Below, piece by piece: positions 1-64,000 of a stretch of 64,000 bases of DNA. Source of the stretch: Euzebyales bacterium. GTDB taxonomy: Bacteria > Actinomycetota > Nitriliruptoria > Euzebyales > JAHELV01. The stretch covers positions 17,305 to 81,304 of the forward strand of contig DASUUK010000024.1 in the NCBI GenBank assembly GCA_036374135.1, written 5' to 3'. Position numbers and translations under genes: made by a program. A model generated the notes under the pieces. That model saw nothing but the letters and a program-made list of their open reading frames with translations, was not told where the DNA came from and ran no database searches. How positions within the stretch are numbered: position 1 is the first letter of the stretch; every line of letters begins with the position of its first letter.

Positions 1-1387
<1,387 letters not shown>

Positions 1388-1502
1388 CGCGTTGGTACCT
1401 TCGCAGGGAAAGAAACCAGTGTAGGACCGCGGCGTGCCGGACGGGCGGGCCATGCGCGGACGGGCGGTGGACCCCCGGCCCACTGCGACGGACAGCGCCG
1501 GA

Positions 1503-2183
1503 TCAGGTGATCTCGAGCAGCTTCTCGCGGACGGCGTAGACGACCGCCTCCATGCGCGAGTGCAGGTGCAGCTTCTCGAGGATGTTGCGCACGTGGTTCT
1601 TGACGGTGTTCTCGGAGATGAACAGCTCACGAGCGATGTCGCGGTTGTTCATGCCTTTGGCGACGTACGTCAGGACCTCCATCTCGCGCTTGGTCAGCCG
1701 CGGAGCGGACCGCTCCTGCTCCTCGGTGTCCTTGCGTGCCATCGCGGCGAACTCCGCCAACAGCTTGGTCGCCATGGGGGGTGAGAGCATCGACTGACCG
1801 GCGTGCACGCTGCGGACCGCATCGGCGACCTCGTCGATGGAGATCTCCTTGAGCAGGTAGCCGTTGGCGCCCGCCTTGATCGCCTCGTAGAGGTCGTCCT
1901 CCTCGTCGCTGATCGTCAGCATGACGATCTTGGCGTCGGGCAGGTGTTCCTTGATCGACCGCGTCGCTTCGATCCCCGACACCTGCGGCATCCGCACGTC
2001 CATGAGGATCAGATCGGGTGACAGCTCGACGGCGAGATCGACGGCCGCGCGACCGTTGTCCGCCTCGGCGATGACGGTGATGTCGTCCTCGCTGGCCAGC
2101 ACCATCTCGAGCCCTCGACGGAACACCGCATGGTCGTCGGCGACCAGCACGCGGATGTTCCCGCTCGTCTCCGGCTCGGCCAT
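1503..2183 (-). CDS. NarL/FixJ (LuxR-type) two-component response regulator; no kinase gene adjacent
   Basis: ORF 1503..2195. It has a receiver domain ([25 protein letters not shown]) and a C-terminal LuxR HTH ([43 protein letters not shown]). The start is placed at ATG 2183 (MAEPET), which follows GAGGTGG. Confidence 0.9.
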
Positions 2184-2330
2184 GCGGACTACCACCTCGG
2201 TTGCGGTGCCAATTGTGCGATCCGGTAGTGACTAGACTGCCACAGCCGCACTGATGCATGTGGACCAGTTAGCTTCGCACCCGTCACGACTACCAACAGT
2301 AGCAATGCCTCCCCGGCTTTGCCGTCATTC

Positions 2331-2969
2331 TCACGCCTGGTAGACATGCGATCCGTTCTCGGCGGATGTCGCATCGACGGCGGCCAGGGTGACGACCATG
2401 ATCCGCCTCGCTCCGGCCGCCAGGAGCACGGATGCGGCCGCCGAGGCGGTTCCTCCGGTTGTCCGGACGTCGTCAACCAGGACTATGCGAGATGGCACGC
2501 ATGGTGCGCTCTGGAAGTCGTCCCGCCGGGCGATCCGACGCTGCGCCGCGGTCAACGTCGTCTGGTCACTGTCCTGCCGTACCCGGCGCAGCAGCGCCAC
2601 GGCGCCGGGCCCGGCCAGCGTGCGGGGGATGTCTGCGCCACGCCGACGTCGGCGCGCACGGGTCGAGGGCACCCACGTCCGCGGCCACGGCGGCACCCGG
2701 ACGTCCAGCTGGCTCCAGAGCAGGCGCGCCAGATCCGCTGCCGCGGCGTGTCGTCCCGGTGTCTTGACGTCCCGGATCGCCTCCGCCACGACGCCCTCGT
2801 AGCGGAACGCCGCCACCGCGATCACCGCATGCGCGAGCCGGACCGGTGCGCCTCCGCGCAGGCGCAGGGCCGACGAGGCGTCGCGACACGCCGGGCACAG
2901 CCCCGCACCGCGCCGGCCACAGGCGGCACAGCGGAGCGGGAGGACGACATCGAGCAGGCGGTGCACCAT
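2331..2969 (-). CDS. comF: ComF family phosphoribosyltransferase-like protein
   Basis: N-terminal Cys-x2-Cys pairs (LRCAACGRRGAGLCPACR) and a C-terminal PRTase loop (IVLVDDVRTTGGTA), typical of ComFC. Confidence 0.85.
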   Translation of the reverse strand: MVHRLLDVVLPLRCAACGRRGAGLCPACRDASSALRLRGGAPVRLAHAVIAVAAFRYEGVVAEAIRDVKTPGRHAAAADLARLLWSQLDVRVPPWPRTWVPSTRARRRRRGADIPRTLAGPGAVALLRRVRQDSDQTTLTAAQRRIARRDDFQSAPCVPSRIVLVDDVRTTGGTASAAASVLLAAGARRIMVVTLAAVDATSAENGSHVYQA

Positions 2970-3097
2970 GTGGCCACGATCACACGCTCCGGTCGCCGGA
3001 CGCGACGCCCACCGTCCAGCGGTGTGGATGACGTGGTCGCGCGCCCTGGTTGCCCGGCCATCGGCGGCATCGGTCGGCGCCGCGCCGCAGAGGCCGG

Positions 3098-3937
3098 CTA
3101 GAGGATCGCCTGGGGCGTGACGGCCACGATGCCCGTCGCGCCGAGTGCCCGCAGATCGCCGAGACGTTCCCAGAGCTCATCGGCGCCGACGACGAAGTGG
3201 ACCGCCACCAGGTCGGTCGTGCCGGCGAGCGGCAGCACGGTCGGCGACGCGAGGCCAGGAAACAGGTACCGCAGCTTGTCGACCTGTGCCGGCTGCACGT
3301 GGAGCATCACGTACCGATGGCGCCCCGCCGCCAGCGCCGCGCCCAGACGCAGCGCCATGTCGTCGAGCACCGTGTGGTCGGCGCGTCGAACGAACAACGC
3401 CTGGCACGGGGTCATGACCTCGAGCACGCGCAGCCGGTTGCGCGCCAGGCTGGCGCCGGTCTCGCGGAGGTCGACGATCGCGTCAGCGATGCCGGCAGCG
3501 CACACACCCTCCAGGGAGCCACCCAGCTCGAGCACCGCCACGTCGACGCCCCGGCGGGCGAAGAACGTTCGCGTGAGGTGCGGCAGGTGCGTGGCCACGG
3601 TGCACCCGGCCAGGTCGTCAGCGGTGATGCGGCCGTCGTCGTCGCGGCTGGCGACCACTAGGTCCGAGCGCGCGAAGCCCAGCGGCAACGCGTCGAGGTC
3701 GTCGAGCTCGTGCTCCTCGACAAGATCCGTCGCGATGAACGCCGCGTCGACCTGGCCCGCGGCCAGCGCGCGGGCCGCGTCGCGTGAGCGCATCTCGATG
3801 AACGACAAGCCATCGACGGGGGCGATCGACTGGTTGCCGTGCAAGCGCGACGTGGCGTACCCGGCCGCACCGAGCAGCTCGAGCGTCCTGGTGCGCAGCC
3901 GTCCGCGTGACGGAACGGCCACCCATGGCGCTGTCAT
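3098..3937 (-). CDS. hisG: ATP phosphoribosyltransferase (long form)
   Basis: The C-terminal 280 aa of ORF 3098..4111 match HisG (VAVPSRGRL, DAAFIATDLV, IVDLRETGASL). ATG 3937 is preceded by GGAGGAAG and overlaps the hisE stop (ATGA). The upstream Arg-rich extension looks non-coding. Confidence 0.9.
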   Translation of the reverse strand: MTAPWVAVPSRGRLRTRTLELLGAAGYATSRLHGNQSIAPVDGLSFIEMRSRDAARALAAGQVDAAFIATDLVEEHELDDLDALPLGFARSDLVVASRDDDGRITADDLAGCTVATHLPHLTRTFFARRGVDVAVLELGGSLEGVCAAGIADAIVDLRETGASLARNRLRVLEVMTPCQALFVRRADHTVLDDMALRLGAALAAGRHRYVMLHVQPAQVDKLRYLFPGLASPTVLPLAGTTDLVAVHFVVGADELWERLGDLRALGATGIVAVTPQAIL

Positions 3938-4242
3938 CGTCTTCCTCCCGCCTCGGTGCCTACGCCGGCGTGACGCGAGGCGAGCTCGGTGAGCACGTCG
4001 TCGAGCCGCACGTCGACCGCCACCAGCCCCGCCAGCAGGTGGAACACGAGGTCCGCGGCCTCCTCGGTGACGCGGGCGCGGTCGACGTCGTCGCGCACGA
4101 GCTCCACGCACGTCTCATAGGCCTCCTCCATGATCTTGCGGGAGGCACGTTCGGGATCGGTGACCAGCGTGACGGAGTACGACTCGGCGGGTGCGTCGAC
4201 CCGCCGGGTCCGCAGCACCGCCTCGAGATCGTGCAGGAACAT
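3934..4242 (-). CDS. hisE: Phosphoribosyl-ATP pyrophosphatase
   Basis: 102 aa with MazG-like HisE motifs (SYSVTL, KIMEEAYETCVE, EEAADLVFHLL). There is a 4-nt overlap with hisG. Confidence 0.9.
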   Translation of the reverse strand: MFLHDLEAVLRTRRVDAPAESYSVTLVTDPERASRKIMEEAYETCVELVRDDVDRARVTEEAADLVFHLLAGLVAVDVRLDDVLTELASRHAGVGTEAGGRR

Positions 4243-4344
4243 CGGTTCGTCACTCCCGGTGGGACGCGCATCGGCGGCGGCCAGCCTATGTGCCGCGGCA
4301 GACGGACGCGGAGCGCAGCAGGGGCGCGCGCGGGTTGCCGGTGT

Positions 4345-5391
4345 TCAGGCCAGGACGGCCTTGAGCCGGTCGACCGCCTCGATCGGCGTGGGATCCACAC
4401 CACGCGCGAGCGCCGTGTACACGCTGATCAGGTCGACGTGCAGCAGCAGCTCCGCCAGGCGGGCCAGCGGTGGGCCGCCGGTCGACGCCACCTCGGCTGT
4501 CCACGCGAAGTGCCTGTCGGTGATGTCCACCGACGGCGCCACCCGCCGCTTGACCTCGCCGTGCTCGCCGTCGGGGTCACGCACCATGAGCAGCGCGCTA
4601 CGGGGGGTCAGGTGCTCCAGCCAGTGACCGACGATGGCGTTGTGGTCGGCCTCAGGCAGCGTCGCGGCGTAGGCGGGCAGCTTGGCGTTCTCGTTGAGCT
4701 GCGTGACGAGGCGGTGCGCCACGACCGATGCCAACCCCTGCGTGCCCCACGCCACCGCCAGGTCGACCTGCGCCAGCTGCTCCGCGAGGCGCTTGGCCGG
4801 GTTGTCACGCCGCGGGATGTGCCGACCGCAGGCGGCGACCGCGCGGCGCTGACCCGCGATCGCGTCGTCGAGCTGACCGCCCAGCCCGAAGACCCCCAGC
4901 AGCGGCACCAGCAACCAGCCCAGACTGTGGCGGGGCGGGGCACCCGCCGGCACGACTGCGACGGGCCAGCCCTGCTCGTGGGCACGCGCCCCCAGCCGCC
5001 CACCGCTGGTCACGACGGCGATCGGGGCACCGCGGAGCTCGGCCTGGGTGACGGCGTCGAGGGTCTCGGCGGTGTTGCCGGAGTGGGAGACCGCGATGAC
5101 CTGCGTCGACGGACCGACGAAGCACGGCAGGCCGTAGCCCTGGTGAACGACCAGCGGCACCTCCAGCTCGTCGAGCAGCAGCGCCGCCAGCAGGTGCCCC
5201 ACGATCCCCGAGCCGCCCATGCCGACGACACAGACCTGCTCGGCGAGGGTCAGGTCGACGTTCAGCCCGACGCGTCGTGCGTCGTCCCACTGCCACGGCG
5301 CGCCTTCGACATCGGCGAGCGCGTCGCTGAGGTCGACGCGGCCGTAGTGGTCGGGCTCGTCGAGATCGACGCCACCGTCGAGGTCGGTCAT
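4345..5391 (-). CDS. SIS-domain bifunctional phosphoglucose/phosphomannose isomerase-like protein
   Basis: 348 aa with a SIS motif (VCVVGMGGSGIVG, VIAVSHSGNTAETL). It lies in an operon-like series with manB. Confidence 0.75.
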   Translation of the reverse strand: MTDLDGGVDLDEPDHYGRVDLSDALADVEGAPWQWDDARRVGLNVDLTLAEQVCVVGMGGSGIVGHLLAALLLDELEVPLVVHQGYGLPCFVGPSTQVIAVSHSGNTAETLDAVTQAELRGAPIAVVTSGGRLGARAHEQGWPVAVVPAGAPPRHSLGWLLVPLLGVFGLGGQLDDAIAGQRRAVAACGRHIPRRDNPAKRLAEQLAQVDLAVAWGTQGLASVVAHRLVTQLNENAKLPAYAATLPEADHNAIVGHWLEHLTPRSALLMVRDPDGEHGEVKRRVAPSVDITDRHFAWTAEVASTGGPPLARLAELLLHVDLISVYTALARGVDPTPIEAVDRLKAVLA

Positions 5392-5406
5392 CTGCGCTCG
5401 CTGCGG

Positions 5407-5598
5407 TCAGGAGCTGCTGCGGCTCGGCCGGCGCGGCGGCGACGCCTCTTCGACCAGCATCACGGGGATGTTCTCGCGCACCGGGTAGTGCAGCTCACAC
5501 TGCGTGCAGATGATGACCTTGCGCCGATCCTTGTAGACGATCTCACCATGGCAGGCGGGACAGATCAGCAGGTCGATCAGGGACTGGTCGACAGCCAT
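5407..5598 (-). CDS. Trm112/UPF0434 family small zinc-ribbon protein
   Basis: MAVDQSLIDLLICPACHGEI...CTQCELHYPVRENIPVMLVEEA. ATG 5598 is preceded by AAGGAGAA. The longer track ORF (to 5775) overlaps manB and is rejected. Confidence 0.8.
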   Translation of the reverse strand: MAVDQSLIDLLICPACHGEIVYKDRRKVIICTQCELHYPVRENIPVMLVEEASPPRRPSRSSS

Positions 5599-5650
5599 GG
5601 ACTTCTCCTTGGGTTGCTCCGGCCGCCTCCGACAGGCGGTTGACGTGCGA

Positions 5651-7015
5651 CTAGGAACGGACCAGCGCGAGCACCTCGTCGCGGATGGCGGCCATCGTCT
5701 CGGCGTCGGTGGCTTCGACGTTGAGGCGCAGCATCGGTTCGGTGTTCGACGGGCGGACGTTGAACCACCAGACACCCGACGAGACGGTCAGGCCGTCAGC
5801 GTAGTCCGCGTCGCCACGGTCGGCGAACGCGTCAGCGACGGTGATGACCGCGGCGTCGGCGTCGGCGACCCGGCTGTTGATCTCGCCCGACTGCACGTAC
5901 ACGTCGTACGGGGCGACCATCTCGGCGAGTGAACCACCGTGGGCGCTGAGCGCCTCGAGGAGGATCAGCGCGGCGATGAGGCCGGAGTCCGCACGGAAGT
6001 TGTCCCGGAAGTAGTAGTGGCCGGAGTGCTCGCCCCCGAAGATCGCGCCCGTCTCCGCCATCACCGACTTGATGTAGGAGTGGCCGACCCGCGTGCGCAC
6101 CGGGCGTCCACCGGCGCGTCGGATGGTCTCCGGCACGATGCGCGAGCAGATCAGGTTGTACAGCACCGGCGCACCCGGATCGCGCGCGAGCATGCGCTCG
6201 GCCGCGACCGCGGTGACCAGTGACGGTGACACCGGCCGGCCTGCGCCGTCGACGCAGAACATGCGGTCGGCGTCGCCGTCGAAGGCCAGGCCGATGTCAC
6301 ATGCGTCGGCGCGCACCAGCGCCGTCAGGTCGGCGAGGTTCTCCGGCTCGATGGGACTGGCCGGGTGGTTGGGGAACGTCCCGTCGAGCTCGAAGTACAA
6401 CGGCACCAGCTCGAACGGCAGCGGGCCGAACACCGCGGGCACGACGTGGCCGGCCATGCCGTTACCCGCGTCGACGGCGACACGCAGCGGCCGCAGGACC
6501 GTCGTGTCGACGAAGCTGCGCACGTGGGCGGCGAAGTCGTCGAGCACGTCGATCTCGCGATGGCCGCCCTCCCGCGGCGCCGCAGCGAACCGGCCGGCGG
6601 CGGCGCGGTCACGGATGCGTCGGAGGCCGGTGTCGAAGGCGACGGGCTCGGCGCCGGCACGGCACAACTTCAACCCGTTGTAGCCGGCGGGGTTGTGGCT
6701 GGCCGTCACCATGACGCCCGGCAGATCCAGGTGGCCGGACGCGTAGTACAGCATGTCGGTCGACGCCAGCCCCAGGTCGATGGTGTCCACTCCCTGGGCG
6801 CGGGCGCCACGCATCACCGCGTCCGCGAGCACCGGTGAGCTGGGGCGCATGTCCCGACCCACGAGCATGCCCGACGCCGCCAACTCGACCGCGGCGGCCC
6901 GGCCGATCAGGTGTGCGAGGTCCGTGTCGAGCTCGGACGGAACGAGGCCCCGGACGTCGTAGGCCTTGACGACCCGATCGAGCCTCACCGACGGGTCAGC
7001 ATTGGTCACGGACAC
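5651..7015 (-). CDS. manB: Phosphomannomutase/phosphoglucomutase
   Basis: 454 aa. It has the active-site loop VMVTASHNPAGYNGLK, the metal loop AFDGDADR and the sugar-binding GGEHSGHYYF. Confidence 0.92.
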   Translation of the reverse strand: MSVTNADPSVRLDRVVKAYDVRGLVPSELDTDLAHLIGRAAAVELAASGMLVGRDMRPSSPVLADAVMRGARAQGVDTIDLGLASTDMLYYASGHLDLPGVMVTASHNPAGYNGLKLCRAGAEPVAFDTGLRRIRDRAAAGRFAAAPREGGHREIDVLDDFAAHVRSFVDTTVLRPLRVAVDAGNGMAGHVVPAVFGPLPFELVPLYFELDGTFPNHPASPIEPENLADLTALVRADACDIGLAFDGDADRMFCVDGAGRPVSPSLVTAVAAERMLARDPGAPVLYNLICSRIVPETIRRAGGRPVRTRVGHSYIKSVMAETGAIFGGEHSGHYYFRDNFRADSGLIAALILLEALSAHGGSLAEMVAPYDVYVQSGEINSRVADADAAVITVADAFADRGDADYADGLTVSSGVWWFNVRPSNTEPMLRLNVEATDAETMAAIRDEVLALVRS

Positions 7016-7028
7016 CGACCGCCGGGCA

Positions 7029-7583
7029 TCACGTAGGCCGGCTGCGTGTCAACGCGACCACAACGCCGCGGGATTCCGGCTCGATCGGCATCTGCAGCTG
7101 GCCCTGCAGCTCGAAGGCCTCGTCGTCGAGCAGCGTGCGCGTGACCGGCTCGTAGGGGTGCCCGGTTCGGCGCTCGACCGCCCGTGCATCCTCAGCCGAC
7201 GGACCGCCGGCCGCCGTCGGCGCCAGGTTGTCGACCGACGGGGAGGACTGCTCGGGCCCGGGTGGCTCCTCCGCGGCCGCGCCGACACCCCACGCCTCGG
7301 CCAGACGCGGCAGCGCGGCCGTCAGGGCCGCATAGCGATCGGGACCGGGGTTCGACGACGGCGGGTCCGGCGGCACCTGGGGGTCGGGTTCGGGTGACCG
7401 CGTCCGCCGGTCGAGGCGTTCCCATCCGCGCGGCACGATCAGGACGTCGGCGTGCGCCGCACACAGGTCGTAGAACGCGGGGTCCTTGTCCTCGGACAGG
7501 TCGACGAGCGACGCCTGGCGCGCGTCGTACCGGAACGACAGCGTCACCGTCGCCGCCTGCTGACATCCCGCTCGCTGGCACAT
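7029..7583 (-). CDS. DUF3499-like protein (Cys-rich N-terminus, Pro-rich tail)
   Basis: MCQRAGCQQAATVTLSFRYD...YDLCAAHADVLIVPRGWERLD resembles the DUF3499 family found next to manB in actinobacteria. The start is uncertain. The track ORF extends to 7718, but that extension has poor GC3 and contains a hairpin. Confidence 0.7.
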   Translation of the reverse strand: MCQRAGCQQAATVTLSFRYDARQASLVDLSEDKDPAFYDLCAAHADVLIVPRGWERLDRRTRSPEPDPQVPPDPPSSNPGPDRYAALTAALPRLAEAWGVGAAAEEPPGPEQSSPSVDNLAPTAAGGPSAEDARAVERRTGHPYEPVTRTLLDDEAFELQGQLQMPIEPESRGVVVALTRSRPT

Positions 7584-7693
7584 CCGTTGGGCTGCGGGAG
7601 CGACTGCCCCGCCCTGAGCTCCATGGAACCAGGCGCCGCCCGGGTGGTCCTTGGCCAGCGGAGCCGTTCCTCGACGTGTCGCGTGCAACAGGG

Positions 7694-7725
7694 CCCCGCG
7701 GATGTCGTGATCACTCATCGCGGGG
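7694..7725 (-). terminator. GC-rich hairpin (CCCCGCG-N18-CGCGGGG) downstream of the DUF5719-like gene
   Basis: A 7-bp inverted repeat is seen directly at 7694-7700 / 7719-7725, followed on the minus strand by CCCTGTTGC. Its position between a stop (7800) and the next start fits an intrinsic terminator or attenuator. Confidence 0.35.
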
Positions 7726-7799
7726 CAACAGTAGACGACCCACCGGTCGATTCGGGCGAACCGCCACCATCAGCGGCGGAGAGCGGTCGGGCACGCACT

Positions 7800-9308
7800 C
7801 TACCGGTCCTGCTGCGCCGGGAAGTCGACCGGCCGGGTCCCCAGGGTCTCGTCCCGACGTGGGATCGGCGCGTCCTGCGAGCCCTCCCAGGTGTTCGCGG
7901 GGACGAGCGGCAGGGTCAGCAGGCAGCTCACCCGCTTGCTGCCGGCGAGGCGCAGGGTGGCGTACAGCGGCTGATCGGCGGACACGGTGACGGGCGCGCC
8001 GCCGTCGGTGACCCCCGCCTGCGCGAACGGCAGGAGGCGCATCTCGCCCGCTGCGATCTCGAGGGCGTCCCACCCCTCGGGCGCGACGCCCGAGGCGCTG
8101 GCGGTGGCCGTGACCGGTGTGGAGCCGGCGTTGTACAGCGCGAGTGCAGGACCCGTGCCACCGGGCGCTGTCGCCGCGACGCTGGTCTGATCGGCCTCAG
8201 GGATCCCGGCCAGCGAGGTCACGGCGGCGTCGTCACCGCTCCTGGCGACGAAGCTGGTCGCGACGAAGCCGACGTCGTTGGTCGACGTCACCGTCACACC
8301 GAAGGTCGACTTCGACGACAGTCCTTCGAGCTCGATCCGCTCGACGCTCTCGGGCCCGACGACCACCTCCTGCGCCACGGCCTCCGCGGCGACCTCGTCG
8401 CTGGCGCTCACCTCGAGCTCGGCGGAGCGGGTGTTCGGGTTCAGGACGGTGATCCACGACGCGTTGCGCTCGTCGGCGGCCGCGTATGCGAACCCGGCGG
8501 AGGTCGCGTCGGACGGTTGCGCCTGCAGCACGGTCCGTCCCGCCGGCGCACCGGTGTCGCTGGACACCCCGGCTCCGTCGAGCTCGATGTCCGGCAGATC
8601 CGGTTGACCGAACTGCTGCACACCGGTGGCGATGACCCGGCCCGCGTCGACCTCGACGATCACGCCGAGGTCGGGTTGCTCGGGTTGTAGATCGCTCACA
8701 TCCACCGCGATGACGTCACGGGCGGGCACCGACAGGTTCTCGCTGGACACCAGGTTGACCCGCCCCTCGGGTGTGGCGAAGGCGACACGCGCGACGGCGT
8801 CGGAGTCAAACGGGTTGAACAGGTAGACGCGCGTGCTTGATCCGATGACGGTCGAGGCACCGCTCAGCAGCCAGCGGGGCGCGGGACTGGGGGTGCACGA
8901 GTCGCCCAGGCGGTCGCCTCCACGCCCCTCCACGTTCCACGAGGCGGTCGCGGGCCCGCCCCGCCAGCGGATCTCCACGGCGGGCGGACGCCTGCCGCCG
9001 TCGATCTCGATCTCCTCGGTGTCGCCCGGTTCGAGCTGGCGGGGCTCACCCAGATCCTCGACCTGACCGCCACCCACGCTGGCGACGGTCACCCGTGACG
9101 TGTCCTCACCCGCGGCCGCGACGGTCAGCGTGGCCGTCTCGCCGTTGCGCGCGATCGGGACGCAGTACCACGCGCCGCTGTTGACGTCGATCTGCTCGGC
9201 GAACGTCGCGGACGGCGGCTCGGGTGCCGCGACGACGCGGTCGGCGGCCACCGTTGCGCCAACCAGCAACGCGAGAACGGTCAGGACGAATGCGATCTGC
9301 CGGCTCAT
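7800..9308 (-). CDS. Secreted/anchored protein of unknown function, DUF5719-like
   Basis: 502 aa. It has an N-terminal hydrophobic signal/anchor (IAFVLTVLALLVGATVAA) and Ala/Val/Gly/Thr-rich beta-type sequence with no catalytic motif. GGGGAG lies 7 nt upstream of the ATG. It sits directly downstream of the giant GT2. Confidence 0.6.
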   Translation of the reverse strand: MSRQIAFVLTVLALLVGATVAADRVVAAPEPPSATFAEQIDVNSGAWYCVPIARNGETATLTVAAAGEDTSRVTVASVGGGQVEDLGEPRQLEPGDTEEIEIDGGRRPPAVEIRWRGGPATASWNVEGRGGDRLGDSCTPSPAPRWLLSGASTVIGSSTRVYLFNPFDSDAVARVAFATPEGRVNLVSSENLSVPARDVIAVDVSDLQPEQPDLGVIVEVDAGRVIATGVQQFGQPDLPDIELDGAGVSSDTGAPAGRTVLQAQPSDATSAGFAYAAADERNASWITVLNPNTRSAELEVSASDEVAAEAVAQEVVVGPESVERIELEGLSSKSTFGVTVTSTNDVGFVATSFVARSGDDAAVTSLAGIPEADQTSVAATAPGGTGPALALYNAGSTPVTATASASGVAPEGWDALEIAAGEMRLLPFAQAGVTDGGAPVTVSADQPLYATLRLAGSKRVSCLLTLPLVPANTWEGSQDAPIPRRDETLGTRPVDFPAQQDR

Positions 9309-9323
9309 CGTGAACTCCCCGAC

Positions 9324-12300
9324 CTACCGCAGGTCGCCGGTGATCGTGGCGGCCGCCGCGGCACGCGCGGCGGGCCCGGGCATGGGGGCCGGGTACGGCC
9401 CGACGTGGACGTCGTCGATGTCGCGACGGTCGACGCCGCTGCGCGGCGGCCGCAGCGCCAGCGAGATCACGGCGAACACGGCCAGCAGCTGCGCTGCGAC
9501 CACCCAGAGGTGCCGTGTCTCGCCGCCTGGGGTGATCTCCAGCCGGCCCGGCTCGGTGATCTCGTAGACGTTGGCGTACACACCCGGCACGGCTTGCAGC
9601 CGTTGGCCGTCGAGCTCGACGTTCCAGCGTGACGACCGGGCCTCCGACAGCAGGAGCCAGCCCGGCACCACGTCGCCGGTGTACGACCCGGGCGCGGTCT
9701 CACGGAGGCCGTCGTCCTCGAGGGCGCCGGTGTCGACCTGCCGCACGGCATCGGCGGCGGACTGCGCGGTGTCAGCGGGCACGACCGCGGCACGTGGCAG
9801 CCACGTCGACACCTCGAAGATCTGCCCGGCGCCGGATGGGAGCGGCTCCAGATCGGGTTGGGCGGACAGCAGGCCGGCGATCTCCGAGCGGTTGTCGCGA
9901 TCGTGGATCACGACGTAGCGCACGTTGAGGAGACCGAGCTCGAGCGCGGCACGCGGATCGCCCAGGCCGATCGATGCCACCGACCGTGCGAAGTCGCCGG
10001 AGAGCGGCTCGCTCGGCGACGTGCCGAACTGCAGCATCGTGGGGCCGTCGGCGTCGGTGACGTCCCAGTCGAGCGTGTCCTCACCGCCGGACAGCAGCAG
10101 GATCCGGTAGTTGCCGATGCGCTCGACGTCGGCGGCCACGAACGCCGGGACCAGGTCGCGGGCGATGCGCAGCTCCGACCACGGATCGGTGACCACCCGG
10201 TACAGCCCGCCGGCGAGCCCGGCGACCAGCACGAGCGCGCATCCGGCCGCCAGCACCTGGCGGAGCCCGAAGTTGTAGGTGCGGAGATGATCGCTGATGC
10301 TGCGGGCGGCGAGTGTCGCCAGCCCCGCCAGCGCCAGGGCGCCGGGCAGCAGCAGCGCCGGGATCCACGTGGTCTCCAGACCCAGGAAGCCGATCCCCCA
10401 GGCGATCATGCCCCAGATGGTGATGACGCCGAGCAGGACGACCACAGCGGTCGCACGCCCGCGGCCCGTCAGCAACAGGGCGGCGCCCACGACGCCGGCC
10501 GTGACCAGCGCCGCGACGTACACGCCGATCGGTTCGAGCCCGGGAAGGATGTCGGGGGCCAGCAGGAACGCCTGCCAGGCGGTCACCGGCTCGAACGGGG
10601 CGGCGTCGATGACCTGCCCACCGCTCCGGACCACGTCGGCCAGCCAGGGGGCCAGCACGATGAGCGCGAGCGGGGCGGCGCTGAACGTGCGCAGAAGCGC
10701 CCCGCGACGCGACCCCACGCCCGCCGCGACCACGGCGGTCAACCAGATGCCCGCCGGCACCATCCACGCCCCCGGTGCGGCCGACCACAGGATCGCGAGC
10801 ACCAGGGCCATGACCGCCGACGCGCGCCAGCCCTCAGCCGGTGTCCGGCGGTGGTCGGCGCTCCAGACGGCGAGCACCACCAGGCCGGGCAGCAGCGCGG
10901 CGACCAGCAGTTCGCTGAACCGTCCCTCGGCCAGCGCGCCGAGGACCGCGGGGCTCAGCGTGTACACGGTGGCGCCGAGCAGACGTGGCCACATGCGGGT
11001 CGACAGCAGCCGCCCGGCGCGGATCGTCAGGATGAACGCCAACGGCAGCATGCCGAGGACGACCAGGCGCTGGGCCAACCACATCGAGCCGAGACCCAGG
11101 TAGCTGAGCAGACCGAGCACCGGTTGGACGGGTGGCAGGAACGACCAGGATCCCAGCGGGTCGCCGTGCCACGGGTGGGTGTACGCGCGGATGAAGTCCG
11201 TGGCCTCGTCGGGCCACGGCAGCACCTGGCCACCGATGATCTGCCCGCCGCCGAGCAGCGGGATGGCGCCCACGAGATAGAGCGCCAGCAGGATCGGCCC
11301 GACGATCAGGCTGGGGTGGCGTCGCAGGAACGCGCCCAGCGTCCGCGACTGGGACGTGCGCAGGGTCGCGGTCGTCGGATCCTCGAGCAGGCGTGGCGTC
11401 CGCGAACCCGACAGCCAGGTACCGATGGCCTCGCCGTAGTCGCGCAGCCGCGCCCACGGACTGGCGAACAGCGGACGAAGGTCACTGTCGGTCCGTCGTC
11501 GCAGCTGCTGCACCCCGCGTCGCAGCAGCAGCGTGCGCGGGAGCCTGAGCACGTTCCAGCCGACGGCCTTCAGGCCGGCCGTGCCCGCACCCACGCGGCG
11601 GGTCAACAGCAGCCCCAGCGCCCGGAACAGGAACAGCACCGTGCCGACCGGGATCAGCAGCGCCAGCCGCGCCAGGCTGTAGTTCTTGAGCATCGCCGCG
11701 AGCGTGTGGCGCTCTGTCAGGTACTCGACCTCGTGGGAGCGGTCCTCACCGAGGGGACGTCCGCCACGCTCGCCCGCACTGACGTGGTAGCCGACCGCGT
11801 GCGGTACGACCCGCACGCGGTAGCCCGCGATCCATGCGCGCCAGCACAGGTCCAGGTCCTCGCGCGCGAACGACATGCGGGTGTCGAACCCACCGAGCCC
11901 CTCGTACGCGTCGGACCGCACGATCATGCCGGCGGTCGACACGAACAGCGTGTCGGTCTCCTCGTCGTGCTGACCCTGGTCGATCTCGCCGGGGTCCAGC
12001 TGTCGTGACCACCGGCCGAACGGATCGATCGTCTGGCCGACCTGCTGGACCAACGGCTCCTGGGACCACTCGCGCAGCTTGGGTCCGGCCACCGCGACCT
12101 CGGGGTCGGCCTCCATCGTCGCCAGCAGCGTGGCGACGGTGTCGACGGTCATCACGAGGTCGTCGTGGAGCATGAGGACCAGCGGCGCGCCGGCCAGCGC
12201 CGGGTGTCTCCGGCCGATCTCGAACGCCTCGGCGAATGTGCGCGGCTCGTCGAGCCGGACGAGCCGGTCGGCGGTCACCCGCGATGTGAGCAGGTCCGAC

Positions 12301-12458
12301 GACCCGTCGGTCGAGGCGTTGTCGACGACGATCAGTTCCAGGGCGGCGATGCGCCAGTCTGCGATCGTGCCCAGGATCACCGGCAGCCATCGCAGGCCGT
12401 TGTGGACGACAAGGACAACGCCGAGACGTGGGCGAGCTACCGAATCTGTGAACGACAT
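9324..12458 (-). CDS. Family-2 glycosyltransferase fused to a large polytopic membrane domain and a C-terminal extracytoplasmic domain
   Basis: 1044 aa. The N-terminus has a GT-A fold (VVLVVHNG, VVDNASTDGS, MLHDD, REDLDLCWR). It is followed by roughly 15 or more hydrophobic segments and a ~250-aa soluble C-terminus. Confidence 0.85.
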   Translation of the reverse strand: MSFTDSVARPRLGVVLVVHNGLRWLPVILGTIADWRIAALELIVVDNASTDGSSDLLTSRVTADRLVRLDEPRTFAEAFEIGRRHPALAGAPLVLMLHDDLVMTVDTVATLLATMEADPEVAVAGPKLREWSQEPLVQQVGQTIDPFGRWSRQLDPGEIDQGQHDEETDTLFVSTAGMIVRSDAYEGLGGFDTRMSFAREDLDLCWRAWIAGYRVRVVPHAVGYHVSAGERGGRPLGEDRSHEVEYLTERHTLAAMLKNYSLARLALLIPVGTVLFLFRALGLLLTRRVGAGTAGLKAVGWNVLRLPRTLLLRRGVQQLRRRTDSDLRPLFASPWARLRDYGEAIGTWLSGSRTPRLLEDPTTATLRTSQSRTLGAFLRRHPSLIVGPILLALYLVGAIPLLGGGQIIGGQVLPWPDEATDFIRAYTHPWHGDPLGSWSFLPPVQPVLGLLSYLGLGSMWLAQRLVVLGMLPLAFILTIRAGRLLSTRMWPRLLGATVYTLSPAVLGALAEGRFSELLVAALLPGLVVLAVWSADHRRTPAEGWRASAVMALVLAILWSAAPGAWMVPAGIWLTAVVAAGVGSRRGALLRTFSAAPLALIVLAPWLADVVRSGGQVIDAAPFEPVTAWQAFLLAPDILPGLEPIGVYVAALVTAGVVGAALLLTGRGRATAVVVLLGVITIWGMIAWGIGFLGLETTWIPALLLPGALALAGLATLAARSISDHLRTYNFGLRQVLAAGCALVLVAGLAGGLYRVVTDPWSELRIARDLVPAFVAADVERIGNYRILLLSGGEDTLDWDVTDADGPTMLQFGTSPSEPLSGDFARSVASIGLGDPRAALELGLLNVRYVVIHDRDNRSEIAGLLSAQPDLEPLPSGAGQIFEVSTWLPRAAVVPADTAQSAADAVRQVDTGALEDDGLRETAPGSYTGDVVPGWLLLSEARSSRWNVELDGQRLQAVPGVYANVYEITEPGRLEITPGGETRHLWVVAAQLLAVFAVISLALRPPRSGVDRRDIDDVHVGPYPAPMPGPAARAAAAATITGDLR

Positions 12459-12562
12459 GGAGGAAGGACTGGCGCTCGAGAAGAGATTCCGCCCGCTTCA
12501 CCGGGCCGTAACCCTACGCATCGTAGCCCGTCGGCTTCACTCGCCCACGGGGGTGCACCTGC

Positions 12563-12808
12563 CTAAGAGGCCAACCGCTTGAGCTTGCGACGCTCGCGCT
12601 CGCTCATCCCGCCCCAGATGCCGAACCGCTCGTCGTGCTCCACGGCGTACTCGAGGCACTCGACCCGCACCGTGCACTCCGAGCAGATGCGCTTGGCCTC
12701 CCGGGTCGAGCCGCCCTTCTCGGGGAAGAAGACGTCAGGGTCGGCGTTGAGGCACTTCGCCTCGTCGGCCCACGGTACCGGTTCGATGAACACGTCTTCC
12801 CCTGTCAC
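12563..12808 (-). CDS. whiB: WhiB-family Fe-S transcriptional regulator
   Basis: 81 aa with four Cys (C..CSEC..VEC), the GIWGG turn and a basic tail (ERERRKLKRL). GTG start. Confidence 0.92.
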   Translation of the reverse strand: MTGEDVFIEPVPWADEAKCLNADPDVFFPEKGGSTREAKRICSECTVRVECLEYAVEHDERFGIWGGMSERERRKLKRLAS

Positions 12809-12982
12809 GCGAGTGCATCCGCCGACGTGCGGGCGTCCCGTTCCGCGGCCCTGCAGGTGCCGCGCTGCGGTTCCTCACACGTTTGGAACTCCACCTGTGT
12901 AACTATGCTCGCGCCCACGCGCATCGTCAACCCGGGATCCGGGTGTTTTCGCGATATTGGCGCGTGTTGTGTAGTGAGAAGA
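12809..12982 (-). promoter_or_regulatory. whiB upstream region with candidate promoter
   Basis: This is a lower-GC stretch. On the minus strand, TTGACG (12930-12925) is followed 16-19 nt later by CATAGTTA (12908-12900). A small hairpin, CCCGG-GAT-CCGGG (12931-12943), lies just after the rarA stop. Confidence 0.3.
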
Positions 12983-14332
12983 CTACTCTGCGTCGTTCTT
13001 ACGGAGCCACGTGTGCATGTCCGGCTCACGTCCGTGGGTTCCCGGCCGGTACAGCTGACCGGACACGAGCCCGTCCGGTCCGTACTGCTGTGCCACCCAG
13101 CCGCGGGGGTCGTCATGGGGATAGCGGTATCCCGCGCCGTGGCCCAGCCGTTTCGCGCCCTTGTAGTGCGCGTCACGCAGGTGCGCCGGCACGGCGGCGT
13201 TGCCCAGCCGTTCGACGGCACGGTCGGCATTGACCAGCGCGTTCGTGACGCTGTTCGACTTGGGTGCCAGCGCGAGGTACAGGGCGGCCTGCGCCAGCGC
13301 GAAGCGTGCCTCGGGAAGTCCGACCGACTCCAGCGCGTGCCACGCCGATGTCGCCACCGACAGCGCGTCCGGATCGGCGAGCCCGACGTCCTCGCTGGCC
13401 AGGATGATCATCCTGCGTGCCAGGAACCTGGGGTCCTCGCCCTCGGTGAGCATCCGTACCAGCCAGTAGACGGCCGCATCAGGATCCGAGCCCCGCAGCG
13501 ACTTGATGAACGCGCTGACCTGGTCGTAGTGGGCGTCACCGGACTTGTCGTAACGCATGTGAGGGCTGCCCAGCGCGACCCGCACGTCATCACCGGTCAC
13601 TTCACGGCCCGCGGCGGTCGCGGCCGCCGCCTCGAGTCCGGTCAACGCCACCCGGGCGTCGCCGTCGGCGGCCGCGATCAACGCGGTCCGCGCGTCGCGA
13701 GCCAGCTGCACACCTGGAAGGCCGTCAGCGCGGTCCAACGCCCGATCGATGACCCGGCCGATCGCGTCGTCGTCCAACGGACGCAGCCGATACAGCAGGC
13801 TGCGCGACAGCAGTGGTGCGTTGACCTCGAAGCTGGGGTTCTCGGTCGTGGCACCGATCAGCGTCACCGAGCCGTCCTCCACCGCCGGCAGGAGTGCATC
13901 CTGCTGCGCCCGGTTGAAGCGGTGGATCTCGTCGATGAACAGCACCGTGGCGCGGTCGGCGGCATCGCGGCGCGTCCGCGCGCGCTCGATCTGCTCGCGG
14001 ACCTCGCGTACGCCGGCGGTCACCGCCGACAGCTCCACGAACGCGGCGCTGGTGGTCGCCGCGATCACACGTGCCAGGGTCGTCTTGCCGGTGCCCGGTG
14101 GTCCCCACAACACGATGCTGCGCAGCGCGTCGGTCTCGATCGCACGCCGCAGTGGCGAGTCGGGACCGGTCAGCTGCTCCTGACCGATCAGCTCCTCGAG
14201 CCGCGCCGGGCGCACCCGCGCCGCGAGCGGGACGCCGGCCGATGACGTCGTCGGCGGTACGTCCACGTCGGGCGGCTCGGCGCCGAACAGCGACGCCGTG
14301 CCACCCGGGTCGTCCTGGAGACCCCGGGTCAC
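12983..14332 (-). CDS. rarA: Replication-associated recombination protein A (AAA+ ATPase)
   Basis: The C-terminal 450 aa of ORF 12983..15220 carry Walker A (LWGPPGTGKTT), Walker B (LFIDEIHRFN) and the MgsA C-terminal motifs (HYDQVSAFIKSLRGSD, AHLRDAHY). The start is placed at GTG 14332 (VTRGLQDD...SLFG). The longer ORF overlaps the divergent csaB-like gene. Confidence 0.9.
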   Translation of the reverse strand: MTRGLQDDPGGTASLFGAEPPDVDVPPTTSSAGVPLAARVRPARLEELIGQEQLTGPDSPLRRAIETDALRSIVLWGPPGTGKTTLARVIAATTSAAFVELSAVTAGVREVREQIERARTRRDAADRATVLFIDEIHRFNRAQQDALLPAVEDGSVTLIGATTENPSFEVNAPLLSRSLLYRLRPLDDDAIGRVIDRALDRADGLPGVQLARDARTALIAAADGDARVALTGLEAAAATAAGREVTGDDVRVALGSPHMRYDKSGDAHYDQVSAFIKSLRGSDPDAAVYWLVRMLTEGEDPRFLARRMIILASEDVGLADPDALSVATSAWHALESVGLPEARFALAQAALYLALAPKSNSVTNALVNADRAVERLGNAAVPAHLRDAHYKGAKRLGHGAGYRYPHDDPRGWVAQQYGPDGLVSGQLYRPGTHGREPDMHTWLRKNDAE

Positions 14333-14435
14333 GGCGCGCTCGGCGTGGTCGATGCGTCCATCAGGCAACGGTAACGCCTCGACGCCCGTGGTGGGCACGC
14401 CATCCACGGTCGGTGAGCACGGGAGGTGGCAGCGC

Positions 14436-15515
14436 GTGCGCGTGACCGTCGCCGCCTGGATCGGCTCGGCCAACGCGGGTGACGAGCTGATCTTCGCCGC
14501 GCTGCGCGCGAAGCTCGTCGCGCGCGGTGCGCGCGTGACGGCGATCACCGCGCACGCCCGCGACGCCGACGGTGGCGTCCCGGCGGTGGGCCACCTCGAC
14601 GCCGCCGCCGTGTGGCGGGCGGTCGCGGGCGGCGATGCGCTGGTGTTCGGCGGTGGCGGACTGCTCCAGGACCAGACGTCGTCGTTCAACCTGCCGTTGC
14701 ACCTGTCACGGCTGTGGATCGCGGGGCTGACGCGGACACCGCACGCGGTCGTCGGCGTCGGAGCGGGTCCGCTGCAGACACGCATCGGACGGGGCCAGGT
14801 GCGCCGCGCGCTGCGGGGTGCGACGGCCGTGACCGTCCGGGATCGCCCATCCGCACGGACCCTGCGGCGCGCAGGCGTGCGCGGCGTACGGGTGACCGCC
14901 GACCTGGCCGTGTCCCTGCCGTCACCCCAGGTCGCGCCGGCGGACGCCATCACCGCGTGCCTTCGTCCCTGGCGCGGGGGACGCAACTGCCTGCCCGTCG
15001 CCACGCGAGCCGCCCGCGACGTCACACCGGAGGCGATGGTCGACCGTCTCGCGCGGGGCCTCGATGCCGCTGCGGGGGCGCTCGGGCTGCCCGTGCGACT
15101 GGTCGCGATGCAGCGCGGGTGGGACGATCTGCTCCACGCCCGCGTCGCACGGCGACTGCGCGCGCCCGTGACACTGCTGAGTCCTCCACCGGAGCGGGTC
15201 GTCGCCGAGATCGCGGCCACCCGTGTGGTGGTGGCGATGCGCTACCACGCGGCCGTCGCCGCCATACTCGCCGGGCGCCCTGCGGCGCTGATCGGCTACG
15301 CGCCGAAGGTGGCGGCGATCGGGGCCGAGATGGGCCCCGCGGCACGCATGGTCGGGTGGACGCCCGAGGCGCTGGACGGTCTGGCCGACGCGGTGCTCGC
15401 CGTCGCGGGTCGCGACCACGACCTGCCCGCCGTGCTCAGCGACCTGCGCGCACGTGAGCGCGGCAACGACACCGTGCTCGACGATCTCCTCACGCTCGCC
15501 GAGGCCCGCCGCTGA
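14436..15515 (+). CDS. csaB: Polysaccharide pyruvyl transferase (CsaB-like)
   Basis: VTVAAWIGSANAGDELIF...GDALVFGGGGLLQDQTS...VGVGAGPL...VTVRDRPS fits the PS_pyruv_trans pattern. GTG 14436 is preceded by GGGAGGTGG. Confidence 0.85.
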   Translation: MRVTVAAWIGSANAGDELIFAALRAKLVARGARVTAITAHARDADGGVPAVGHLDAAAVWRAVAGGDALVFGGGGLLQDQTSSFNLPLHLSRLWIAGLTRTPHAVVGVGAGPLQTRIGRGQVRRALRGATAVTVRDRPSARTLRRAGVRGVRVTADLAVSLPSPQVAPADAITACLRPWRGGRNCLPVATRAARDVTPEAMVDRLARGLDAAAGALGLPVRLVAMQRGWDDLLHARVARRLRAPVTLLSPPPERVVAEIAATRVVVAMRYHAAVAAILAGRPAALIGYAPKVAAIGAEMGPAARMVGWTPEALDGLADAVLAVAGRDHDLPAVLSDLRARERGNDTVLDDLLTLAEARR

Positions 15516-15592
15516 CGGCGGCATCGCCACCGGCGACCGCCTACCGGTGTCAACCCCGACCGGCTCCGGGGCGGGCACATCGCACCGGGGGT

Positions 15593-16717
15593 TCAGCCAT
15601 GCGCCACACGGCCGACCGGCGGGGGCGGGTCGCGCGTGAGTGCGAGCAGGTCGGCCAGGATCCGCTCGGACGGGCGCCGGTCGAGGTCCGCCCGTCCACG
15701 GCGGTAGCGGTCGGGATCGGCGATGACCTCGGCGACGGTCTGCGGGCGGTAGCCGGACAGCACCACGTTGGCGCCGAGTCCGTCGGACCGCTCCGTCCTC
15801 GCCCGCCACAACAGCGTCGGCACCCCCAGCAGCGCGCACTCCTCCTGCACACTGCCGCCGTCGGTGATGACCAGCCGCGCGCCGGCGATGGCGTGCACGA
15901 ACGCCCGATGGGAGATCACCGGCGACACCTCGATCCCGGCGTCGATCACACGCCCGTGCAGGCCCATCCGGTGCAGAGCGCGCACGGTCGGCGCGTGGAC
16001 CACGAACAGCACCCGCATGGTCGTGGCCAGCCGCTCCACGGTCGCGACGAGGCGCTCGACCCGTCGTCGGCTGGTCAGGTTCTCGACCCGGTGCATCGTC
16101 ACCACCGCCCCGCCGCCCGATGGCCGTGCCCGCCCGAGCGCGTCGCGCAACGCGTCGATCACCGTGTTGCCGTCGAGCGCCACCGACCGACGATCGAGTC
16201 CCATAGCGCGCAGGTTGTCCATCGCGGCGGCATCGGGCGCGAACAACCTGGTGGCCAGGCGCATCACGAGGACCCTGATCGCCTCCTCGGGAAACGGCTG
16301 GCGCAGGCTGTGCGAGCGCAGGCCCGCCTCGAGGTGGGCGACCGCCAGCCCGGCACGCCTGGCCAGCAGCGCTGACAGCAGCGTGGATGGCGTGTCACCG
16401 TGGACGACGCACACGCCGCCACGGTCGCCGAAGATCTCGCGACGGACGGCGCGCGACGACCACAATCGTCCGGCGATGCCGCCGGCCCAGGCGACGGCAC
16501 CGGCGATCGAGGTGATGTCGTCGGCACCGCCGAGCACGACGTCCGGCTGCCGGACCCCGAGATCGGCACGCATCGTGGCGGACAGGCGCGCGTGCTGGCC
16601 CGAGTCGATCAGCCGGTGATCGATGCCGCGTGCCGTCAGCAGGCGCAGCAGCGGCGCGGTCTTGATGTACTGGGCCTTCGTGCCCACGAAGATGTGGATG
16701 GCGTCCTTGCCTCGCAC
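15593..16717 (-). CDS. UDP-N-acetylglucosamine 2-epimerase (WecB/MnaA)-like protein
   Basis: IHIFVGTKAQYIKTAPL, VVHGDTPSTL, AHLEAGLRS and ITDGGSVQEE match non-hydrolysing 2-epimerase motifs. The start is placed at GTG 16717 after GGAGGGG. The track ORF (to 16927) has an Arg/Cys-rich, implausible extension. Confidence 0.8.
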   Translation of the reverse strand: MRGKDAIHIFVGTKAQYIKTAPLLRLLTARGIDHRLIDSGQHARLSATMRADLGVRQPDVVLGGADDITSIAGAVAWAGGIAGRLWSSRAVRREIFGDRGGVCVVHGDTPSTLLSALLARRAGLAVAHLEAGLRSHSLRQPFPEEAIRVLVMRLATRLFAPDAAAMDNLRAMGLDRRSVALDGNTVIDALRDALGRARPSGGGAVVTMHRVENLTSRRRVERLVATVERLATTMRVLFVVHAPTVRALHRMGLHGRVIDAGIEVSPVISHRAFVHAIAGARLVITDGGSVQEECALLGVPTLLWRARTERSDGLGANVVLSGYRPQTVAEVIADPDRYRRGRADLDRRPSERILADLLALTRDPPPPVGRVAHG

Positions 16718-16905
16718 CCGCCGGATCCCCTCCGCGCCATGCTCTGGACCTGGGCGTCGCAGGCACCGTCGAGGTGGCAGCATAACCACGCGCGTCGCCC
16801 CCACCGCGGCACGGCGGCGGCAGCGCGACATGTGCAGCACATCGACGGCGCGACCAGGGCCCCGACTTTGGCGTCGCGAACCCGAGGGCGGCGTCGAGCA
16901 GGTGC

Positions 16906-16920
16906 GCGAACGGTGTTCGC
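16906..16920. promoter_or_regulatory. Perfect 6-3-6 inverted repeat GCGAAC-GGT-GTTCGC, candidate TetR operator
   Basis: Seen directly. It lies 27 nt upstream of the tetR ATG, and TAGAGT (16934-16939) is a -10-like hexamer just downstream. It sits in the divergent intergenic region shared with the epimerase-like gene. Confidence 0.4.
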
Positions 16921-16946
16921 ACTGCAACTTCTGTTAGAGTGCCGGC

Positions 16947-17708
16947 ATGCCGACACGACGAGAGCGCCTACGCGCCGAGCTGACGGGCCAGATCAAGGCC
17001 GCTGCACTCGAGCGTCTGCAGACCCACGGGGCCGATGGACTGTCACTGCGGGCAGTCGCACGCGATGTCGGGCTGAGCGCACCGGGCATGTACCGCTACT
17101 TCGACAGTCGTGACGCGCTGCTGACGGCACTCATCACCGAGGGTTACGAGGACCTGGCCGATCACGTCATCTTCGCGGTCATCGGGAGCGACCAGCCGCT
17201 GTCGGACGGTGATCGGCCTGCGCCGATGGTGCCGGAGCGCGTACCGGTCAACGCGCCACCGGCGCAGCGCTTCGGTGCGTCGGCGCGGGCGTACCGGCAC
17301 TGGTCACGAACCCATCCCAACGAGTTCGCCCTGCTGTACGGCACTCCGATCCCCGGGTACGCGGCGCCCACGGGTGGCCCGACCGTCGACGCCGTGCGAC
17401 GGATGTCGATCGCGCTGCTCCGTCCCCTGGTGGAGGCGCACGTCGTCGATGCGCTCCGCATCCCCGAGAGCTTCGCCGCCGACGACCTCGGGGACGCGAC
17501 CGCGCTGCTGCGTGCCGACATCGCCGATCTGGCGGGCATGCCCGTCCCCGCGGCGCTGCCGCCGTTCCTCCTGGCGACGTGGGCGCGTCTGCACGGCATC
17601 GTCACCCTCGAGGTGTTCAACCAGTTCGCGTTCGCGTTCGGCGACGACGCCGGCGACCTGTTCGAAGCCGAGCTCGCGTCACTCACCGCGCAGACGTTCA
17701 TCGGCTGA
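16947..17708 (+). CDS. TetR/AcrR family transcriptional regulator
   Basis: N-terminal HTH (LSLRAVARDVGLSAPGMYRYFDSRDALL) and a C-terminal ligand domain with a WxxLHG-type ending (TWARLHGIVTLEV). Confidence 0.9.
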   Translation: MPTRRERLRAELTGQIKAAALERLQTHGADGLSLRAVARDVGLSAPGMYRYFDSRDALLTALITEGYEDLADHVIFAVIGSDQPLSDGDRPAPMVPERVPVNAPPAQRFGASARAYRHWSRTHPNEFALLYGTPIPGYAAPTGGPTVDAVRRMSIALLRPLVEAHVVDALRIPESFAADDLGDATALLRADIADLAGMPVPAALPPFLLATWARLHGIVTLEVFNQFAFAFGDDAGDLFEAELASLTAQTFIG

Positions 17709-17835
17709 GCCCGCGAGTGACGAGACGCGCCCCGTCATGCGACCCGGTGGGCGCGGGCGAGCTCATGGCGGGACGCATCGCAGTACCGCGTGACTGCCTT
17801 CCCGATCCCGCGCGCACGATCGGACGCGGCTCGAG

Positions 17836-20800
17836 CTACGGTGAGCCGAGCAGGTAGTCCATCGAGCGCTGCATCACCTCGTTGCGCTCCGCTTCGGTGG
17901 CGATGCCCTCGAACCCGAAGCCGTGCAGCACCGTGTCCTCGGTCGTGATCGCGGCCCCGAACTGGTAGATCGCGCCGATGCGTTGCCAGTCGGTCGGGTT
18001 CGTCCCGCTACCCTCCGGAGCACCGATGACCTCCCAGCCACCGAGGTCCTGCTCGAACGATGTCTCGGCCAGCGTGGCGCCGTCCGCGGTGATGACCGGC
18101 TCGTCCACGAACACCCCGAGGTCACCGGTCGCCCAGTCAGTGGCGTAGGTCAGCGAGACCTCGATCTGCTGACCGACGTACGCCGACAGGTCGATGGACC
18201 AGTCCTCGATGCCGTCCGACGGACCCGATGTCGCGTGCCACTCGCCCGTGGTGCCGGTTCCCGAGCACGTGGCCTGGCCGTCCTCGTCGGTGGTCACCGT
18301 CTGGTAGTGCTCGAGCTGCGGGTGGATCTGCTCCGCCCATCCACTGGTGCACGACGAGCCCGTGTCGACCGATGTGTGCCCGTTGCTGTCAGGCAGCGTC
18401 GTCCAGTTGTCCTCGCCGACGGTGTGCACCTCGACGAAGAAGTAGTCCCAGTCGGCCTCGGTCTGGTAGGTCGTCGAGAACTCGAGCGTCGCGCTGGTGC
18501 CGGCGCCCGTCAGGTCGATCGCCCGGGCCAGGCGCTTGTAGGACCGGTCGTTGTGCTGGGCCGCAACCTGCCACTCGCCATCGGACGGCTCGAACGGCGC
18601 CGGCTCGCCGGTGAGCCATCTGGCCGACCGCCACGACTCGAACTGTGGGAACTCGTCGACCGGCAGCACACCGCTGGTCGCAGCCCAGGACGCCGTGCCC
18701 GTGCTGGCGGCGCCCGGCGCGCCCTGGTTGTCCGCGCTCTCGTCGCCGTCGAGGCCCCACTCGAGGTCGGCGTACGGCGTGTCCACACCGGCGATGTCGA
18801 ACGCGATGCCGTCGTCGTCGAGCCCACCGCGACGTATCCGTACGTAACCTCCGAAGTAGTACTGGTAGGTGTCGTTCGACAGCGTCAGGCAGTTGTTGCT
18901 CGTGCAGACCTCGGTCGGGTCGGCGTTCTCGCCGTAGGAGAGCGGGAAGAACTCCTCGAAGCCGTGGTTCTTGCCCGTCGCGAGGATCTTGCCGCCCTCG
19001 TTGAGGTAGTCGCGCATGGCCATGTTGACCTCGTGCGCGACCAGCGTGGTGTTCAGCCCTCCCTGGTAGTTGGTGACGAGCTTGTCGCCCGTGTACCAGA
19101 CCACCGCGTCGTAGTGGGCCAGCACGCCCAGCGGGTGCGGTGCGGGGCCGTCGATGCCCACGTCGTACACGTCCCAGCCGTACCCGGCCGCGTCGAGCGC
19201 CTTGGTGTAGTAGTCGAGGTACGCCAGCGGCGTCGTGCCACCGAGGTCGGTGCCGGGGCTGTTGTCCGCGACGATCAGTACCTCGTCACCACTGGTGCTC
19301 TCGACCGTGAACGTGAAGTGGTCACTCTCGACCGTCTCTGCGCCACCGCGCGGACCTGCGCTGGTCTCTCTGCGCTCGGGCAGATCCCTGGCTGTGAACC
19401 AGACCTCGACCTCGTCGCCGGCCGCGATGTCGGTGATCTGACCGCGGTACTCGGCGTACCAGACGTTGTTCTCGACGCCGTAGCGCTCGCCGCCCTGCCA
19501 CTCGGAGACGTCGGTCACCCGCGTGCGACCACCGTTGACCGAGTGGTGCATCCTGAGCCGGGTGTGCTCGCGCTTGGTCCACATCGCAACCGTCTGCGGC
19601 GCGCCGTAGCTGACGGAGAAGTCGTCGACCACGAAGTCGGGCGCCGGTGTGCCGACCGGTGACTCGGGGTCGGCCGGGTCGTCAGCGGACTCGGCCATGG
19701 CGAGCGCGAAATCGAGGTTCTTGGCGAACTCGAACTCCACCAGCGGCTCGGAGTCGGGGAACTCGAAGACGGACCGTCCCTCGTCGGTGCAGTAGTCCGG
19801 ACCGAACTCGTCATCGGTGAAGTAGGTGGTCGCCGTCTGGCACGTCGCGAGCTCCGGCGTGTATGCCAGGACCCCGTAGGCGGTGTGGGCGTGGTCCGTC
19901 GTGTCGCCGTTGGTGATGTAGAGCTCGGCCGACAGATCGGGGTCGTAGCCCTCGATCGCCGGATTGGCGTCGGTGCCTGCGAGCGCGATGTTCACGGCGT
20001 CGTCCGGCGTCGGCGTGTCGACCTGCCAGCCGACGCCGTACAGGATCAGCTCTGCGGCGGAGTGGTAGTTCACCAGGAACGAGAAGTCGACCGACGACAC
20101 CAGCCCGTCCAACGCCTGCGTCTCGGGCTCGGACGCCGGACCCGTCCCGCGGTAGGTCTCGCTGGACGGATCCTCGGACGATCCTTCGTTGTCGTAGCCC
20201 CAGTTGGTCGGGAAGTTGCGGTTGAGGTCGACGCCGTCACCGGTGGTGATCGCTCCATCCCCGTCGTTGTCGCGGAGGTTCTTGCGCCAGAGGCGCTGGC
20301 CGTCGGTGAAGGTCCAGTCGTACCCGTCGGGGTTGGCGACCAGCACGAACCACAGCTCGCGGCTGTCGACCAGCCTGGTCACCTGCGCATCGGTGCCGTA
20401 GCTCTCGAGGAAGTGGCGCAGCAGCCGGCGGTTGACCTCCGTGCTGATCCACTCGCGGGCGTGCTGGGTCGAGACGTACAGCACGGCCGGACGCTGGCCC
20501 TCCTGCACCCGGTCGGCGTCGGCGGTGACGCGCATGGCATAGATCGGCTGACCCTGGACGCTCTCGCCGATGGTGATGAGCTCGGTCAGGCCGTCGTACT
20601 GCGAGGCCAGCAGCTCCAACTCGTCGGCGATGCCGCCGGGCTCGCTGAAGCTTCGCCACACCTCGAAGCCGTTGTCGGCCTCGAGCGTGGCCGCCTGGGC
20701 TGTCGTCAGCCCATCGTCGCTGCGCTTGAGCCGGACCTCGAGGCCGCGCCTGCGGCCGTTGCCCTGGCGCAGTGCATGGGCCTGACCCTCGGTGAGGACC

Positions 20801-21015
20801 AGCTCGATCCTGACCTTGCGCCCGTTCCGCACGGGCTCGGCGGACGCGACGTTGTAGCCCTCGCCGCGCAGCTGGGCCTCGGTGCCCGGATCGGCCGTCA
20901 CCTCGTACAGGTCGAGACCCTTGGCCTCGCCGTTGCCATTCCCCCGCGGCGCGGCTGTGGCCGCCGCCGGCAGCAGCAGCGTCAGGACCGCGACCAGAAC
21001 GACGAGCCTGCGCAC
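17836..21015 (-). CDS. Secreted M14 zinc carboxypeptidase with a ~650-aa uncharacterised C-terminal extension
   Basis: Zn ligands and catalytic context are present (YVSTQHAREWIS, NPDGYDW, DLNRNF, NYHSAAELILY). The signal peptide starts at GTG 21015 (VRRLVVLVAVLTLLLPAAATA), preceded by GGAAGGA. The track ORF starts at 21081. Confidence 0.85.
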   Translation of the reverse strand: MRRLVVLVAVLTLLLPAAATAAPRGNGNGEAKGLDLYEVTADPGTEAQLRGEGYNVASAEPVRNGRKVRIELVLTEGQAHALRQGNGRRRGLEVRLKRSDDGLTTAQAATLEADNGFEVWRSFSEPGGIADELELLASQYDGLTELITIGESVQGQPIYAMRVTADADRVQEGQRPAVLYVSTQHAREWISTEVNRRLLRHFLESYGTDAQVTRLVDSRELWFVLVANPDGYDWTFTDGQRLWRKNLRDNDGDGAITTGDGVDLNRNFPTNWGYDNEGSSEDPSSETYRGTGPASEPETQALDGLVSSVDFSFLVNYHSAAELILYGVGWQVDTPTPDDAVNIALAGTDANPAIEGYDPDLSAELYITNGDTTDHAHTAYGVLAYTPELATCQTATTYFTDDEFGPDYCTDEGRSVFEFPDSEPLVEFEFAKNLDFALAMAESADDPADPESPVGTPAPDFVVDDFSVSYGAPQTVAMWTKREHTRLRMHHSVNGGRTRVTDVSEWQGGERYGVENNVWYAEYRGQITDIAAGDEVEVWFTARDLPERRETSAGPRGGAETVESDHFTFTVESTSGDEVLIVADNSPGTDLGGTTPLAYLDYYTKALDAAGYGWDVYDVGIDGPAPHPLGVLAHYDAVVWYTGDKLVTNYQGGLNTTLVAHEVNMAMRDYLNEGGKILATGKNHGFEEFFPLSYGENADPTEVCTSNNCLTLSNDTYQYYFGGYVRIRRGGLDDDGIAFDIAGVDTPYADLEWGLDGDESADNQGAPGAASTGTASWAATSGVLPVDEFPQFESWRSARWLTGEPAPFEPSDGEWQVAAQHNDRSYKRLARAIDLTGAGTSATLEFSTTYQTEADWDYFFVEVHTVGEDNWTTLPDSNGHTSVDTGSSCTSGWAEQIHPQLEHYQTVTTDEDGQATCSGTGTTGEWHATSGPSDGIEDWSIDLSAYVGQQIEVSLTYATDWATGDLGVFVDEPVITADGATLAETSFEQDLGGWEVIGAPEGSGTNPTDWQRIGAIYQFGAAITTEDTVLHGFGFEGIATEAERNEVMQRSMDYLLGSP

Positions 21016-21224
21016 CCTGTTGGTCCTTCCGCCAAGTCCGCGCACGTCGACGTGCGCGCCGACGGCGCGCATTGTGCGCACACGACCGGGTTCGCTTCAA
21101 GGGGTGACGTACCCAGCGGTGGCGCACAACGCGACCGGCGTCCGAGCACTCCGTGTCGGCGGCACAGCGGGGGTCGACATCGCCCGTCGCAGGGCGGAAA
21201 GGAGCGCCGGACCGCGCTGCGCCG

Positions 21225-22844
21225 TCAGGGGCGCGCGCACGTGCTGTCGCCGACCCCGAGCACCCTGATGCGGTCGCTGTTGGTCGCCAGCAGCACCCGC
21301 CACGCGCTGGGTGGCCTCTGCAGGTAGTCGGGCACGGGGAGCCCTTCGAGCTGCCGCCGCTGGATCGCGACCCGCGAGCGGATCAGCGCGCCGGTCTCGA
21401 GCTGAGAGACGTCCACGAAGTCGTCGCCCGAGTTGAGATGACGCAGCTCACCGTGCCAGATCGGACGGCCCCAGAAGGTCCGCAGGTACATCGGCACCCA
21501 ACGGGAGCTCGCCCGCCACTGGTCCGTGTCGACCCAGATCGTCGTGCACGTCTGACCGCTGGTCGACGCCCACTCCCGCAGCTCGAGCATCTGGTTGCGA
21601 CCCAGCCTCGTGAACGTACCCATGTCGTCGAGGTCCGCGCCCGTCAGTCCGAGGCTCGCCGCGGCCACGACACCCACGAGCGCCACCGCCGCGCGGCGGC
21701 CACGGTCACCTGCGAGCTGACGTCCGAGCGCCAGGATCCCCACCACCGACCCCACGACCAGCGGCGGCAGGAGCGGCAGCCAGTAGCGCAGCTTCTCGAC
21801 GCGCAGGATCCGGTCGCCGAACAGCCACGCGAGCTGCACGGCCGACATCAGCAGGACGAGGGGCACGACCGTCCACAGCGCGAGCAGCCTCAGCGCCGGC
21901 GAGTCCACCATCACCGCGGCGACGACCAGCACGACGAACAGGACCGCGAGCACCCAACCCGCGCGGAGATCGACCAAGGAGCGCGGCAGCGCGACCAGCA
22001 TCTCGAGATGGGTGTCGGGTATCGCGCCACCGGCGACCAGTTCGGTGCGTTGCGCGACCCGCCAGGGCGCGGAGGCCGGCTGGTTGAGCGCTGCGAGGAT
22101 GCGCGTGAACGGGTCGCCGAAGAACACCGCCCCCCACGCGAGCTCGAAGGCGCACACGCCGGCGACACCGGCGACGATCAATCGGGCCCGTGACCACGGC
22201 AGCCGCAACACGATCACGACCAGCACGACGATCGGGAACCAGAAGACGATGAACTCGCGGACCAGGTAGGCCCACCCGAGCAGCAGGCCCACGCCGACGA
22301 ACACAGCCCGATCGGAGGTCGTGGGCGGCCCGGAGACTCCCGACCGGCGCCAGTGCCATACCAGGATCGTCACCGCGCCCAGCACCATGGTGGCCGCAGG
22401 CAGGTCCGGTAGCAGCTGGCTGCCGTTGTCCAGCACCAGCGGGTTGGCGATCATCAGCAGCGCAGCCAGCACGCCGGCCGCGCGCGAGTCCACGAGCCGC
22501 CCGAGCCAGTAGGTGGTGCTCACCAGCGCGGCGCCCGTCAGGTAGGGCACGCCGTAGTAGGCCACCTCGCTGTACCCGAACACGCGGGTGAGCAGCCACA
22601 CGGGGATGGTCAGGCCGATGCGCAGCCCCTGATGCTCGGGCCAGCTGACGAGCGGCAGGTTGGCGCCGTCGACCAGGTAGTGCAGCTGATCGGTGATCTG
22701 CGGTGGCCGGACAAAGGCGCTCTGCAGGGCCGCGTAGCACCCGACGAGCGCGAGGACCACCAGCCAGTCGTACCCGGCGCCCCGCTCCGCCGGTTCGTCG
22801 GTCGAGGGTCGATGCAGCCGCAGGGGCTCGAGCAGCGTCGTCAC
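21225..22844 (-). CDS. Polytopic membrane protein, GT-C (ArnT/PMT_2, family-39-like) glycosyltransferase candidate
   Basis: 539 aa with about 11 hydrophobic segments. An early loop has an acidic motif (ITDQLHY), there are Gly/Leu-rich TM helices, and a ~150-aa soluble C-terminus. The assignment rests on architecture and pattern only. Confidence 0.6.
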   Translation of the reverse strand: MTTLLEPLRLHRPSTDEPAERGAGYDWLVVLALVGCYAALQSAFVRPPQITDQLHYLVDGANLPLVSWPEHQGLRIGLTIPVWLLTRVFGYSEVAYYGVPYLTGAALVSTTYWLGRLVDSRAAGVLAALLMIANPLVLDNGSQLLPDLPAATMVLGAVTILVWHWRRSGVSGPPTTSDRAVFVGVGLLLGWAYLVREFIVFWFPIVVLVVIVLRLPWSRARLIVAGVAGVCAFELAWGAVFFGDPFTRILAALNQPASAPWRVAQRTELVAGGAIPDTHLEMLVALPRSLVDLRAGWVLAVLFVVLVVAAVMVDSPALRLLALWTVVPLVLLMSAVQLAWLFGDRILRVEKLRYWLPLLPPLVVGSVVGILALGRQLAGDRGRRAAVALVGVVAAASLGLTGADLDDMGTFTRLGRNQMLELREWASTSGQTCTTIWVDTDQWRASSRWVPMYLRTFWGRPIWHGELRHLNSGDDFVDVSQLETGALIRSRVAIQRRQLEGLPVPDYLQRPPSAWRVLLATNSDRIRVLGVGDSTCARP

Positions 22845-23017
22845 GCCACCGCCACGCGGGCGTCGTCGAGATCAGCGCGGCCCACGCGGCCCTCCTTCCC
22901 GTCGTCACCGCCGCCGCGTCGCGTGTCTGCCGCGCAGTGTTCCACAGGCGACCACGGGGACACGGATGCCGGCCCGATGCCGGGCGGTCGTGCGTGGTCT
23001 GGGGCGGTGCGACGCCC

Positions 23018-24199
23018 TCAGGCGCCGCGGCCACCCTCCGGGGCGCCGCCGGCCGCGCCGTCGACGGCGGGCTGGGCGACATCGCCTCCCTGCTCGTCCC
23101 CCGCCCGGCCACCGGTGTCCTGCCGAGCGCCGGCCTGCGCGCCGTTCTGGTCGTTGCTCCCCTGGCCGCCACCCCGCCGGTTGCCTCGCTGGCCCCCGCC
23201 GCGGCCGTTGCGCCCCTGGCCGCGTCCGCCACCACCGTTGCCGCGGGCACCACGACCCTTGCCGCGCCGCTTCTTGTCACGACGGATCTCGCTGGCCATC
23301 TCGGTGCGGTAGCGGTCGACGACCGTCCGCGGATCGCCGTCCGCGACCAACTGGCCCTTCTCGAGCCAGATCACCCGCGTGCAGGTGTCGACGAGTCCCT
23401 CGAGCCCGTGGCTGACGACGAAGATCGTCCCCGCAGCGTCCTGCAGCTCTCGGATCCGCTCGTCGCTGCGGCGCTTGAAGACCTCGTCGCCGACCGACAG
23501 CGCCTCGTCGATGAGCAGGATCTCGGGCTTGACCGACGTCGCGATCGAGAACTGCAGCCGGGCCTTCATCCCCGACGAGTAGGTGCGCATCGGCAGGTCG
23601 ATGGCTTCCTCGAGGCCGGCGAACTCGGTGATCTCGTCGACCGCCGCCTCGGCCTCCTGCTTGGACATGCCGAGCGCCAGCGTGCCGATGACGATGTTCC
23701 GCCGTCCGGACAGCCACGGCTGCAGCACGGCGCCGACGCCGAGCAGGGACGGCTGGCTGTGCGCGAGGATGCGCCCGCCGTCGACGGGCAGCAGACCGGC
23801 CATGCCCATGAGCAGGGTGCTCTTGCCGGAGCCGTTGCGGCCGATGATGCCGACCGACTCGCCGGCGCGGGCCTCGAACGACACGCCGCGCACGGCGTGG
23901 ATCTCGCGGAACTCGCGCGACCCCCTGCCGGCGAATCGGTCGCGGGCCTTCGGCCGACGACGGTCCTCATAGACCCTGTACGTGATGTGGACGTCGTCGA
24001 CGACGACGGTCAGCCGCTCCTCGACGCTCTGCAGTTGACGCTTCCACGTCCGCAGCTGCGCCCGGCTCGGTGTCGGTGGCCCGAACGTGATCGCCTGGTC
24101 GGCGACGAGCCGGTGTCGCCGCGCGATCTCGGCCTCGGTCCACTGCTCGACCGCCGCGTCGGCGTCGGTGACCGCCTGCGCCACGTCCGCGTCAGCCAC
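23018..24199 (-). CDS. ABC exporter ATP-binding protein (Wzt/TagH-like) with an Arg/Gly-rich C-terminal tail
   Basis: Walker A (GRNGSGKST), signature (YSSGMKARL) and Walker B (ILLIDEAL). The last ~88 aa are RGKGRGARGNGGGGRGQGRNGRGGGQRGNRRGGGQG.... There is an 8-nt overlap with the permease gene. Confidence 0.9.
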   Translation of the reverse strand: MADADVAQAVTDADAAVEQWTEAEIARRHRLVADQAITFGPPTPSRAQLRTWKRQLQSVEERLTVVVDDVHITYRVYEDRRRPKARDRFAGRGSREFREIHAVRGVSFEARAGESVGIIGRNGSGKSTLLMGMAGLLPVDGGRILAHSQPSLLGVGAVLQPWLSGRRNIVIGTLALGMSKQEAEAAVDEITEFAGLEEAIDLPMRTYSSGMKARLQFSIATSVKPEILLIDEALSVGDEVFKRRSDERIRELQDAAGTIFVVSHGLEGLVDTCTRVIWLEKGQLVADGDPRTVVDRYRTEMASEIRRDKKRRGKGRGARGNGGGGRGQGRNGRGGGQRGNRRGGGQGSNDQNGAQAGARQDTGGRAGDEQGGDVAQPAVDGAAGGAPEGGRGA

Positions 24200-25049
24200 G
24201 GCCGTACCGTTGTTCGGCCGCTCGGAAGAACATGAACCCGCCGAACAGCAACACGACCGTGAAGGCCACGGCCGACGGCCACAGCCATCGGCCGATCGCC
24301 GGGTCGACCTGATAGGTGGTCATCAGTGCTTCACGCATCAGTGTGGGGAAGACGAAGAACGGGTTGAGCGATGCGAACGGCGCGAGCTCGGGTGCCTGCC
24401 GCAGCAGCCGTGTGTCGATCGCGAAGATGATGCCCGACAGGTAGAAGAGCAGCCGGAACATGAACGGCAGCAGGTTGCGCACGTCCTGGACCGTGTCGGT
24501 CAGCCGCGCGAGCACGAAGCCGAGACCCAGCGCGAAGACCGCCATCATCGGCACGAGCAGCAACACCTTCGTCCAGTCGACGGTCACACGTTCGCCCGTC
24601 GCGAGGACGACGATCACCATCAGGATCATCGACGAGTAGAACGCCAGCGACTCACGCACGACCGTGGCGATCGGCAGCAGGGCCCGCGGGAACGCCAGCG
24701 AACGGATCAGCCCTTCGTTGCTGGAGATGGACTGCGCGCACTGCACGACCGCGCGCTGCAGGTACTGGTACGTGAACACGCCGACGGTCAGGAAGCCGAT
24801 GAAATTGTCGACCCCACGGTTCAGGCTGCCGGCGAGCACGCCGAAGATGACGAAGTAGACGCAGACCAGCAGGGTCGGGCTCAGCAGCAGCCACACGTTG
24901 CCCAGCACGGTGTTCATGTTCTGGGCACGCAACTCGCCCAGCGGGACGCTGATCGCGAACTGGCGGCGCTCCCAGAGCGTGCGCAGGTACACCCGCAGGG
25001 GCATCGCGCGCCCCAGGGGGATCAGATCGTCGTACTGTGTGGCTGCCAT
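24192..25049 (-). CDS. ABC-2 type polysaccharide/teichoic-acid exporter permease (Wzm/TagG-like)
   Basis: Six hydrophobic segments and an ABC-2 pattern (LWERRQFAISVPLGELRAQNMNTVLG...). The start is placed at ATG 25049 (MAATQYDD). The upstream Arg-rich extension is rejected. Confidence 0.88.
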   Translation of the reverse strand: MAATQYDDLIPLGRAMPLRVYLRTLWERRQFAISVPLGELRAQNMNTVLGNVWLLLSPTLLVCVYFVIFGVLAGSLNRGVDNFIGFLTVGVFTYQYLQRAVVQCAQSISSNEGLIRSLAFPRALLPIATVVRESLAFYSSMILMVIVVLATGERVTVDWTKVLLLVPMMAVFALGLGFVLARLTDTVQDVRNLLPFMFRLLFYLSGIIFAIDTRLLRQAPELAPFASLNPFFVFPTLMREALMTTYQVDPAIGRWLWPSAVAFTVVLLFGGFMFFRAAEQRYGRG

Positions 25050-25281
25050 CGATGTCCGTCCAGGGCCGGTCCGGGGCCCCTCGTGTGGCCGTCCTCGCGT
25101 CCTGCGCGATGAGCGACGGGCGTTCCGATCTGCACCGGGCGTGTCGACGCGTCGGCGGCGCGCCAACTCCACGGCCGATTATCGCGCGTCCTCACTCTAG
25201 CCCGCGACCCGTGCACGGGATGCGGCCCGGGATGGACGACCGACGCTGGTCCACCCGTACGATGCGCGGCGCTTCGGACGT

Positions 25282-26376
25282 TCACCGGGCGGTGTCACCG
25301 TGCGGCCGCCCATCCGGCGCCGGCGGCCCGCCGAGCTGGCGTGGGCTCGTGAGGAAGCCGATGCCCCACGCCACGTGCATCGCGGTGAACACCCCGGGCA
25401 GCCGCGCCATCACCCCTGGCGGGACCCGGCGTCCAACCACCGTCGTGGCAGTCGCGATGCCGGCACCGTAGCCGACGAGGGGCAACCAGCCCCACCACCG
25501 ACCCGTGACACCGACGATCGCACCGCCTGCACAGGCCACGACCGTGCCGGGTGCCACCATCTGCCGCCAGCGCAGCGATCCCTGGTGTCGACGGGCGACG
25601 ACCCGTCGCCACCGTCCGTACTCGAAGTACTGGCGGCTCAACGCCCGCAGCGAGCCGCGCGGGCGGTAGCGCACGCGCAGCTCGGGTGAGAACCACACCA
25701 TGCCGCCCGTCCGGCGGATCCGCAGGTTGAGCTCGCTGTCCTGCGTGCGCACGAGCGTCTCGTCGAACCCACCGACCCGCTCGAGCGCCGATCGCCGGAA
25801 GACCCCCAGATAGACGGTGTCCGCCGGGCCGGCGGCGCCCCCGTAGTGGAACCGCGCATCGCCCGTACCGAACCGTGACGACATGGCGGCGGCCACAGCC
25901 TGTTCGAAGCGGGTGACGCCTTCGGCCGCCATCACGCCGCCGACGTTGTCGGCACCGGTCTCGCGCAGCAGCTCCACGGCCCGACGCAGGTAGCCCGGCG
26001 GGATGACGGCGTGCCCGTCGACGCGCGCCACCACCGGCCCGGTCGAGGCGGCGATCGCGGCATTGAGGCCGGCGGACGTCAAACCCGCGGGATTGCCGAC
26101 CGCCAACACCCGCTCGTCCCGCGCGAGGTCGGCCAGTACGTCCTCCGTCGCATCATCGGACGGGCCGACGGCGATGGTCACGTCGAGCGGACCGGGGTAG
26201 CCCTGCGCCAGCACCGAGGTGACTGCGTCGCGCAGGTGCCGCGCTTCGTTGCGCACCGCCATGACCACCGAGACGTGTGGCCAGTCGGCGCCCGCCGTGC
26301 CATCCCCACCGTCGTCGACGAAGGACGCCGGGACGCCCTCGGACCGCTGGGTCACCGGATCGCCTGTGACCGGCAT
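25282..26376 (-). CDS. Family-2 glycosyltransferase with a C-terminal membrane anchor
   Basis: VSVVMAVRNEARHL, ARVDGHAVIPPGY and QDSELNLR (GT-A DxD/ED context), with two or more C-terminal TM segments. It starts 18 nt after the LCP stop. Confidence 0.85.
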   Translation of the reverse strand: MPVTGDPVTQRSEGVPASFVDDGGDGTAGADWPHVSVVMAVRNEARHLRDAVTSVLAQGYPGPLDVTIAVGPSDDATEDVLADLARDERVLAVGNPAGLTSAGLNAAIAASTGPVVARVDGHAVIPPGYLRRAVELLRETGADNVGGVMAAEGVTRFEQAVAAAMSSRFGTGDARFHYGGAAGPADTVYLGVFRRSALERVGGFDETLVRTQDSELNLRIRRTGGMVWFSPELRVRYRPRGSLRALSRQYFEYGRWRRVVARRHQGSLRWRQMVAPGTVVACAGGAIVGVTGRWWGWLPLVGYGAGIATATTVVGRRVPPGVMARLPGVFTAMHVAWGIGFLTSPRQLGGPPAPDGRPHGDTAR

Positions 26377-26394
26377 CGTGTCGCCATCGGTCAG

Positions 26395-27870
26395 TCAGCA
26401 GCGGTCGACGGTGTCAACGTCGGCGTTGATGTACTCGGGGCGGGGCGGCGCGGTCTGACGCTCCTGTGGTGACTTCTCGTCCTCTTCTGCCCCGACGACG
26501 TCGATGAGGTCTGGGTCGAGATCGCTGTCGACGATCACCGTGAGCGTCTCCGACTCGTCGCCCAGCTCGAGCGTCGCGTCGGGGAACGCGGCCATGCGCA
26601 GCGACTGCGCCTCGCTCAACTTGCCCGGCGGGTAGGTGATCACGACGCCGGCCGGCTCCGGGCGGTCGGCGTCGCCGACCATGGCGACGGTCATCCCTGC
26701 CTCGGCGAGCACCTCGGCCGTGCTGGCCGCCAGTCCTGTGATGTTCGATGCGTTGAGCACGGTCACCGGCGAGAGATCGTCGACGGGGATCTTCGGCTCG
26801 GGCGCGGCCGACTCCGACGGCTGGGGCTCGTCGACCGGCGCGTCGCCGAGATACTGCGCCAGCTCGTCCCGCTCGAACGCCTGCAGGAGCTCACGGGTTC
26901 CGCTCTCGACCGGGATCTCGTAGTAGGCACCCGTGCTGCTGTCGGTCACCGTCGGAATCGTGCCCATGCTGATGTCGCCGGCGCCGACATCGCGCAGCGT
27001 GAGCGCAAACTCCCGCATGGTCCCGATGCCCAGGCCCTCGTCGACCGTCAGCAGCTCGCCCACGCTGTCGACGAGCTGGAACAGCCGCACGGGGTTGGCC
27101 AGCACGCTGACGCTCGTGGCCCGGTCGGCGAGCTCCTTCAGGAACCGCTGCTGACGCGCGATGCGTCCGAAGTCGTTGTCCATGCGGCTGCGCACGAAGC
27201 CCAGTGCATCGCGGCCGTCGAGCGAGACGCAGCCGCGCGGCAGGTCGACGTGCGCCTTGCTGTCCTGCATCGGCTCCTCGAGGTACATCTCCACGCCCCC
27301 GACCGCATCGACGATCTTGACGAACCCCTCGAAGTTGACCTGGACGTAGTGGTCGATCTGCAGGCCGGCGAAGTCACGTACCGTCTCGACCAGGCAGTCC
27401 GGTCCACCCACGTACCAGGCGGCGTTGATCCGCTGGCGCGAGCCGTCGCAGAGCGTGACCAGCAGGTCGCGCGGGAAGTTGATGCCGGTGACCTTCCCGC
27501 CCTGTGGATCGATGCGCAGCACCATGATCGTGTCGGTGCGGTGACCCTCCCGCTCACCGGCACCCAGGTTGCGGAAGCCCTGGCTGAGATCCTCGCCCGA
27601 GTCGTCGCCCACCAGCAGCACGGTCCGCGCCCCGCTGAGGCCCTGCGGCTCCGAGGGGCCCTCCGACACGGGAGGCTGTCCCAGCGTGTCCAGCGAGATC
27701 TGGGTGCCGATCAGCTCGTGACGGCCCTGCCAGACCAGCGCTCCGAGCGCCAGGGCGACGCCGAGAGCGAAGCAGACGGCCACGAGTAGGCTGCGCCGCA
27801 GCACCGTCGCGACGCGGCGACGACGAGGTGGTGGGCCGGCTGAAGGAAGCCACCCACTGTCCTTTCGCAT
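26395..27870 (-). CDS. LytR-CpsA-Psr (LCP) family glycopolymer-peptidoglycan ligase with a LytR_C domain
   Basis: A TM anchor followed by the LCP core (RTDTIMVLRIDP, NFPRDL, VNFEGFVKIVDAVGGV, FVRSRMDNDFGRIARQQ). The start is uncertain: ATG 27870 or GTG 27933, and the first ~20 codons of the long form have poor GC3. Confidence 0.9.
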   Translation of the reverse strand: MRKDSGWLPSAGPPPRRRRVATVLRRSLLVAVCFALGVALALGALVWQGRHELIGTQISLDTLGQPPVSEGPSEPQGLSGARTVLLVGDDSGEDLSQGFRNLGAGEREGHRTDTIMVLRIDPQGGKVTGINFPRDLLVTLCDGSRQRINAAWYVGGPDCLVETVRDFAGLQIDHYVQVNFEGFVKIVDAVGGVEMYLEEPMQDSKAHVDLPRGCVSLDGRDALGFVRSRMDNDFGRIARQQRFLKELADRATSVSVLANPVRLFQLVDSVGELLTVDEGLGIGTMREFALTLRDVGAGDISMGTIPTVTDSSTGAYYEIPVESGTRELLQAFERDELAQYLGDAPVDEPQPSESAAPEPKIPVDDLSPVTVLNASNITGLAASTAEVLAEAGMTVAMVGDADRPEPAGVVITYPPGKLSEAQSLRMAAFPDATLELGDESETLTVIVDSDLDPDLIDVVGAEEDEKSPQERQTAPPRPEYINADVDTVDRC

Positions 27871-28006
27871 GTCGAAGAAGTCCGACAGCGCAACGACCTT
27901 CCGTGCTGGAGAACCGGCTGGATATACCGCCACGTGATAGCCGGATCGACCGGCGTGTCATCGGATGACGCTAGCACGTCGCACGACCGTGGACGAAGGA
28001 GACAGC

Positions 28007-28810
28007 ATGGACCGATCAGCCAGCGCAGTGACCCTCGCGCGCGTCGTGGAGGAACGCACGCGCACGTTGCGGGACCGGCCGCTGCTGACGGTCTACGACG
28101 ACCGGACAGGTGCCCGCACGGAGTTGTCGTACGCGACCGCGGACAACTGGGCCGCCAAGACCGCCCACCTGCTCGCGGAGGACGTCGACGTGCGGCCGGG
28201 CGACACGGTGCTGCTGGACGTCGACGGCCACTGGACGGCAGCGGTGCTCACCCTCGCCTGCTGGAAGCTGGGTGCCGCCGTCATGCCCGAGATCGCCGGC
28301 ACACCACGGACCGACGCGACGGCGGTGTGCTGCCACACGTCCCGGCTCGACCGACATCCCCGCGGGCCCGTCGTGGTCGTGGGCGACGGGTTGCGCGCCG
28401 AACCGGTGGAGCCACTACAGCCGCGGGACGGTCTGGTGGTGCTCGGCGAGGACGTGCACGCCTATGCCGACGAGTACGACGACCAGGCGGTGCATCCCGC
28501 GTCACCGGCTCTGGTGACCACGGCAGATCGCCGTGACCAGGCCGACGTCCTCGCGGGAGCGGGCCGGTGGCGGGGACGGCTCGGCGAGAGCGCCCGGGTA
28601 GGTCTGGCCGCGCCGCTCGACAGCGCTGCGGGCATCGAGGTCCTGGCCGGCGTGGTGCTGGCGGGCGGGAGCCTGGTCGGCGCACGGTCCGACGACGCCG
28701 CGCCGCCATGGCGGCGCTGGGTGACCGAGCGGGTCACCGCCGCTGTGGTGGCACCCGACGCGCTGTCGGACGCCCCGGCAGGGATCGACACGGTCGAGCT
28801 CGACCCGTAA
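28007..28810 (+). CDS. TIGR03089-like actinobacterial protein (degenerate AMP-binding-enzyme N-domain fold)
   Basis: LSYATADNWAAKTAHLLAEDVDVRPGDTVLLD resembles acyl-adenylate enzyme N-termini, but the protein is only ~267 aa. ATG 28007 is preceded by GAAGGAGA. It is divergent from the LCP gene, as I recall for this family. Confidence 0.65.
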   Translation: MDRSASAVTLARVVEERTRTLRDRPLLTVYDDRTGARTELSYATADNWAAKTAHLLAEDVDVRPGDTVLLDVDGHWTAAVLTLACWKLGAAVMPEIAGTPRTDATAVCCHTSRLDRHPRGPVVVVGDGLRAEPVEPLQPRDGLVVLGEDVHAYADEYDDQAVHPASPALVTTADRRDQADVLAGAGRWRGRLGESARVGLAAPLDSAAGIEVLAGVVLAGGSLVGARSDDAAPPWRRWVTERVTAAVVAPDALSDAPAGIDTVELDP

Positions 28811-28844
28811 CAGCCACGCGGCCGGCCGGTGCCGTCGGCGGTCG

Positions 28845-29414
28845 TCACCCCGCGCGTCGCGACGCGTCCGCCGCGGCCTCGTCGTGTCGACCGTCATCAC
28901 CGCGCCAGTTGTCGTCGGCCGGGGTGTCGTCGTTGCCGTACGCGTTGAGACGGCGCAGCCGCTCGTTGCGCAGCTCACGCCGGATCCGGGCCTGCTCCTG
29001 CCGCCGCCGGTCGTCGGCCGTCTCGGGATGCAGCGGCGGGACCTTGGTCGGTCGACCATCGGCATCCAACGACACCATCAGCAGGTAGGCGCTGGTCGTG
29101 TGCCGGCGCTGCCCTCCGTGCCACGGCTCGGCCTCGACCTTGACGCCGACCTCCAACGAGGTCCGGCCGACATCGTTGACGCGCGCCTGGACGATCAGGA
29201 TGTCACCGACGTCGACCGGCTCGAGGAACGACAGGCCGTCGATCGCCGCCGTGACGCAGACCGTCCCGCAGTGCCGTGCGGCCGCGGTGCCCGCGGCGGA
29301 GTCCACGGCCCGCATGACCACACCGCCGTGGACCTTGCCCAGCGCGTTGGAGTCGGTGATCTCCATGGGTCGGGCGAAGACGACCTCGCTGGCGCGTGGG
29401 GTACCGGCGGTCAC
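28845..29414 (-). CDS. Acyl-CoA thioesterase (hotdog fold)
   Basis: GKVHGGVVMRAVDSAAG...GDILIVQARVNDVGRTSLEV is a typical 4HBT/BFIT pattern. It has a basic/acidic C-terminal tail and a 4-nt overlap with the upstream acyl-CoA dehydrogenase stop. Confidence 0.8.
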   Translation of the reverse strand: MTAGTPRASEVVFARPMEITDSNALGKVHGGVVMRAVDSAAGTAAARHCGTVCVTAAIDGLSFLEPVDVGDILIVQARVNDVGRTSLEVGVKVEAEPWHGGQRRHTTSAYLLMVSLDADGRPTKVPPLHPETADDRRRQEQARIRRELRNERLRRLNAYGNDDTPADDNWRGDDGRHDEAAADASRRAG

Positions 29415-30565
29415 GAGAGGCGCCCCAGCACCTGACGTGCGATGACCACGCGCTGGATCTCCTGGGTGCCCTCGTAGATCTGGGTGATCTTGGCGTCCCG
29501 CATGAAGCGCTCGACCGGGTAGTCCTTCGTGTAGCCGTAGCCGCCGTGGAGCTGCACGGCGTCGGTGGTCACGGCCATCGCGACATCGCCCGCCTTGAGC
29601 TTGGCCATCGAGCTGTACAGCGTCAGGTCGTCGTCGCCGCGGTCGGCCTTCGCGGCGGCCGTGTAGACCAACTGGCGCGCGGCGGCCGTCTCGGTGACCA
29701 TGTCGGCGAGCTTGAACTGCACGCCCTGGAACGCGCCGACCGGCCGGCCGAACTGCCTCCGCTGGGCGACGTAGGCGCTCGCCGCGTCAATGGCGCCCTG
29801 GGCGATGCCGACCGCCTGCGCGCCGACGACCAGCCGGGTGTGGTCGAACGCCTGCATCGCGTAGAAAAAGCCCCGGTCCTGCTCGCCGAGGAGGCGGTCG
29901 CCGGGGATGCGGCAGTCGTCGAAGTGCACCTGGCAGGTCGGCGATCCCTTGATGCCCAGCTTGTCCTCGGCCCTGCCGACCGAGAATCCCGGGTCGTCGT
30001 GACGGACGTAGAATGCGCTGACCCCGCGTGCACCCGCGTCGGGATCGGTCTTCGCCAGCACGGTGAACGCCTGCGACGCCGACGCCATCGAGATCCACGT
30101 CTTGGTGCCGTTGAGCACCCAGTCGTCCCCGTCACGCACGGCGGTCGTGCGCATCGATGCGGGATCCGAGCCCGCCTCGGCCTCCGAGATGCAGTAGCTG
30201 ATCAGGTCCTCGCCGGAGGCGATGGCCGGGAACCAGCGCTGCTTCTGCTCGTGGCTGGCGGCCATGAGCAGCGGCATGCTGCCCAGCTTCTGCACGAGCG
30301 GGATCACCGATGACGACGCGCAGACCCGCGCGACCTCCTCGACCAGCAGGCAGAACGTGAGCGTGTCCGCGCCCGACCCGCCGTACTCGGTGGGGACGTG
30401 CAGGCCCAGCAACCCGTTGTCGGCCAGCGTCTTGGCGACGTCGCTCGGGAACTCACCGCTCCGGTCGATCTCCGCCGCCCGCGGGGCGATCCGGTCAGCA
30501 CAGATCTCGCGGACCACGTCGCGGAACGCCAAATGCTCCTCGGTCAGTACGAAGCCGTCGGCCAT
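29411..30565 (-). CDS. Acyl-CoA dehydrogenase
   Basis: 384 aa with ACAD motifs (CISEAEAGSDPASM, QLHGGYGYTKDYPVERFMRDAKITQIYEGTQEIQ). Confidence 0.92.
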   Translation of the reverse strand: MADGFVLTEEHLAFRDVVREICADRIAPRAAEIDRSGEFPSDVAKTLADNGLLGLHVPTEYGGSGADTLTFCLLVEEVARVCASSSVIPLVQKLGSMPLLMAASHEQKQRWFPAIASGEDLISYCISEAEAGSDPASMRTTAVRDGDDWVLNGTKTWISMASASQAFTVLAKTDPDAGARGVSAFYVRHDDPGFSVGRAEDKLGIKGSPTCQVHFDDCRIPGDRLLGEQDRGFFYAMQAFDHTRLVVGAQAVGIAQGAIDAASAYVAQRRQFGRPVGAFQGVQFKLADMVTETAAARQLVYTAAAKADRGDDDLTLYSSMAKLKAGDVAMAVTTDAVQLHGGYGYTKDYPVERFMRDAKITQIYEGTQEIQRVVIARQVLGRLS

Positions 30566-30729
30566 GGCACCTCCAACCTTCGCCCGTTCTGACCGCAGGC
30601 TACCGTCGGGACCCGCGCTCCGGGCGCCGCGGGCCGGACGCCATCGGGACGCTCGCCGTGCCGCTCATGTCCGTCGGTGACGCCGCGACCACGCGCCAGC
30701 GCGGCGCCACCACCTAGACTCCGGTCGCC

Positions 30730-31965
30730 GTGCGCCGTCTGCAGCCGTTCAGACACGCCGTGCGACGGATGCTGTCGCACTGGTCGGCGGAGCGTGCCAC
30801 ATTGCGGCAGGGCGTGACGGCGTTGACGATCTGCATCACCGTCACGCTGTTCGCCGGCATCATCCTCGGTGGGATGGAGGGCACGCTGGCCGACACGCCG
30901 GGGCTGCTCGTGCTGGTGCCGTCGGCCATCGGCATGCGCGGAGCGATCTTCGGCGCGCTGGGCGCCCGACTGGGAACCGGCATGTTGATGGGCCAGTTCA
31001 CGACGGATCTGCGACGCGGCAGCTTCCTCGCCGACAACATCGAGGCGGCGCTGCTGGTGTCGCTGTCGACCGCCGCGCTGACCGGTGCGCTGGCGGCCGG
31101 CTCGTCCGCCCTGTTCGGGCTCCAGGCCGTCGACGTGTTCCAACTGGTGATCGTCTCGGCGGTCGGCGCGGTGCTGTCGAGCGCGGTCGTTCTCGCGGTC
31201 ACGCTCGCGCTGGCCCGCACCGCGCAGGCGCGCAGCTGGGACATGGACGCCATCGGAACGCCGGTGATCAGCGCGACCGCCGACATCTCGACGCTGCCGG
31301 CGCTGCTGCTCGGCGTGCTGCTGCTCGGTTCACCGATCGTCCACGTGGTCCTCGGTGGAGCGCTGATCGTGGCGGCGGTCGTCGCCGCCGTCTACGGCGT
31401 GCGCCATCCCAGCCCGCTCGCACGCACGATCGTGCGCGAGAGCACGCCCGTGCTGTGCTACGCGGCGGTGATGGGTGTGCTGGCGGGAACCGTGCTGGAG
31501 ACGCGGTTGGACACGCTGATCGCCGATCCCGCCCTGCTCGTCGCGATCCCGCCGTTCATCGCCTCGTCGGGCGCGCTCGGTGGCATCCTCTCGGCCCGCC
31601 TGTCCTCGCAGCTGCACACCGGTCTGCTGCAGCCGGACCGCGCGCCGAGCGGGAGGGCGATGCTGGAGGGCAGCATGACCGTCCTGCTGGGGCTGATCGG
31701 CTTCACGGTCGTGGGGCTCGCGACGCGGGTGGGCGCCGCGGTGTTCCGCATCAGCTCGCCCTCCACGGCGGCGCTGGTGGGTGCCGTGGACATCGGTGGC
31801 CTGCTGTCGATCGCAGTGGTGTTCGTGGTCGCGTACTACGCCGCCACCGCGTCGTACCGGTTCGGGCTCGACCCCGACACGTCGAGCATCCCGATCGTCA
31901 CATCGAGCATCGACTTTCTCGGCATCCTCTGTCTTGTGATCGGCATCGCAGTGGTAGGACTCTGA
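30730..31965 (+). CDS. MgtE/SLC41-like divalent-cation channel, two transmembrane repeats, no cytosolic N/CBS domain
   Basis: Two copies of the MgtE TM signature are present (PSAIGMRGAIFGALGARLGT and ASSGALGGILSARLSSQLHT, each followed by D..G/T.P.I.). GTG start. The whole protein is hydrophobic. Confidence 0.8.
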   Translation: MRRLQPFRHAVRRMLSHWSAERATLRQGVTALTICITVTLFAGIILGGMEGTLADTPGLLVLVPSAIGMRGAIFGALGARLGTGMLMGQFTTDLRRGSFLADNIEAALLVSLSTAALTGALAAGSSALFGLQAVDVFQLVIVSAVGAVLSSAVVLAVTLALARTAQARSWDMDAIGTPVISATADISTLPALLLGVLLLGSPIVHVVLGGALIVAAVVAAVYGVRHPSPLARTIVRESTPVLCYAAVMGVLAGTVLETRLDTLIADPALLVAIPPFIASSGALGGILSARLSSQLHTGLLQPDRAPSGRAMLEGSMTVLLGLIGFTVVGLATRVGAAVFRISSPSTAALVGAVDIGGLLSIAVVFVVAYYAATASYRFGLDPDTSSIPIVTSSIDFLGILCLVIGIAVVGL

Positions 31966-31970
31966 TACTC

Positions 31971-32006
31971 ATGACCTCAAGTAGCGAAGCGGCAGGTCAC
32001 GACCTG
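31971..32006 (+). repeat. Copy A of a 36-nt element ATGACCTCAAGYAGCGAAGCGGYAGGTCACGACCWG
   Basis: Identical at 33 of 36 positions to 43145-43180. It contains the hairpin TGACCT-N16-AGGTCA, and two of the three differences fall in the loop. It starts 5 nt after the MgtE-like stop codon and opens a 22-codon ORF (31971..32039) ending TAGTG on the next gene start. Confidence 0.8.
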
Positions 32007-32038
32007 ACGTCACGTAGCGCAGCAGTGGGTCACGTGTA

Positions 32039-33241
32039 GTGCGCAACCTCAAGGAGCTGCTGACCGACGCCAAGGACGCGTCGGAACTGATGGTGGACCT
32101 GGCCTACGCCGCGGTCTTCTTCGACGACGACGACCTGGCGCGTGAGGTGATCCACCTCGAGGAGCGAATGGACCAGGCCGTCCGCGAGATGCGCATCGTG
32201 TGCATGCTCGCGAGCCGTTCGCCGGACGACGCCGAGGACATGGCCGCCATCCTCGGCATGGCCAACTCCATGGAGGAGATCGCCGACGCCGCCGAGGACA
32301 TCGCCAGGGTCGTGCTCAAAGACCTCGGCGTGCCCAGCGAGCTGCGCGACGACCTGCGCCACGCCGAGGAGGTGATGGCGCGGGTCAAGCTGCGGGACGG
32401 CAACGAGCTGGCCAACCGCACGCTGGCTGACGCCATGCTGCCCAGCGAGACGGGCATGTGGATCATCGCCCTGCGCCGCGACGTCGATTTCGTCTACGGC
32501 CCGGACGGCGACTTCGTGCTGGCCGACGGCGACGTCCTGATCCTCCAGGGACCACGCGACGGTGTCGACCTGGTCCGCGAGCTCGCCGGCGGCGACGCGT
32601 TCGGCCTACGCCCTCCCGCCGAGCAGGCCCGGCTGTCGAACCTCGACCGCGCGGTCGACCTGCTCGTCGAGCTCAAGAACATCGCCGAGGTCGCGGTCGG
32701 CATGGCCTACTCGGCGATCCTGTTCCGCGACGCGGGTCTGGCCTCCGAGGTGGGCCGGCTCGAGGACCGGTGTGACGACCTGTACCACGACCTGCAGCGC
32801 TGGGTGCTGCGGGCGGCGAGGGATCTGGACGACGACGACATCGATGAGTTGCGCGGACTGATGCAGATCGGGCAGTCCAGCGAGCGCATCGCCGACGCGG
32901 CGCAGGAGATGACACGTGTCGCGGAATCCGACGACGACCCGCACCCGGTCATCGCCGCCGCGCTGGCCGAGGCGGACGAGATCGTCAGCGATGCGATCGT
33001 CAACGAGGGATCGACCGCGGAGGGGCGCAGCCTGCGCGAGCTGACCATCGAGACCGAGACCGGGATGTACGTGCTGGCGATCCACCGCGGAGGACGGTGG
33101 ATCTACCGGCCCCGCGGCTACCGGGCGCTCGAGATGGGCGACCGTCTGCTGGCGACCGGTCCGGAGGAGGGCGTGGAACTGCTGCGGGAGCTCACCGGCG
33201 ATCCGCGACCGGCAGTCACCGAGGATGCCTTCGGCGCCTGA
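32039..33241 (+). CDS. Tandem PhoU-like / TrkA_C (RCK C-terminal) domain protein
   Basis: 400 aa built as 2 x [PhoU-like helical bundle (ASELMVDLAYAAVFF.., IAEVAVGMAYSAILF..) + TrkA_C (..GDVLILQGPRDGV.., ..GDRLLATGPEEGV..)]. GTG start at 32039. Confidence 0.8.
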   Translation: MRNLKELLTDAKDASELMVDLAYAAVFFDDDDLAREVIHLEERMDQAVREMRIVCMLASRSPDDAEDMAAILGMANSMEEIADAAEDIARVVLKDLGVPSELRDDLRHAEEVMARVKLRDGNELANRTLADAMLPSETGMWIIALRRDVDFVYGPDGDFVLADGDVLILQGPRDGVDLVRELAGGDAFGLRPPAEQARLSNLDRAVDLLVELKNIAEVAVGMAYSAILFRDAGLASEVGRLEDRCDDLYHDLQRWVLRAARDLDDDDIDELRGLMQIGQSSERIADAAQEMTRVAESDDDPHPVIAAALAEADEIVSDAIVNEGSTAEGRSLRELTIETETGMYVLAIHRGGRWIYRPRGYRALEMGDRLLATGPEEGVELLRELTGDPRPAVTEDAFGA

Positions 33242-33295
33242 CTCCGGCGCGATCCATCGGTCGGGACTGACCCAGCCGGCACTGCGCGACGCCGG

Positions 33296-34078
33296 TCAGC
33301 GGTACCGCACGTGGTGCACATCGCCGGCGTGCACGACCACGACGGCACGGCCGGTGTCGACCACCAGCCCGCCGTCGGCGCCGACGCCCGCAGCCGTGCC
33401 ATCGATCGCCGCGCCGTCGACCTGCTCGACGCGCACCGTCGCCCCCAGCGTCGCGCAGCGTTCACGGTAGGCCGGCAGGAAGCCCGTCGGGTCCGCCAGC
33501 CACGCGTCGTAGCGCACGTCCAGTCGTTCGATCAGCGACGGGAGCAGGCGCCAGCGGTCCACCGCGCCCCACCCGACCTCGGACAGCGACGTCGCGTCCA
33601 CAAGTTCGGCGGGGCGCTCGACGTCCCGCCAGTCGACGTTGACCCCGATCCCGGCGACGACCATGTCGGCGGATGGCACCTCGACGAGGATCCCCGCGCA
33701 CTTGCGTGCATCGGCCAACAGGTCGTTCGGCCACTTCAGGCTCAGCTGCGCACCCGACACGTTCTGCTCGCACGCCTCGGCCAGTGCCAGCCCGATCAGC
33801 AGTGGCAGCAGCGCGACCTGGGTGAGCGGCCGCTCCGGACGCAGCAGCAGCGAACCCATCAGCGACGTTCCCGGCGGCGCCGTCCACCGGCGACCCTGCC
33901 GTCCCCGGCCCGTGGTCTGCTCATCGGCCAGCACCAGCAACCCGGCCTCGGCACCGCCGGCCGCCCGGCGCGCCACCTCCGCGTTCGTCGATCCGATGCT
34001 GTCGAACCACAGCACGTGCGAGATCAGCGTCGGTCCGGTCACGAGGTGCTGCAGCACACTGCCCGGCGGTTGGCTCAC
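33296..34078 (-). CDS. birA: Biotin--[acetyl-CoA-carboxylase] ligase
   Basis: ADEQTTGRGRQGRRW, KWPNDL and CAGILVE are BirA motifs. The start is placed at GTG 34078 after GGAGGGGG. ATG 34162 is an alternative, and the track ORF (to 34372) overlaps pccB. Confidence 0.85.
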   Translation of the reverse strand: MSQPPGSVLQHLVTGPTLISHVLWFDSIGSTNAEVARRAAGGAEAGLLVLADEQTTGRGRQGRRWTAPPGTSLMGSLLLRPERPLTQVALLPLLIGLALAEACEQNVSGAQLSLKWPNDLLADARKCAGILVEVPSADMVVAGIGVNVDWRDVERPAELVDATSLSEVGWGAVDRWRLLPSLIERLDVRYDAWLADPTGFLPAYRERCATLGATVRVEQVDGAAIDGTAAGVGADGGLVVDTGRAVVVVHAGDVHHVRYR

Positions 34079-34259
34079 GACCCCCTCCACACGCTCGACA
34101 CACCAGACGCTACCTTGCCCGACGCCGCCGCGGTCGTGGTGACCCGTGTGCCGTGCGAGCATGACGTGGCGCCCGGTCGTGGCCGGTGCGGACACAATGT
34201 GCAGCCGTAGCTGGACGTGACCACGTGCTGCGGGGCAGTCATCGGCGAAAGGCGATGCG

Positions 34260-35816
34260 TTGACGGACACGACCGCCGAGAAGCTCGCCGAGCTGCGCCG
34301 CCGCATCCACGAGGCGGAGCATGCGGGCAGCGAGCGCGCCATCGCCAAACAGCACGAGAAGGGCAAGCTCACCGCCCGCGAGCGCCTCGACCTGCTGCTC
34401 GATCCCGGATCGTTCGTCGAGCTCGACAGCCTCGCCGTGCACCGTGCCCGGGGGTTCGGCGTCGAGGACCGCAGGATCTACGGTGACGGCGTGGTCACCG
34501 GGTACGGAACGGTCGACGGTCGGCAGGTCGGCGTGTTCAGCCAGGACTTCACCGTGTTCGGCGGCTCGCTGGGCGAGGTGTTCGCCGAGAAGATCTGCAA
34601 GGTCATGGACATGTGCGTGCGCATGGGCGTGCCCATGATCGGCATCAACGACTCCGGTGGCGCCCGCATCCAGGAGGGCGTCGTGGCGCTGGGTGGCTAC
34701 GGCGAGATCTTCTTCCGCAACGTCCAGGCGTCCGGCGTCATCCCGCAGATCTCGGCGGTCATGGGTCCGTGCGCGGGGGGTGCGGTCTACTCCCCGGCCA
34801 TGACGGACTTCGTCCTGATGGTCCGCGAGACGTCGCACATGTTCATCACCGGTCCGGAGGTGATCAAGACCGTCACGGGCGAGGACGTGTCGTTCGAGGA
34901 GCTGGGCGGCGCCATGGCGCACAGCACACGGTCCGGCGTGGCCCACGTCGCGGCAGACGACGAACAGACCTGCCTCGACGACATCCGGTTCCTGCTCGGC
35001 TACCTGCCGCAGAACAACCTGGAGGATCCACCGCGCCTGCCGGCCACCGATGACCCGGAACGGCTGGACCCCGGCCTGGACGGCTTCATGCCGGACTCGG
35101 CCAACGTCCCCTACGACGTGCGCGAGATCGTCGCTCGCGTCGTCGACGACGGCGAGTTCTTCGAGGTGCACCCGCACTGGGCGCCCAACATCGTGGTCGG
35201 CTTCGCGCGCCTGGACGGCACGTCGGTCGGCATCGTGGCGAATCAGCCGATGCACCTGGCCGGCGTGCTCGACACCGAGTCGTCGCAGAAGGGGGCACGG
35301 TTCGTGCGCACGTGCGACGCCTTCAACATCCCGATCGTGACCTTCGTCGACGTCCCGGGGTTCATGCCCGGCACGGACCAGGAGTGGGGCGGCATCATCC
35401 GCCACGGCGCCAAGCTGCTGTACGCCTACTGCGAGGCCACCGTGCCCAAGCTGACGGTCATCCTGCGGAAGGCCTACGGCGGGGCGTACGACGTGATGGG
35501 CTCCACGCACGCGGGCGCCGACATGAACTACGCGTGGCCGACCGCCGAGATCGCGGTCATGGGCGCGCAGGGCGCCGTCAACATCCTGCACCGCCGGGAG
35601 CTCGCGGCGGTGCAGGATGTCGACGCGGCACGCGCCGCCTTCGTCGCGCAGTACCAGGCCGAGCTGGCGAACCCGTGGCGCGCGGCCGAGCGCGGCTACC
35701 TCGACGCGGTGATCGAGCCCTCCGAAACCCGACCCAAGCTGGTCAAGGCGCTGCACCTGGCCAGCACCAAGCGGGTGCAGCGCCCCCCGCGCAAGCACGG
35801 CAACATCCCGCTGTGA
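34260..35816 (+). CDS. pccB: Acyl-CoA (propionyl/acetyl) carboxylase carboxyltransferase beta subunit
   Basis: 518 aa with carboxyl_trans motifs ([47 protein letters not shown]). TTG start. Confidence 0.93.
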
Positions 35817-35891
35817 CCGGCACCGAGGCCGGATCCGGCGCAACCCTTGGGGACCGTGATCGCCGACGCGCCGAGGTGTCCGCGGACGCGC

Positions 35892-36269
35892 TCAGCCGGC
35901 GGCCGAGGCGACGCACTCGGGCAGCCAGCCGTCAAAGGACGGCTCGTCCACGGCCGGCAGCTCGACCAGCCACTCGAACGTCATGCCGGGCGACAGCGCC
36001 ACCGGCCCGAACGACGCCGCCGTGGACAGGTGCGCGCCGTCCTCACCGATCGCGTGCACCTCGCACAGCCCCTTGCCGTCACGGGTGCCCTGGCTCTCGG
36101 CGCGCAGCACGAAGCAGTTCGCGGCGTCCGAGCTCTCCGGGCACGCGGTCTCGTCGAACGCCGTCCATTCCATCGCGGGATCGGCCCCGCTCGGCGCGCA
36201 CGCCGCCAGCGCGCTGACGAGCAGCACGGATCCGAGCCTCCGACTGGTGAACGTCGCCCCTCGCCGCAT
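35892..36269 (-). CDS. Small lipoprotein of unknown function
   Basis: 125 aa with a lipobox (LLVSALAAC), four further Cys and near-saturated GC3. It lies antisense between pccB and accE. Confidence 0.6.
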   Translation of the reverse strand: MRRGATFTSRRLGSVLLVSALAACAPSGADPAMEWTAFDETACPESSDAANCFVLRAESQGTRDGKGLCEVHAIGEDGAHLSTAASFGPVALSPGMTFEWLVELPAVDEPSFDGWLPECVASAAG

Positions 36270-36368
36270 GATGCCGACTCACCCTAGCGGACCGGGCCGT
36301 CATGCACGACCTGTCGCACAGGTTGGAACAGGCGTCGTGCGGGCCGGACCGTGCGAGACTTGCGAACC

Positions 36369-36575
36369 ATGACCGGCCCACGCATCGTCATCCTCGACGG
36401 CGACGCCACCGATCTGGAGATCGCGGCCGTGACGGCAGCGCTCGACGCGCGGCGACGGGACAGCGTCGCCACGAAGCAGCCGTCGCCCCGGCGTCCGTCG
36501 CGCTGGGTCCGCGCCGCGCGCCTCGAGTCGCGCGGCCACCCACCGATCGAGAGCCCGTCCGAGCTCAGCCGCTGA
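36369..36575 (+). CDS. accE: Acyl-CoA carboxylase epsilon subunit
   Basis: MTGPRIVILDGDATDLEIAAVTAALDARRR...SRWVRAARLESRG fits the short AccE pattern. The start could also be GTG 36351. Its 3' end overlaps the cupredoxin gene 3' end by 11 nt. Confidence 0.6.
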   Translation: MTGPRIVILDGDATDLEIAAVTAALDARRRDSVATKQPSPRRPSRWVRAARLESRGHPPIESPSELSR

Positions 36576-37014
36576 CCGTCAGCGCGCCCTCCATGGTCGC
36601 CCGGTGGCCGGGTACGTCGCAGTAGTACGTGTACTCGCCGGCCTCGAACTCGACGGTGGCGCTGTCGGTGCCGCCGCCCGGCGCTTCGAGGATCTTCTCG
36701 TCACCGAGCTCCTCGATCACGACGTTGTGCTCGATGGCGCCCTGGTTGTCGAACTCGACCTCGACCGGGCCCGCGGGCACCTCCTGTGGCGCGTCCGCGT
36801 ACTCGATGTCGATGGCGACCCAGGTGGCCGGACTACCGCCGCCCTCGCCACCGCCGCCTTCGTCACCGCCCTCGGCGGACTCGGTCGCCTGCATCGCCTC
36901 CCGCTGCACGGCGGCGACCTGCTCGACCTCGGCGATCTTCGGCTCGGAGCTCAGGCAGCCCGCCAGCAGCAGACCGGTCACGACGGTCAGGATGATGCGC
37001 AGCGGTCGCCCCAT
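36565..37014 (-). CDS. Cupredoxin (plastocyanin/azurin-like type-1 copper) lipoprotein
   Basis: Lipobox LLLAGC, a Gly/Glu linker, and a copper site: H (AIEHNVVI) plus C-x2-H-x4-M (YYCDVPGHRATM). Confidence 0.8.
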   Translation of the reverse strand: MGRPLRIILTVVTGLLLAGCLSSEPKIAEVEQVAAVQREAMQATESAEGGDEGGGGEGGGSPATWVAIDIEYADAPQEVPAGPVEVEFDNQGAIEHNVVIEELGDEKILEAPGGGTDSATVEFEAGEYTYYCDVPGHRATMEGALTVSG

Positions 37015-37169
37015 CGGGTGCAGTCCTCATTGATCGCGGCTGGGATCCCGCCGACGACGATCACCACAGCATCGGCGGAAGACGGCGGCATTGTAGCGCC
37101 GGTTCGCACGCGACCGCGTTGGACAGCCCACCGCCCGTCGACGACGCCGGCGGAGCCCGGCCAAGTAGC

Positions 37170-38975
37170 ATGCGTCTGCCCACCCGTGTCCACGTGAAGG
37201 TTGCCTCCGTCGTGCCCGCACCCACGCCGCCGCTGGCCTCGGTCCTGGTCGCCAACCGTGGCGAGATCGCCTGGCGCATCTTCCGCGCGTGCCGCGAGCT
37301 GGACATCCGGACCATCGGCGTCTACTCGGAGGTCGACCGGGGCGCCCCGTGGCTGACCGGCGTCGACGACGCGTTCCTGCTGGGTCCGGCGCCACCCGCG
37401 GAGAGCTACCTGCACCTGGAGCGTGTGCTGGCCGTGGCCGAGCGGTCCGGCGCGACCGCTGTCCACCCCGGCTACGGCTTCCTGTCCGAGAGCGCTGATG
37501 CGGCGCGCGCCGTGACCGACGCCGGCCTCGTGTGGGTCGGTCCGCGTCCGGACGCCATCACCGCGATGGGGGACAAGCTGTCGGCGCGGGCCAACGCCCG
37601 GGCCGCCGGTGTGCCGGTGGTGCCCGGCACGCACGAACCGACCGAGGACGCGGACGTCGTGCGCGACTTCGCCGCGGAGCACGGCTATCCCGTCGCCGTC
37701 AAGGCCGCGTTCGGCGGAGGCGGCCGCGGCCTGCGCGTCGTCGACGCACCCGAGCAGCTCGACGAGGCGCTCGAGGCGGCGAGACGTGAGGCGGTCGCGT
37801 CGTTCGGCCGGGGCGAGGTGTACGTCGAGCGGTACCTGCGCCGTCCCCGCCACGTCGAAGCCCAGGTCCTCGCCGATGAGCACGGCACGTGCCTGTTCCT
37901 GGGCGAGCGCGACTGCTCGACGCAGCGGCGCCACCAGAAGCTGATCGAGGAGGCGCCGGCGCCGGGCCTCGACGAGGCGCTGCGGCGCGACCTCGGGGCG
38001 GCCGCCGTCGCGGTGAGCCGCGAGGTCGGCTACACCGGCGCCGGCACCGTGGAGTTCCTCGTCGAGGACGGACGGTTCTACTTCCTCGAGATGAACACGC
38101 GCCTCCAGGTCGAGCACCCCGTCACCGAACTGGTGACCGGCATCGATCTGGTGCACTGGCAGCTGAGGGTCGCGGCCGGCCAGGCACTGCCGTGGACCGC
38201 CGACGACCTCGTGCCCAGGGGGCACGCCATCGAGGTGCGCATCAATGCCGAGCGGCCGGCTGCGGGCTTCGCCCCGGCGGCTGGCCGGATCACCCGCTGG
38301 GAACAGCCCGCCGGTCCCGGTGTCCGCGTCGATGCCGGCGTTGTCGCCGGCTGGGACGTGCCGTCGATGTACGACTCGCTGCTCGCCAAGTTGATCGCCT
38401 ACGGAGCCGACCGTGATCATGCGCGGCGCACGCTGGCACGCGCGGTGGACGAGTTCGTGGTCGAAGGCGTTCCCACGACCCTGCCGTTCCACCGCCTCGC
38501 GCTCGCGCACCCCGACATGGTCGCCGGCACGGTGTCGACGATCAGCGTGGAGCAGGAGTGGGATCTGAGCGTGCTGCCACCGGACACGGACGCGGTACCC
38601 GCCGACGGCCCGGAGGCGCCGTCACGGACCTACACGGTCGAGATCGATGGTCGCGCGCTGCAGGTCGCGGTGTTCGCCGACGACGATGCCGACCGGAACG
38701 GCACACCGCGGCGGCGCCGGCGGAGGGCATCCTCGGTCGGCGGCAGTGACGACGCCCGCGTGACGGCGCCCATGCAGGGCACCGTGGTCAAGCTGGCGGC
38801 CGCCGTCGGCGACGCGGTCGAGGCCGGCGAGCTGGTCCTGGTCCTCGAGGCGATGAAGATGGAGAACCACGTGCTCGCGCACCGCGACGGCGTGATCGGC
38901 ACGGTGTTCGTCGAACCGGGTGCCGTGGTCCAGCAGGGCGACCCGCTGTTCACCGTCGACACGGTCGACACCTGA
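37170..38975 (+). CDS. accA: Acyl-CoA carboxylase alpha subunit (biotin carboxylase + BCCP)
   Basis: VLVANRGEIAWRIFRAC, an ATP-grasp core (EMNTRLQVEHPVTE) and the biotinylation motif EAMKMEN. The start is uncertain (ATG 37170, GTG a few codons later, or track start 37119). Confidence 0.92.
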   Translation: MRLPTRVHVKVASVVPAPTPPLASVLVANRGEIAWRIFRACRELDIRTIGVYSEVDRGAPWLTGVDDAFLLGPAPPAESYLHLERVLAVAERSGATAVHPGYGFLSESADAARAVTDAGLVWVGPRPDAITAMGDKLSARANARAAGVPVVPGTHEPTEDADVVRDFAAEHGYPVAVKAAFGGGGRGLRVVDAPEQLDEALEAARREAVASFGRGEVYVERYLRRPRHVEAQVLADEHGTCLFLGERDCSTQRRHQKLIEEAPAPGLDEALRRDLGAAAVAVSREVGYTGAGTVEFLVEDGRFYFLEMNTRLQVEHPVTELVTGIDLVHWQLRVAAGQALPWTADDLVPRGHAIEVRINAERPAAGFAPAAGRITRWEQPAGPGVRVDAGVVAGWDVPSMYDSLLAKLIAYGADRDHARRTLARAVDEFVVEGVPTTLPFHRLALAHPDMVAGTVSTISVEQEWDLSVLPPDTDAVPADGPEAPSRTYTVEIDGRALQVAVFADDDADRNGTPRRRRRRASSVGGSDDARVTAPMQGTVVKLAAAVGDAVEAGELVLVLEAMKMENHVLAHRDGVIGTVFVEPGAVVQQGDPLFTVDTVDT

Positions 38976-38996
38976 GCGACCCGGCCGGTCCCGGCC

Positions 38997-41435
38997 TCAC
39001 CGTGCGCCGATCACGACCCAGCCCGCCTTCTCGGGCCCATGGCGCAGCTCACGGTCGCGCGACATGTCCTCGTGGACCCGTACCTGCGCGCGGCGGTCAC
39101 GCAGGTCGCGGTACCGCAACGTGGCGGTGTCCGAGCCCTTGAAGGACTGCATCGCCGACAACAGCACGCCGTCCGGCCGGCTGGCACCGAACCAGATCGT
39201 CCGCCATTGGTGGGTGACCTGCGCACTCGTCCTGCCCGCGCGCAGCCGCTGGCCCGCAAGCCACCCCGAGCCCAGGCTGAAGGCGATGTGGTGCACCGTC
39301 TCGGACCCGTGCAACCGCCCCGACGTGACATCGGACTCCTGACCCTGCAGGCGGACGCTGAAGTCCCCGCGGCGCACGTCGCTGATACGCGTCGTGACCG
39401 GGCGGCCGCTGAACGTGCTCGCCACCGTGGCGAGCACGACGGGGGCGCGGTCGAACGGCGTCGAGAAGCGCCTGCGCCGACGGCCGTCCGCACCGGTCAT
39501 GGCACCCGCCTCGATGGTCATGTTGCCGAGCCTGTGCCTGCCCGGCTCCGCCGCCACGTAGCCGATGGTCTCGAACGTGTGGCTGCCGTCCTGGTAGGGC
39601 CACTCCTCCAGCCTGAGCTGGAAGCCAGTCGTCGTGACGTTGCGGATGCGCGTGTGCACGGGCGCACTGCCGTTGAACGAGGCGTCGCCGACCACCACGA
39701 CGGGTCGGCGCGCGAACGGGCGCTTGAACGTCGCGGTGATCCAGCGTCCGCCCAGGTCGCTGTTGGCGAGCGTCAGGTCGCCGGCCTGGACCGCAGTGGT
39801 GCTGGGTGCGCTGACGGTGTTCAACCGCAGGATCGACGCCTCGGACGGCACACCGTTGCTGTCGATCGCGAACAGCATGTACTGGCCGGGCGGCGCGATC
39901 CGCGCGTTGGGCGGCCCGGAGACCGTCAGGGTGTCGCCGCTCTGCGTGAAGTCGAGTGGCACCCGTCGCTGGTCCATGTCGAAGCTGTGGGTGGTCGATC
40001 CCGAGCGGACGAGGACGACCTGGGAGATCGTGCGGGAGCCGCCGAGGTCGACGGCGAAGCTGCCGCCGTAGCGGACCGGGGTGTGGCTGGTGATCACCGG
40101 GCGGCTCGCGAGCTGACCGGACCCGTCACGGGCGAACAGGTACGGCGGGTGGTAGATCTCCGCGTTGAGGTTGACGACCGGTCCGGGCGGACCGCCGCCG
40201 GCGGTCAGCACGGTGGCGTCGGGCAGGAGGACGGCGCTGGAGTGGTACAGCCGCGCCCGCGCGGCCGCCGCGCCCCGGTGCCACGTGCCGGTGGCCGGAT
40301 CCCACAGCTCGGCCGCGCGGACGGCGTAGGCGAGCCGCTGGGTCTGGCTCGCACCGCCGGTCACGAGCACCTGCCCGTCGGGCAGGACGGTCGCGTCCGC
40401 CCACGAGCGGTAGGACCCCAGCGACGCGGTCGGCGTCACGCGCGGGCTCGCCCCGTTGATGTCGATCACCGACGCCTGGCCCCCCGCCTTCGTGAGCAGG
40501 ATCCTGCCGATGTCGAACATCGCGGCCGGCGTGGTGTTGTTCGTCGTCGACCCCGGGTAGGTCCCCAGCCTCGTCATTGACCCACTGCCGGACGGGTTCA
40601 ACGACCACATGCCCCGGTCACCCTTGGTCACGATGAACACCCGACCGTTCGGTGCCACCCAGCTGCGCGGGTAGAACCACCGACCGCTGCCGTACACGTC
40701 CGACGACGTTGCGCCGGTCAACCGCCGCCAGCCGTTCGTCGGGTGGTAGGCCTCGGGCATGGTCGCCGGGGTGGCGTCCGGCTTGTCGTCGCGACCGCCG
40801 TGGACGAGGACCTCGCCGTTGGGCATCGTCGTGACCGTCGGATACCAACGGGCGCGGGACATCGAGTCCGCGAGACGCGTGACGGTGCGGCTGGCGGGGT
40901 CGAACAGGTTGACGTCGTCGACAGCGTCGTTCTCCGTGCCGCCCGGGAACCCGTACTCCTCGCCCCCGGTCAGCAGCACCTGGCCATTCCACGGCAGCAC
41001 GGTCTGCGCGCTGCAGAACAGGTTGGTGCTCGTCCCGACCGGCAGCGTCGTGTGGCTCGACGCGCCCATGCCCTTCGTCGGGTCCCACACGTCGTACGTG
41101 AAGCCCTTGGAGTTGCGTCCGTTCTCGTCGGTGCCGTACGTCATGACCGTGCCGTCGGGCAGGACGATGCCGTGGATGGCGCTCAACGGCCACTGCACGG
41201 GATCCGTCCAGACGCCATCGATGTGCGCACGCGGATCGCCGGTCACGTCCATCGCACGTGTCAGTGCCGCGCCATCCTCCGCCCCCTCGACGACGGGGCC
41301 CGACGGCCCGTCCTCGTCGACGACGTCGCGGAGCGGCGCCGCGGCGCCGGCGGGAGCCGCAGTCATCACGAGCACCATCGTGACGGTCGCCGCGAGGGCC
41401 GAGCCGACTGCACGTTGACTGCGCACTCTGTGCAC
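38997..41435 (-). CDS. Secreted radical copper oxidase (galactose/glyoxal oxidase, GlxA-like) with three C-terminal lectin-like repeats
   Basis: A Kelch-type propeller carries the oxidase ligand motifs ([43 protein letters not shown]) and a DUF1929-like domain. It is followed by 3 repeats of F..PF...PVV....VT..GF.....W pattern. The start is placed at GTG 41435 after GGGAGA, giving the signal peptide [31 protein letters not shown]. Confidence 0.85.
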
Positions 41436-41649
41436 CGATCTCCCGCCGCAGGAGTGGAACAGGCCGTGGAGTTGTCCGCGTGGGACGGTACCGCGCGGCG
41501 CCGCCACATGGAACACCGACATGGGCACGACGTATCGTTCAGCCCCCACTGTGGGTATGAACCTACGCTCGGGCCGGCGACGCACGTCCCGCGGATCTGA
41601 TCGCACACGTGCGCCTGTCGTACCGTGCGATCATGAGGAGGCGACGGCC

Positions 41650-43140
41650 ATGGCCGAACGACCCATGCAGACCTCCGTGGATCCTGGTTCCACGCGACAC
41701 GGGCAGGAGCGGCTTCACCGCGTTGAGAACTTCATCGACGGGCGGCTGCAGCCCGCTGAAGACGGACCCACTGCGCCGCTCATCGATCCGTCGACCGGTC
41801 TCGAGCTCGCCCGCGCGCCGGTCTCGGGCACCGCTGACGTCGACGCCGCCTGTCGGGCGGCGGCGCGTGCGTTCGACACATGGCGTCGGGTGCCACCAGC
41901 GGAGCGCAGCCGGGCGCTGCTGCGCATCGCCGACGCGTTCGAGGAGCACGCCGAGGCGCTGATCCGCGCGGAGTGCGACAACACGGGCAAGCCGTACCAG
42001 ATGACGCTCGAGGGCGAGCTTCCTGACGCGTGCGACCAGATCCGGTTCTTCGCCGGCGCCGCCCGCGTGCTCGAGGGTCGAGCCGCCGGCGAGTACATGG
42101 CGGGACACACCTCGATGATCCGCCGCGAGCCGGTGGGCGTGTGCGCACAGGTCACGCCGTGGAACTACCCGCTGATGATGGCGGTGTGGAAGTTCGCTCC
42201 CGCCATCGCCGCGGGCAACACGGTCGTGCTCAAGCCCTCGGACACGACGCCGGTCAGCACGGTGATGATGGCGGAGATCATGGCCGAGTTCCTGCCACCC
42301 GGCGTGTTCAACGTCGTGTGCGGGGACCGGGACACGGGGCGGGCCCTGGTGGCCCACGACATCCCCGACATGGTGTCGGTCACCGGGAGCGTGCGTGCGG
42401 GCATGCAGGTCGCAGAGGCCGCCGCCGCCGACCTCAAACGCGTCCACCTCGAGCTGGGCGGCAAGGCGCCCGTCATCGTGTTCGACGACGCCGACCTCGA
42501 CGCTGCGGCCGAGATCATCGCCGGCGCGGCCTACTACAACGCCGGCCAGGACTGCACGGCGGCCACCCGGGTGCTGGCCGCACCCGGCATCCACGACGAC
42601 GTCGTCACCGCACTGGCCGACCAGGCGCGGTCGACGAGGACGGGTGGCCCGTACGAGGACGGTGTCGACTACGGACCGCTCAACAACTCCGAGCAGCTCG
42701 CACGCGTGGCCGGCTTCTTCGAGCGCCGACCGGACCACGCGCAGGTCGTCACCGGCGGGGCGCGGACGGGTGATGGCGGGTTCTTCTGGGCGCCGACCGT
42801 CGTGGCCGACCTGCACCAGGATGATGAGATGATCCAGACGGAGATCTTCGGTCCGGTCATCACCGTCCAGCGCTTCGACGACGAGCAGAAGGCACTGGCC
42901 TGGGGCAACGACGTCGAGTACGGCCTGGCGGCCAGCGTGTGGACCCGTGACCACGGCCGCGCGATGCGCATGGCGGCCGGCCTGGACTTCGGCACCGTGT
43001 GGATCAACACGCACATCCCGGTCGTTGCGGAGATGCCCCACGGTGGCTTCAAGCACACCGGCCACGGCAAGGACCTGTCGATGTACGGGTTCGAGGAGTA
43101 CACGCGGATCAAGCACGTCATGAGCAACATCGAAGGATGA
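41650..43140 (+). CDS. NAD(P)-dependent aldehyde dehydrogenase (aminobutyraldehyde/betaine-aldehyde DH-like)
   Basis: ELGGKAP and GQDCTAATR catalytic motifs. ATG 41650 is preceded by GAGGAGG. The track ORF start (41521) is rejected. Confidence 0.92.
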
Positions 43141-43144
43141 GCGA

Positions 43145-43180
43145 ATGACCTCAAGCAGCGAAGCGGTAGGTCACGACCAG
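43145..43180 (+). repeat. Copy B of the 36-nt ATG-hairpin element
   Basis: 33 of 36 positions match 31971-32006. It starts 4 nt after the aldehyde dehydrogenase stop and forms the first 12 codons (MTSSSEAVGHDQ) of the aminotransferase. Confidence 0.8.
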
Positions 43181-44587
43181 TCGAATAGCGCCCACACGCT
43201 GGCAGACGGACACCTGTGGCTGCACTTCACGCGCACGAACGACTGGATGGGCCCCGAACCATCGATCCCGGTGCTCGACCGGGGCGAGGGGTGCTACGTC
43301 TGGGACGTGGAGGGCCACCGCTACCTCGACGGCCTGTCGGCCCTGTTCTGCGTGCAGGTCGGTTACGGACGTCCCGAGATGGTCGAGGCGGCCGCGCGGC
43401 AGATGCGCAAGCTGCCGTTCGCGACCAACTGGGCGACGGCGCACCAGCCGGCGATCGACCTTGCCGCGCAGCTCGCCGAGCGCTTCCCCGCCGACCTGAA
43501 CCACGCGTTCTTCGTCAACTCCGGATCCGAGGCCGTCGAGTCGGCACTCAAGCTCGCGCGCCAGTACCACGCCGCACGCGGCGACCCGCAGCGGCACAAG
43601 ATCATCAGCCGCCACTACGCGTACCACGGCACCACGCTGGGCGCTCTGGGCGTCACCGGTCTGCAGTCGCTGACGGAGCCGTTCGAGCCGTTGGCACCCG
43701 GCCACATCCACGTCGCGAACACCAACAGCTACCGGCCGCAGACCGACGACCCGGCAGGGGCGATCGAGGAGGCGATCGAGCAGGCTGGCCCCGAGACCGT
43801 GTCGGCTGTCTTCCTGGAGCCCGTGCAGAACGCCGGCGGCTGCTTCCTGCCCCCCGAGGGGTACTTCCAGCGGGTCCGCGACATCTGCGACCGGCACGGC
43901 GTGTTGCTGGTGTCCGACGAGGTGATCTGCGCGTTCGGGCGGCTCGGCACGTGGACCGGTGCCGAGAGGTACGACTACCTGCCCGACATCATCACGTTTG
44001 CCAAGGGCGTCACGTCCGCTTATGCGCCGCTGGGCGGCATGGTGTTCCGCAGCGAGCTCGCGCGCGCGCTCAACAAGGAACCGACCGACATGTTCCTCCA
44101 CGGATCAACGTGGGGCGGGCATCCGGTGGCGTGCGCCGTCGCGAGCGCCAACATCGGCGTGTTCGAGTCCGACGACGTGCTCGGCAACGTGCAACGCAAC
44201 GAGGCCTGGTTCGGCGAACAGCTCCGCGAGCTGTATCGACGTCACGAGATCGTCGGCGACGTGCGCGGCACGGGGTACTTCTGGGCGCTGGAGCTGGTCA
44301 AGGATCGCGACCGCAGGATCGGGTTCGACGACCGGGAGTCCGAGGAGCTGCTGCGGGGCTTCCTGTCGCGTCGCCTGTTGGAGCTCGGGCTCATCTGCCG
44401 TGCCGACGACCGCGACGAACCGGTGATCCAGATCTCGCCACCGCTCGTCGCGGATCGTGCGGTGCTCGGCGAGCTCGTCGACACGCTCGACATCGTGCTG
44501 GGCGAGGCGGTCCTGCGGCTCCACCCGCGCCTCGGGGCACCCGAGCCCGACCGGTCAGCGGGCGGGCCGGGCACCAGCGCGCCCTGA
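43145..44587 (+). CDS. Class-III (omega) aminotransferase
   Basis: 480 aa. HLWLHFT, NSGSEAVESALKLAR, DEVICAFGRLG and the PLP lysine in ITFAKGVTSAYAPLGG. GAAGGA lies 8 nt upstream of the ATG. Confidence 0.9.
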   Translation: MTSSSEAVGHDQSNSAHTLADGHLWLHFTRTNDWMGPEPSIPVLDRGEGCYVWDVEGHRYLDGLSALFCVQVGYGRPEMVEAAARQMRKLPFATNWATAHQPAIDLAAQLAERFPADLNHAFFVNSGSEAVESALKLARQYHAARGDPQRHKIISRHYAYHGTTLGALGVTGLQSLTEPFEPLAPGHIHVANTNSYRPQTDDPAGAIEEAIEQAGPETVSAVFLEPVQNAGGCFLPPEGYFQRVRDICDRHGVLLVSDEVICAFGRLGTWTGAERYDYLPDIITFAKGVTSAYAPLGGMVFRSELARALNKEPTDMFLHGSTWGGHPVACAVASANIGVFESDDVLGNVQRNEAWFGEQLRELYRRHEIVGDVRGTGYFWALELVKDRDRRIGFDDRESEELLRGFLSRRLLELGLICRADDRDEPVIQISPPLVADRAVLGELVDTLDIVLGEAVLRLHPRLGAPEPDRSAGGPGTSAP

Positions 44588-44623
44588 GACGCGACGACAA
44601 CCACCGATCCAGGAGGAGCACAC

Positions 44624-45679
44624 ATGCGCATCGGCCTACCGACCGAGATCAAGGACCGCGAGCAGCGGGTCGCGCTGGACCCGAACGCCGTCTCGGCGGC
44701 CGTGCGCGACGACCATGACGTGGTCGTGCAGGCGGGCGCGGGAGCGGGCGCCGGATTCGACGACGCCGAGTACGCGAAGGTCGGCGCCGAGATCGTGGAT
44801 ACGGCCGCCGAGGCGTGGGCGGCCGACCTGGTGGTCAAGGTCAAGGAGCCGCAACCGGAGGAGTACGACCACTTCCGCGACGACCTGACGCTGTTCACGT
44901 ACCTGCACCTGGCCGCCGAACCGCGCCTGGCGGACGCGCTGATCGACAGCGGGGTCACCGCGTTCGCGTACGAGACCCTGACCGAGAAAGGCAAGTTGCC
45001 GCTGCTGGCGCCGATGAGCGAGATCGCAGGACGCGTCGCGCCGATCGCCGGCGCCAGCTACCTCGCCGCCCACCGCGGCGGGTCGGGTGTCCTGATCGGC
45101 GGGGCGGCGGGCGTTCCGCAGGCCCGGGTGGTGGTGGTCGGGCTCGGGGTCGCGGGCGGGCTGGCGGCGCGCGGTGCCAAGGGACTCGACGCGGTCGTGG
45201 TCGGTGTCGACGTGGACCTCGCCCGCCTTGGTGAGGCCGCCCACGACGGGGACGTCACGACCACGGTCGCGTCGAACGAGCGGGCGGTCGGCGAGGTCGT
45301 GCGCGACGCCGATCTGGTCATCGGCGCCGCGTTGGTGCCCGGAGCGCGCGCACCCGTGGTGGTGACCGAGGAGCACGTCGCGTCGATGCGCCCGGGTTCG
45401 GTGATCGTCGATCTGGCGATCGACCAGGGCGGCTGCATCGCGACCGCGCGACCGACCACGTTGTCCGAACCGGTGTACACGGCCCACGACGTCGTCCATT
45501 ACTGCGTGACCAACGTGCCCGGCCAGTACCCGCGGACCGCCAGCCGCGCGCTGTCCGCCGCTGTGGCGCCGCGCCTGCTCGCGCTGGCGTCCGATCCCGG
45601 ATCCACGAAGCTCGAGGGTGCCCTCAACGTGCGCGACGGCGAGATCACACACCCTGTCGTCGCCGCGGCGCTGGGCTGA
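44624..45679 (+). CDS. ald: Alanine dehydrogenase
   Basis: MRIGLPTEIKDREQRVAL, VKVKEP, APMSEIAGR, a VVGLGVAG Rossmann motif and DLAIDQGGC. Confidence 0.93.
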   Translation: MRIGLPTEIKDREQRVALDPNAVSAAVRDDHDVVVQAGAGAGAGFDDAEYAKVGAEIVDTAAEAWAADLVVKVKEPQPEEYDHFRDDLTLFTYLHLAAEPRLADALIDSGVTAFAYETLTEKGKLPLLAPMSEIAGRVAPIAGASYLAAHRGGSGVLIGGAAGVPQARVVVVGLGVAGGLAARGAKGLDAVVVGVDVDLARLGEAAHDGDVTTTVASNERAVGEVVRDADLVIGAALVPGARAPVVVTEEHVASMRPGSVIVDLAIDQGGCIATARPTTLSEPVYTAHDVVHYCVTNVPGQYPRTASRALSAAVAPRLLALASDPGSTKLEGALNVRDGEITHPVVAAALG

Positions 45680-45733
45680 CCGTCGACGATCCGCGCGGCG
45701 CGGCGGACCACTTGCCAGACCCGTACAGTCACC

Positions 45734-46414
45734 GTGATGACGAACCACCTGCGCGTCAGGGGTGTGCTCCGGCTGCTGGCCGCGCTCACAGCGCTGGCTG
45801 CGATCGCCGGATGCACTCCCACGACGACGACGGCGACGCTGGCGGCCGCAGACGACGCGGCCGTGACGGCACCGGGGTGGAACGGCGTGGCGGTCGACGG
45901 CGCGCCGCGGATGCCCGCGCAGTCATTCACCGCCGCCGACGGCCGGCCGTTCGACCTCGCCGCAGCGATGCGCGAGCGCCCGACGCTGGTCTACTTCGGG
46001 TACACGAACTGCCCGGACATGTGCCCGGTCCACATGGCCAACATCGCTGCGGCGCTGGACGAGACCACCGTGGACCCGGCCCAGGTGAACGTCGTGCTCG
46101 TCACCGCCGACCCGGAGCGGGACACGCCCGAGGTGCTCGGCGAGTTCCTCGAGACCTTCGACCGCTCGTTCATCGGCCTGTGGGCGCCGCGCGAGGAGGT
46201 CGACGCGGTGCTGCATGGTCTGGGGCTGCCGCCGTCGACGATCGAGGAGGACGACGACGGGCAGGGCCGGGACGGCCACGGCTACACGGTCGGTCATCCC
46301 TCGCAGGTGTTCGCCTTCGACACCACGGGACGTGCGCGGCTCGCCTACCCGTTCGGCACACGACAGTCACAATGGGTGGAGGACCTGCCGAAGCTGGTGC
46401 GGGAGTGGTCATGA
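45734..46414 (+). CDS. SCO1/SenC family copper chaperone lipoprotein
   Basis: Lipobox LAAIAGC, a thioredoxin-like CxxxC (FGYTNCPDMCP) and a downstream His (YTVGHPSQVF). Confidence 0.85.
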   Translation: MMTNHLRVRGVLRLLAALTALAAIAGCTPTTTTATLAAADDAAVTAPGWNGVAVDGAPRMPAQSFTAADGRPFDLAAAMRERPTLVYFGYTNCPDMCPVHMANIAAALDETTVDPAQVNVVLVTADPERDTPEVLGEFLETFDRSFIGLWAPREEVDAVLHGLGLPPSTIEEDDDGQGRDGHGYTVGHPSQVFAFDTTGRARLAYPFGTRQSQWVEDLPKLVREWS

Positions 46415-46447
46415 GGCCGCGACCGAGCGAGGCGCCTGACCGGACGG

Positions 46448-47386
46448 GTGGATGACGTGGACCAGATCAGTTGGTGGTGCTCCGGGACGCTGGGCCAACC
46501 ATGGACCTGGGAGTACCGGCCGCTGCTCGGCGTCTGGCTGCTCGCTGCCGCGCTCGGTGGTGCGTACGCGTTCGCGATGTGGCACCATCACACGTCGACC
46601 GCACCGCGGTCGCCGTCGTCGGGCCACTACGCGGTGCGGTTCACCGCCGCGCTCGTGCTGCTGGTCGTGTCGTCGGAGTGGCCGCTGGGACCCCTGGGTG
46701 CCGGGTACCTCGCCAGCATCGCCGCGTTGCGGATGCTGCTGCTGACCTTCGGGGTCGCGCCACTGCTGCTGGTCGGCACGCCCCCGTGGATGCTGCGCGC
46801 GCTGCTCGGCGTCGACGGCGGCTCAGGTGACCGACCGCGACGGCGGCTGCGCCTCGCGCAGGTGCTGACCTTCCCGTGGGTCGCGTTCCTGCTGTTCAAC
46901 GTCACGTTGATCGTCACGCAACTGCCGCCGGTCGTCGACACCATGAAGATCACCCAGCTCGGGTCGTTCGGGCTGGACATCGCCTGGCTGGCCGCATCGA
47001 TCATCGTGTGGGTGCCGATCGTCCGACCGGTCCCCGAGCTCGGTGGGTTGGGCGACCCGATGCGTCTGCTGTACCTGTTCGGCCTCTCGGTGCTGCCCAC
47101 GGTGCCCGCGTCGTTCCTGACGTTCTCGCGGTTCCCGCTGTACCGGCTGTACGAGCTGGCACCGCGCGTGTTCGATCCGATCGACGCGGTGCTGGATCAG
47201 CAGATCGCCGGCCTGAGCCTGAAGGTCGGCGGCGGGATCCTGCTGTGGACGGCGATGACCGTCCTGTTCTTCCGGTGGGCCGCACAGGAGCAGCCCGACG
47301 CGGTGCAGTCGGTCAGCTGGGCGCGCTTCGAGCGCGATCTGGAGCGCCACGACCTGCGCAGTCACCGCGAGCGCCCGCCGTCCTGA
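46448..47386 (+). CDS. Cytochrome c oxidase assembly factor CtaG-like membrane protein
   Basis: 312 aa with about 7 TM segments. The pattern (W.W......L...A..Y..........W) resembles Caa3_CtaG, and the gene is adjacent to Sco. GTG start. Confidence 0.75.
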   Translation: MDDVDQISWWCSGTLGQPWTWEYRPLLGVWLLAAALGGAYAFAMWHHHTSTAPRSPSSGHYAVRFTAALVLLVVSSEWPLGPLGAGYLASIAALRMLLLTFGVAPLLLVGTPPWMLRALLGVDGGSGDRPRRRLRLAQVLTFPWVAFLLFNVTLIVTQLPPVVDTMKITQLGSFGLDIAWLAASIIVWVPIVRPVPELGGLGDPMRLLYLFGLSVLPTVPASFLTFSRFPLYRLYELAPRVFDPIDAVLDQQIAGLSLKVGGGILLWTAMTVLFFRWAAQEQPDAVQSVSWARFERDLERHDLRSHRERPPS

Positions 47387-47448
47387 CCGCGACCTCATCG
47401 GCAGTCGATGCGCGTCTGGTGGAGTGGAGGTGCGACCGGGCCACGACG

Positions 47449-47479
47449 CCGGGCCCGCGACCGCTGCGCGAGGGCCCGG
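47449..47479. terminator. GC hairpin CCGGGCCC-N15-GGGCCCGG between convergent genes
   Basis: An 8-bp inverted repeat is seen directly in the 211-nt gap between the ctaG-like (+) and lpdA (-) 3' ends. There is no U-tract. Confidence 0.3.
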
Positions 47480-47597
47480 GCTGTCGCGGCTGCTCATCGA
47501 TGAGCTGGGGGCAGGGGTGCGCGAGGCCCTGCACCCCGTCAAGCTCAGCGCCGCGTGGTGGCGTCCGTGCACGGCGTGGCCACGGGTCTAGACCATA

Positions 47598-49037
47598 TCA
47601 GTACACCGCTTCGTCGGGCTGCCTGGCGAGCACCTGACGGGCGGTCTCCTGCAGCGACCCCGCCATCGACGGGTAGATCGTGAACGCGTGCGCGATCTGC
47701 TCGACGGTCAGGCGGTTGCGCACCGCGACGCTGAGCGGCGTCACCAGGTCGCTGGCGCTGTCGGCCACCACGACACCGCCCAGCACGGTGCCCGAACCGC
47801 GCCGGGCATGCAGCTTGACGAAGCCCTCGGTGTGCTCGGTCATCTTGGCCCGCGGGTTGCTGAAGAAGTCGAGCCGGACCGTCTCGATCGCGTTGGATCC
47901 GTGCTCGGCGACCCGCTCCGCCGGGATGCCGACGGAGGCGACCTCCGGGTTGGTGAACACGCACCGCGCGATCACGTCCGACCGCAGCGGCTGCACGCTC
48001 TTGCCGATGAAATGCCAGATGGCGTTGCGACCCTGCATGGCGGCCGTGCTGGCGAGCATCATCCCGCCCGTGACATCGCCGGCCGCGTAGATCGTGAGCA
48101 CGTTCGTGCGGCCCACCCCGTCGACGGGGATCGCCCCCCGCTCCTCGACGTCGACGCCGACGGCGTCGAGGCCGAGATCGTCCGAGGCCGGCACCTGGCC
48201 GACGCAGAACAGCACGTGGCTGCCCTCGAGCCACTCGCCGCGGCCCTCGACGACCTCGCCGTCCTTCGACAGTTCCGCGCGCACGCGGACACCGTCCCCG
48301 GTCACGTCGACGTCGACCGCCCGCCGCTGGCGGTGGATGGTCATCCCCCACCGCTCGAAGCTGTCCTCGATGACGTTCGCAGCATCGGGATCCTCGCTCG
48401 GCAGCACCTGCTCGCGGCTGGACACGAGGTGGACCTCGGCGCCGAACCGTGAGAACGCATGCGCGTACTCGGCTCCGGTGGCGCCCGATCCAACGACGAT
48501 CAGACGCTCCGGCAGCTCCCGCAACCGGAACAGCTCGCGGGCGGTGAACACGCGCTCACCGTCGGGTTGGAAGAACGGAAGGATCCGGGGGTTGGACCCC
48601 GTCGAGATCAGCACCATGTCGCTGCTGATCTCGTAGTTGTCGCCGTCGTCGGGCGTGACCGCCACGTTGCACGGACCGGTCAACCGGCCGCGTCCCCGCA
48701 CGACCTCGACGCCGGCCCGGTCGAGCTTGTCGGCGATGTCGTCGGACTGGTTGCGCGCGAGCGTGGCGACGCGTTCGATGACCGACGCCATGTCGACCAC
48801 GGAGCTCGCGTGCACCTCGGTGCCGTCGGCCAGCCGTACCCCCAGCCGGTCCGCGGACTGCATCCAGCCCATGGCGTCGGCCGACACGATCAACGCCTTC
48901 GAGGGCACGCAGTCCCACAGCACGCTGTTGCCACCGAGCCCTTCGTTGGACACCACGGTGACCCGCGTGCCGTGTTCGGCTGCCACCAGCGCGGCCTCGT
49001 AGCCCGCTGGCCCGCCGCCGATGATCACGATGTGCAT
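47598..49037 (-). CDS. lpdA: Flavoprotein disulfide-reductase family NAD(P)H dehydrogenase (LpdA-like)
   Basis: IVIIGGGPAGYEAA, a single Cys in the WDCVPSK context (not the CxxxxC of true E3), a second Rossmann motif (VVGSGATGAEYA) and a C-terminal dimerisation domain. Confidence 0.85.
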   Translation of the reverse strand: MHIVIIGGGPAGYEAALVAAEHGTRVTVVSNEGLGGNSVLWDCVPSKALIVSADAMGWMQSADRLGVRLADGTEVHASSVVDMASVIERVATLARNQSDDIADKLDRAGVEVVRGRGRLTGPCNVAVTPDDGDNYEISSDMVLISTGSNPRILPFFQPDGERVFTARELFRLRELPERLIVVGSGATGAEYAHAFSRFGAEVHLVSSREQVLPSEDPDAANVIEDSFERWGMTIHRQRRAVDVDVTGDGVRVRAELSKDGEVVEGRGEWLEGSHVLFCVGQVPASDDLGLDAVGVDVEERGAIPVDGVGRTNVLTIYAAGDVTGGMMLASTAAMQGRNAIWHFIGKSVQPLRSDVIARCVFTNPEVASVGIPAERVAEHGSNAIETVRLDFFSNPRAKMTEHTEGFVKLHARRGSGTVLGGVVVADSASDLVTPLSVAVRNRLTVEQIAHAFTIYPSMAGSLQETARQVLARQPDEAVY

Positions 49038-49165
49038 GTGGACCCCCGGTGGTCGCTCGTCCGGACGCGCAGCCTAGTACCCCGTCGCGTCGACCCAGCA
49101 CCGCGCGACACCGGGATGGCCGGGCGCGCGCCACGTCGACCACGGCCGACGGCGCGCGACCGGGG

Positions 49166-49783
49166 TCACGGATCGAGCGCGGGCCAGCCGTTCGCGCGAC
49201 ACGGCCGGGTGACGATGGTCTGCTGCTGCATCACGGGGGCTCGCGCACCCGGCCGGGGGCACGAACGGTGGTCGTAGCCCAGCCCGTGACCGACCTCGTG
49301 GTTGAGGACGTACCGCCGGTACGTCCTCAGCGGGCCGGTGAACCCTGCCGAGCCGCGCCTCCAGCGGTTGACGTTGATGGCGGCGAACTGACCGTTCCAG
49401 CAGGACAGCCGTCCCATCGTCCGCAGCCCGGCGCGGGCGCACAACCGGTCGACCGTGCGCGGCGTCGCGATGAGCACCCGGATGTCAGGTCGCCGGCGGA
49501 CGCGCCGCAGCGCCCAGTCGGCCGCGCCTGTCCAGCCACGTCGGTCGCCGAGCGCCCGCTCGGCGTGCATCGTCACCCACCGCAGGTTCACATCGGCGGC
49601 CGGCTCGACCTCGATGCGATAGGTCCGCAACCGACCGCTGCCGGCGCGATCCCCGTTGTCGGCCACGTACGCGAACCCCTCGGTGGTCGTGCGCACGGGT
49701 GCGCGACGCTGCGCCGCGGCGGGGGTGACCAGCACGGTCGCCAGAAGCGCCGCACACAGCACGGCACCGAACAGCTTCGCCAT
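49166..49783 (-). CDS. Secreted DUF3152-like protein with an HExxH motif
   Basis: Signal peptide MAKLFGAVLCAALLATVLVTPAAA after GGAGGTG, and NHEVGHGLGYDH (a zincin-like motif). The longer track ORF starts GTGATG, overlapping the mutase stop. Confidence 0.6.
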   Translation of the reverse strand: MAKLFGAVLCAALLATVLVTPAAAQRRAPVRTTTEGFAYVADNGDRAGSGRLRTYRIEVEPAADVNLRWVTMHAERALGDRRGWTGAADWALRRVRRRPDIRVLIATPRTVDRLCARAGLRTMGRLSCWNGQFAAINVNRWRRGSAGFTGPLRTYRRYVLNHEVGHGLGYDHRSCPRPGARAPVMQQQTIVTRPCRANGWPALDP

Positions 49784-49833
49784 GGGGTGGGGCACCTCCA
49801 TCTCGTCCGTGCACGGTCTCTCGCGCGGCGCCA

Positions 49834-51417
49834 TCACACGCCGGACGGGGGCTGGTACCGGCCGAACACACCGCGCAGCACGTCGCAGACCTCGCCGACG
49901 GTCGCCATCGCGCGCAGTGCCTCGCGCATCGGCTCGAGCAGGTTGTCCGACGATGCCGCCACCCGCCGCACCTCGTCGAGGCGGTCGGCGACGACGGTCG
50001 CGTCACGTGCGGCGCGGACCCGCACGAGGCGCTCGGCCTGGGCTGTGCGCACCGCATCGTCGACGCGCTGCAGCTCGGGTTGGACATCCTCGTCGAGGGT
50101 GAAGGCGTTGACGCCGACGACGATGCGCTCGCCGCGCTCGACCCGGCGCTGGTGCTCGTAGGCACTCAGCTCGATCTGCTGCTTCTGGAAGCCGTCGTCG
50201 ATCGCCGGGACCGCACCGCCGAGGTCGTCCACGCGGGCGATCAACGCCTCGGCCCTCCGCTCGATCTCGTCGGTCAGCGACTCGATGAACCAGCTGCCAC
50301 CCAGCGGGTCGGCGACCAGTGGCACATCGGTCTCGTGCGCGACGACCTGCTGCGTGCGCAGCGCCAGACGGGCCGCCGTCTCGCTGGGCAGGGCCAGAGC
50401 CTCATCGAACGCGTTGGCGTGCAGCGACTGGGTGCCACCCAGCGTCGCGGCCAGCGCCTGGATGGCGACACGGATCAGGTTCACCTCCGCCTGCTGAGCG
50501 GTCAGCTGCACCCCGGCCGTCTGCGTGTGGAAGCGCAGCATCTGGGCCTTCGGCGACGTCGCGCCGAACCGGTCTCTCATGATCCGCGCCCACAGCCGGC
50601 GGGCGGCGCGGAACTTGGCGACCTCCTCGAGCAACGACGAGCGCGCCACGAAGAAGAACGACAGCCGCGGCGCGAACTGGTCGACGTCGAGTCCGGCGGC
50701 GACGGCCGCTTCGACGTAGGCGATCGCGTTGGCCAGCGTGAAGCCGATCTCCTGCACCGCCGTCGCCCCGGCCTCGGCCATGTGGTAGCCCGAGATCGAG
50801 ATGGTGTTGAACGCAGGCAGCACCTGGCTGCAGTAGGCGAACGTGTCGGTGACGATCCGCAGGCTGGGCGCGGGCGGGAAGATGTAGGTGCCCCGCGCGA
50901 TGTACTCCTTGAGCACGTCGTTCTGGATCGTACCGCGCAGCTTGGCGGGGTCGACGCCCTGCTCCTCCCCGACCAGCTGGTACAGCAGCAAGAGGATCGA
51001 CGCGGGCGCGTTGATCGTCATCGAGGTCGAGACCTCGTCCAGTGGGATGCCGTCGAACAGCGCCCGCATGTCGGCCAGCGAGTCGATGGCCACGCCCACC
51101 TTGCCGACCTCGCCCGCCGCCAACGCGTGGTCCGAGTCATAGCCCATCTGCGTCGGAAGGTCGAACGCGACGGACAGGCCGGTCTGACCCTGATCGAGCA
51201 GGTACCGGTAGCGGGCGTTTGACGCCGCCGCGGTTGCGAACCCGGCGTACTGACGCATGGTCCAGTGCCGGCCCCGGTACATCGTCTCGTGGACGCCGCG
51301 GGCATAGGGGTAGGTGCCCGGATCGCCCAGCTCGTCGTAGCCGAGATCCGCCACGTCGGCGGGTCGGTAGACGGCCCGCGTGGGGATCCCGGACGCGGTC
51401 TCGTGCTCGCTGCTCAT
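49834..51417 (-). CDS. Acyl-CoA mutase large (substrate-binding TIM-barrel) subunit; no B12-binding domain
   Basis: 527 aa. [42 protein letters not shown] and [10 protein letters not shown]. The protein ends before the cobalamin-binding domain found in ~720-aa MutB-type proteins. Confidence 0.88.
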
Positions 51418-51552
51418 CGGCCACCCACTTCCGCTTGAGACATCAAGCAGATGATATGTTCATCAATCGAATGACAGGCGTGCGGCTCCCCCGTCGCCTA
51501 GACTGGCCCGGGTCGACCAGCCCCACACGTGAGCCGATCGGGAAGCGCACAG
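51418..51552. promoter_or_regulatory. AT-richer divergent promoter region between the mutase and sdhC
   Basis: This is the lowest-GC stretch in the area (GACATCAAGCAGATGATATGTTCATCAATCGAATGACAGG). It lies between two divergent starts. No specific operator was recognised. Confidence 0.3.
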
Positions 51553-52326
51553 ATGTCCACGACGAAGCAGCCGCCACGGGCCGACAGTCGGGCAACTGCA
51601 GAGCAGCAGGTGACAGCGAAACGACCGGTGGCGGTGCGCTACAGCGCGTGGGCGCTGGAGTTCTATCGGTCCGCGCTCGGCAAGAAGTACATCATGGCGA
51701 TCACCGGGATCGTCTGGATGGGCTACGTGTTCGCCCACATGGTCGGCAACCTCAAGATGTACCTGGGTCCGGAGGCCCTCAACTCGTACGGCGAGTGGCT
51801 GCGCGAGGGACTGCTGTACCCGATCCTGCCGCACCACGTCATGTTGTGGATCCTGCGGATCGGCCTGATCGTCGCGCTCGCCCTGCACCTGCACGCCGCG
51901 TACGCCCTCACCCGGATGAACCAGAAGGCCCGGCCGACGCGCTATCAGACACCGCGCGACTACATCGCCGCCGACTTCGCGGCACGCACCATGCGGTGGA
52001 CGGGCATCATCGTGCTGCTGTTCATCATCTACCACCTGGCCGACCTCACGTGGGGATGGGCAAACCCGGACTTCGTCCGTGGGGACGTCTACAACAACCT
52101 CGTCGCGAGCCTGTCCAACCCGTTCGTCGCGTTGTTCTACCTGGCGGCCAACGCCGCACTCGGCGTGCACCTGTACCACGGCGCGTGGAGCCTGTTCCAG
52201 AGCCTCGGCATCAGCAGCCCGCGATTCAACCCCTGGCGGCGGTTCTTCGCGATCGCGTTCGCGGTCGTTACCGTCGGCGCCAACCTGTCGTTCCCCATCG
52301 CCGTGCAGCTCGGCGTCGTCGGGTAG
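51553..52326 (+). CDS. sdhC: Succinate dehydrogenase/fumarate reductase cytochrome b subunit (b558 type)
   Basis: Five TM helices with conserved His residues (KKYIMAITGIVWMGYVFAHMVGNL, ALHLHAAY, IIYHLADL, GVHLYHG). ATG 51553 follows GGGAAG. The track start is GTG 51529. Confidence 0.8.
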   Translation: MSTTKQPPRADSRATAEQQVTAKRPVAVRYSAWALEFYRSALGKKYIMAITGIVWMGYVFAHMVGNLKMYLGPEALNSYGEWLREGLLYPILPHHVMLWILRIGLIVALALHLHAAYALTRMNQKARPTRYQTPRDYIAADFAARTMRWTGIIVLLFIIYHLADLTWGWANPDFVRGDVYNNLVASLSNPFVALFYLAANAALGVHLYHGAWSLFQSLGISSPRFNPWRRFFAIAFAVVTVGANLSFPIAVQLGVVG

Positions 52327-52338
52327 GAGGAGCCACCA

Positions 52339-54288
<1,950 letters not shown>

Positions 54289-54378
54289 CAGGCGCCGGGG
54301 CGCCGTCAGGTCCGGCGGGTCACCGTCCCGCGGACACGACACGACCGTCAGGCAGCGAGAAAGGGTGACGAGCACCGC

Positions 54379-55125
54379 ATGAAGCTCACGTTGCACGTGT
54401 GGAGGCAGCCCGGCCCGGGCGACAAAGGGCGGTTCGAGACCTACGAGATCGACGACGTCAGCGAGGACATGTCGTTCCTCGAGATGCTCGACGTGCTCAA
54501 CGAGCGGCTGATCTCCGAGGGCACCGAGCCGATCCAGTTCGAGCACGACTGTCGCGAGGGCATCTGCGGCTCGTGCGGCATGATGATCAACGGGCAGGCC
54601 CACGGACCACAACGTGGTACTGCCGCGTGCCAGCTGCACATGCGTCACTACAGCGACGGCGACGAGATCACCATCGAGCCGTGGCGGTCGGCGGGCTTTC
54701 CCGTCATCAAGGACCTGGTGGTCGACCGCAGCGCATTCGACCGGATCATCGAAGCCGGCGGCTATGTGTCGGTCCCGACGGGATCGGCGCCAGACGCGAA
54801 CCTGATCCCGGTGGCCAAGGAGACCGCCGAGCGGGCGATGGACGCGGCGACGTGCATCGGGTGCGGCGCGTGCGTCGCGGCGTGTCCCAACGGCGCCGCG
54901 CAGCTGTTCACGGCGGCCAAGGTCTCGCACCTGAACATGCTGCCGCAGGGCGCGCCCGAGCGGCTCGAGCGCGTCGCTGACATGGTCGACACGATGGAGC
55001 AGTTCTTCGGCTCCTGCACCAACATGGCCGAGTGCGAGGCCGCATGCCCGAAGGGCATCTCGATCGACTTCATCGCCATGATGAACCGCGACTACCTGAG
55101 GGCGAAGTTTCAGAGCCGCCGGTAG
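54379..55125 (+). CDS. sdhB: Succinate dehydrogenase/fumarate reductase iron-sulfur subunit
   Basis: 2Fe-2S ([15 protein letters not shown]...C) and 4Fe-4S/3Fe-4S clusters ([28 protein letters not shown]). Confidence 0.93.
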
Positions 55126-55586
55126 GCGTCCGCCAGCCGTCTGTGGAACCAGGCCCCCACAGAGTTCTCGAGTCGCCGCGAGATCGGTCGGGCACTCCCG
55201 CTCCGGCTCCGCGGCCGGCGACGTCGCAGGCGAATGCGACCGAACGCTCGATCCGCAGCCGCGGCGATCACGGTGCCGTCCGGGCTGAGCGCGAACGGGT
55301 GGCTGGGCAGCGGCATGCGCCGGTCGACCTCGCCGGAGGCCCTCTCCACAACGCCAGCGCCTCGCCGAGCATGTGGGCCGCCCCGGTCGGCCTCGTCAGC
55401 GTCAGCAGCTGCTCACCTCCGGCGGACCTGCCGCTCGAACCGGCATGTGTCGAGCTGCTCACAGGCGACCACCAGCTGATACCTGGACGGATGCGTCCTG
55501 ATGGCTCGGTGCCGAGTGCCCGGCGCCGCCGTGAGACGCAGCCCTGCACGATCTTGTGCGCCGACGCGGGTCGCTGCGACCGGCGG
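55110..55586 (-). pseudogene. Decayed fragment of a SARP/AfsR-type regulator (end of the winged helix plus start of the BTAD domain), split over three frames
   Basis: Three minus-strand frames each hold a piece. Frame 1 (55586-55416) reads ...RAGLRLTAAPGTRHRAIRTHPSRYQLVVACEQLDTCRFERQVRRR*. Frame 2 reads GGEQLLTLTRPTGAAHMLGEALALWRGPPA. A third frame continues toward sdhB. There is no intact ORF or start, and both ends are truncated by neighbours. Confidence 0.5.
55140..55163 (+). terminator. Hairpin TCTGTGG-N10-CCACAGA just after sdhB
   Basis: A 7-bp inverted repeat starts 15 nt after the sdhB stop and is followed by GTTCTCG. Candidate sdh operon terminator. Confidence 0.35.
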
Positions 55587-56078
55587 TCAGGCGGCGACGT
55601 TGGTGATCTGGTCGCGGAACTCGATCGGGTCGGCCAGGAGGTTGAAGTTGTACAGCACCGCTCCCGTGGCCGACTGCACCTGAACGGTCGCGAACCCCAG
55701 CGCACGGCCCAGCGGCCCCTGACGGAAGACGACAGACTGCCGCATGATCGGCATCACCGTGACCCGCTTGATCCCCAGCGCCACCAGCTCGAACAGCCGC
55801 CGGTTCGTGACGACGAGCACGGTGTTGCGCCAGTGCATCCAGCGGTAGGCGAAGTAGAGAACGCCGCCGGCGATGACGAGCAGAGCGACGCCCACCGTGG
55901 CCGGTGACAGCACCGCGTTCGTCAGCATCAGCAACGCGATGATCAGCACGACGACCGCGATGGCGGCGGCGGGGACCAGCACGATGGGGTGGTGCCTGCG
56001 CACGACGAAGCGCAACTTCTCTTCGGGCAGCAGATACGGCGTCGGATCAGGAAGACCGACGGGCACGGTGTACGTCAT
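55587..56078 (-). CDS. Membrane-anchored bacterial PH (bPH_2/YdbS-like) domain protein
   Basis: 163 aa with two TM helices, then VLVVTNRRLFELV...VTVMPI....V.F.QGPLGRALGFATV, typical of the bPH_2 family. Confidence 0.75.
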   Translation of the reverse strand: MTYTVPVGLPDPTPYLLPEEKLRFVVRRHHPIVLVPAAAIAVVVLIIALLMLTNAVLSPATVGVALLVIAGGVLYFAYRWMHWRNTVLVVTNRRLFELVALGIKRVTVMPIMRQSVVFRQGPLGRALGFATVQVQSATGAVLYNFNLLADPIEFRDQITNVAA

Positions 56079-56112
56079 TCAGCGCCGGGTCGTGGGTCGT
56101 GGGGTGGAGTGG

Positions 56113-56277
56113 TCAGACGATGGCCCTCAGGAACGCTGCGACGGACTGTGCGGCACCGGTGAACAGTTCGATGGCACCGTTGACGATCGTCCGCGTCAAC
56201 TCTGCCGCGTCCTGGGGAAACACGATGATGTAGTAGACGAGCAGTGCGACGAGCAGCCAGCGCAGCCACTTCCACAT
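56113..56277 (-). CDS. Small single-pass membrane protein (54 aa), unknown function
   Basis: MWKWLRWLLVALLVYYIIVFPQDAAELTRTIVNGAIELFTGAAQSVAAFLRAIV: one TM segment plus an amphipathic helix. It ends 35 nt upstream of the PH-domain gene. The longer ORF (to 56406) has poor coding character. Confidence 0.4.
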   Translation of the reverse strand: MWKWLRWLLVALLVYYIIVFPQDAAELTRTIVNGAIELFTGAAQSVAAFLRAIV

Positions 56278-56541
56278 GCCAACAGGCCCCCTGAGCCGTT
56301 GTCGGGTGTTCAGTTCTAGCGCGTTCTGCGCCGCTTGCCAAGCTTGTAACCCCATGGGCGCAATTGCGACGGTGTCACGGGGTCTTGTGCCCACCCGTGC
56401 GAGCATGGATCATGCGGTGTGCCGTCGCCGCGCCGTGGGTACTCCGAGCCGGACCCGCCGCAGGCGTCGCGGGGCACTGCGTGCCCGGCCGGACAGCGCG
56501 GCCATACCTGCACACCGGACCAAGACGCAGCGAGGAGTGCC

Positions 56542-57795
56542 GTGGTCGATCTGAGGGATGACCTGAGTCCGTACGAGTCGGTGCAGTACTTCTTCCACGA
56601 CGTCGCCGACCAGCTCGGCATCGACGATCCGACACGATCGGTGCTCAACGGCACGTACCGCGAGATCCGGGTGCAGCTCCCCGTGCGCCGGGACGATGGA
56701 TCGGTCGAGACGTTCTACGGCTACCGGGTGCAGCACAACGGCGCGCGCGGTCCCTACAAGGGTGGCGTGCGGTTCCATCCGACCGCGGATCTCGATGAGG
56801 TGCGGGCGCTGGCGTCGCTGATGACGTGGAAGACCGCGGTCGTCGATGTGCCGTTCGGTGGGGCGAAGGGCGGTGTGCAGGTCGACCCCAAGACGCTCTC
56901 GACGTCGGAGCACGAGCGCCTGACCCGCCGCTACATGTCACAGGTCAGCTACATCGTCGGTGTCAAGCGCGACATCATGGCGCCGGACATGAACACCAAC
57001 GCCCAGACGATGGCGTGGATGATGGACGCCTGGGGACGGTCCCGCGGACACGAACCGGCCATCGTAACGGGCAAGCCGCTGGAGCTCGGCGGCTCCCACG
57101 GGCGTGAGGCGGCGACCGGTCGCGGGGTGGTGATGGTGCTCGACGAGGCGGTCCGGCAGCACGAGTGGGAGCCGTCCGAGACCACCGTCGCCATCCAGGG
57201 CTACGGCAACGTCGGCTCGTGGACGGCGCGCCTTGCAGCCGAGCGGGGATACCGGATCGTCGCGGTCTCCGACGTCGACGGCGCGATCCACGCGCCGGAC
57301 GGGCTGTCCCTGGAGCTGCTCGACAAGCACGTCGGCGAGGCGGACACCGTGGCCGGCTTCGACGGCGCAGATGCGATCGACGGTGACGCGCTGCTCGAGC
57401 TCGACGTCGACGTGCTCATACCCGCGGCGCTCGGCGAGGTCGTCAACCACACGAACGCCGACCGGATCCAGGCCCGGATGATCGTCGAGGCGGCCAACCA
57501 TCCGGTGACGCCGGTGGCTGATGCGGAACTGGCCGAACGCGGCGTCATCGTCGTCCCCGACGTGCTCGCCAACGCCGGTGGCGTCACCGTGTCCTACTTC
57601 GAGTGGACGCAGAACATCCAGGAGTTCAAGTGGAGCGAGCAGCAGGTCAACGAGGAGCTCAGCCGGTACATGCGGGCCGCGTACCGCAAGGTGCGGGAAC
57701 GCGCTGAGGATCTGGAGACGACGATGCGGCGGGCCGCGTTCGCGATCGGCATCAGCAAGGTCGCCGAGGCCGCACACCTGCGCGGGTACGTCTGA
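56542..57795 (+). CDS. gdh: Glu/Leu/Phe/Val-family (glutamate) dehydrogenase
   Basis: GPYKGGVRFHP, VDVPFGGAKGGV and a GYGNVG Rossmann motif. GTG 56542 is preceded by GAGGAG. The track start (56419) is rejected. Confidence 0.92.
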   Translation: MVDLRDDLSPYESVQYFFHDVADQLGIDDPTRSVLNGTYREIRVQLPVRRDDGSVETFYGYRVQHNGARGPYKGGVRFHPTADLDEVRALASLMTWKTAVVDVPFGGAKGGVQVDPKTLSTSEHERLTRRYMSQVSYIVGVKRDIMAPDMNTNAQTMAWMMDAWGRSRGHEPAIVTGKPLELGGSHGREAATGRGVVMVLDEAVRQHEWEPSETTVAIQGYGNVGSWTARLAAERGYRIVAVSDVDGAIHAPDGLSLELLDKHVGEADTVAGFDGADAIDGDALLELDVDVLIPAALGEVVNHTNADRIQARMIVEAANHPVTPVADAELAERGVIVVPDVLANAGGVTVSYFEWTQNIQEFKWSEQQVNEELSRYMRAAYRKVRERAEDLETTMRRAAFAIGISKVAEAAHLRGYV

Positions 57796-57964
57796 TCGCT
57801 GCTGACGGTCTGTTCACCGGCCGGACGGCCGGGCACGGGACCGACCGCGCCCGGCCGCTCCGACAGCGACCGCAAGTCTTCACCATGTGGCCACCCTCCG
57901 GCGCTGCGAGCCGAACCGGCGCTTGGCATAATCGCGCGTCCACGCGACGACAGGCTCAGGCGCA

Positions 57965-58549
57965 ATGTTCGACGAGCATCTGATCCGGCCGGCCGAGACC
58001 GACGCGCCCCCGCGACCGCACCTGACGCCTGTCCCCGACGGGCCTCCGCGCCCGCTGCCGACCACCGCTGAGCCGGACGCCTCCGTCGAGCCACAGCCGG
58101 TGCTGCGGCCGGCGACGCCCGGCGCCCGCGTCGGGGCGTACATCATCGACTGCCTCTCCGTGACGCTGCCGCTGGCGATCGCCGGTGCACTGTCGGGCGT
58201 GCTGCCGGTCAGCGCGGAAGGGTTGGGGCAGGGTGCCGCGTACGCCGCCGCCGTGACCTCGGCGATCGTGCTGCTCATCTACTTCGCGACGGCGGAGGCG
58301 GTGTTCGGCCGCACGCTCGGCAAGCGCCTGCTGCGGTGCGCGGTCATCGCGGCCGACGGGGGTCCGGTCACGCTGCGGGCGGCACTGCTCCGCAGGGTGG
58401 TCTTCGTGGGTGGGCTGGTGGTGCCGATGCTCGGGCCATTACTGGCGTTCGCGGCTCCACTGGCCATGCTGGTGACAGTGATCCAGGACGCGCCGACCGG
58501 CCGCGGGTTCCATGACCAGATGGCGGGGACGCTGGTCGTCGACCGCTGA
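57965..58549 (+). CDS. RDD family membrane protein with a Pro-rich N-terminus
   Basis: GARVGAYIIDCL...GRTLGKRLLRCAVI...GFHDQMAGTLVV is a typical RDD domain with 3 TM segments. Confidence 0.8.
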   Translation: MFDEHLIRPAETDAPPRPHLTPVPDGPPRPLPTTAEPDASVEPQPVLRPATPGARVGAYIIDCLSVTLPLAIAGALSGVLPVSAEGLGQGAAYAAAVTSAIVLLIYFATAEAVFGRTLGKRLLRCAVIAADGGPVTLRAALLRRVVFVGGLVVPMLGPLLAFAAPLAMLVTVIQDAPTGRGFHDQMAGTLVVDR

Positions 58550-58586
58550 TCGCGCAGGACCGCCCCCCGCGGATCGGGATGACCAC

Positions 58587-59132
58587 CTACCCGAACAGCG
58601 CATCGCGGTAGTACCGCAGCTCAGTGATCGACTCGGCGATGTCGCCGAGCGCGCGGTGGCGCTCCGACTTGGCCGGCGCCTCGTCGAGCAGCTGCGGCCG
58701 CCATCGGCGCACGAGCTCCTTGACCGTCGACACATCCACGTTGCGGTAGTGCAGGTACGCCTCGAGCGTGGGCATGTGCCGGCGCAGGAACATCCGGTCG
58801 GCGTGGACGCTGTTGCCTGCCAGCGGTGCGTTCGACGAATCCGGCACGTGCGTGCGGACGAACTCCAGGGTCTCGCGTTCGGCGGCCACCACGTCGCGGT
58901 CAGCCGCGCGGATCTCGTCGATCAGGCCGGATTCGGTGTGCATGCGTCGGACGACGTCCGCCATGCCGTCGAGCGCTGCCTCGGGTGCGGCGATGACCAG
59001 GTCAGGACCCTGCTCGACCCGTTCGAGGCTGCCGTCGGTCACGATCGTGGCGATCTCGACGATCACGTCGGTGTCCGGGTCGAGGCCGGTCATCTCGAGG
59101 TCGATCCACACCAGTGGCTGGGCGATGCTCAT
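58587..59132 (-). CDS. orn: Oligoribonuclease
   Basis: 181 aa with DEDDh motifs (VWIDLEMTGLD, AGNSVHADRMFL, HRALGDIAESI). Confidence 0.93.
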   Translation of the reverse strand: MSIAQPLVWIDLEMTGLDPDTDVIVEIATIVTDGSLERVEQGPDLVIAAPEAALDGMADVVRRMHTESGLIDEIRAADRDVVAAERETLEFVRTHVPDSSNAPLAGNSVHADRMFLRRHMPTLEAYLHYRNVDVSTVKELVRRWRPQLLDEAPAKSERHRALGDIAESITELRYYRDALFG

Positions 59133-59141
59133 TGGACCCTC

Positions 59142-61025
59142 TCAGCTCGTGGCATCGGGCCGCACCTGCAGCTCGAGCCACCGGGTCTCGGACCGGTCGA
59201 TCTCGGCCATCACCGCATCGAGGTCCCGGGCCAGGCCACCAGCGCGGACATGGTCGTCGGCGGCCGCTACCAGCTCGGCGTGCAGTGCGTCGCGGCGCTG
59301 CTCCAGTGCGGGAAGATCCCGCTCCAGCGTGCGCAGCTCGCGCTGTTCGTTGTAGGTCAGCCTGCCCGGCCGCACGCCGCCCGACCGCTTGGCCACACCG
59401 TCCGATCGGTCGCGTCCACCTCCGGGGCCCGCCGCCGCCTGCGCGGCGTCGTGCACCCGGTACGCGCTCCACCCACCGGGGTGCTCGCGGACCTCGCCGT
59501 CAAGTTCGATGGACCACAGCTGCCCGCACACGCGGTCGAGGAAGAAGCGGTCGTGGCTGGCGGCGACCAGCGTGCCGGGCCAGCCGTCGAGGAAATCCTC
59601 CAGCACCGCGAGGGTGTCGAGGTCCAGGTCGTTCGTCGGCTCGTCCAGCAGCAGCAGGTTCGGTGCCGTCGCCAGCACGCGGAGCAGCTCGAGACGTCGC
59701 CGCTCCCCGCCGGACAGCTCCGAGACCAGCGCCCGTTGCGCACCGGCGTCGAAGCCGAACCGCTCGAGCAGGCCGCTCGCCGACAACGTGATGCCGTCGA
59801 TGGTACAGGTCTCCCGCGCGACCTCGTCGACCGCGTCGATGACCCGCTGGCCGGCCGGTGGTGCCACCGTGTGCTGGTCGTACCACCCGAGGTGCACGGT
59901 CGCCCCGATCCGCACACTGCCGCCGTCCGGCGGCACGTGACCGGCCAGCAACCGCAGGAGTGTCGTCTTGCCACTGCCGTTGGGGCCCACGACCCCGATC
60001 CGGGCGCCGGGCTGCAGCGACGCGGTCACGTCCCGCAGCACCACCCGGTCGCCGTAGCGCTTGCCGGCGTTGTGCAACGTGGCGACCTTGCTGCCGAGCC
60101 GCCTGGCCGGCAGGTCGATGCGCACGCCGCGATCGGTGGTCGCGGGTGCGTCATCCATGAGCTGACGCGCGCGTTCGATGCGCGCCCGCGACTTGCTGGT
60201 CCGCGCGGGCGGGCTGCGCTGGAGCCACTCGAGCTCGGCCCGTACACGTTGACGACGGCGGTGCTCGCGCGCCGCCGCCTGCGCGGCGCGTTCCGCACGG
60301 TTGGCGAGGTAATCGGCGTACGAGCCGTGCTCAGTGTGCAGTGCGCCGTCCACCACCTCGACGATGCGCGTCACGACGCGGTCGAGCAGGTAGCGGTCGT
60401 GCGTCACGAGCACGACGGCCCCACGTTGCGAGGTGATGCGGCCCTCCAACCACTCGATCACGTCAACGTCGAGGTGATTGGTGGGCTCGTCGAGCACGAG
60501 CAGCGGCACCGTGTCGCCGGTGCGCGCCGCGACATCACTGTGGACGAGTGCGCGGGCGAGCGCCACCCGCATCCGCTGGCCACCGCTCAACTCGCCCACG
60601 ACGCGATCCGGGGCGATGTCGAACCGGTCGAGCATGCCGCGCGCGACATGCTCGAGATCCCACAGCCCGTGCGCGTCCATGAGGGCGGTCACATCGGCAT
60701 GGTTCGGGCGGGCGCGATGCTCACGGAAGATGTGGCCGGGCTCGGAGTCCGCGTCCAGCACGGCGGCCAACGCGGCAGTGTCGGGTGCGAGTGCGGGCTC
60801 CTGCGGCACGTACTGGACGGTCAACCGTCGCGCGTGCGTGACCGAGCCCTCGTCGGGGGGCTGTACGCCGGACAGCACCCGCAACAGCGACGACTTGCCG
60901 CTGCCGTTGCGACCGATGACGCCGATGCGATCGCCGTCGTCGATGCCGAGGCTGACATCGTCGAGCACGAGGGCGTCGGCGTACCGGACACGGGCGTGCT
61001 CGACACTGACCAGGTTCATCGCCAC
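59142..61025 (-). CDS. ABC-F family ATPase (two NBDs, no TM domain, C-terminal coiled coil)
   Basis: Two Walker A sites (GRNGSGKSS, GPNGSGKTT), two signatures (LSGGQRMRV, LSGGERRRL) and an interdomain linker (RAELEWLQRSPPARTSKSRARI). Confidence 0.9.
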   Translation of the reverse strand: MAMNLVSVEHARVRYADALVLDDVSLGIDDGDRIGVIGRNGSGKSSLLRVLSGVQPPDEGSVTHARRLTVQYVPQEPALAPDTAALAAVLDADSEPGHIFREHRARPNHADVTALMDAHGLWDLEHVARGMLDRFDIAPDRVVGELSGGQRMRVALARALVHSDVAARTGDTVPLLVLDEPTNHLDVDVIEWLEGRITSQRGAVVLVTHDRYLLDRVVTRIVEVVDGALHTEHGSYADYLANRAERAAQAAAREHRRRQRVRAELEWLQRSPPARTSKSRARIERARQLMDDAPATTDRGVRIDLPARRLGSKVATLHNAGKRYGDRVVLRDVTASLQPGARIGVVGPNGSGKTTLLRLLAGHVPPDGGSVRIGATVHLGWYDQHTVAPPAGQRVIDAVDEVARETCTIDGITLSASGLLERFGFDAGAQRALVSELSGGERRRLELLRVLATAPNLLLLDEPTNDLDLDTLAVLEDFLDGWPGTLVAASHDRFFLDRVCGQLWSIELDGEVREHPGGWSAYRVHDAAQAAAGPGGGRDRSDGVAKRSGGVRPGRLTYNEQRELRTLERDLPALEQRRDALHAELVAAADDHVRAGGLARDLDAVMAEIDRSETRWLELQVRPDATS

Positions 61026-61098
61026 GCGATGCTATCGGGCTGGAGGGCAGTGGCGACCGGCCGCGCGCGGACGCTGCCGAACGCGGGGTCACCCCGAC

Positions 61099-61138
61099 GT
61101 CGCGGCGGAGCGGCCGGCGCCGGCCGCTCCGCCGCGAC
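61099..61138 (-). terminator. Perfect 40-nt palindrome (19-bp GC stem) downstream of acs
   Basis: GTCGCGGCGGAGCGGCCGG-CG-CCGGCCGCTCCGCCGCGAC is seen directly. It begins 9 nt after the acs stop and lies 74 nt upstream of the ABC-F start. Confidence 0.6.
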
Positions 61139-61146
61139 AGGCGTCG

Positions 61147-63087
<1,941 letters not shown>

Positions 63088-63147
63088 TGTGGTTCGGCTC
63101 CTTCATCGTGCGTGGTGCGTGTGCAACCTCTCAGTCATGTTGACCGG

Positions 63148-63178
63148 AACGGCCGTGACTCATGCGGTCACGGCCGTT
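63148..63178 (-). terminator. Hairpin AACGGCCGTGAC-N7-GTCACGGCCGTT downstream of actP
   Basis: A 12-bp perfect inverted repeat lies between the actP stop (63207) and the acs start (63087). Confidence 0.5.
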
Positions 63179-63206
63179 GGCGGATGTCGTGGATCGTGAC
63201 AGACGA

Positions 63207-64000
63207 TCAGTGGGGCCTGGTCGCGGGCGCGGCACCCGGATACCGGATGTCCTCGATCAGGTCCATCATCTTCTGCGGTGGTGGCGCGGTCGCACGTGAC
63301 ACGACGACCGTCACGATCAGGTTGAGCAGTGCACCGATCGTCCCGATGCCCTCGGGGCTGATGCCGAACAGCGGATCGAGCCCGAAGAAGATCGCGCCTG
63401 CCTCATCCGGGACGGTGGCCATGATGTAGGCGGCCGTGAAGATGAGGCCGGTGAGCATGCCGGCCACGGCGCCCTGCGCGTTGGCCCGCTTCCAGAAGAT
63501 CCCGAGCACGATGATCGGGAAGAAGCTCGCGGCCGCGAGACCGAAGGCGAAGGCCACAACCTGACCCACGAACGCGGGCGGGTTGATGCCGAACCATCCC
63601 GCGACGACGATCGCGCACGCCATGGCGATCCGACCGGCCATGAGCTGCTGCGCTTCCGACGCGTTCGGGCGGAACCGCTTGTAGTAGAAGTCGTGCGCCA
63701 CCGAGGACGAGATCACCAGCAGCAGACCCGACGCCGTCGAAAGGGCCGCGGCGAGACCACCGGCGGCCACGAGACCCACGACGATGGCCGGCAGTCCCGC
63801 GATCTGCGGGTTGGCGAGCACCATGATGTCGAGGTCCGGCTCGATCTCGTTCGTGCTCTCAGGATCGGCGACTTCGCCGGGCGCGAACTGGATCGTGCCG
63901 TCCTCGTTCTTGTCGTCGATGGTGATCAGGTCGGCGTCCTGCCAGTCGACCACCCACTGGGGCAGGTTGTTGACCGACGCACCTTCGACCGTGTCGATGA
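63207..64000 (-). CDS. actP: Cation/acetate symporter (SSF family), C-terminal ~264 codons; the gene continues right of the window
   Basis: C-terminal TM helices of the sodium:solute symporter type (GLPAIVVGLVAAGGLAAALSTASGLLL, FFPIIVLGIFWKRAN). The frame stays open through 64000 (..NNLPQWVVDWQD). It is adjacent to acs. Confidence 0.85.
   Translation of the reverse strand, partial: IDTVEGASVNNLPQWVVDWQDADLITIDDKNEDGTIQFAPGEVADPESTNEIEPDLDIMVLANPQIAGLPAIVVGLVAAGGLAAALSTASGLLLVISSSVAHDFYYKRFRPNASEAQQLMAGRIAMACAIVVAGWFGINPPAFVGQVVAFAFGLAAASFFPIIVLGIFWKRANAQGAVAGMLTGLIFTAAYIMATVPDEAGAIFFGLDPLFGISPEGIGTIGALLNLIVTVVVSRATAPPPQKMMDLIEDIRYPGAAPATRPH

Follow-up and report, generated by a model that had tools for sequence, protein, structure and literature searches.

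A convergent CsaB-like pyruvyltransferase and 2-epimerase gene pair in Euzebyales, the probable remnant of a six-gene module that includes SLH-domain proteins in close relatives

Described systems for the pyruvylation of wall glycans

The csaAB operon of Bacillus anthracis encodes CsaA, a Wzx-like flippase, and CsaB. Mesnage and colleagues are said to have found in 2000 that this operon is required for the anchoring of SLH proteins. The B. anthracis S-layer anchors to a pyruvylated wall polymer (bioRxiv 10.1101/2021.05.31.446380). In Paenibacillus alvei, the SCWP pathway is composed of MnaA, TagO, TagA, and CsaB, and the SLH proteins are SpaA and SlhA. MnaA, TagA, and CsaB build 4,6-Pyr-ManNAc-GlcNAc-PP-lipid; csaB, tagA, and tagO form one transcript, and mnaA is located elsewhere (PMC6030368). 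According to the published mutagenesis of P. alvei CsaB, residues R148, R207, R306, H308, and K328 are PEP-binding or loop residues essential for the enzyme, and the Y14A variant is inactive.

CsaB and SLH domains also co-occur in the outer-membrane or S-layer tethering systems of Thermus, Cyanobacteria, and other Terrabacteria. For Actinobacteria, the survey by Witwinowski et al. lists the combination in "a few" members, among them Ca. Microthrix parvicella and a Nitriliruptoraceae MAG; Euzebya tangerina does not count as positive for both in their table (bioRxiv 10.1101/2021.05.31.446380). The literature contains no chemical description of a pyruvylated-ManNAc polymer from Actinomycetota. 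The author of an earlier note on the DNA analyzed here knew of no such polymer from this lineage. This holds for chemistry across the phylum, but the genetic co-occurrence had already been listed for a few of its members.

Two further systems are relevant for comparison. WcaK, involved in colanic acid, and similar exopolysaccharide pyruvyltransferases belong to the same Pfam family as CsaB, PF04230. Three-component extracytoplasmic glycosylation is represented by GtrA/GtrB/GtrC and by CsbB/GtcA/YfhO. These systems are not known to contain a pyruvyltransferase or an epimerase.

The pyruvyltransferase and the epimerase

The window is a 64 kb stretch of DNA (64,000 nucleotides) from a Euzebyales MAG. 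Euzebyales belong to the Nitriliruptoria and are deep-branching actinobacteria, as the earlier description of an actinobacterial-type genome had it. The pyruvyltransferase encoded here shares 100% identity with a protein of a Euzebyales bacterium MAG. The window contains a CsaB-like pyruvyltransferase gene (PvT) and a 2-epimerase gene (Epi):

14291..14435, no strand: short divergent spacer between RarA and PvT; relatives have three SLH-protein genes here
14436..15515, + strand: PvT, CsaB-like ketal-pyruvyltransferase of the distinct "WxGS" subfamily, 359 aa (PF04230, TIGR03609, residue mapping)
15516..15592, no strand: convergent PvT-Epi intergenic spacer, 77 bp; relatives have a PF03706 (LPG_synthase_TM, flippase-like) gene here
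15593..16717, - strand: Epi, non-hydrolysing UDP-GlcNAc 2-epimerase-like enzyme and presumed UDP-ManNAc supplier, 374 aa (PF02350, TIGR00236, motifs)

GC3 frame analysis and the ORF listing show two real convergent genes. Their stop codons are 77 bp apart, and owing to this orientation the pair is not co-transcribed in the window. PvT starts with GTG and has a ribosome-binding site (GGGAGGTG) upstream. A scan of positions 14100-17100 found no promoters or terminators, and the 77-bp spacer has no terminator-like site.

PvT matches Pfam PS_pyruv_trans (PF04230) over model positions 1-278 of 280, with E 1.1e-28 and 101.4 bits (gathering score 25.3). The only significant NCBIfam match is CsaB, TIGR03609 (E 2e-49), where the score of 168.4 bits falls below the equivalog cut-off of 213.1. 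The WcaK model scores 10 bits. These HMM scores, together with motif contexts from published primers, served as proxies for a phylogeny of PvT with characterized CsaB, WcaK, and PssM. PvT also differs from WcaK in its context of wall polymer and SLH genes, which is not that of a wca-type EPS cluster. The AF2 model of PvT (pLDDT 91.3) has a GT-B-like fold. Foldseek against the PDB returned generic GT-B folds (2-epimerases and glycosyltransferases), which confirms the fold and does not discriminate the family. PDB sequence searches with PvT, as a single sequence and as a profile, matched no CsaB structure; the only match was a marginal one to S. pombe Pvg1p (5AX7, E 0.14).

Residues of P. alvei CsaB were mapped through the mutagenic-primer contexts in Table S2 of the mutagenesis paper. 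The PEP-site and loop residues R148, R207, R306, H308, and K328 correspond to PvT R135, R177, R269, H271, and K291, which are invariant across the family alignment A1. The P. alvei contexts are VSVRDRESA, SLRFW, GMRLHS, and YDPKI; those of PvT are TVRDRPSA, CLRPW, AMRYHA, and YAPKV. In contrast, the P. alvei acceptor-site motif GYYGFNNxGD, which holds Y13, Y14, and F16, is not matched, and PvT has W8-I9-G10-S11. Y14 and F16 are replaced throughout the subfamily, by I/V and S/A respectively. In a tally of the full-length representatives above about 135 bits with a readable motif, the motif is W, an aliphatic or other residue, G, and one of S/A/T/G, 98 representatives being at E<=1e-30; YYGF-type sequences were seen only below about 135 bits. 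The acceptor may thus differ from that of P. alvei CsaB, and the proposal of a ManNAc-GlcNAc-PP-lipid acceptor comes solely from the linked epimerase. By analogy, the putative activity of PvT is the PEP-dependent pyruvylation of lipid-linked beta-ManNAc to a 4,6-ketal.

Epi is a member of Epimerase_2 (PF02350; E 7.8e-53, 180 bits, gathering score 30.6). It scores 151.7 bits with TIGR00236 wecB, below the equivalog cut-off of 210.15, and just 23 bits with the model of NeuC, the hydrolysing type. Among solved structures, UDP-GlcNAc 2-epimerases of archaea and bacteria come closest (E 2e-31 to 1e-22); P. alvei MnaA (9CM8) is one of them. The motifs HGD, HLEAGLRS, PFPEE, HRVEN, and DGGSxQEE are invariant in seven orthologues and align with M. 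jannaschii 4NEQ. They are taken here as the equivalents of E. coli WecB D95, E117, E131, and H213, the catalytic acid/base and UDP-binding residues. From sequence, the presumed substrate is UDP-GlcNAc and the product UDP-ManNAc. At the family level, the naming of the two enzymes in the earlier note as CsaB-like and WecB-like is right.

Neighboring genes and related loci

At higher coordinates than Epi, the window encodes further candidate wall-glycan functions:

21225..22844, - strand: polytopic membrane protein with about 11 TM segments (PMT_2, E 0.008), adjoining the Wzt gene
23018..24199, - strand: Wzt/TagH-like ABC exporter ATPase (ABC_tran; NCBIfam TagH 170 bits, galactan Wzt 159 bits)
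24192..25172, - strand: Wzm-like ABC-2 permease (ABC2_membrane, 24.6 bits against a gathering score of 26.9)
25282..26376, - strand: GT2 glycosyltransferase, 364 aa (Glycos_transf_2)
26395..27933, - strand: LCP (LytR-CpsA-Psr) glycopolymer-peptidoglycan ligase with a LytR_C domain (PF03816 141 bits, PF13399)

The LCP gene scores 141 bits with TIGR00350 (cut-off 62). Both scores of the Wzt gene are below the equivalog cut-off, and the permease is a weak assignment (NCBIfam galactan Wzm 66 bits, KpsM 41 bits). The ligase and exporter had been described as close to the pair. Both exist, but they are 6.3-9.7 kb from Epi, and a TetR gene, an M14 peptidase gene, and the gene of the polytopic membrane protein lie in between. 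They are also part of a core actinobacterial synteny block, and their link to PvT and Epi in the window genome is circumstantial. In Acidimicrobiia, Wzt orthologues cluster with PvT and Epi in six loci (L061, L073, L075, L076, L078, and L079), and Wzm orthologues are co-clustered with the two genes as well. GT2 orthologues (42-52% identity) occur within PvT/Epi/SLH clusters of the same loci except L073, and in several Acidimicrobiia the GT2 and Wzm/Wzt orthologues share a single cluster with PvT, Epi, and the gene of an SLH protein. The GT2 enzyme is a candidate sugar transferase of the same polymer. The membrane protein, weakly PMT_2/GT-C-like and with an 86% identical orthologue in L087, is a candidate extracytoplasmic glycosyltransferase or polymerase, tentatively linked to the pair.

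Other expected partners are absent. Pfam scans of about 50 ORFs found no SLH domain in the 64 kb, and the six-frame translation, searched with a lineage-specific SLH HMM and all filters off, yielded nothing better than E 0.42, which agrees with the earlier reading that no SLH protein is visible in the window. The window also has no PF03706 homologue. TagA (GT26) and TagO/WecA were found neither in the window nor in the relatives' loci scanned with Pfam. The locus resembles the P. alvei system in its PF04230 transferase, the PEP-site and loop residues, CsaB as the closest model, an epimerase-family partner, and, in the window's relatives, SLH proteins encoded beside the transferase. It differs in the WxGS motif, the score below the TIGR03609 cut-off, the linkage of PvT to an epimerase instead of TagA/TagO, the PF03706 membrane protein as the usual third partner in relatives, and the absence of SLH genes from the window.

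Synteny was counted in the 44 related loci whose flanks extend for 5 kb or more on either side. An orthologous Epi is within 5 kb of PvT in 33 loci and within 10 kb in 38. The PF03706 gene is found in 31 of the 44, usually between PvT and Epi (L086, L090, L091, L092, L003, L076, and others). SLH ORFs are located within 10 kb of PvT in 27 of the 44, and 56 SLH ORFs were counted across 35 loci of 20 kb each. Relatives with a 63-69% identical PvT at the same site next to RarA carry CAP+SLH, SpoIID+SLH, S8+SLH, PvT, PF03706, and Epi. In L086 and L091, RarA is followed by three SLH genes and then PvT, and L092 has the same arrangement. SLH genes directly adjoin PvT in these three loci and in L007, and the SLH domains of the three genes abutting PvT in L086 score 35-65 bits (Pfam gathering score 20.8). 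Compact Acidimicrobiia clusters consist of GT2, SpoIID+SLH, GT2s, PvT, PF03706, Epi, Wzt, and Wzm.

As with B. anthracis csaAB, the transferase of these relatives has a putative flippase of lipid-linked glycans as its partner and is probably coupled in function to SLH proteins. This flippase-like partner, however, is of the PF03706 (MprF/HpnL) type and not MOP/Wzx, it is absent from the window, and the organisms are Actinomycetota. The co-occurrence of CsaB-like and SLH genes in the relatives is shared with Thermus and Cyanobacteria, but the relatives' SLH proteins are secreted enzymes (SpoIID, S8, CAP) and not OmpM-type porins, and the window locus lacks them. Searches of a 5.8-billion-protein set with SLH trimer and SpoIID+SLH queries returned hundreds of SLH proteins (Acidimicrobiia, Egibacteraceae, Nitriliruptorales). 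No Euzebyales label was present among the named matches; most matches are nameless.

The window is the end of a deletion series. L086 and L091 have six genes. L090, also a Euzebyales MAG, has three, including PF03706, plus a relic single SLH domain (E 2e-10) at the RarA-PvT position. In the window and L087, an 82% relative, PvT and Epi alone remain, and the SLH genes and PF03706 are gone from the locus. PvT and Epi are the remnant of the six-gene module seen in close relatives. Against two relatives, dN/dS is 0.26-0.29 for PvT and 0.22-0.32 for Epi. This indicates purifying selection on both genes and makes continued production of the pyruvylated polymer by this organism probable.

A proposed pathway, its alternatives, and its meaning

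With moderate confidence, the pair is interpreted as the retained enzymatic core of a wall-glycopolymer modification module ancestral to Nitriliruptoria and Acidimicrobiia and working as follows. Epi would convert UDP-GlcNAc to UDP-ManNAc, as its family membership and intact catalytic motifs suggest. ManNAc would then be placed on a polyprenyl-phosphate-linked precursor by a glycosyltransferase, for which the GT2 enzyme (25282-26376) is a candidate. By analogy with P. alvei CsaB, PvT would use PEP to add a ketal pyruvate to the lipid-linked sugar at the cytoplasmic face. The product would be exported, likely by Wzm/Wzt in the window genome, and the LCP ligase would then link it to peptidoglycan; relatives may also use the flippase-like PF03706 protein for export. 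There, the polymer is the likely ligand of the neighboring SLH-domain hydrolases (SpoIID-like, subtilase, CAP). In the window genome and its 82% relative, where these SLH genes, three in number, and PF03706 have been deleted from the locus, the polymer would serve SLH proteins encoded elsewhere or act as an anionic wall polymer.

The pair had been called a signature of a polymer analogous to that of Firmicutes. The conserved linkage and the SLH genes adjoining PvT in close relatives support this, while the scores below equivalog cut-offs, the replacement of Y14 and F16, the lack of TagA, and the loss of SLH and PF03706 genes at the locus do not. An Epi-PF03706-PvT cassette is also present in a Vibrio albus island and in L004, both without SLH genes, so it is not strictly tied to SLH anchoring. 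Overall, comparative genomics largely supports a pyruvylated ManNAc-type wall polymer in the lineage.

A different, unlikely arrangement is extracytoplasmic decoration. Here, GT2, the epimerase, the PF03706 protein, PvT, and a GT-C-like protein would make polyprenyl-monophosphate-linked (pyruvyl-)ManNAc, which, once flipped, is attached on the outer side to a polymer or lipid already in place, in the manner of GtrABC or CsbB/YfhO, and not through a CsaB/TagA-type repeat-unit pathway. The components of such systems recur around the cassette: the PF03706 gene nearly always separates PvT from Epi, the trio has GT2 genes on its flanks in L004, L042, and L076, and PMT_2-like GT-C or other polytopic proteins adjoin it in L042, L086, and the window. 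The absence of TagA and TagO from all scanned loci, together with the replacement of those residues that in P. alvei make contact with the ManNAc-GlcNAc-PP acceptor, is consistent with this arrangement. The PMT_2 matches are weak, however (E 1e-4 to 8e-3), and BLAST rejected a single family of polytopic proteins, those of different loci not being homologous and only the Acidimicrobiia ones being mutually related. Moreover, the flippase family differs from that of the known systems, and the window has no PF03706 gene. We know of no biochemical precedent for the pyruvylation of a monophosphoryl-lipid-linked sugar.

It is similarly doubtful that the WxGS transferases constitute a separate, horizontally mobile three-gene cassette (2-epimerase, PF03706, PvT) whose acceptor is presented differently than for CsaB, e.g., as ManNAc on a polyprenyl monophosphate, with flipping followed by transfer outside the membrane. 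In Nitriliruptoria and Acidimicrobiia, such a cassette would provide the ligand of SLH domains, and the sampled Euzebyales would have dropped SLH anchoring and kept the polymer for an SLH-independent role. An Epi-PF03706-PvT cassette is also present in a Vibrio albus island and in L004, both without SLH genes, so it is not strictly tied to SLH anchoring.

There is likewise a low probability that the pyruvylated residue is not ManNAc, or that Epi acts on another UDP-sugar (e.g., UDP-2,3-diacetamido uronic acid, as WbpI/WlbD do). The product would then have no part in SLH anchoring and would be an anionic exopolysaccharide, a capsule, or a teichuronic-like polymer. Epi, below the wecB cut-off, scores about equally (96-112 bits) against UDP-GlcNAc 2-epimerases and the Thermus UDP-2,3-diacetamido-2,3-dideoxy-glucuronic acid 2-epimerase. 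The described actinobacterial pyruvylated wall polymers bear pyruvate on other sugars (PMC6801904), and the Vibrio cassette has no SLH genes. Yet CsaB is the only curated pyruvyltransferase model matched by PvT (168 bits against 10 for WcaK), SLH-domain genes are tightly and repeatedly linked in the closest relatives, and no UDP-sugar dehydrogenase or aminotransferase is linked to the pair in the window, L086, L090, or L091.

That PvT and Epi are non-functional leftovers of a decaying SLH-anchoring system is very improbable. Four of the six ancestral module genes are missing from the locus, L090 has its pseudogene-like SLH relic, and the named SLH matches include no Euzebyales. Against this, both ORFs are intact with all family-invariant residues, the window and L087 show that two or more diverged genomes have kept the pair, and pseudogene decay is rejected on the dN/dS of 0.22-0.32. 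Chance adjacency of two unrelated sugar-metabolism genes, compatible with their convergent orientation and hence lack of co-transcription, is effectively refuted by synteny, the orthologous pair being linked in 33-38 of 44 loci from two classes with several likely horizontal transfers and forming co-directional operons in L004 and L042.

For the window itself, the consequence of the retained-core reading is modest: a better annotation of two genes and a pointer for the rest of the genome. Pyruvylated ManNAc wall polymers and their role as SLH ligands are understood biochemically in Firmicutes only, and elsewhere through the genetics of Thermus and cyanobacteria. The conserved, compact module of deep-branching actinobacteria ties a CsaB-like enzyme to its presumed source of UDP-ManNAc, to a flippase-like protein, and to wall hydrolases anchored by SLH domains. 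It is a concrete, testable gene set for wall anchoring in a phylum without a characterized system. The systematic replacement of the acceptor site is a natural experiment on substrate recognition by ketal-pyruvyltransferases. The deletion series shows how an anchoring system gets dismantled, and it raises the matter of the role of a pyruvylated polymer without neighboring SLH partners.

The convergent pair and its families

The pair is made up of a CsaB-like pyruvyltransferase gene (PvT) and a UDP-GlcNAc 2-epimerase-like gene (Epi). Because the window has a G+C content of ~71%, real genes were told apart from spurious ORFs by third-position GC frame analysis.

14436-15515, + strand: PvT, 359 aa, GTG start with GGGAGGTG ahead of it
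15593-16717, - strand: Epi, 374 aa, start matching the N-termini of its orthologues

The genes are convergent, with 77 bp between their stop codons, and a scan of 14100-17100 found no consensus promoter or intrinsic terminator around them. PvT is a PS_pyruv_trans protein (PF04230; 101 bits in Pfam, model covered at full length). In NCBIfam, PvT significantly matches only TIGR03609, the CsaB equivalog, with 168.4 bits where the curated cut-off is 213.1; for the WcaK models the score is 10 bits. Epi belongs to Epimerase_2 (PF02350; 180 bits in Pfam), reaches 151.7 bits against wecB TIGR00236, under the cut-off of 210, and scores only 23 bits against the hydrolysing NeuC. Its nearest solved relatives are UDP-GlcNAc 2-epimerases (4NEQ, E 2e-31), P. 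alvei MnaA (9CM8) is among the matches, and the motifs HGD, HLEAGLRS, PFPEE, HRVEN, and DGGSxQEE are conserved. GC frame analysis, Pfam, and NCBIfam agree on the convergent CsaB-like and WecB-like pair that the earlier note placed here.

Residues of P. alvei CsaB were mapped onto PvT via the local sequence in mutagenic primers (PMC10435577, Table S2).

P. alvei VSV-R148-DRESA: TV-R135-DRPSA in the window
P. alvei SL-R207-FW: CL-R177-PW in the window
P. alvei GM-R306-L-H308-S: AM-R269-Y-H271-A in the window
P. alvei YDP-K328-I: YAP-K291-V in the window

The P. alvei mutants R148Q/K, R207D, and H308A/R are inactive (PMC10435577), and positions R135, R177, R269, H271, and K291 are invariant in the PvT family alignment. 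The acceptor-site motif, G-Y13-Y14-G-F16-NNSGD in P. alvei, is A-W8-I9-G10-S11-ANAGD in the window. In P. alvei, Y14A is inactive and F16 variants have a higher acceptor KM (PMC10435577). Among the best 150 representatives, W-x-G-[S/A] is found in essentially all that score above ~135 bits and have a readable motif, and YYGF-type sequences occur only below ~135 bits. On this motif distribution, PvT is placed in a separate 'WxGS' subfamily among the CsaB-like enzymes, with a conserved donor site and an altered acceptor site. The AlphaFold model (pLDDT 91.3, pTM 0.90) has a GT-B-like fold, which is consistent with the PF04230 family without discriminating it.

A 'Euzebyales bacterium' MAG of the class Nitriliruptoria encodes a protein that matches PvT at 100% identity, which bears out the actinobacterial type of the genome. 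With each GTDB species represented by one genome, a scan gave 165 relatives. The best 80 of these, which include no cultured Euzebya genome, come nearly all from Nitriliruptoria and Acidimicrobiia; Vibrio albus and a Verrucomicrobiaceae MAG are among the few exceptions. Of 1.84 billion cluster representatives searched exhaustively with HMMER, only 98 matched at E<=1e-30. Egicoccus halophilus CP036250 (L001:7973-11086) and several Nitriliruptoraceae carry an orthologous PvT alone, divergent from glmS; within 10 kb of it there is neither an epimerase gene nor one for PF03706 or SLH.

Linkage in relatives and reduction in this lineage

Linkage was counted by tblastn with the window proteins against all fetched loci, 44 of which have flanks of 5 kb or more on each side. 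An orthologous Epi (48-72% identical) lies within 5 kb of PvT in 33/44 loci and within 10 kb in 38/44. A gene for PF03706, the flippase-like LPG_synthase_TM family, is found within 5 kb in 31/44, typically between PvT and Epi. ORFs with the wall-anchoring SLH domain are present within 5 kb in 20/44 and within 10 kb in 27/44. The 35 loci with full 10-kb flanks hold 56 SLH ORFs per 700 kb (~1 per 12.5 kb); as a rough argument, this density genome-wide would need hundreds of SLH genes per genome.

The window's left-hand synteny of GT2, WhiB, and RarA is common to the relatives L086/L006 (63% identity) and L091 and L092 (68-69%). In these loci, RarA is followed by CAP+SLH, SpoIID+SLH, and S8 peptidase+SLH genes, then PvT, PF03706, and a convergent Epi. 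The three neighboring SLH proteins of L086 score 49, 65, and 35 bits against a Pfam gathering score of 20.8. Several Acidimicrobiia have a fuller cluster, which in L076 runs GT2, SpoIID+SLH, double GT2, polytopic membrane protein, GT2, PvT, PF03706, Epi, Wzt, and Wzm. Polytopic membrane proteins of 410-550 aa lie directly upstream of PvT in the Acidimicrobiia loci L003, L061, L076, and L079. They have no Pfam match and 30-61% mutual identity, and the family is absent from the window.

Another Euzebyales MAG, L090 (PvT 67% identical), has RarA, a 680-bp gap, PvT, PF03706, and Epi. The gap encodes just one SLH-like domain, matched by the lineage SLH HMM at E 2e-10 and ending ...VTRDQMTTFLARV... 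Its ORF (9497-9724, - strand, 75 codons) has a proline-rich stretch followed by the SLH-like domain at the end. In appearance it is a C-terminal remnant of an SLH gene, one of the three that relatives carry at the same site. The window and L087, its 82% relative, have only RarA, PvT, and Epi, and no PF03706 homologue is found in the window. The polarity is deletion, not insertion, because the six-gene arrangement recurs in several lineages to either side of the divergence and a relic exists. PvT and Epi are intact and keep all family-invariant residues. Compared with L087 and L090, they have dN/dS values of 0.22-0.32 (RarA, 0.13), and both genes are thus still under purifying selection.

Outside Actinomycetota, Epi-PF03706-PvT is a co-directional operon in V. 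albus (L042:5056-15697) and in locus L004 (6554-13206), which suggests a horizontally mobile cassette. The V. albus trio is part of an island of ~11 kb, flanked by gap/pgk/fba and tkt/metK, that also encodes two GT2s, a PMT_2-like GT-C, and a sulfatase-fold protein. No SLH genes accompany the trio in this island or in L004.

Surroundings of the pair in the window

To the left of PvT, the order is SecA, a LuxR-type response regulator, a ComF-like phosphoribosyltransferase, HisG, an SIS/PGI-like protein, phosphomannomutase, DUF5719, a 1057-aa GT2, WhiB, and RarA/MgsA. Epi is followed by TetR, a 1086-aa M14 peptidase, an 11-TM protein, Wzt, Wzm, GT2, and LCP. The remaining window genes are housekeeping metabolism.

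12986-14290, - strand: RarA/MgsA, directly before PvT
17836-21096, - strand: M14 carboxypeptidase, 1086 aa
21225-22844, - strand: 11-TM protein, weakly PMT_2-like
23018-24199: Wzt
24192-25172: Wzm
25282-26376: GT2
26395-27933: LCP

An LCP ligase and ABC exporter are present as described, at a distance of 6-10 kb from the pair rather than beside it. The first GT2 of the L076 cluster is 52% identical to the GT2 at 25282-26376. Mainly because of such Acidimicrobiia clusters, the window GT2, Wzm/Wzt, and LCP may serve the same polymer as PvT and Epi. The gene order of window 1-28000 presumably resembles the actinobacterial block at M. tuberculosis Rv3240c-Rv3267; on this likeness, LCP and GT2 would be core synteny without specific recruitment to the pair. 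The absence of SLH domains from the window holds across all 64 kb by Pfam and by a custom HMM made from 315 domain instances of related loci; with filters off, the best six-frame match of the latter has E 0.42.

Other envelope-related genes are found nearby. The 1057-aa GT2, which has a long C-terminal extension, and DUF5719 (7800-12497, - strand, upstream of WhiB) are kept as a pair in L006, L008, L020, L087, and L090 and may represent an independent envelope glycan system. Besides InhA-like MAM domains, the M14 carboxypeptidase has large stretches with no assignment; it adjoins the 11-TM protein, and both are kept beside the Wzt gene in L087. Beside the LCP gene, a 281-aa ORF with coding-like GC3 (27965-28810, + strand) matches an AMP-binding enzyme model over just the initial ~80 model positions. 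It could be an acyl-CoA synthetase gene that is truncated or has become a pseudogene. Region 36565-41630 encodes a small cupredoxin and, near it, a galactose-oxidase/glyoxal-oxidase-like protein of 877 aa that combines Kelch repeats with a GO-like E-set domain and an H-type lectin domain. The 877-aa protein has some likeness to the Streptomyces radical copper oxidases acting on surface glycans.

Proposed pathway and its standing

In P. alvei, MnaA, TagA, and CsaB make 4,6-Pyr-ManNAc-GlcNAc-PP-lipid (Hager et al., PMC6030368). There, csaB-tagA-tagO form one transcript and mnaA is elsewhere (PMC6030368), unlike the linked pair described here. The best-supported reading, and a reasonably probable one, is a related pathway. 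Epi would make UDP-ManNAc, and a candidate transferase would load ManNAc onto a lipid-linked precursor. The CsaB-like enzyme would then ketal-pyruvylate the lipid-linked ManNAc with PEP, and export of the glycan would be followed by its ligation to peptidoglycan by the LCP enzyme. For relatives, the polymer is proposed as the anchor of the neighboring SLH-domain hydrolases; it may also have a role at this SLH-less locus.

Several observations call for care in carrying over the Firmicute model. Both enzymes score below their HMM cut-offs, the CsaB acceptor residues are replaced in PvT, no TagA or TagO is found in any locus scanned with Pfam, and the V. albus and L004 cassettes are without SLH. 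The same observations, with the GT2s and PMT_2-like GT-C of Vibrio, leave room for a GtrABC/CsbB-YfhO-like extracytoplasmic decoration via a monophosphoryl-lipid-linked sugar, which is considered unlikely.

Chemically known actinobacterial pyruvylated wall polymers carry pyruvate on non-ManNAc sugars (Promicromonospora, Nocardiopsis), and SLH domains are common in Actinobacteria (2019 review, PMC6801904). A survey lists CsaB together with SLH in 'a few' Actinobacteria; in its table, Ca. Microthrix parvicella and a Nitriliruptoraceae MAG have both, and Euzebya tangerina and Egibacter are not scored positive for both (Witwinowski et al., bioRxiv 10.1101/2021.05.31.446380). Open-access papers gave no description of an Epi-PF03706-PvT cassette or of a WxGS motif, nor, for Actinobacteria, of pyruvylated ManNAc. 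The system is predicted by an established paradigm, and the genomic survey had given a first hint of its presence in the phylum. The earlier note read the pair as the signature of a wall polymer with pyruvylated ManNAc, analogous to the SLH ligand of Firmicutes. This reading is partly supported: comparative genomics strongly favors such a putative polymer for the lineage, and the loss of the adjacent SLH and PF03706 genes weakens the case for this genome. The window carries, in reduced form, a CsaB-like system whose acceptor site is altered and whose conserved partners differ. As a lead for work on the actinobacterial envelope, the PvT/Epi module is useful and testable.

What the first reader, a model, noticed from the sequence alone, without database searches (positions are those of the whole stretch)
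30730..33241. Channel-only MgtE/SLC41-like protein paired with a separately encoded tandem PhoU-TrkA_C protein
Canonical bacterial MgtE carries its own cytosolic N-domain and CBS pair, which sense Mg2+ and gate the pore. This protein consists only of two transmembrane MgtE repeats, an SLC41-like pseudo-dimer in one chain. The next gene encodes 2 x (PhoU-like + RCK/TrkA_C ligand-binding domain) with no membrane segment. The pairing suggests that gating has been outsourced to a soluble regulator acting in trans. The ion specificity and the ligand of the TrkA_C domains are unknown.
Basis: partly seen in the sequence, partly recalled or inferred. Interest (0 to 1): 0.55.

Follow-up and report, generated by a model that had tools for sequence, protein, structure and literature searches.

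The report
Two-part MgtE-type channel with separate regulator
A magnesium-channel-like membrane protein that lacks its usual built-in sensor is encoded next to a separate soluble sensor-like protein, and the same pairing recurs across Actinomycetota and many archaea, suggesting how sensor-less channels of this family (which includes human SLC41) might be controlled.

Summary
ORF 30730-31965 (+) is made only of two MgtE transmembrane repeats: an 11-helix, SLC41-like pseudo-dimer with the pore Asp kept in both repeats. ORF 32039-33241 (+) is a soluble, very acidic 2x(PhoU three-helix bundle + TrkA_C) protein.

The pairing is not chance. In 75 of 76 assessable actinobacterial loci chosen by the channel, the regulator lies directly downstream. 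In 38 of 60 assessable metagenome loci chosen by the regulator, an MgtE-only channel is nearby (37 within 361 nt). Seven of 12 archaeal loci checked individually also carry the pair.

Genes are fused or split differently between lineages, yet every complete paired locus has exactly two MgtE TM domains and two PhoU-TrkA_C units. Both duplications look ancient.

The most likely reading is a two-component divalent-cation (probably Mg2+) channel whose cytosolic gate is a separate subunit. Physical binding, gating, ion and ligand remain inferred. I could not model the complex, found no natural fusion, and about a third of regulator loci have no adjacent channel.

No paper in the searchable library describes the pairing. 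I rate it a new variant of a known kind, of moderately high interest.

The parts
30713..30720 (+). Conserved CCTAGACT (-10-like TAGACT at 30715-30720), 9 nt upstream of the GTG start. Probable promoter of a near-leaderless mRNA.
   Evidence: Invariant in the window and in L001-L003, while the surrounding DNA has diverged. Its function is inferred.
30730..31965 (+). Channel gene: a tandem MgtE TM-TM (SLC41-like) protein of 411 aa. Alternative starts are 30760 (GTG) and 30769 (ATG, the database call, 398 aa).
   Evidence: Pfam MgtE x2 with no N or CBS domains. AF2 model pLDDT 90.7. Fold match to the TtMgtE TM domain 4U9L/4U9N, TMt 0.66-0.71, prob 1.00.
30769..31320 (+). MgtE repeat 1 (five TM helices). 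PX6G-A motif at 30919-30945. Pore Asp D172 (398-aa numbering) at 31282-31284.
   Evidence: Model helices, repeat alignment with TtMgtE, coordinates verified. D172 is invariant in 62 homologs.
31333..31401 (+). Linker transmembrane helix joining the two repeats, giving 11 TM helices in all.
   Evidence: Helix 189-211 in the AF2 model. The positive-inside pattern of the loops was read from the sequence.
31414..31953 (+). MgtE repeat 2 (five TM helices). PX6G-A motif ending at 31575. PDx4Px6D motif with pore Asp D382 at 31912-31914.
   Evidence: D368, P369, D370, P375 and D382 are invariant.
31966..32038 (+). 73-nt intergenic spacer, with short imperfect palindromes only and no terminator-like site.
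   Evidence: In 68 related pairs the spacer ranges from -4 to +148 nt, with a median of about 8 nt.
32039..33241 (+). Regulator gene: a soluble, acidic (pI 4.3) 2x(PhoU three-helix bundle + TrkA_C/RCK_C) protein of 400 aa.
   Evidence: Pfam. PDB 1VCT (PH0236) at E=3e-37. AF2 model pLDDT 83, pTM 0.85. Fold search. pI.
32048..32317 (+). N-terminal PhoU-type three-helix bundle. Conserved E36, E41xxxD45 (32144-32173) and E79xxxD83xxxD87 (32273-32299).
32369..32584 (+). N-terminal TrkA_C (RCK_C) domain. Family-wide conserved E111, G139, R147, P155, D165, G171.
32639..32926 (+). C-terminal PhoU-type three-helix bundle. Conserved E237, E242xxxD246 and E282xxxD286.
32981..33196 (+). C-terminal TrkA_C (RCK_C) domain.

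Best explanation
The two genes form an operon for a two-component MgtE/SLC41-type divalent-cation channel, most likely for Mg2+.

Gene 1 makes the pore. It is one chain with two MgtE transmembrane domains joined by a linker helix (11 TM, N-terminus inside). It stands in for the homodimeric pore of canonical MgtE and keeps the pore aspartate in both repeats.

Gene 2 makes the cytosolic regulatory module that canonical MgtE carries in cis as its N and CBS domains. It is a pseudo-dimer whose two PhoU-type three-helix bundles pack into one six-helix PhoU-like core, each followed by an RCK_C domain.

Proposed mechanism (inferred): one regulator docks on the conserved cytosolic loops of one pore. 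Cations bind its acidic surface and its PhoU-type ExxxD sites, and possibly a second ligand binds the RCK_C domains. This changes its conformation and closes or opens the pore, giving feedback control of cation entry.

Shown here: domain content, folds, conserved pore residues, conserved operon and neighbourhood across two domains of life, and the constant 2:2 domain count.

Inferred: physical binding, gating, direction of regulation, ion and ligand.
For: - Domains and folds.
- Pore residue: TtMgtE D432 aligns with invariant D172 and D382.
- Channel-selected synteny: 75 of 76 assessable loci in Nitriliruptoria and Rubrobacteria have the regulator directly downstream on the same strand. Spacers range from -4 to +148 nt. 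The pair is also present in Thermoleophilia.
- Regulator-selected synteny: 38 of 60 assessable metagenome loci have MgtE-only genes nearby, 37 of them within 361 nt.
- Archaeal loci with the pair: T. zilligii, Palaeococcus pacificus and T. profundus, Halobaculum, ANME-2, Nitrososphaerota and a Bathyarchaeota-type archaeon.
- Constant stoichiometry through different gene fusions and fissions: TM-TM with a double regulator, TM-TM with B1 and B2, or TM + TM with a double regulator. In the metagenome set there were 22 fused, 11 split and no other count among complete cases.
- Both duplications look ancient: regulator N-halves mostly cluster with archaeal B1 and C-halves with B2, and channel units partly separate into repeat-1 and repeat-2 types.
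- The regulator is more conserved than the channel: mean pairwise distance 0.39 against 0.48, with distances correlated at r=0.93.
- The regulator is strongly acidic in Actinomycetota and archaea, pI 4.2-4.7.
- ExxxD motifs are conserved family-wide. E. coli PhoU binds Mn2+/Mg2+ with a conformational change (Gardner 2014, as cited in PMC12301784).
- Other Mg2+ genes lie nearby in two archaea: corA in Halobaculum and mgtC in ANME-2.
- No known riboswitch is present that could supply regulation instead.
Against: - No complex model could be made, so no interface is predicted.
- No natural channel-regulator fusion was found among odd-length family members.
- 22 of 60 assessable regulator-selected loci lack a channel within at least 1.5 kb, and 5 of 12 individually checked archaeal loci (including P. 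horikoshii and P. furiosus) lack one within 4-5 kb. I could not test whether a channel is encoded elsewhere in those genomes.
- One actinobacterial locus (L010) has the channel without the regulator.
- The Asn of the PX6GN motif is Ala in both repeats, so selectivity or conduction may differ from TtMgtE.
- The distance correlation is confounded by shared phylogeny.
- The unit trees are neighbour-joining without bootstrap support, and several archaeal units are misplaced or unresolved.
Confidence: 0.55

Rival explanations
1. The two proteins work in the same pathway, but the regulator does not gate the pore. Like PhoU in the Pst/PhoR system, it would report cation or transporter status to another target such as a kinase, transcription factor or enzyme. 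Alternatively it could buffer or chaperone metal ions.
For: - The core has a PhoU-like six-helix fold.
- PhoU is known to contact both a transporter and a sensor kinase (PMC12301784).
- About a third of regulator loci have no adjacent channel, and Pyrococcus keeps the B1-B2 pair without a neighbouring MgtE.
Against: - No recurrent alternative neighbour (kinase, regulator or other transporter) was found next to unpaired regulators.
- The strict 2:2 domain count through independent fusions and fissions fits a stoichiometric complex better than a diffusible signal.
- Spacers are very short or overlapping.
Confidence: 0.15
2. The membrane protein is a secondary carrier rather than a channel, for example a Na+/Mg2+ exchanger as reported for SLC41A1, or it carries another cation such as Co2+, Ni2+ or Mn2+. 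The regulator would then control efflux or exchange. This overlaps with the best explanation on partnership and differs on transport mode and substrate.
For: - The protein has the tandem SLC41-like architecture.
- SLC41 proteins are reported as Na+/Mg2+ antiporters, and MgtE as a non-selective cation channel (PMC9276622).
- The Asn of PX6GN is replaced by Ala in both repeats.
- The family is too divergent for profile searches to reach crystallised MgtE.
Against: - Each repeat superimposes on the channel-type TtMgtE TM domain.
- The Mg2+-coordinating Asp is invariant in both repeats.
- Nothing here distinguishes a channel from a carrier.
Confidence: 0.2
3. The regulator is a structural or assembly subunit needed for stability or membrane insertion of a pore that lacks a soluble domain, with no ligand-dependent regulatory role.
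For: - Short MgtE variants lacking the N and CBS domains could not be stably purified alone (bioRxiv 10.1101/2025.05.26.656215).
- The regulator is the more conserved partner.
Against: - RCK_C and PhoU folds are ligand- or metal-binding regulatory modules in the characterised systems matched here.
- The acidic ExxxD motifs are conserved family-wide, which suggests ligand binding rather than scaffolding alone.
Confidence: 0.07
4. The adjacency is lineage-specific hitch-hiking with no functional link.
For: One channel locus lacks the regulator (L010), and many regulator loci lack the channel.
Against: - The pairing recurs in three actinobacterial classes and at least five archaeal lineages.
- It recurs in different orientations and gene orders: co-directional, divergent, regulator first or regulator last.
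- The surrounding genes differ between these loci.
Confidence: 0.03

Closest known systems
Canonical bacterial MgtE (Thermus thermophilus; PDB 2YVX, 2ZY9, 4U9L)
   Same: - Same pore-domain fold per repeat (TMt 0.66-0.71).
- The P(D/A)x4Px6D motif and the pore Asp (D432 equivalent) are conserved in both repeats.
- An acidic cytosolic module is present in the system.
   Different: - No N or CBS domains in the channel chain.
- The pore is one chain with two repeats plus a linker helix instead of a homodimer.
- The Asn of PX6GN is Ala.
- The presumed sensor is a separate PhoU/RCK_C protein with an unrelated fold.
- Sequence and profile searches do not reach TtMgtE.
Eukaryotic SLC41A1-3
   Same: Tandem MgtE repeats in one chain, no CBS domains, and a doubled motif set (PMC9276622).
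   Different: - Orthology was not tested because no SLC41 sequence or structure was available here.
- I know of no PhoU/RCK_C partner for SLC41 (own knowledge).
- SLC41 proteins are reported as Na+/Mg2+ exchangers.
Prokaryotic TM-only and TM-TM MgtE classes (Zhao et al., bioRxiv 10.1101/2025.05.26.656215)
   Same: This protein belongs to the 'TM-TM' architecture class noted in that preprint.
   Different: - The preprint does not mention any partner protein or PhoU.
- The 2022 review states that double motifs occur only in Archaea, choanoflagellates and metazoa. Here they are in Actinomycetota.
PH0236 of Pyrococcus horikoshii (PDB 1VCT, 2BKN, 2BKO, 2BKP; structural-genomics entries)
   Same: Each half of the regulator is a homolog: E=3e-37 and 36% identity by sequence, TMt 0.84-0.86 and rmsd 2.4 A by structure.
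   Different: - PH0236 is a single unit encoded in tandem with a paralog. The window protein is the fusion of two such units.
- PH0236 has no assigned function, and no paper on it is in the searchable library.
- In P. horikoshii no MgtE gene lies within 4 kb.
PhoU of the PstSCAB/PhoR phosphate system
   Same: - The two three-helix bundles of the regulator together superimpose on six-helix PhoU (TMt 0.63-0.71).
- ExxxD-type acidic motifs are conserved.
- PhoU is a transporter-associated regulator that binds Mn2+/Mg2+.
   Different: - The regulator scores far below the PhoU equivalog cutoff (39 against 130 bits).
- It carries two RCK_C domains.
- There are no pst genes nearby, and its partner is an MgtE-type channel.
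Trans-acting RCK subunits (KtrA/KtrC with KtrB/D, TrkA with TrkH, KhtT with KhtU)
   Same: - A soluble RCK_C-containing subunit encoded beside its membrane partner regulates transport in trans.
- RCK_C fold matches include KhtT with c-di-AMP (7AGV), BusR and MthK.
- RCK_C is the c-di-AMP-binding domain in those K+ systems (PMC10636490).
   Different: - No RCK_N (Rossmann) domain.
- The partner is not a K+ pore.
- The RCK_C domain is attached to a PhoU bundle.
- The ligand is unknown.

Membership tests
MgtE/SLC41 superfamily (Pfam PF01769) | Significant match to the MgtE transmembrane-domain model | tested here: met
   83.2 bits against a gathering cutoff of 27.6, in two stretches.
MgtE/SLC41 superfamily (Pfam PF01769) | Five-helix TM fold of the MgtE pore domain | tested here: met
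   Foldseek match to 4U9L/4U9N: prob 1.00, TMt 0.66-0.71 over about 189 columns.
MgtE/SLC41 superfamily (Pfam PF01769) | P(D/A)x4Px6D motif with the pore Asp (TtMgtE D432) | tested here: met
   Repeat 1 reads D-M-D160-x4-P165-x6-D172 (Met in place of the first Pro). Repeat 2 reads P369-D370-x4-P375-x6-D382. Both terminal Asp residues are invariant.
MgtE/SLC41 superfamily (Pfam PF01769) | PX6GN motif | tested here: not met
   Pro and Gly are kept, but Asn is Ala in both repeats (A59, A269). Archaeal relatives keep N or S.
MgtE/SLC41 superfamily (Pfam PF01769) | Mg2+ (divalent cation) transport activity | not testable with these tools
   Needs complementation or flux assays.
Canonical bacterial MgtE (N-CBS-TM homodimer) | Cytosolic MgtE_N and CBS-pair domains in the same chain | tested here: not met
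   No such Pfam or NCBIfam hit. The model is entirely transmembrane helices.
SLC41-like tandem architecture (TM-TM) | Two MgtE repeats in one chain joined by an extra TM helix (11 TM) | tested here: met
   Internal repeat E=3e-17. Model has 5 + 1 + 5 helices.
SLC41-like tandem architecture (TM-TM) | Orthology with eukaryotic SLC41 | not tested
PH0236-type PhoU-TrkA_C proteins (COG3273-like) | PhoU three-helix bundle followed by a TrkA_C domain, soluble | tested here: met
   Pfam. 1VCT at E=3e-37. TMt 0.84-0.86. No hydrophobic segment.
PhoU (phosphate signalling complex protein, TIGR02135) | Score above the equivalog cutoff, and pst operon context | tested here: not met
   39.1 bits against a cutoff of 130.25. 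No pst genes flank the operon. Only the fold resembles PhoU.
TrkA/KtrA-type RCK gating subunits | RCK_N Rossmann domain plus RCK_C, partnered with a K+ pore | tested here: not met
   Only TrkA_C is present. TrkA equivalog scores 32 bits against a cutoff of 374. The neighbour is an MgtE-type protein, not a K+ pore.

The most novel reading that the evidence does not exclude
An ancient, mainly archaeal two-component Mg2+ channel in which a PhoU-fold/RCK_C hetero- or pseudo-dimer is the missing cytosolic gate of CBS-less MgtE/SLC41-type pores. It would dock 1:1 on the pseudo-dimeric pore, with repeat 1 and repeat 2 matched to the N and C units. It would couple cytosolic Mg2+, sensed at PhoU-type ExxxD sites, to a second signal bound by the RCK_C domains, for example a nucleotide such as c-di-AMP. 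This would be a new regulatory principle for the MgtE/SLC41 family and the first functional role for the PH0236 protein family.
Probability: 0.4. Interest if true: 0.75.

Novelty: new variant of a known kind. Interest (0 to 1): 0.6.

Why it matters
How MgtE/SLC41-type transporters without CBS domains are regulated is flagged as an open question in the field's own review, which calls for comparative genomics coupled to experiments (PMC9276622).

This locus and its relatives offer a concrete, testable candidate: a separately encoded PhoU/RCK_C subunit. It occurs in culturable organisms (Rubrobacter, Thermococcus, Palaeococcus, Halobaculum), and half of the regulator already has a crystal structure (1VCT).

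It would also do the following:
- Assign a role to a structural-genomics orphan family now annotated as "potassium channel protein".
- Correct the statement that tandem MgtE repeats are absent from Bacteria.
- Extend the theme of trans-acting RCK regulators from K+ to divalent-cation transport.

Tried and rejected
- **Fused complex model:** I planned an AF2 model of channel-linker-regulator with a paired alignment. The script output was truncated, and the tool only accepts window or P-id sequences, so I did not submit it. No interface prediction exists.
- **Direct link to solved MgtE:** phmmer and a 20-sequence profile of the channel against PDB sequences found no MgtE. The link needed the Halobaculum single-domain homolog as a bridge plus the fold search.
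- **Riboswitch:** Rfam found nothing in the whole window at gathering thresholds and nothing credible near the operon. I rejected M-box or c-di-AMP riboswitch control.
- **Natural fusions:** odd-length hits from the 1.84-billion-protein search (P0470, P0362, P0479 and others) contain only PhoU/TrkA_C. The 300-aa tail of P0470 is low-complexity K/E/A-rich sequence. No fusion to MgtE was found.
- **Metagenome scan:** a 10-sequence regulator alignment was too diverse, so I repeated the scan with 6 sequences.
- **Database annotations:** I rejected "potassium channel protein" because there is no pore or RCK_N domain. I rejected "PhoU / phosphate transport regulator" as membership because of the sub-threshold score and the absence of pst genes.
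- **P. horikoshii neighbours:** the two upstream genes of PH0236 are not MgtE.
- **Literature:** searches for PH0236, COG3273/COG1824, K07244/K07228, 'mgtE-like transporter' and MgtE+PhoU/RCK found no description of the pairing.
- **Alternative partner:** I found no recurrent alternative neighbour in the unpaired regulator loci.
Full report
**1. Observation**

The window is about 70% G+C. Its best protein match is to a Euzebyales (Actinomycetota) metagenome-assembled genome. Two co-directional ORFs lie at the reported coordinates.

ORF A (30730-31965, +, 411 aa) matches only the Pfam MgtE transmembrane model, in two stretches (E=2.3e-23). It has no MgtE_N or CBS domain and no NCBIfam hit. ORF B (32039-33241, +, 400 aa) has two PhoU and two TrkA_C matches. 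Its highest 19-residue hydropathy mean is 1.28, so it has no membrane segment.

Both proteins are internal duplications. The halves of A are 25% identical over 179 aa without gaps (E=3e-17), and the halves of B are 33% identical (E=2e-35). The genes are 73 nt apart with no + strand terminator-like site between them.

**2. The channel**

AlphaFold2 with 62 homologs gives a confident all-helical model (pLDDT 90.7, pTM 0.87). It has five long helices, a single linker helix (residues 189-211 in 398-aa numbering) and five more long helices. The only structurally meaningful PDB matches are the T. thermophilus MgtE TM-domain crystals 4U9L and 4U9N (prob 1.00, target-normalised TM 0.66-0.71, about 189 columns). 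Each repeat is therefore an MgtE pore domain, and the chain is an 11-TM pseudo-dimer of the kind proposed for SLC41.

The family is very divergent. Neither phmmer nor a family profile reaches any PDB MgtE. A single-domain haloarchaeal homolog bridges to TtMgtE (E=8e-4). In the resulting alignment, TtMgtE D432 corresponds to D172 in repeat 1 and D382 in repeat 2. Both are invariant in 62 homologs. D432 is the Mg2+-coordinating pore residue according to my own knowledge of the TtMgtE literature. The P(D/A)x4Px6D motif is present in both repeats, with Met in place of the first Pro in repeat 1. In the PX6GN motif, Asn is replaced by Ala in both repeats.

**3. The partner**

The first half of B matches PDB 1VCT/2BKN-P, 'hypothetical protein PH0236' of Pyrococcus horikoshii (E=3e-37). 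The AF2 model of B (pLDDT 83, pTM 0.85) superimposes per half on 1VCT (TMt 0.84-0.86, rmsd 2.4 A). Across both halves it superimposes on full-length six-helix PhoU proteins (1T72, 4Q25, 1XWM, 2I0M; TMt 0.63-0.71 over about 300 columns). The two three-helix bundles therefore appear to pack into one PhoU-like core, each followed by an RCK_C domain. The RCK_C domains match MthK, KhtT with c-di-AMP, BusR, GsuK and TrkA.

B is not a PhoU or TrkA equivalog (39 against 130 bits, and 32 against 374 bits). It is very acidic (pI 4.3; 87 D/E against 43 K/R), as are its actinobacterial and archaeal relatives (pI 4.2-4.7).

Across 26 regulator units from Bacteria and Archaea, the conserved residues fall in two groups:
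- In the PhoU bundle: E36, E41xxxD45, E79, and several others.
- In the RCK_C domain: E111, G139, R147, P155, D165, G171.

E. coli PhoU binds Mn2+/Mg2+ with a conformational change (Gardner et al. 2014, as cited in PMC12301784).

**4. Is the pairing conserved?**

Channel-selected test. A scan of one genome per GTDB species returned 80 loci from Nitriliruptoria and Rubrobacteria with 38-84% channel identity. Of the 76 loci with any sequence downstream of the channel, 75 carry the regulator directly downstream on the same strand. L010 is the only exception. In 68 complete pairs the spacer runs from -4 to +148 nt, with a median of about 8 nt; start codons were chosen heuristically. A Thermoleophilia contig also carries the pair.

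The regulator is more conserved than the channel in nearly all of these loci. Mean pairwise distance is 0.39 for the regulator against 0.48 for the channel. The two distance matrices correlate at r=0.93, although that figure is confounded by shared phylogeny.

Regulator-selected test. Eighty metagenome loci were chosen with a regulator alignment (42-97% identity to an ANME-2 protein). The outcome was:

| Outcome | Loci |
|---|---|
| MgtE-only gene(s) nearby (37 within 361 nt, 1 at about 2.9 kb) | 38 |
| No MgtE gene, with at least 1.5 kb on both sides | 22 |
| Not assessable (short flanks) | 20 |

That is 63% of assessable loci. The unpaired loci fall into a few lineage-specific synteny groups, mostly with housekeeping neighbours, and have no recurrent alternative transporter.

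Individually checked archaeal loci:
- **Paired (7 of 12):** T. zilligii, Palaeococcus pacificus and T. profundus (MgtE-only gene divergent to the regulator genes); Halobaculum roseum; ANME-2; Nitrososphaerota; and a Bathyarchaeota-type archaeon with one gene between.
- **Unpaired within 4-5 kb (5 of 12):** P. horikoshii, P. furiosus, one Thermococcus genome (L085), an unnamed archaeon (L092) and a Bathyarchaeota genome. tblastn found no hidden MgtE gene in these loci.

**5. Constant 2:2 architecture**

The genes are arranged differently in different lineages:

| Lineage | Channel | Regulator |
|---|---|---|
| Actinomycetota, ANME-2, Bathyarchaeota-type | one TM-TM gene | one double gene |
| Thermococcales | one TM-TM gene | two overlapping single-unit genes (B1, B2; 39% identical) |
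| Halobaculum, Nitrososphaerota | two single-TM genes of about 186-189 aa | one double gene |

Among the regulator-selected loci with a channel, 22 had a fused TM-TM gene, 11 had two adjacent single-TM genes, and 5 were cut by a contig end. No complete locus had any other count.

Neighbour-joining trees of single units give the following picture:
- Regulator N-halves mostly cluster with Thermococcales B1, and C-halves with B2. Two Bathyarchaeota units are misplaced.
- Channel units from Actinomycetota, ANME-2 and Halobaculum separate into repeat-1 and repeat-2 types. Thermococcales, Bathyarchaeota and one Nitrososphaerota unit are not cleanly resolved.

Both duplications therefore appear older than the fusions and fissions. 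The trees have no bootstrap support, so this is suggestive only. A fixed 2:2 count kept through independent gene rearrangements is what a stoichiometric complex predicts.

**6. Distribution**

An exhaustive search of 1.84 billion representative proteins finds a modest regulator family: 1,138 clusters at E≤1e-3 and 167 at E≤1e-30. Full-length doubles of about 390-430 aa dominate the top hits. Named cluster members come from ANME-2/Methanosarcinales, Nitrososphaerota/Aigarchaeota, Bathyarchaeota and Thermoleophilia.

The closest archaeal relatives found for the window proteins are ANME-2 proteins: 36% identity over the full channel and 41-42% for the regulator. The system thus looks mainly archaeal, with an outpost in three actinobacterial classes. 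Ancient horizontal transfer is my inference and was not tested.

**7. Mechanism (inferred)**

Canonical MgtE is gated by its own acidic N and CBS domains, which bind cytosolic Mg2+ (bioRxiv 10.1101/2025.05.26.656215). KtrAB, TrkAH and KhtTU use trans-acting RCK subunits (PMC10636490). PhoU modulates the Pst transporter. By analogy with these systems, I propose the following:
- One regulator docks on the cytosolic face of one pore. The conserved cytosolic elements there are the N-terminal HWxxERxTLRQG segment, the TM2-3 loops and the TM4-5 loops that carry the PDx4P motif.
- The regulator closes or opens the pore when cations bind its acidic ExxxD sites.
- The RCK_C domains either transmit the change or bind a second ligand.

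c-di-AMP is a speculative candidate ligand. RCK_C is its binding domain in the K+ systems, and B. subtilis MgtE is listed as a c-di-AMP target with unknown effect. Weak support for Mg2+ as the substrate comes from corA next to the Halobaculum operon and mgtC near the ANME-2 pair. No known riboswitch is present.

**8. Comparison with what is known, and novelty**

Tandem TM-TM prokaryotic MgtE proteins are noted in a 2025 preprint, which mentions no partner protein. A 2022 review states that double-motif forms occur only in Archaea, choanoflagellates and metazoa, that they lack CBS domains and 'might be differently regulated', and it calls for comparative genomics. PH0236 is a structural-genomics entry with no paper in the searchable library. 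Six literature searches found no description of an MgtE with PhoU/TrkA_C pairing. The library omits many subscription-journal papers, and neighbourhood databases such as STRING or COG may already show the link.

I classify this as a new variant of a known kind: an MgtE/SLC41-type channel with a trans-encoded regulatory subunit of the PhoU/RCK_C type.

**9. Caveats**
- No interface prediction or experiment was possible.
- No natural channel-regulator fusion was found.
- About a third of regulator loci lack an adjacent channel.
- The Asn-to-Ala change in PX6GN leaves selectivity and transport mode open.
- The unit trees lack support values.

**10. Verdict**

The full two-component gated Mg2+ channel model has confidence of about 0.55. 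Interest is 0.6.

Noticed in passing
window 30713-30732: CCTAGACT (a -10-like TAGACT) and the GTG at 30730 are invariant in the window and its three closest relatives, while the flanking DNA has diverged. All four stay in frame from this GTG to the conserved HW motif. This suggests a near-leaderless mRNA, and that the database start (30769, 398 aa) is too short.
   Followed up: partly
window 30676-30711: A 12-nt inverted repeat (GGTGACGCCGCG ... CGCGGCGCCACC, 92% complementary, 12 nt apart) lies just upstream of the -10-like element. It could be an operator. It is not clearly conserved in L001-L003.
   Followed up: partly
window 33296-34372 (-) and 34260-35816 (+): A BirA-like biotin ligase ORF and a propionyl-CoA carboxylase beta-like ORF are divergent, and their longest ORFs overlap by about 113 nt at the 5' ends. 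The N-terminal ~100 residues of the BirA ORF look non-coding, so its true start is probably internal. Both functions were assigned by eye from the translations and were not tested.
   Followed up: no
L010 (WHTC01000091.1, Nitriliruptorales MAG), 1309-2502: This is the only assessable actinobacterial locus where the channel has no PhoU-TrkA_C gene within 6 kb downstream. There are no Ns in the contig.
   Followed up: partly
L024 (SLAN01000093.1, labelled Spirochaetales MAG): A 2.7-kb contig carries the channel-regulator pair at 43% and 63% identity to the window, typical of the Nitriliruptoraceae loci in the same set. This is probably a mis-binned contig rather than a spirochaete gene.
   Followed up: no
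L054 (CAWEUK010000003.1), 6248-8374: Both the channel and the regulator match in several broken pieces (5 HSPs for the regulator). This suggests frameshifts, from either assembly indels or pseudogenisation.
   Followed up: no
L081 and L084 (P. horikoshii, P. furiosus), about 3.6-4.3 kb downstream of the B1-B2 pair: A gene of about 303-305 aa combining MazE/AbrB-type and PhoU domains lies nearby on the opposite strand. It is a second PhoU-domain protein in the same neighbourhood.
   Followed up: no
L088 7454-8440 (Halobaculum roseum plasmid) and L089 from 8093 (ANME-2): Other Mg2+-related genes lie close to the pair: corA is convergent and adjacent in Halobaculum, and an MgtC-domain gene lies about 3 kb away in ANME-2.
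   Followed up: partly
L109, L110, L112, L113 (metagenome), about 280-370 nt downstream of the regulator, opposite strand: In one lineage that lacks an adjacent MgtE gene, a conserved ~340-aa multi-pass membrane protein of unknown family lies next to the regulator. It is not detected by the channel HMM.
   Followed up: no
P0470 (692 aa, metagenome representative): A double PhoU-TrkA_C protein carries a ~300-aa low-complexity K/E/A-rich C-terminal tail with no Pfam match.
   Followed up: partly

Follow-up and report, generated by a model that had tools for sequence, protein, structure and literature searches.

Two copies of a short element in a 64-kb stretch of Euzebyales DNA (64,000 nucleotides, hereafter the window) probably belong to a dispersed MIRU-type family of intercistronic repeats in Nitriliruptoria, each with a coupling mini-ORF; from comparison of sequences, we put the probability of this reading at roughly 0.78. 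The family itself is a previously undescribed small repeat of about 35 bases, found in Euzebyales and Nitriliruptorales MAGs. Copy A lies between an MgtE-domain gene and a PhoU/TrkA_C gene (locus A), and copy B lies at the junction of an aldehyde dehydrogenase gene and a class-III aminotransferase gene (locus B). The original prediction had paired positions 31971-32006 with 43145-43180, and on recomputing the match we again found 33 of 36 positions identical. A 36-nt match with three or fewer mismatches is not expected by chance, and occurred in none of 100 dinucleotide shuffles. Two of the substitutions (31982 and 31993) fall inside the loop of a proposed hairpin and the third (32005) falls past its stem, leaving the stem intact. 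Searching the window with a profile of the family unit (nhmmer) detected no further units, so that the window holds two loci only, 11 kb apart. The features of both loci are listed in Table 1.

Table 1. Features of the two repeat loci and of one empty site in the window
Feature	Position	Strand	Basis or remark
Empty site, GTGA stop/start overlap of acyl-CoA dehydrogenase (ACAD) and 4HBT thioesterase genes	29411-29414	-	Window compared with L003 7189-7300
MgtE-domain gene	30730-31965	+	Pfam MgtE, E = 2e-23
TGA stop of MgtE-domain gene	31963-31965	+	Placed by frame and GC3
Unit A1, 33 nt, ATG first, ATGACCTCAAGTAGCGAAGCGGCAGGTCACGAC	31971-32003	+	nhmmer E = 5e-10 against the family-unit profile
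Hairpin of unit A1, arms TGACCT (31972-31977) and AGGTCA (31994-31999)	31972-31999	+	Minimum-energy fold of the isolated unit; covariation
Bridging mini-ORF, 22 codons, MTSSSEAAGHDLTSRSAAVGHV	31971-32039	+	TAG stop at 32037-32039
Unit A2, degenerate second tandem unit, CTGACGTCACGTAGCGCAGCAGTGGGTCACGTG	32004-32036	+	Repeat search, 64% identity at spacing 33; nhmmer E = 1.4e-3
PhoU/TrkA_C gene	32039-33241	+	Pfam TrkA_C and PhoU; GTG start 32039-32041, 1-nt overlap with mini-ORF stop
TGA stop of upstream aldehyde dehydrogenase gene	43138-43140	+	Pfam Aldedh, E = 6e-158
Unit B1, 33 nt, ATGACCTCAAGCAGCGAAGCGGTAGGTCACGAC	43145-43177	+	nhmmer E = 1.4e-10; ATG doubles as aminotransferase start
Class-III aminotransferase ORF, 480 aa, with unit-encoded N-terminal extension	43145-44587	+	Pfam Aminotran_3, match from residue 43
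Stub of a second unit, degenerate and reduced to its 5' part, CAGTCGAATAGC	43178-43189	+	Comparison with L003/L004

Copy A bridges two genes and copy B extends one

Copy A consists of two units, the second decayed, which bridge the MgtE-domain and PhoU/TrkA_C genes by 22 codons. Tandem Repeats Finder (TRF) reports a repeat at 31972-32034 with a period of 33, 1.9 copies and 80% matches, and the first unit has a single mismatch to the 27-nt family core. The copies noted in the original prediction are real, but it missed that the 73-nt spacer at locus A is a tandem repeat and that copy B is the start of the aminotransferase ORF. Features that it had listed separately in the spacer, namely three GTCACG repeats, TGACGTCA and CACGTG, are all present and are parts of the two tandem units. 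Its observation that the 22-codon ORF ends in a TAG overlapping the GTG of the next gene (TAGTG) also holds, as does the low GC3 of this ORF, which by our count from the sequence is 12/22 (0.55) as against 0.93-0.95 in the flanking genes. As it had also noted, the two copies begin 5 nt (A) and 4 nt (B) after the TGA of the preceding gene. Downstream, copy A makes a -1 overlap rather than one of -4, and it ends in TAGTG and not ATGA because the second codon of the PhoU/TrkA_C gene is CGC. The GTG is the correct start of that gene, since homologues among the matches listed are about 400 aa long and cover 97-100% of the query. An exact-protein look-up of the PhoU/TrkA_C product gave no match, probably because the GTG start is translated as V.

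Copy B is not spacer; the aminotransferase ORF starts with it, and its first 12 codons are those of the copy. The closest aminotransferase homologues without the repeat begin with MTAHNTLADGHLW, 12 residues later, and these 12 codons are missing from all examined homologues that have no repeat. At the same locus in L003 and L004, which represent two populations of a related species, the array ends in CAGACCTCGAGCAAC, with GCCCACACG beyond the boundary. By comparison with these arrays, positions 43178-43189 appear to be the stub of a unit, after which the ancestral aminotransferase codons (GCC CAC ACG CTG ...) continue in frame. One unit plus its stub now constitutes a 12-residue N-terminal extension of the aminotransferase, and the ORF is longer where there are more units: 503 aa in L004, with three, and 514 aa in L003, with four. 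We also considered that copy B evolved in place from an ancestral spacer, since the spacer in another relative (L001) contains GCAGCGACAGCGATAGG. We dropped this idea because L003 and L004 show a partial unit joined to the gene; the spacer of L002, which has no such similarity, also argues against it.

Unit number varies between close relatives

The related species represented by L003 is 84-90% identical to the window at the nucleotide level. Its locus A carries four units in a spacer of 139 nt, as compared with 73 nt in the window, and the resulting mini-ORF has 44 codons and the same TAGTG end. Locus B has one unit and a partial one in the window, four in L003 and three in L004; the latter two sequences share 99.98% identity over 12.8 kb, and exactly one 33-nt unit sets them apart. 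Other orthologous loci have unit counts of 6/4/2, 4/2 and 3/4. Hence, tandem copy number is variable between close populations, as in a VNTR.

Whole arrays are also present in some relatives and absent from others. Locus B is unit-free in L001 and L002, where the spacer is 58-102 nt long. Conversely, the junction of the ACAD and 4HBT thioesterase genes, empty in the window, carries about 2.5 units of a 38-nt variant in L003, and is the third locus in that species. The ACAD/4HBT junction and locus B thus provide filled/empty pairs, between genomes that are too diverged to give exact insertion boundaries. We saw no clean target-site duplication beyond ATGA, which may itself belong to the element. 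At some loci, including locus A where locus B is empty, there is a longer form (about 85-100 bp) that has a GC hairpin inside it and is a putative member of the family.

These comparisons bear on the suggestion in the original prediction that the match is the scar of a local duplication, with one copy left over from the other (copy A from the aminotransferase 5' end, or copy B from copy A) and no wider family. The presence of just two loci 11 kb apart in the window is what such an event would leave, and copy B is indeed coding sequence. However, the same unit occurs at 57 distinct loci in other genome pieces, relatives do carry an element at locus A, the examined repeat-free homologues lack the 12 codons of copy B, and locus A holds the long form where locus B is empty. 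By the criterion that the original prediction had itself set, a duplication scar is refuted, and we give it almost no credence. Derivation of copy A from the aminotransferase N-terminus is rejected on the specific ground that locus A is occupied in lineages with an empty locus B.

A dispersed family in Nitriliruptoria

The family consensus, ATGACCTCAAGTAGCG[A/C]AGCGGTAGGTCAC plus a linker of about 5 nt, spans 35 bp from ATGA to ATGA, and tandem periods are 33, 35, 36 or 38 nt. The wider search for the unit that the original prediction had proposed yielded 57 distinct loci in related genome pieces and metagenome contigs, almost all of them in Nitriliruptoria-type assemblies and metagenome contigs; the pattern scans demanded 19 fixed bases, so that this sample is biased to well-preserved units. 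The genome scan gave 25 matches, about 18 of them in Nitriliruptoria-type MAGs, and the metagenome scan gave 50 more. With the strict 19-base pattern, there are eight loci in the MAG JAHWKT01 and three in JAHELV01. A fuzzy pattern missed known units and gave way to the nhmmer family-unit profile. The scanned viral contigs contained no match. We found no paper on such repeats in Nitriliruptoria, nor any on 'MIRU-like' repeats.

Units occur in unrelated operons, including histidine kinase to response regulator, S12 to S7, L15, nuo, PDT (pheA), ABC ATPase and UbiA contexts. Some arrays lie outside operons: one adjoins a tRNA gene (L021) and another lies between convergent genes (L020).

Units are locked to strand and reading frame

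Orientation was called from codon-position composition; GC3 alone is ambiguous in high-GC DNA, and GC1 minus GC2 was added to the score. Among the 57 loci, both flanking genes lie on the strand of the unit at 36 (hereafter sense loci) and on the opposite strand at none; about 10 are mixed or non-coding. In the unit frame, 11 or 12 codons are open, and the other two frames carry stop codons. The ATG of the unit overlaps or closely follows the upstream stop, and at the other end the unit stop overlaps the next ATG or the frame enters the downstream gene. Half of the sense loci (18 of 36) have the ATG of the unit overlapping the TGA of the upstream gene. The TGA of the mini-ORF makes a -4 overlap (ATGA) with the downstream start at 20 sense loci, six have an in-frame fusion to the downstream gene, and one has a -1 overlap; the simple coupling pattern was absent from seven. 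Of 29 distinct ATG-units running to an xTGA start, 28 have a length of exactly 35 nt, and ATG-to-ATG periods are 33, 35 or 36 in 18 of 18 cases, never 34 or 37. A variant with one extra loop nucleotide has a 38-nt period and keeps the -4 overlap while its peptide is changed. One of the seven loci outside the simple coupling pattern is that of the rpsL-rpsG array (L029), which begins with CTG and has a normal Shine-Dalgarno spacer after it. In-frame additions are found at copy B, L020, L024 and L027, and possibly in the interior of a radical-SAM gene (L022).

Of the functions offered in the original prediction, an intercistronic translational-coupling element is the one favoured by these comparative data, with the mini-ORF locked to the upstream stop and the downstream start. 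We infer that the mini-ORF preserves translational coupling. Ribosomes terminating on the upstream gene would re-initiate on the mini-ORF, and thence on the downstream gene, with the unit peptide itself having no function. Ribosomes could pass from gene to gene in this way much as has been proposed for the MIRUs of the tuberculosis bacillus. On this account, an insertion would leave operon expression almost unaffected, and this would be the reason that only copies that fit the junction persist. Array length would change by replication slippage or unequal recombination, and new loci may arise by copying, through transposition in trans or microhomology at ATGA(C).

An ORF is present at most loci and the hairpin arms form an inverted repeat. 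The unit might therefore encode a small protein or leader peptide with a function of its own (MTSSSEAVGH...), or its arms might be an operator for a DNA-binding protein (TGACCT-N16-AGGTCA). However, variants with a 1-nt insertion shift the frame of the peptide and keep the stop/start geometry, one locus (L007) reads the same nucleotides in another frame, GC3 is low, and the unit-encoded peptides had no match in Pfam. As for an operator, the units lie inside operons and not at promoters, are strand-specific and tandemly variable, and have arms that covary rather than keep one recognition sequence. Either function seems scarcely credible. A shared sRNA or protein target, another option in the original prediction, is disfavoured by the unrelatedness of the operons and by units that are sense-only, frame-constrained and expanded in tandem.

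A covarying hairpin

The original prediction had folded copy A as TGACCT/AGGTCA around a 16-nt loop containing GCGAAGC (31984-31990). For the isolated unit, this hairpin, whose stem takes in two letters of the AUG (U and G), is the fold of lowest energy (-8.1 kcal/mol as RNA). For copy A in longer context it is not, and no fold, including those of 39-145-nt contexts computed both for RNA and for DNA, was better than shuffled sequence (z = +1.9 to -0.7). The case for the stem comes from covariation, not stability. The original prediction had proposed aligning the copies, and across 43 distinct units such an alignment contains compensatory changes: 91.3% of cells are paired, as against 85.3% after shuffling, and both sides are changed in 15 cells, as compared with 2.6 after shuffling and with none of 500 shuffles reaching 15, counts that reflect perhaps 4-5 independent events, units within a genome being related by descent and homogenised. 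Stem pair 4-28 occurs as all four Watson-Crick types (AU 27, UA 6, CG 2, GC 2), and control stems slid along the alignment are 23-47% paired as compared with 91% for the true stem. What is conserved, with compensatory changes, is a stem of 5-6 bp (GACCT/AGGTC) with a C(GNA)G mini-hairpin, in which the G and A are kept and the middle base varies (A, C, G or T), or which reads GNNA. Hairpins of the d(GCGAAGC) type are unusually stable in DNA. Mismatches of the G.U (G.T) type number three and those of the A.C type two; there is no sign of RNA-specific pairing, and the comparison is uninformative as to RNA or DNA.

The hairpin may sequester the ATG in RNA, or it may act in DNA. In the polycistronic mRNA, the hairpin or the array may be a processing, stability or translation-attenuating signal, tuned by copy number, on which the relative amounts of upstream and downstream protein depend. 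Such a role would suit units that are sense-only and intercistronic, with a covarying stem that includes part of the AUG and with copy number that varies within populations. However, the stems are only 5-6 bp, the folding z-scores are unremarkable, and Rfam returned a chance-level match only (E = 5.5, at 10 bits where the gathering score is 53.5). Moreover, the same unit occurs in unrelated operons and is tolerated as a coding N-terminal extension, and a purely structural signal would not need such strict frame rules. We consider a regulatory RNA quite improbable.

If, instead, the hairpin acts as single-stranded DNA, it may be the working part of a REP-like element copied by a trans-acting HUH/Y1 (RAYT-like) transposase, with the frame rules imposed by a later selection filter. 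The unit is of REP-like size at 35 bp, its stem covaries, its mini-hairpin keeps the G and A, units are flanked by ATGA at sites found both filled and empty, and the G.T and A.C mismatches, near-equal in number, do not point to RNA-specific pairing. Like REP and BIME sequences, the units form hairpins, are dispersed and sometimes clustered, and often follow stop codons inside operons. Unlike them, they are direct tandem repeats with an ORF; REPs are untranslated, follow no frame or strand rule, number hundreds per genome and form inverted pairs (REPINs). The hairpin is present, but the strong strand and frame constraints do not fit membership of the REP/RAYT class, and copies number dozens per genome at most. 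This alternative, which we regard as unlikely, concerns spread and is compatible with coupling as the account of persistence.

Translational coupling may also be combined with such mobility. The unit could be an actively mobile 35-bp element that targets ATGA overlaps, its hairpin and C(GNA)G recognised on single-stranded DNA by a trans-acting enzyme, and invisible to operon expression (one frame open, stops in the other two), with copy number as a heritable coupling dial. This proposal is speculative and rather doubtful. If true, no smaller translation-neutral mobile insertion would be known, and the movement of MIRU-type repeats could be studied in a tractable model.

Comparison with known repeats

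To our knowledge, no well-known bacterial repeats other than those of the MIRU type put a translationally coupled mini-ORF at gene starts, and how MIRUs move and why they are tolerated has, as far as we know, never been settled. In 1997, Supply reportedly described MIRUs as oriented like their flanking genes, with the founding member between senX3 and regX3; at one of our loci (L017/L030), the flanking genes are those of a histidine kinase and of its response regulator. MIRUs come in length classes, which the long form of the present family recalls.

MIRUs have been described as small interspersed intergenic operon repeats, often in variable-number tandem arrays (Supply et al. 1997, summarised in PMC12548453 and PMC3184786), with a small ORF whose ends overlap the neighbouring stop and start codons at -4 spacing (PMC12548453, PMC3184786). 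Filled MIRU sites have tetranucleotide direct repeats, and the elements have imperfect terminal inverted repeats and ORFs overlapping adjacent genes (PMC3184786). Judged against these descriptions and not by sequence, the Nitriliruptoria units are alike in being intercistronic, tandem-variable and gene-sense, with a small ORF and -4 overlaps, and in having imperfect terminal inverted repeats. The filled/empty pairs and the ATGA that flanks the units may correspond to the filled and empty MIRU sites and their tetranucleotide direct repeats. They differ in unit length (33-38 bp versus about 40-100 bp; PMC3184786), in having a clearly covarying hairpin with a GNA mini-hairpin, and in host, which is Nitriliruptoria, known here from MAGs and metagenomes, and not Mycobacterium. 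By architecture, the family thus appears to be a new one of the MIRU-type kind, apparently independent of mycobacterial MIRUs.

Two other systems share single features with the family. Rickettsia palindromic elements (RPEs; PMC3184786) are also tolerated in coding sequence as in-frame additions; in the present family only a minority of loci (6 of 36) have such a fusion, which is N-terminal, whereas RPEs are 100-150 bp long and mostly inside genes. Coupled short upstream ORFs ('ribosome delivery'; PMC12548453) have a stop that overlaps the start of the next gene, as here, but the short ORF in our case comes from a repeated, copy-number-variable element and not from a locus-specific leader.

With a second family, of a much shorter 35-bp unit and in a deep-branching actinobacterial class, the design would cease to look like a peculiarity of mycobacteria. 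Its distinctive features are the almost invariant ATGA-to-ATGA geometry, stops in both alternative frames and the covarying hairpin, and the unit is small enough for mutational dissection. As VNTR markers, the arrays could be used to follow strains in Nitriliruptoria populations. The variable N-terminal extensions and the small ORFs to which they give rise will be miscalled by annotation pipelines, and the run of Ns in one array (L026) indicates that arrays break metagenome assemblies.

The repeat shared by the two loci in the window is part of a dispersed, sense-oriented, junction-seeking minisatellite of variable copy number, and its units, about 35 bp long, combine a covarying hairpin with a frame-locked mini-ORF. 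The sequences with which we compare it, pieces of other genomes and metagenome contigs, carry the handles L001-L032.

Two copies of the unit and their host genes

The 36-mer at 31971-32006 has a second copy, with three mismatches, at 43145-43180, and 100 shuffles of the window gave no match to it at three or fewer mismatches. Direct reading of the window bears out the match and substitution positions claimed in the original prediction, the spacing after the upstream stop codons (5 nt for copy A, 4 nt for copy B), and a 22-codon ORF whose TAG overlaps the GTG at 32039. The 73-nt spacer holding copy A consists of a tandem pair of 33-nt units, of which the second has decayed (repeat family D10; TRF period 33, 1.9 copies; nhmmer). 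Three GTCACG repeats and palindromes singled out earlier in this spacer are present, but they are mere components of the two units. Copy B is coding sequence, not spacer, and supplies the first 12 codons of the class-III aminotransferase ORF.

Coordinates of genes flanking the two copies and of the long form of the element
Feature	Sequence	Position	Strand
MgtE-domain gene	window	30730-31965	
PhoU/TrkA_C gene	window	32039-33241	
Aldehyde dehydrogenase gene	window	41521-43140	
Class-III aminotransferase gene	window	43145-44587	
Long form	L007	4020-4105	
Long form	L008	9900-10003	
Long form	L024	~1575-1670	-

Database records include an identical aminotransferase from a Euzebyales MAG (class Nitriliruptoria, Actinomycetota). 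The nearest unit-free homologues (83-87% identity) begin MTAHNTLADGHLW..., MTNALADGHLW... and similar, whereas the window protein begins MTSSSEAVGHDQSNSAHTLADGHLW; hence, the repeat corresponds exactly to residues missing from these relatives. In L001 and L002, the dehydrogenase–aminotransferase junction is a 58-102-nt non-coding spacer with a GC hairpin, in which we found no unit. The mechanical ORF of the upstream aldehyde dehydrogenase encodes 539 aa, compared with 477-502 aa called in relatives, and its Pfam match begins at residue 83; the true start probably lies downstream of 41521.

Array length and empty sites in a related species

The metagenome contigs L003-L006 (JGI) represent a related species, with a PhoU protein 97% identical to that of the window and DNA identity of 84-90%. 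They carry the same element at loci A and B, in longer arrays. Locus A has four units, giving a spacer of 139 nt rather than 73 nt, a difference of 2 x 33, and a 44-codon bridging ORF with the same TAGTG ending. At locus B we counted four units in L003 (514-aa protein), three in L004 (503 aa) and one in the window (480 aa). Over 12.8 kb, L003 and L004 share 99.98% identity and differ by exactly one 33-nt unit, which makes the locus B array a variable-number tandem repeat in a single population. Slippage or unequal exchange would account for such changes in length. At a third junction, between acyl-CoA dehydrogenase and 4HBT thioesterase genes on the minus strand, L003 carries about 2.5 copies of a 38-nt variant unit, GTGCCTCGAGTAGCGTCAGCGGTAGGCACACATCATGA (7189-7300). 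The corresponding GTGA stop/start overlap in the window (29411-29414, minus strand) is uninterrupted, and represents an empty site.

Gene content near the repeat loci also differs between the window and L003: an 869-aa ORF (38997-41606, minus strand) covers some 2.5 kb (39026-41523) that lack a counterpart in L003. In L007, a glyoxal-oxidase-like gene occupies the corresponding place.

A long form of the element at locus A

In L007 and L008 (~81-83% nucleotide identity), the MgtE-domain–PhoU spacer holds a long form of the element, in which a 45-nt insert containing a GC hairpin (GGCCGTGAGGAGCGCGGCG(T/C)CAGCCGCG) lies between a unit-like 5' portion and the 3' portion of a unit. The long form also occurs at L024, another locus of the L007 genome, with a core 96% identical, so that this genome has it at no fewer than two loci. 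These copies indicate that locus A has long been occupied by a member of the family; the window and the L003 lineage have the short tandem form in its place. L008 has a 32-codon bridging ORF at locus A, and L007 reads the same nucleotides in a different frame, indicating conservation at the nucleotide rather than the peptide level.

Dispersal across unrelated operons

We searched one genome per species with the pattern TCNAGNAGCGNAGCGGNNGGTCAC, whose 19 fixed bases lead to an arithmetic expectation of about 4 chance matches. We identified 25 loci, about 18 of them in Nitriliruptoria-type MAGs; JAHWKT01, the MAG to which L007 belongs, has eight separate loci, and JAHELV01 has three. JGI metagenomes contributed 50 further loci, while the viral contigs scanned contained no unit. 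With chance matches dropped and orthologues merged, 57 distinct loci remain, and their existence excludes the suggestion that the two copies in the window are simply the scar of a duplication. Units lie in unrelated operons: between a histidine kinase and its response regulator, between rpsL and rpsG, upstream of rplO, in the nuo operon, and at genes for prephenate dehydratase, an oligopeptide ABC ATPase, a UbiA prenyltransferase and a radical-SAM protein. The last of these (L022, minus strand, JAHWKT010000018.1) has at least five units in frame just before the CxxxCxxC motif of an RlmN-like gene; either the units were inserted in frame within the gene, or the gene is split. Upstream of rplO in L026 (minus strand, ~4415-4560 in locus coordinates), an assembly gap inside the array shows up as a run of Ns. 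Arrays break short-read assemblies, so that the units counted in a MAG are a minimum.

Reading-frame geometry of the unit

Among loci with scorable flanks, both neighbouring genes lie on the strand of the unit in 36 cases, and both on the opposite strand in none. In 18 of the 36 sense loci, the TGA of the upstream gene overlaps the ATG of the unit (ATGA); in several others, a TAG belonging to the unit serves as the stop codon of that gene. On the downstream side, frame 1 of the last unit closes with a TGA that overlaps the next start (-4 spacing) at 20/36 loci, and the last unit is fused in frame to the gene at 6/36. Locus A of the window has a 1-nt overlap, TAGTG, because codon 2 of the PhoU gene is CGC, which rules out an xTGA overlap. 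Unit length follows the same geometry: of 29 distinct ATG-units that run up to an xTGA start, 28 measure exactly 35 nt. Likewise, all 18 periods between consecutive ATG-units are 33 or 36 (read-through) or 35 (stop/start overlap), never 34 or 37. A loop variant with one extra base has a period of 38 nt, such that the stop/start overlap is kept and the peptide altered. By direct reading, frame 1 of the consensus unit is open, frame 2 stops at positions 2 (TGA), 23 (TAG) and 32 (TGA), and frame 3 stops at 12 (TAG). GC3 of the window mini-ORF is 0.55, versus 0.93-0.95 in the flanking genes. Taken together, orientation, junctions, lengths, periods, stops and codon bias argue that reading-frame geometry is preserved rather than the peptide. 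Retention of the mini-ORF for a functional peptide does not fit the changes of frame or the codon bias.

The array in L029 (minus strand, oriented 5190-5345) has five units between rpsL and rpsG and starts at rpsL's own TGA stop. An ordinary Shine-Dalgarno spacer follows its CTGACC units, which lack ATG; the array is apparently untranslated, an exception to the coupling architecture.

A covarying hairpin

We aligned 43 distinct units to examine the stem TGACCT/AGGTCA. Its two arms pair in 91.3% of cells, as compared with 85.3% for shuffled partners and 23-47% for partners slid by 1-3 columns. Double-sided changes occupy 15 cells against 2.6 expected, a number reached in 0 of 500 shuffles, and one position takes A-U, U-A, C-G and G-C. 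Variants go with lineage (TGTCCT/AGGACA in a Euzebyaceae MAG, TGCCCT/AGGGCA in L032, GTGCCT/AGGCAC at locus C of L003), so independent covariation events number only about 4-5. The loop motif is GCG-N-AGC, with G and A constant and N any of the four bases, or GCG-NN-AGC instead. Folding energies of the unit contexts are modest and not unusual, and G.T and A.C mismatches in the stem are equally rare. Judged by this covariation, the stem is real, and it may act in RNA or in DNA. An operator site or regulon does not fit arms that covary, nor units that sit inside operons, obey a strand rule and vary in tandem number. A regulatory or processing RNA is improbable; such a role would have no need of the frame rules.

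Relation to MIRUs

The suggestion of an intercistronic translational-coupling element went in the right direction, as judged from the junctions and frames; from this architecture, we infer that the mini-ORF would act as a relay, passing ribosomes that leave the upstream stop on to the start of the next gene, such that insertion would cost little and the peptide would be a by-product. REP-like mobilisation of units through single-stranded DNA is unlikely; as an account of their spread it would be compatible with such a relay.

Mycobacterial MIRUs insert at start codons and carry a coupled ORF at -4 spacing (PMC12548453). Their units of 40-100 bp occupy ~40-50 loci and have imperfect terminal inverted repeats and ORFs that overlap neighbouring genes; both filled and empty sites are described, with tetranucleotide direct repeats (PMC3184786). 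In architecture, the Nitriliruptoria units match what these two reviews describe (PMC12548453, PMC3184786); they are shorter and their hosts belong to another class. We file the repeat as a putative new family of the MIRU kind rather than as a MIRU. It is a previously undescribed family of a known kind, of moderate interest for genome annotation and for research into bacterial repeats or translational coupling.

One 186-kb contig labelled alphaproteobacterial (L014, MAG JAFKFG010000006.1, 61-67% GC) also has two units, at 680-742, which could reflect horizontal transfer, misbinning or a wider family. The first is identical to the actinobacterial consensus over 27 nt; the pair lies upstream of a minus-strand gene start, with inter-unit palindromes (GGTCAC-aaaa-GTGACC).
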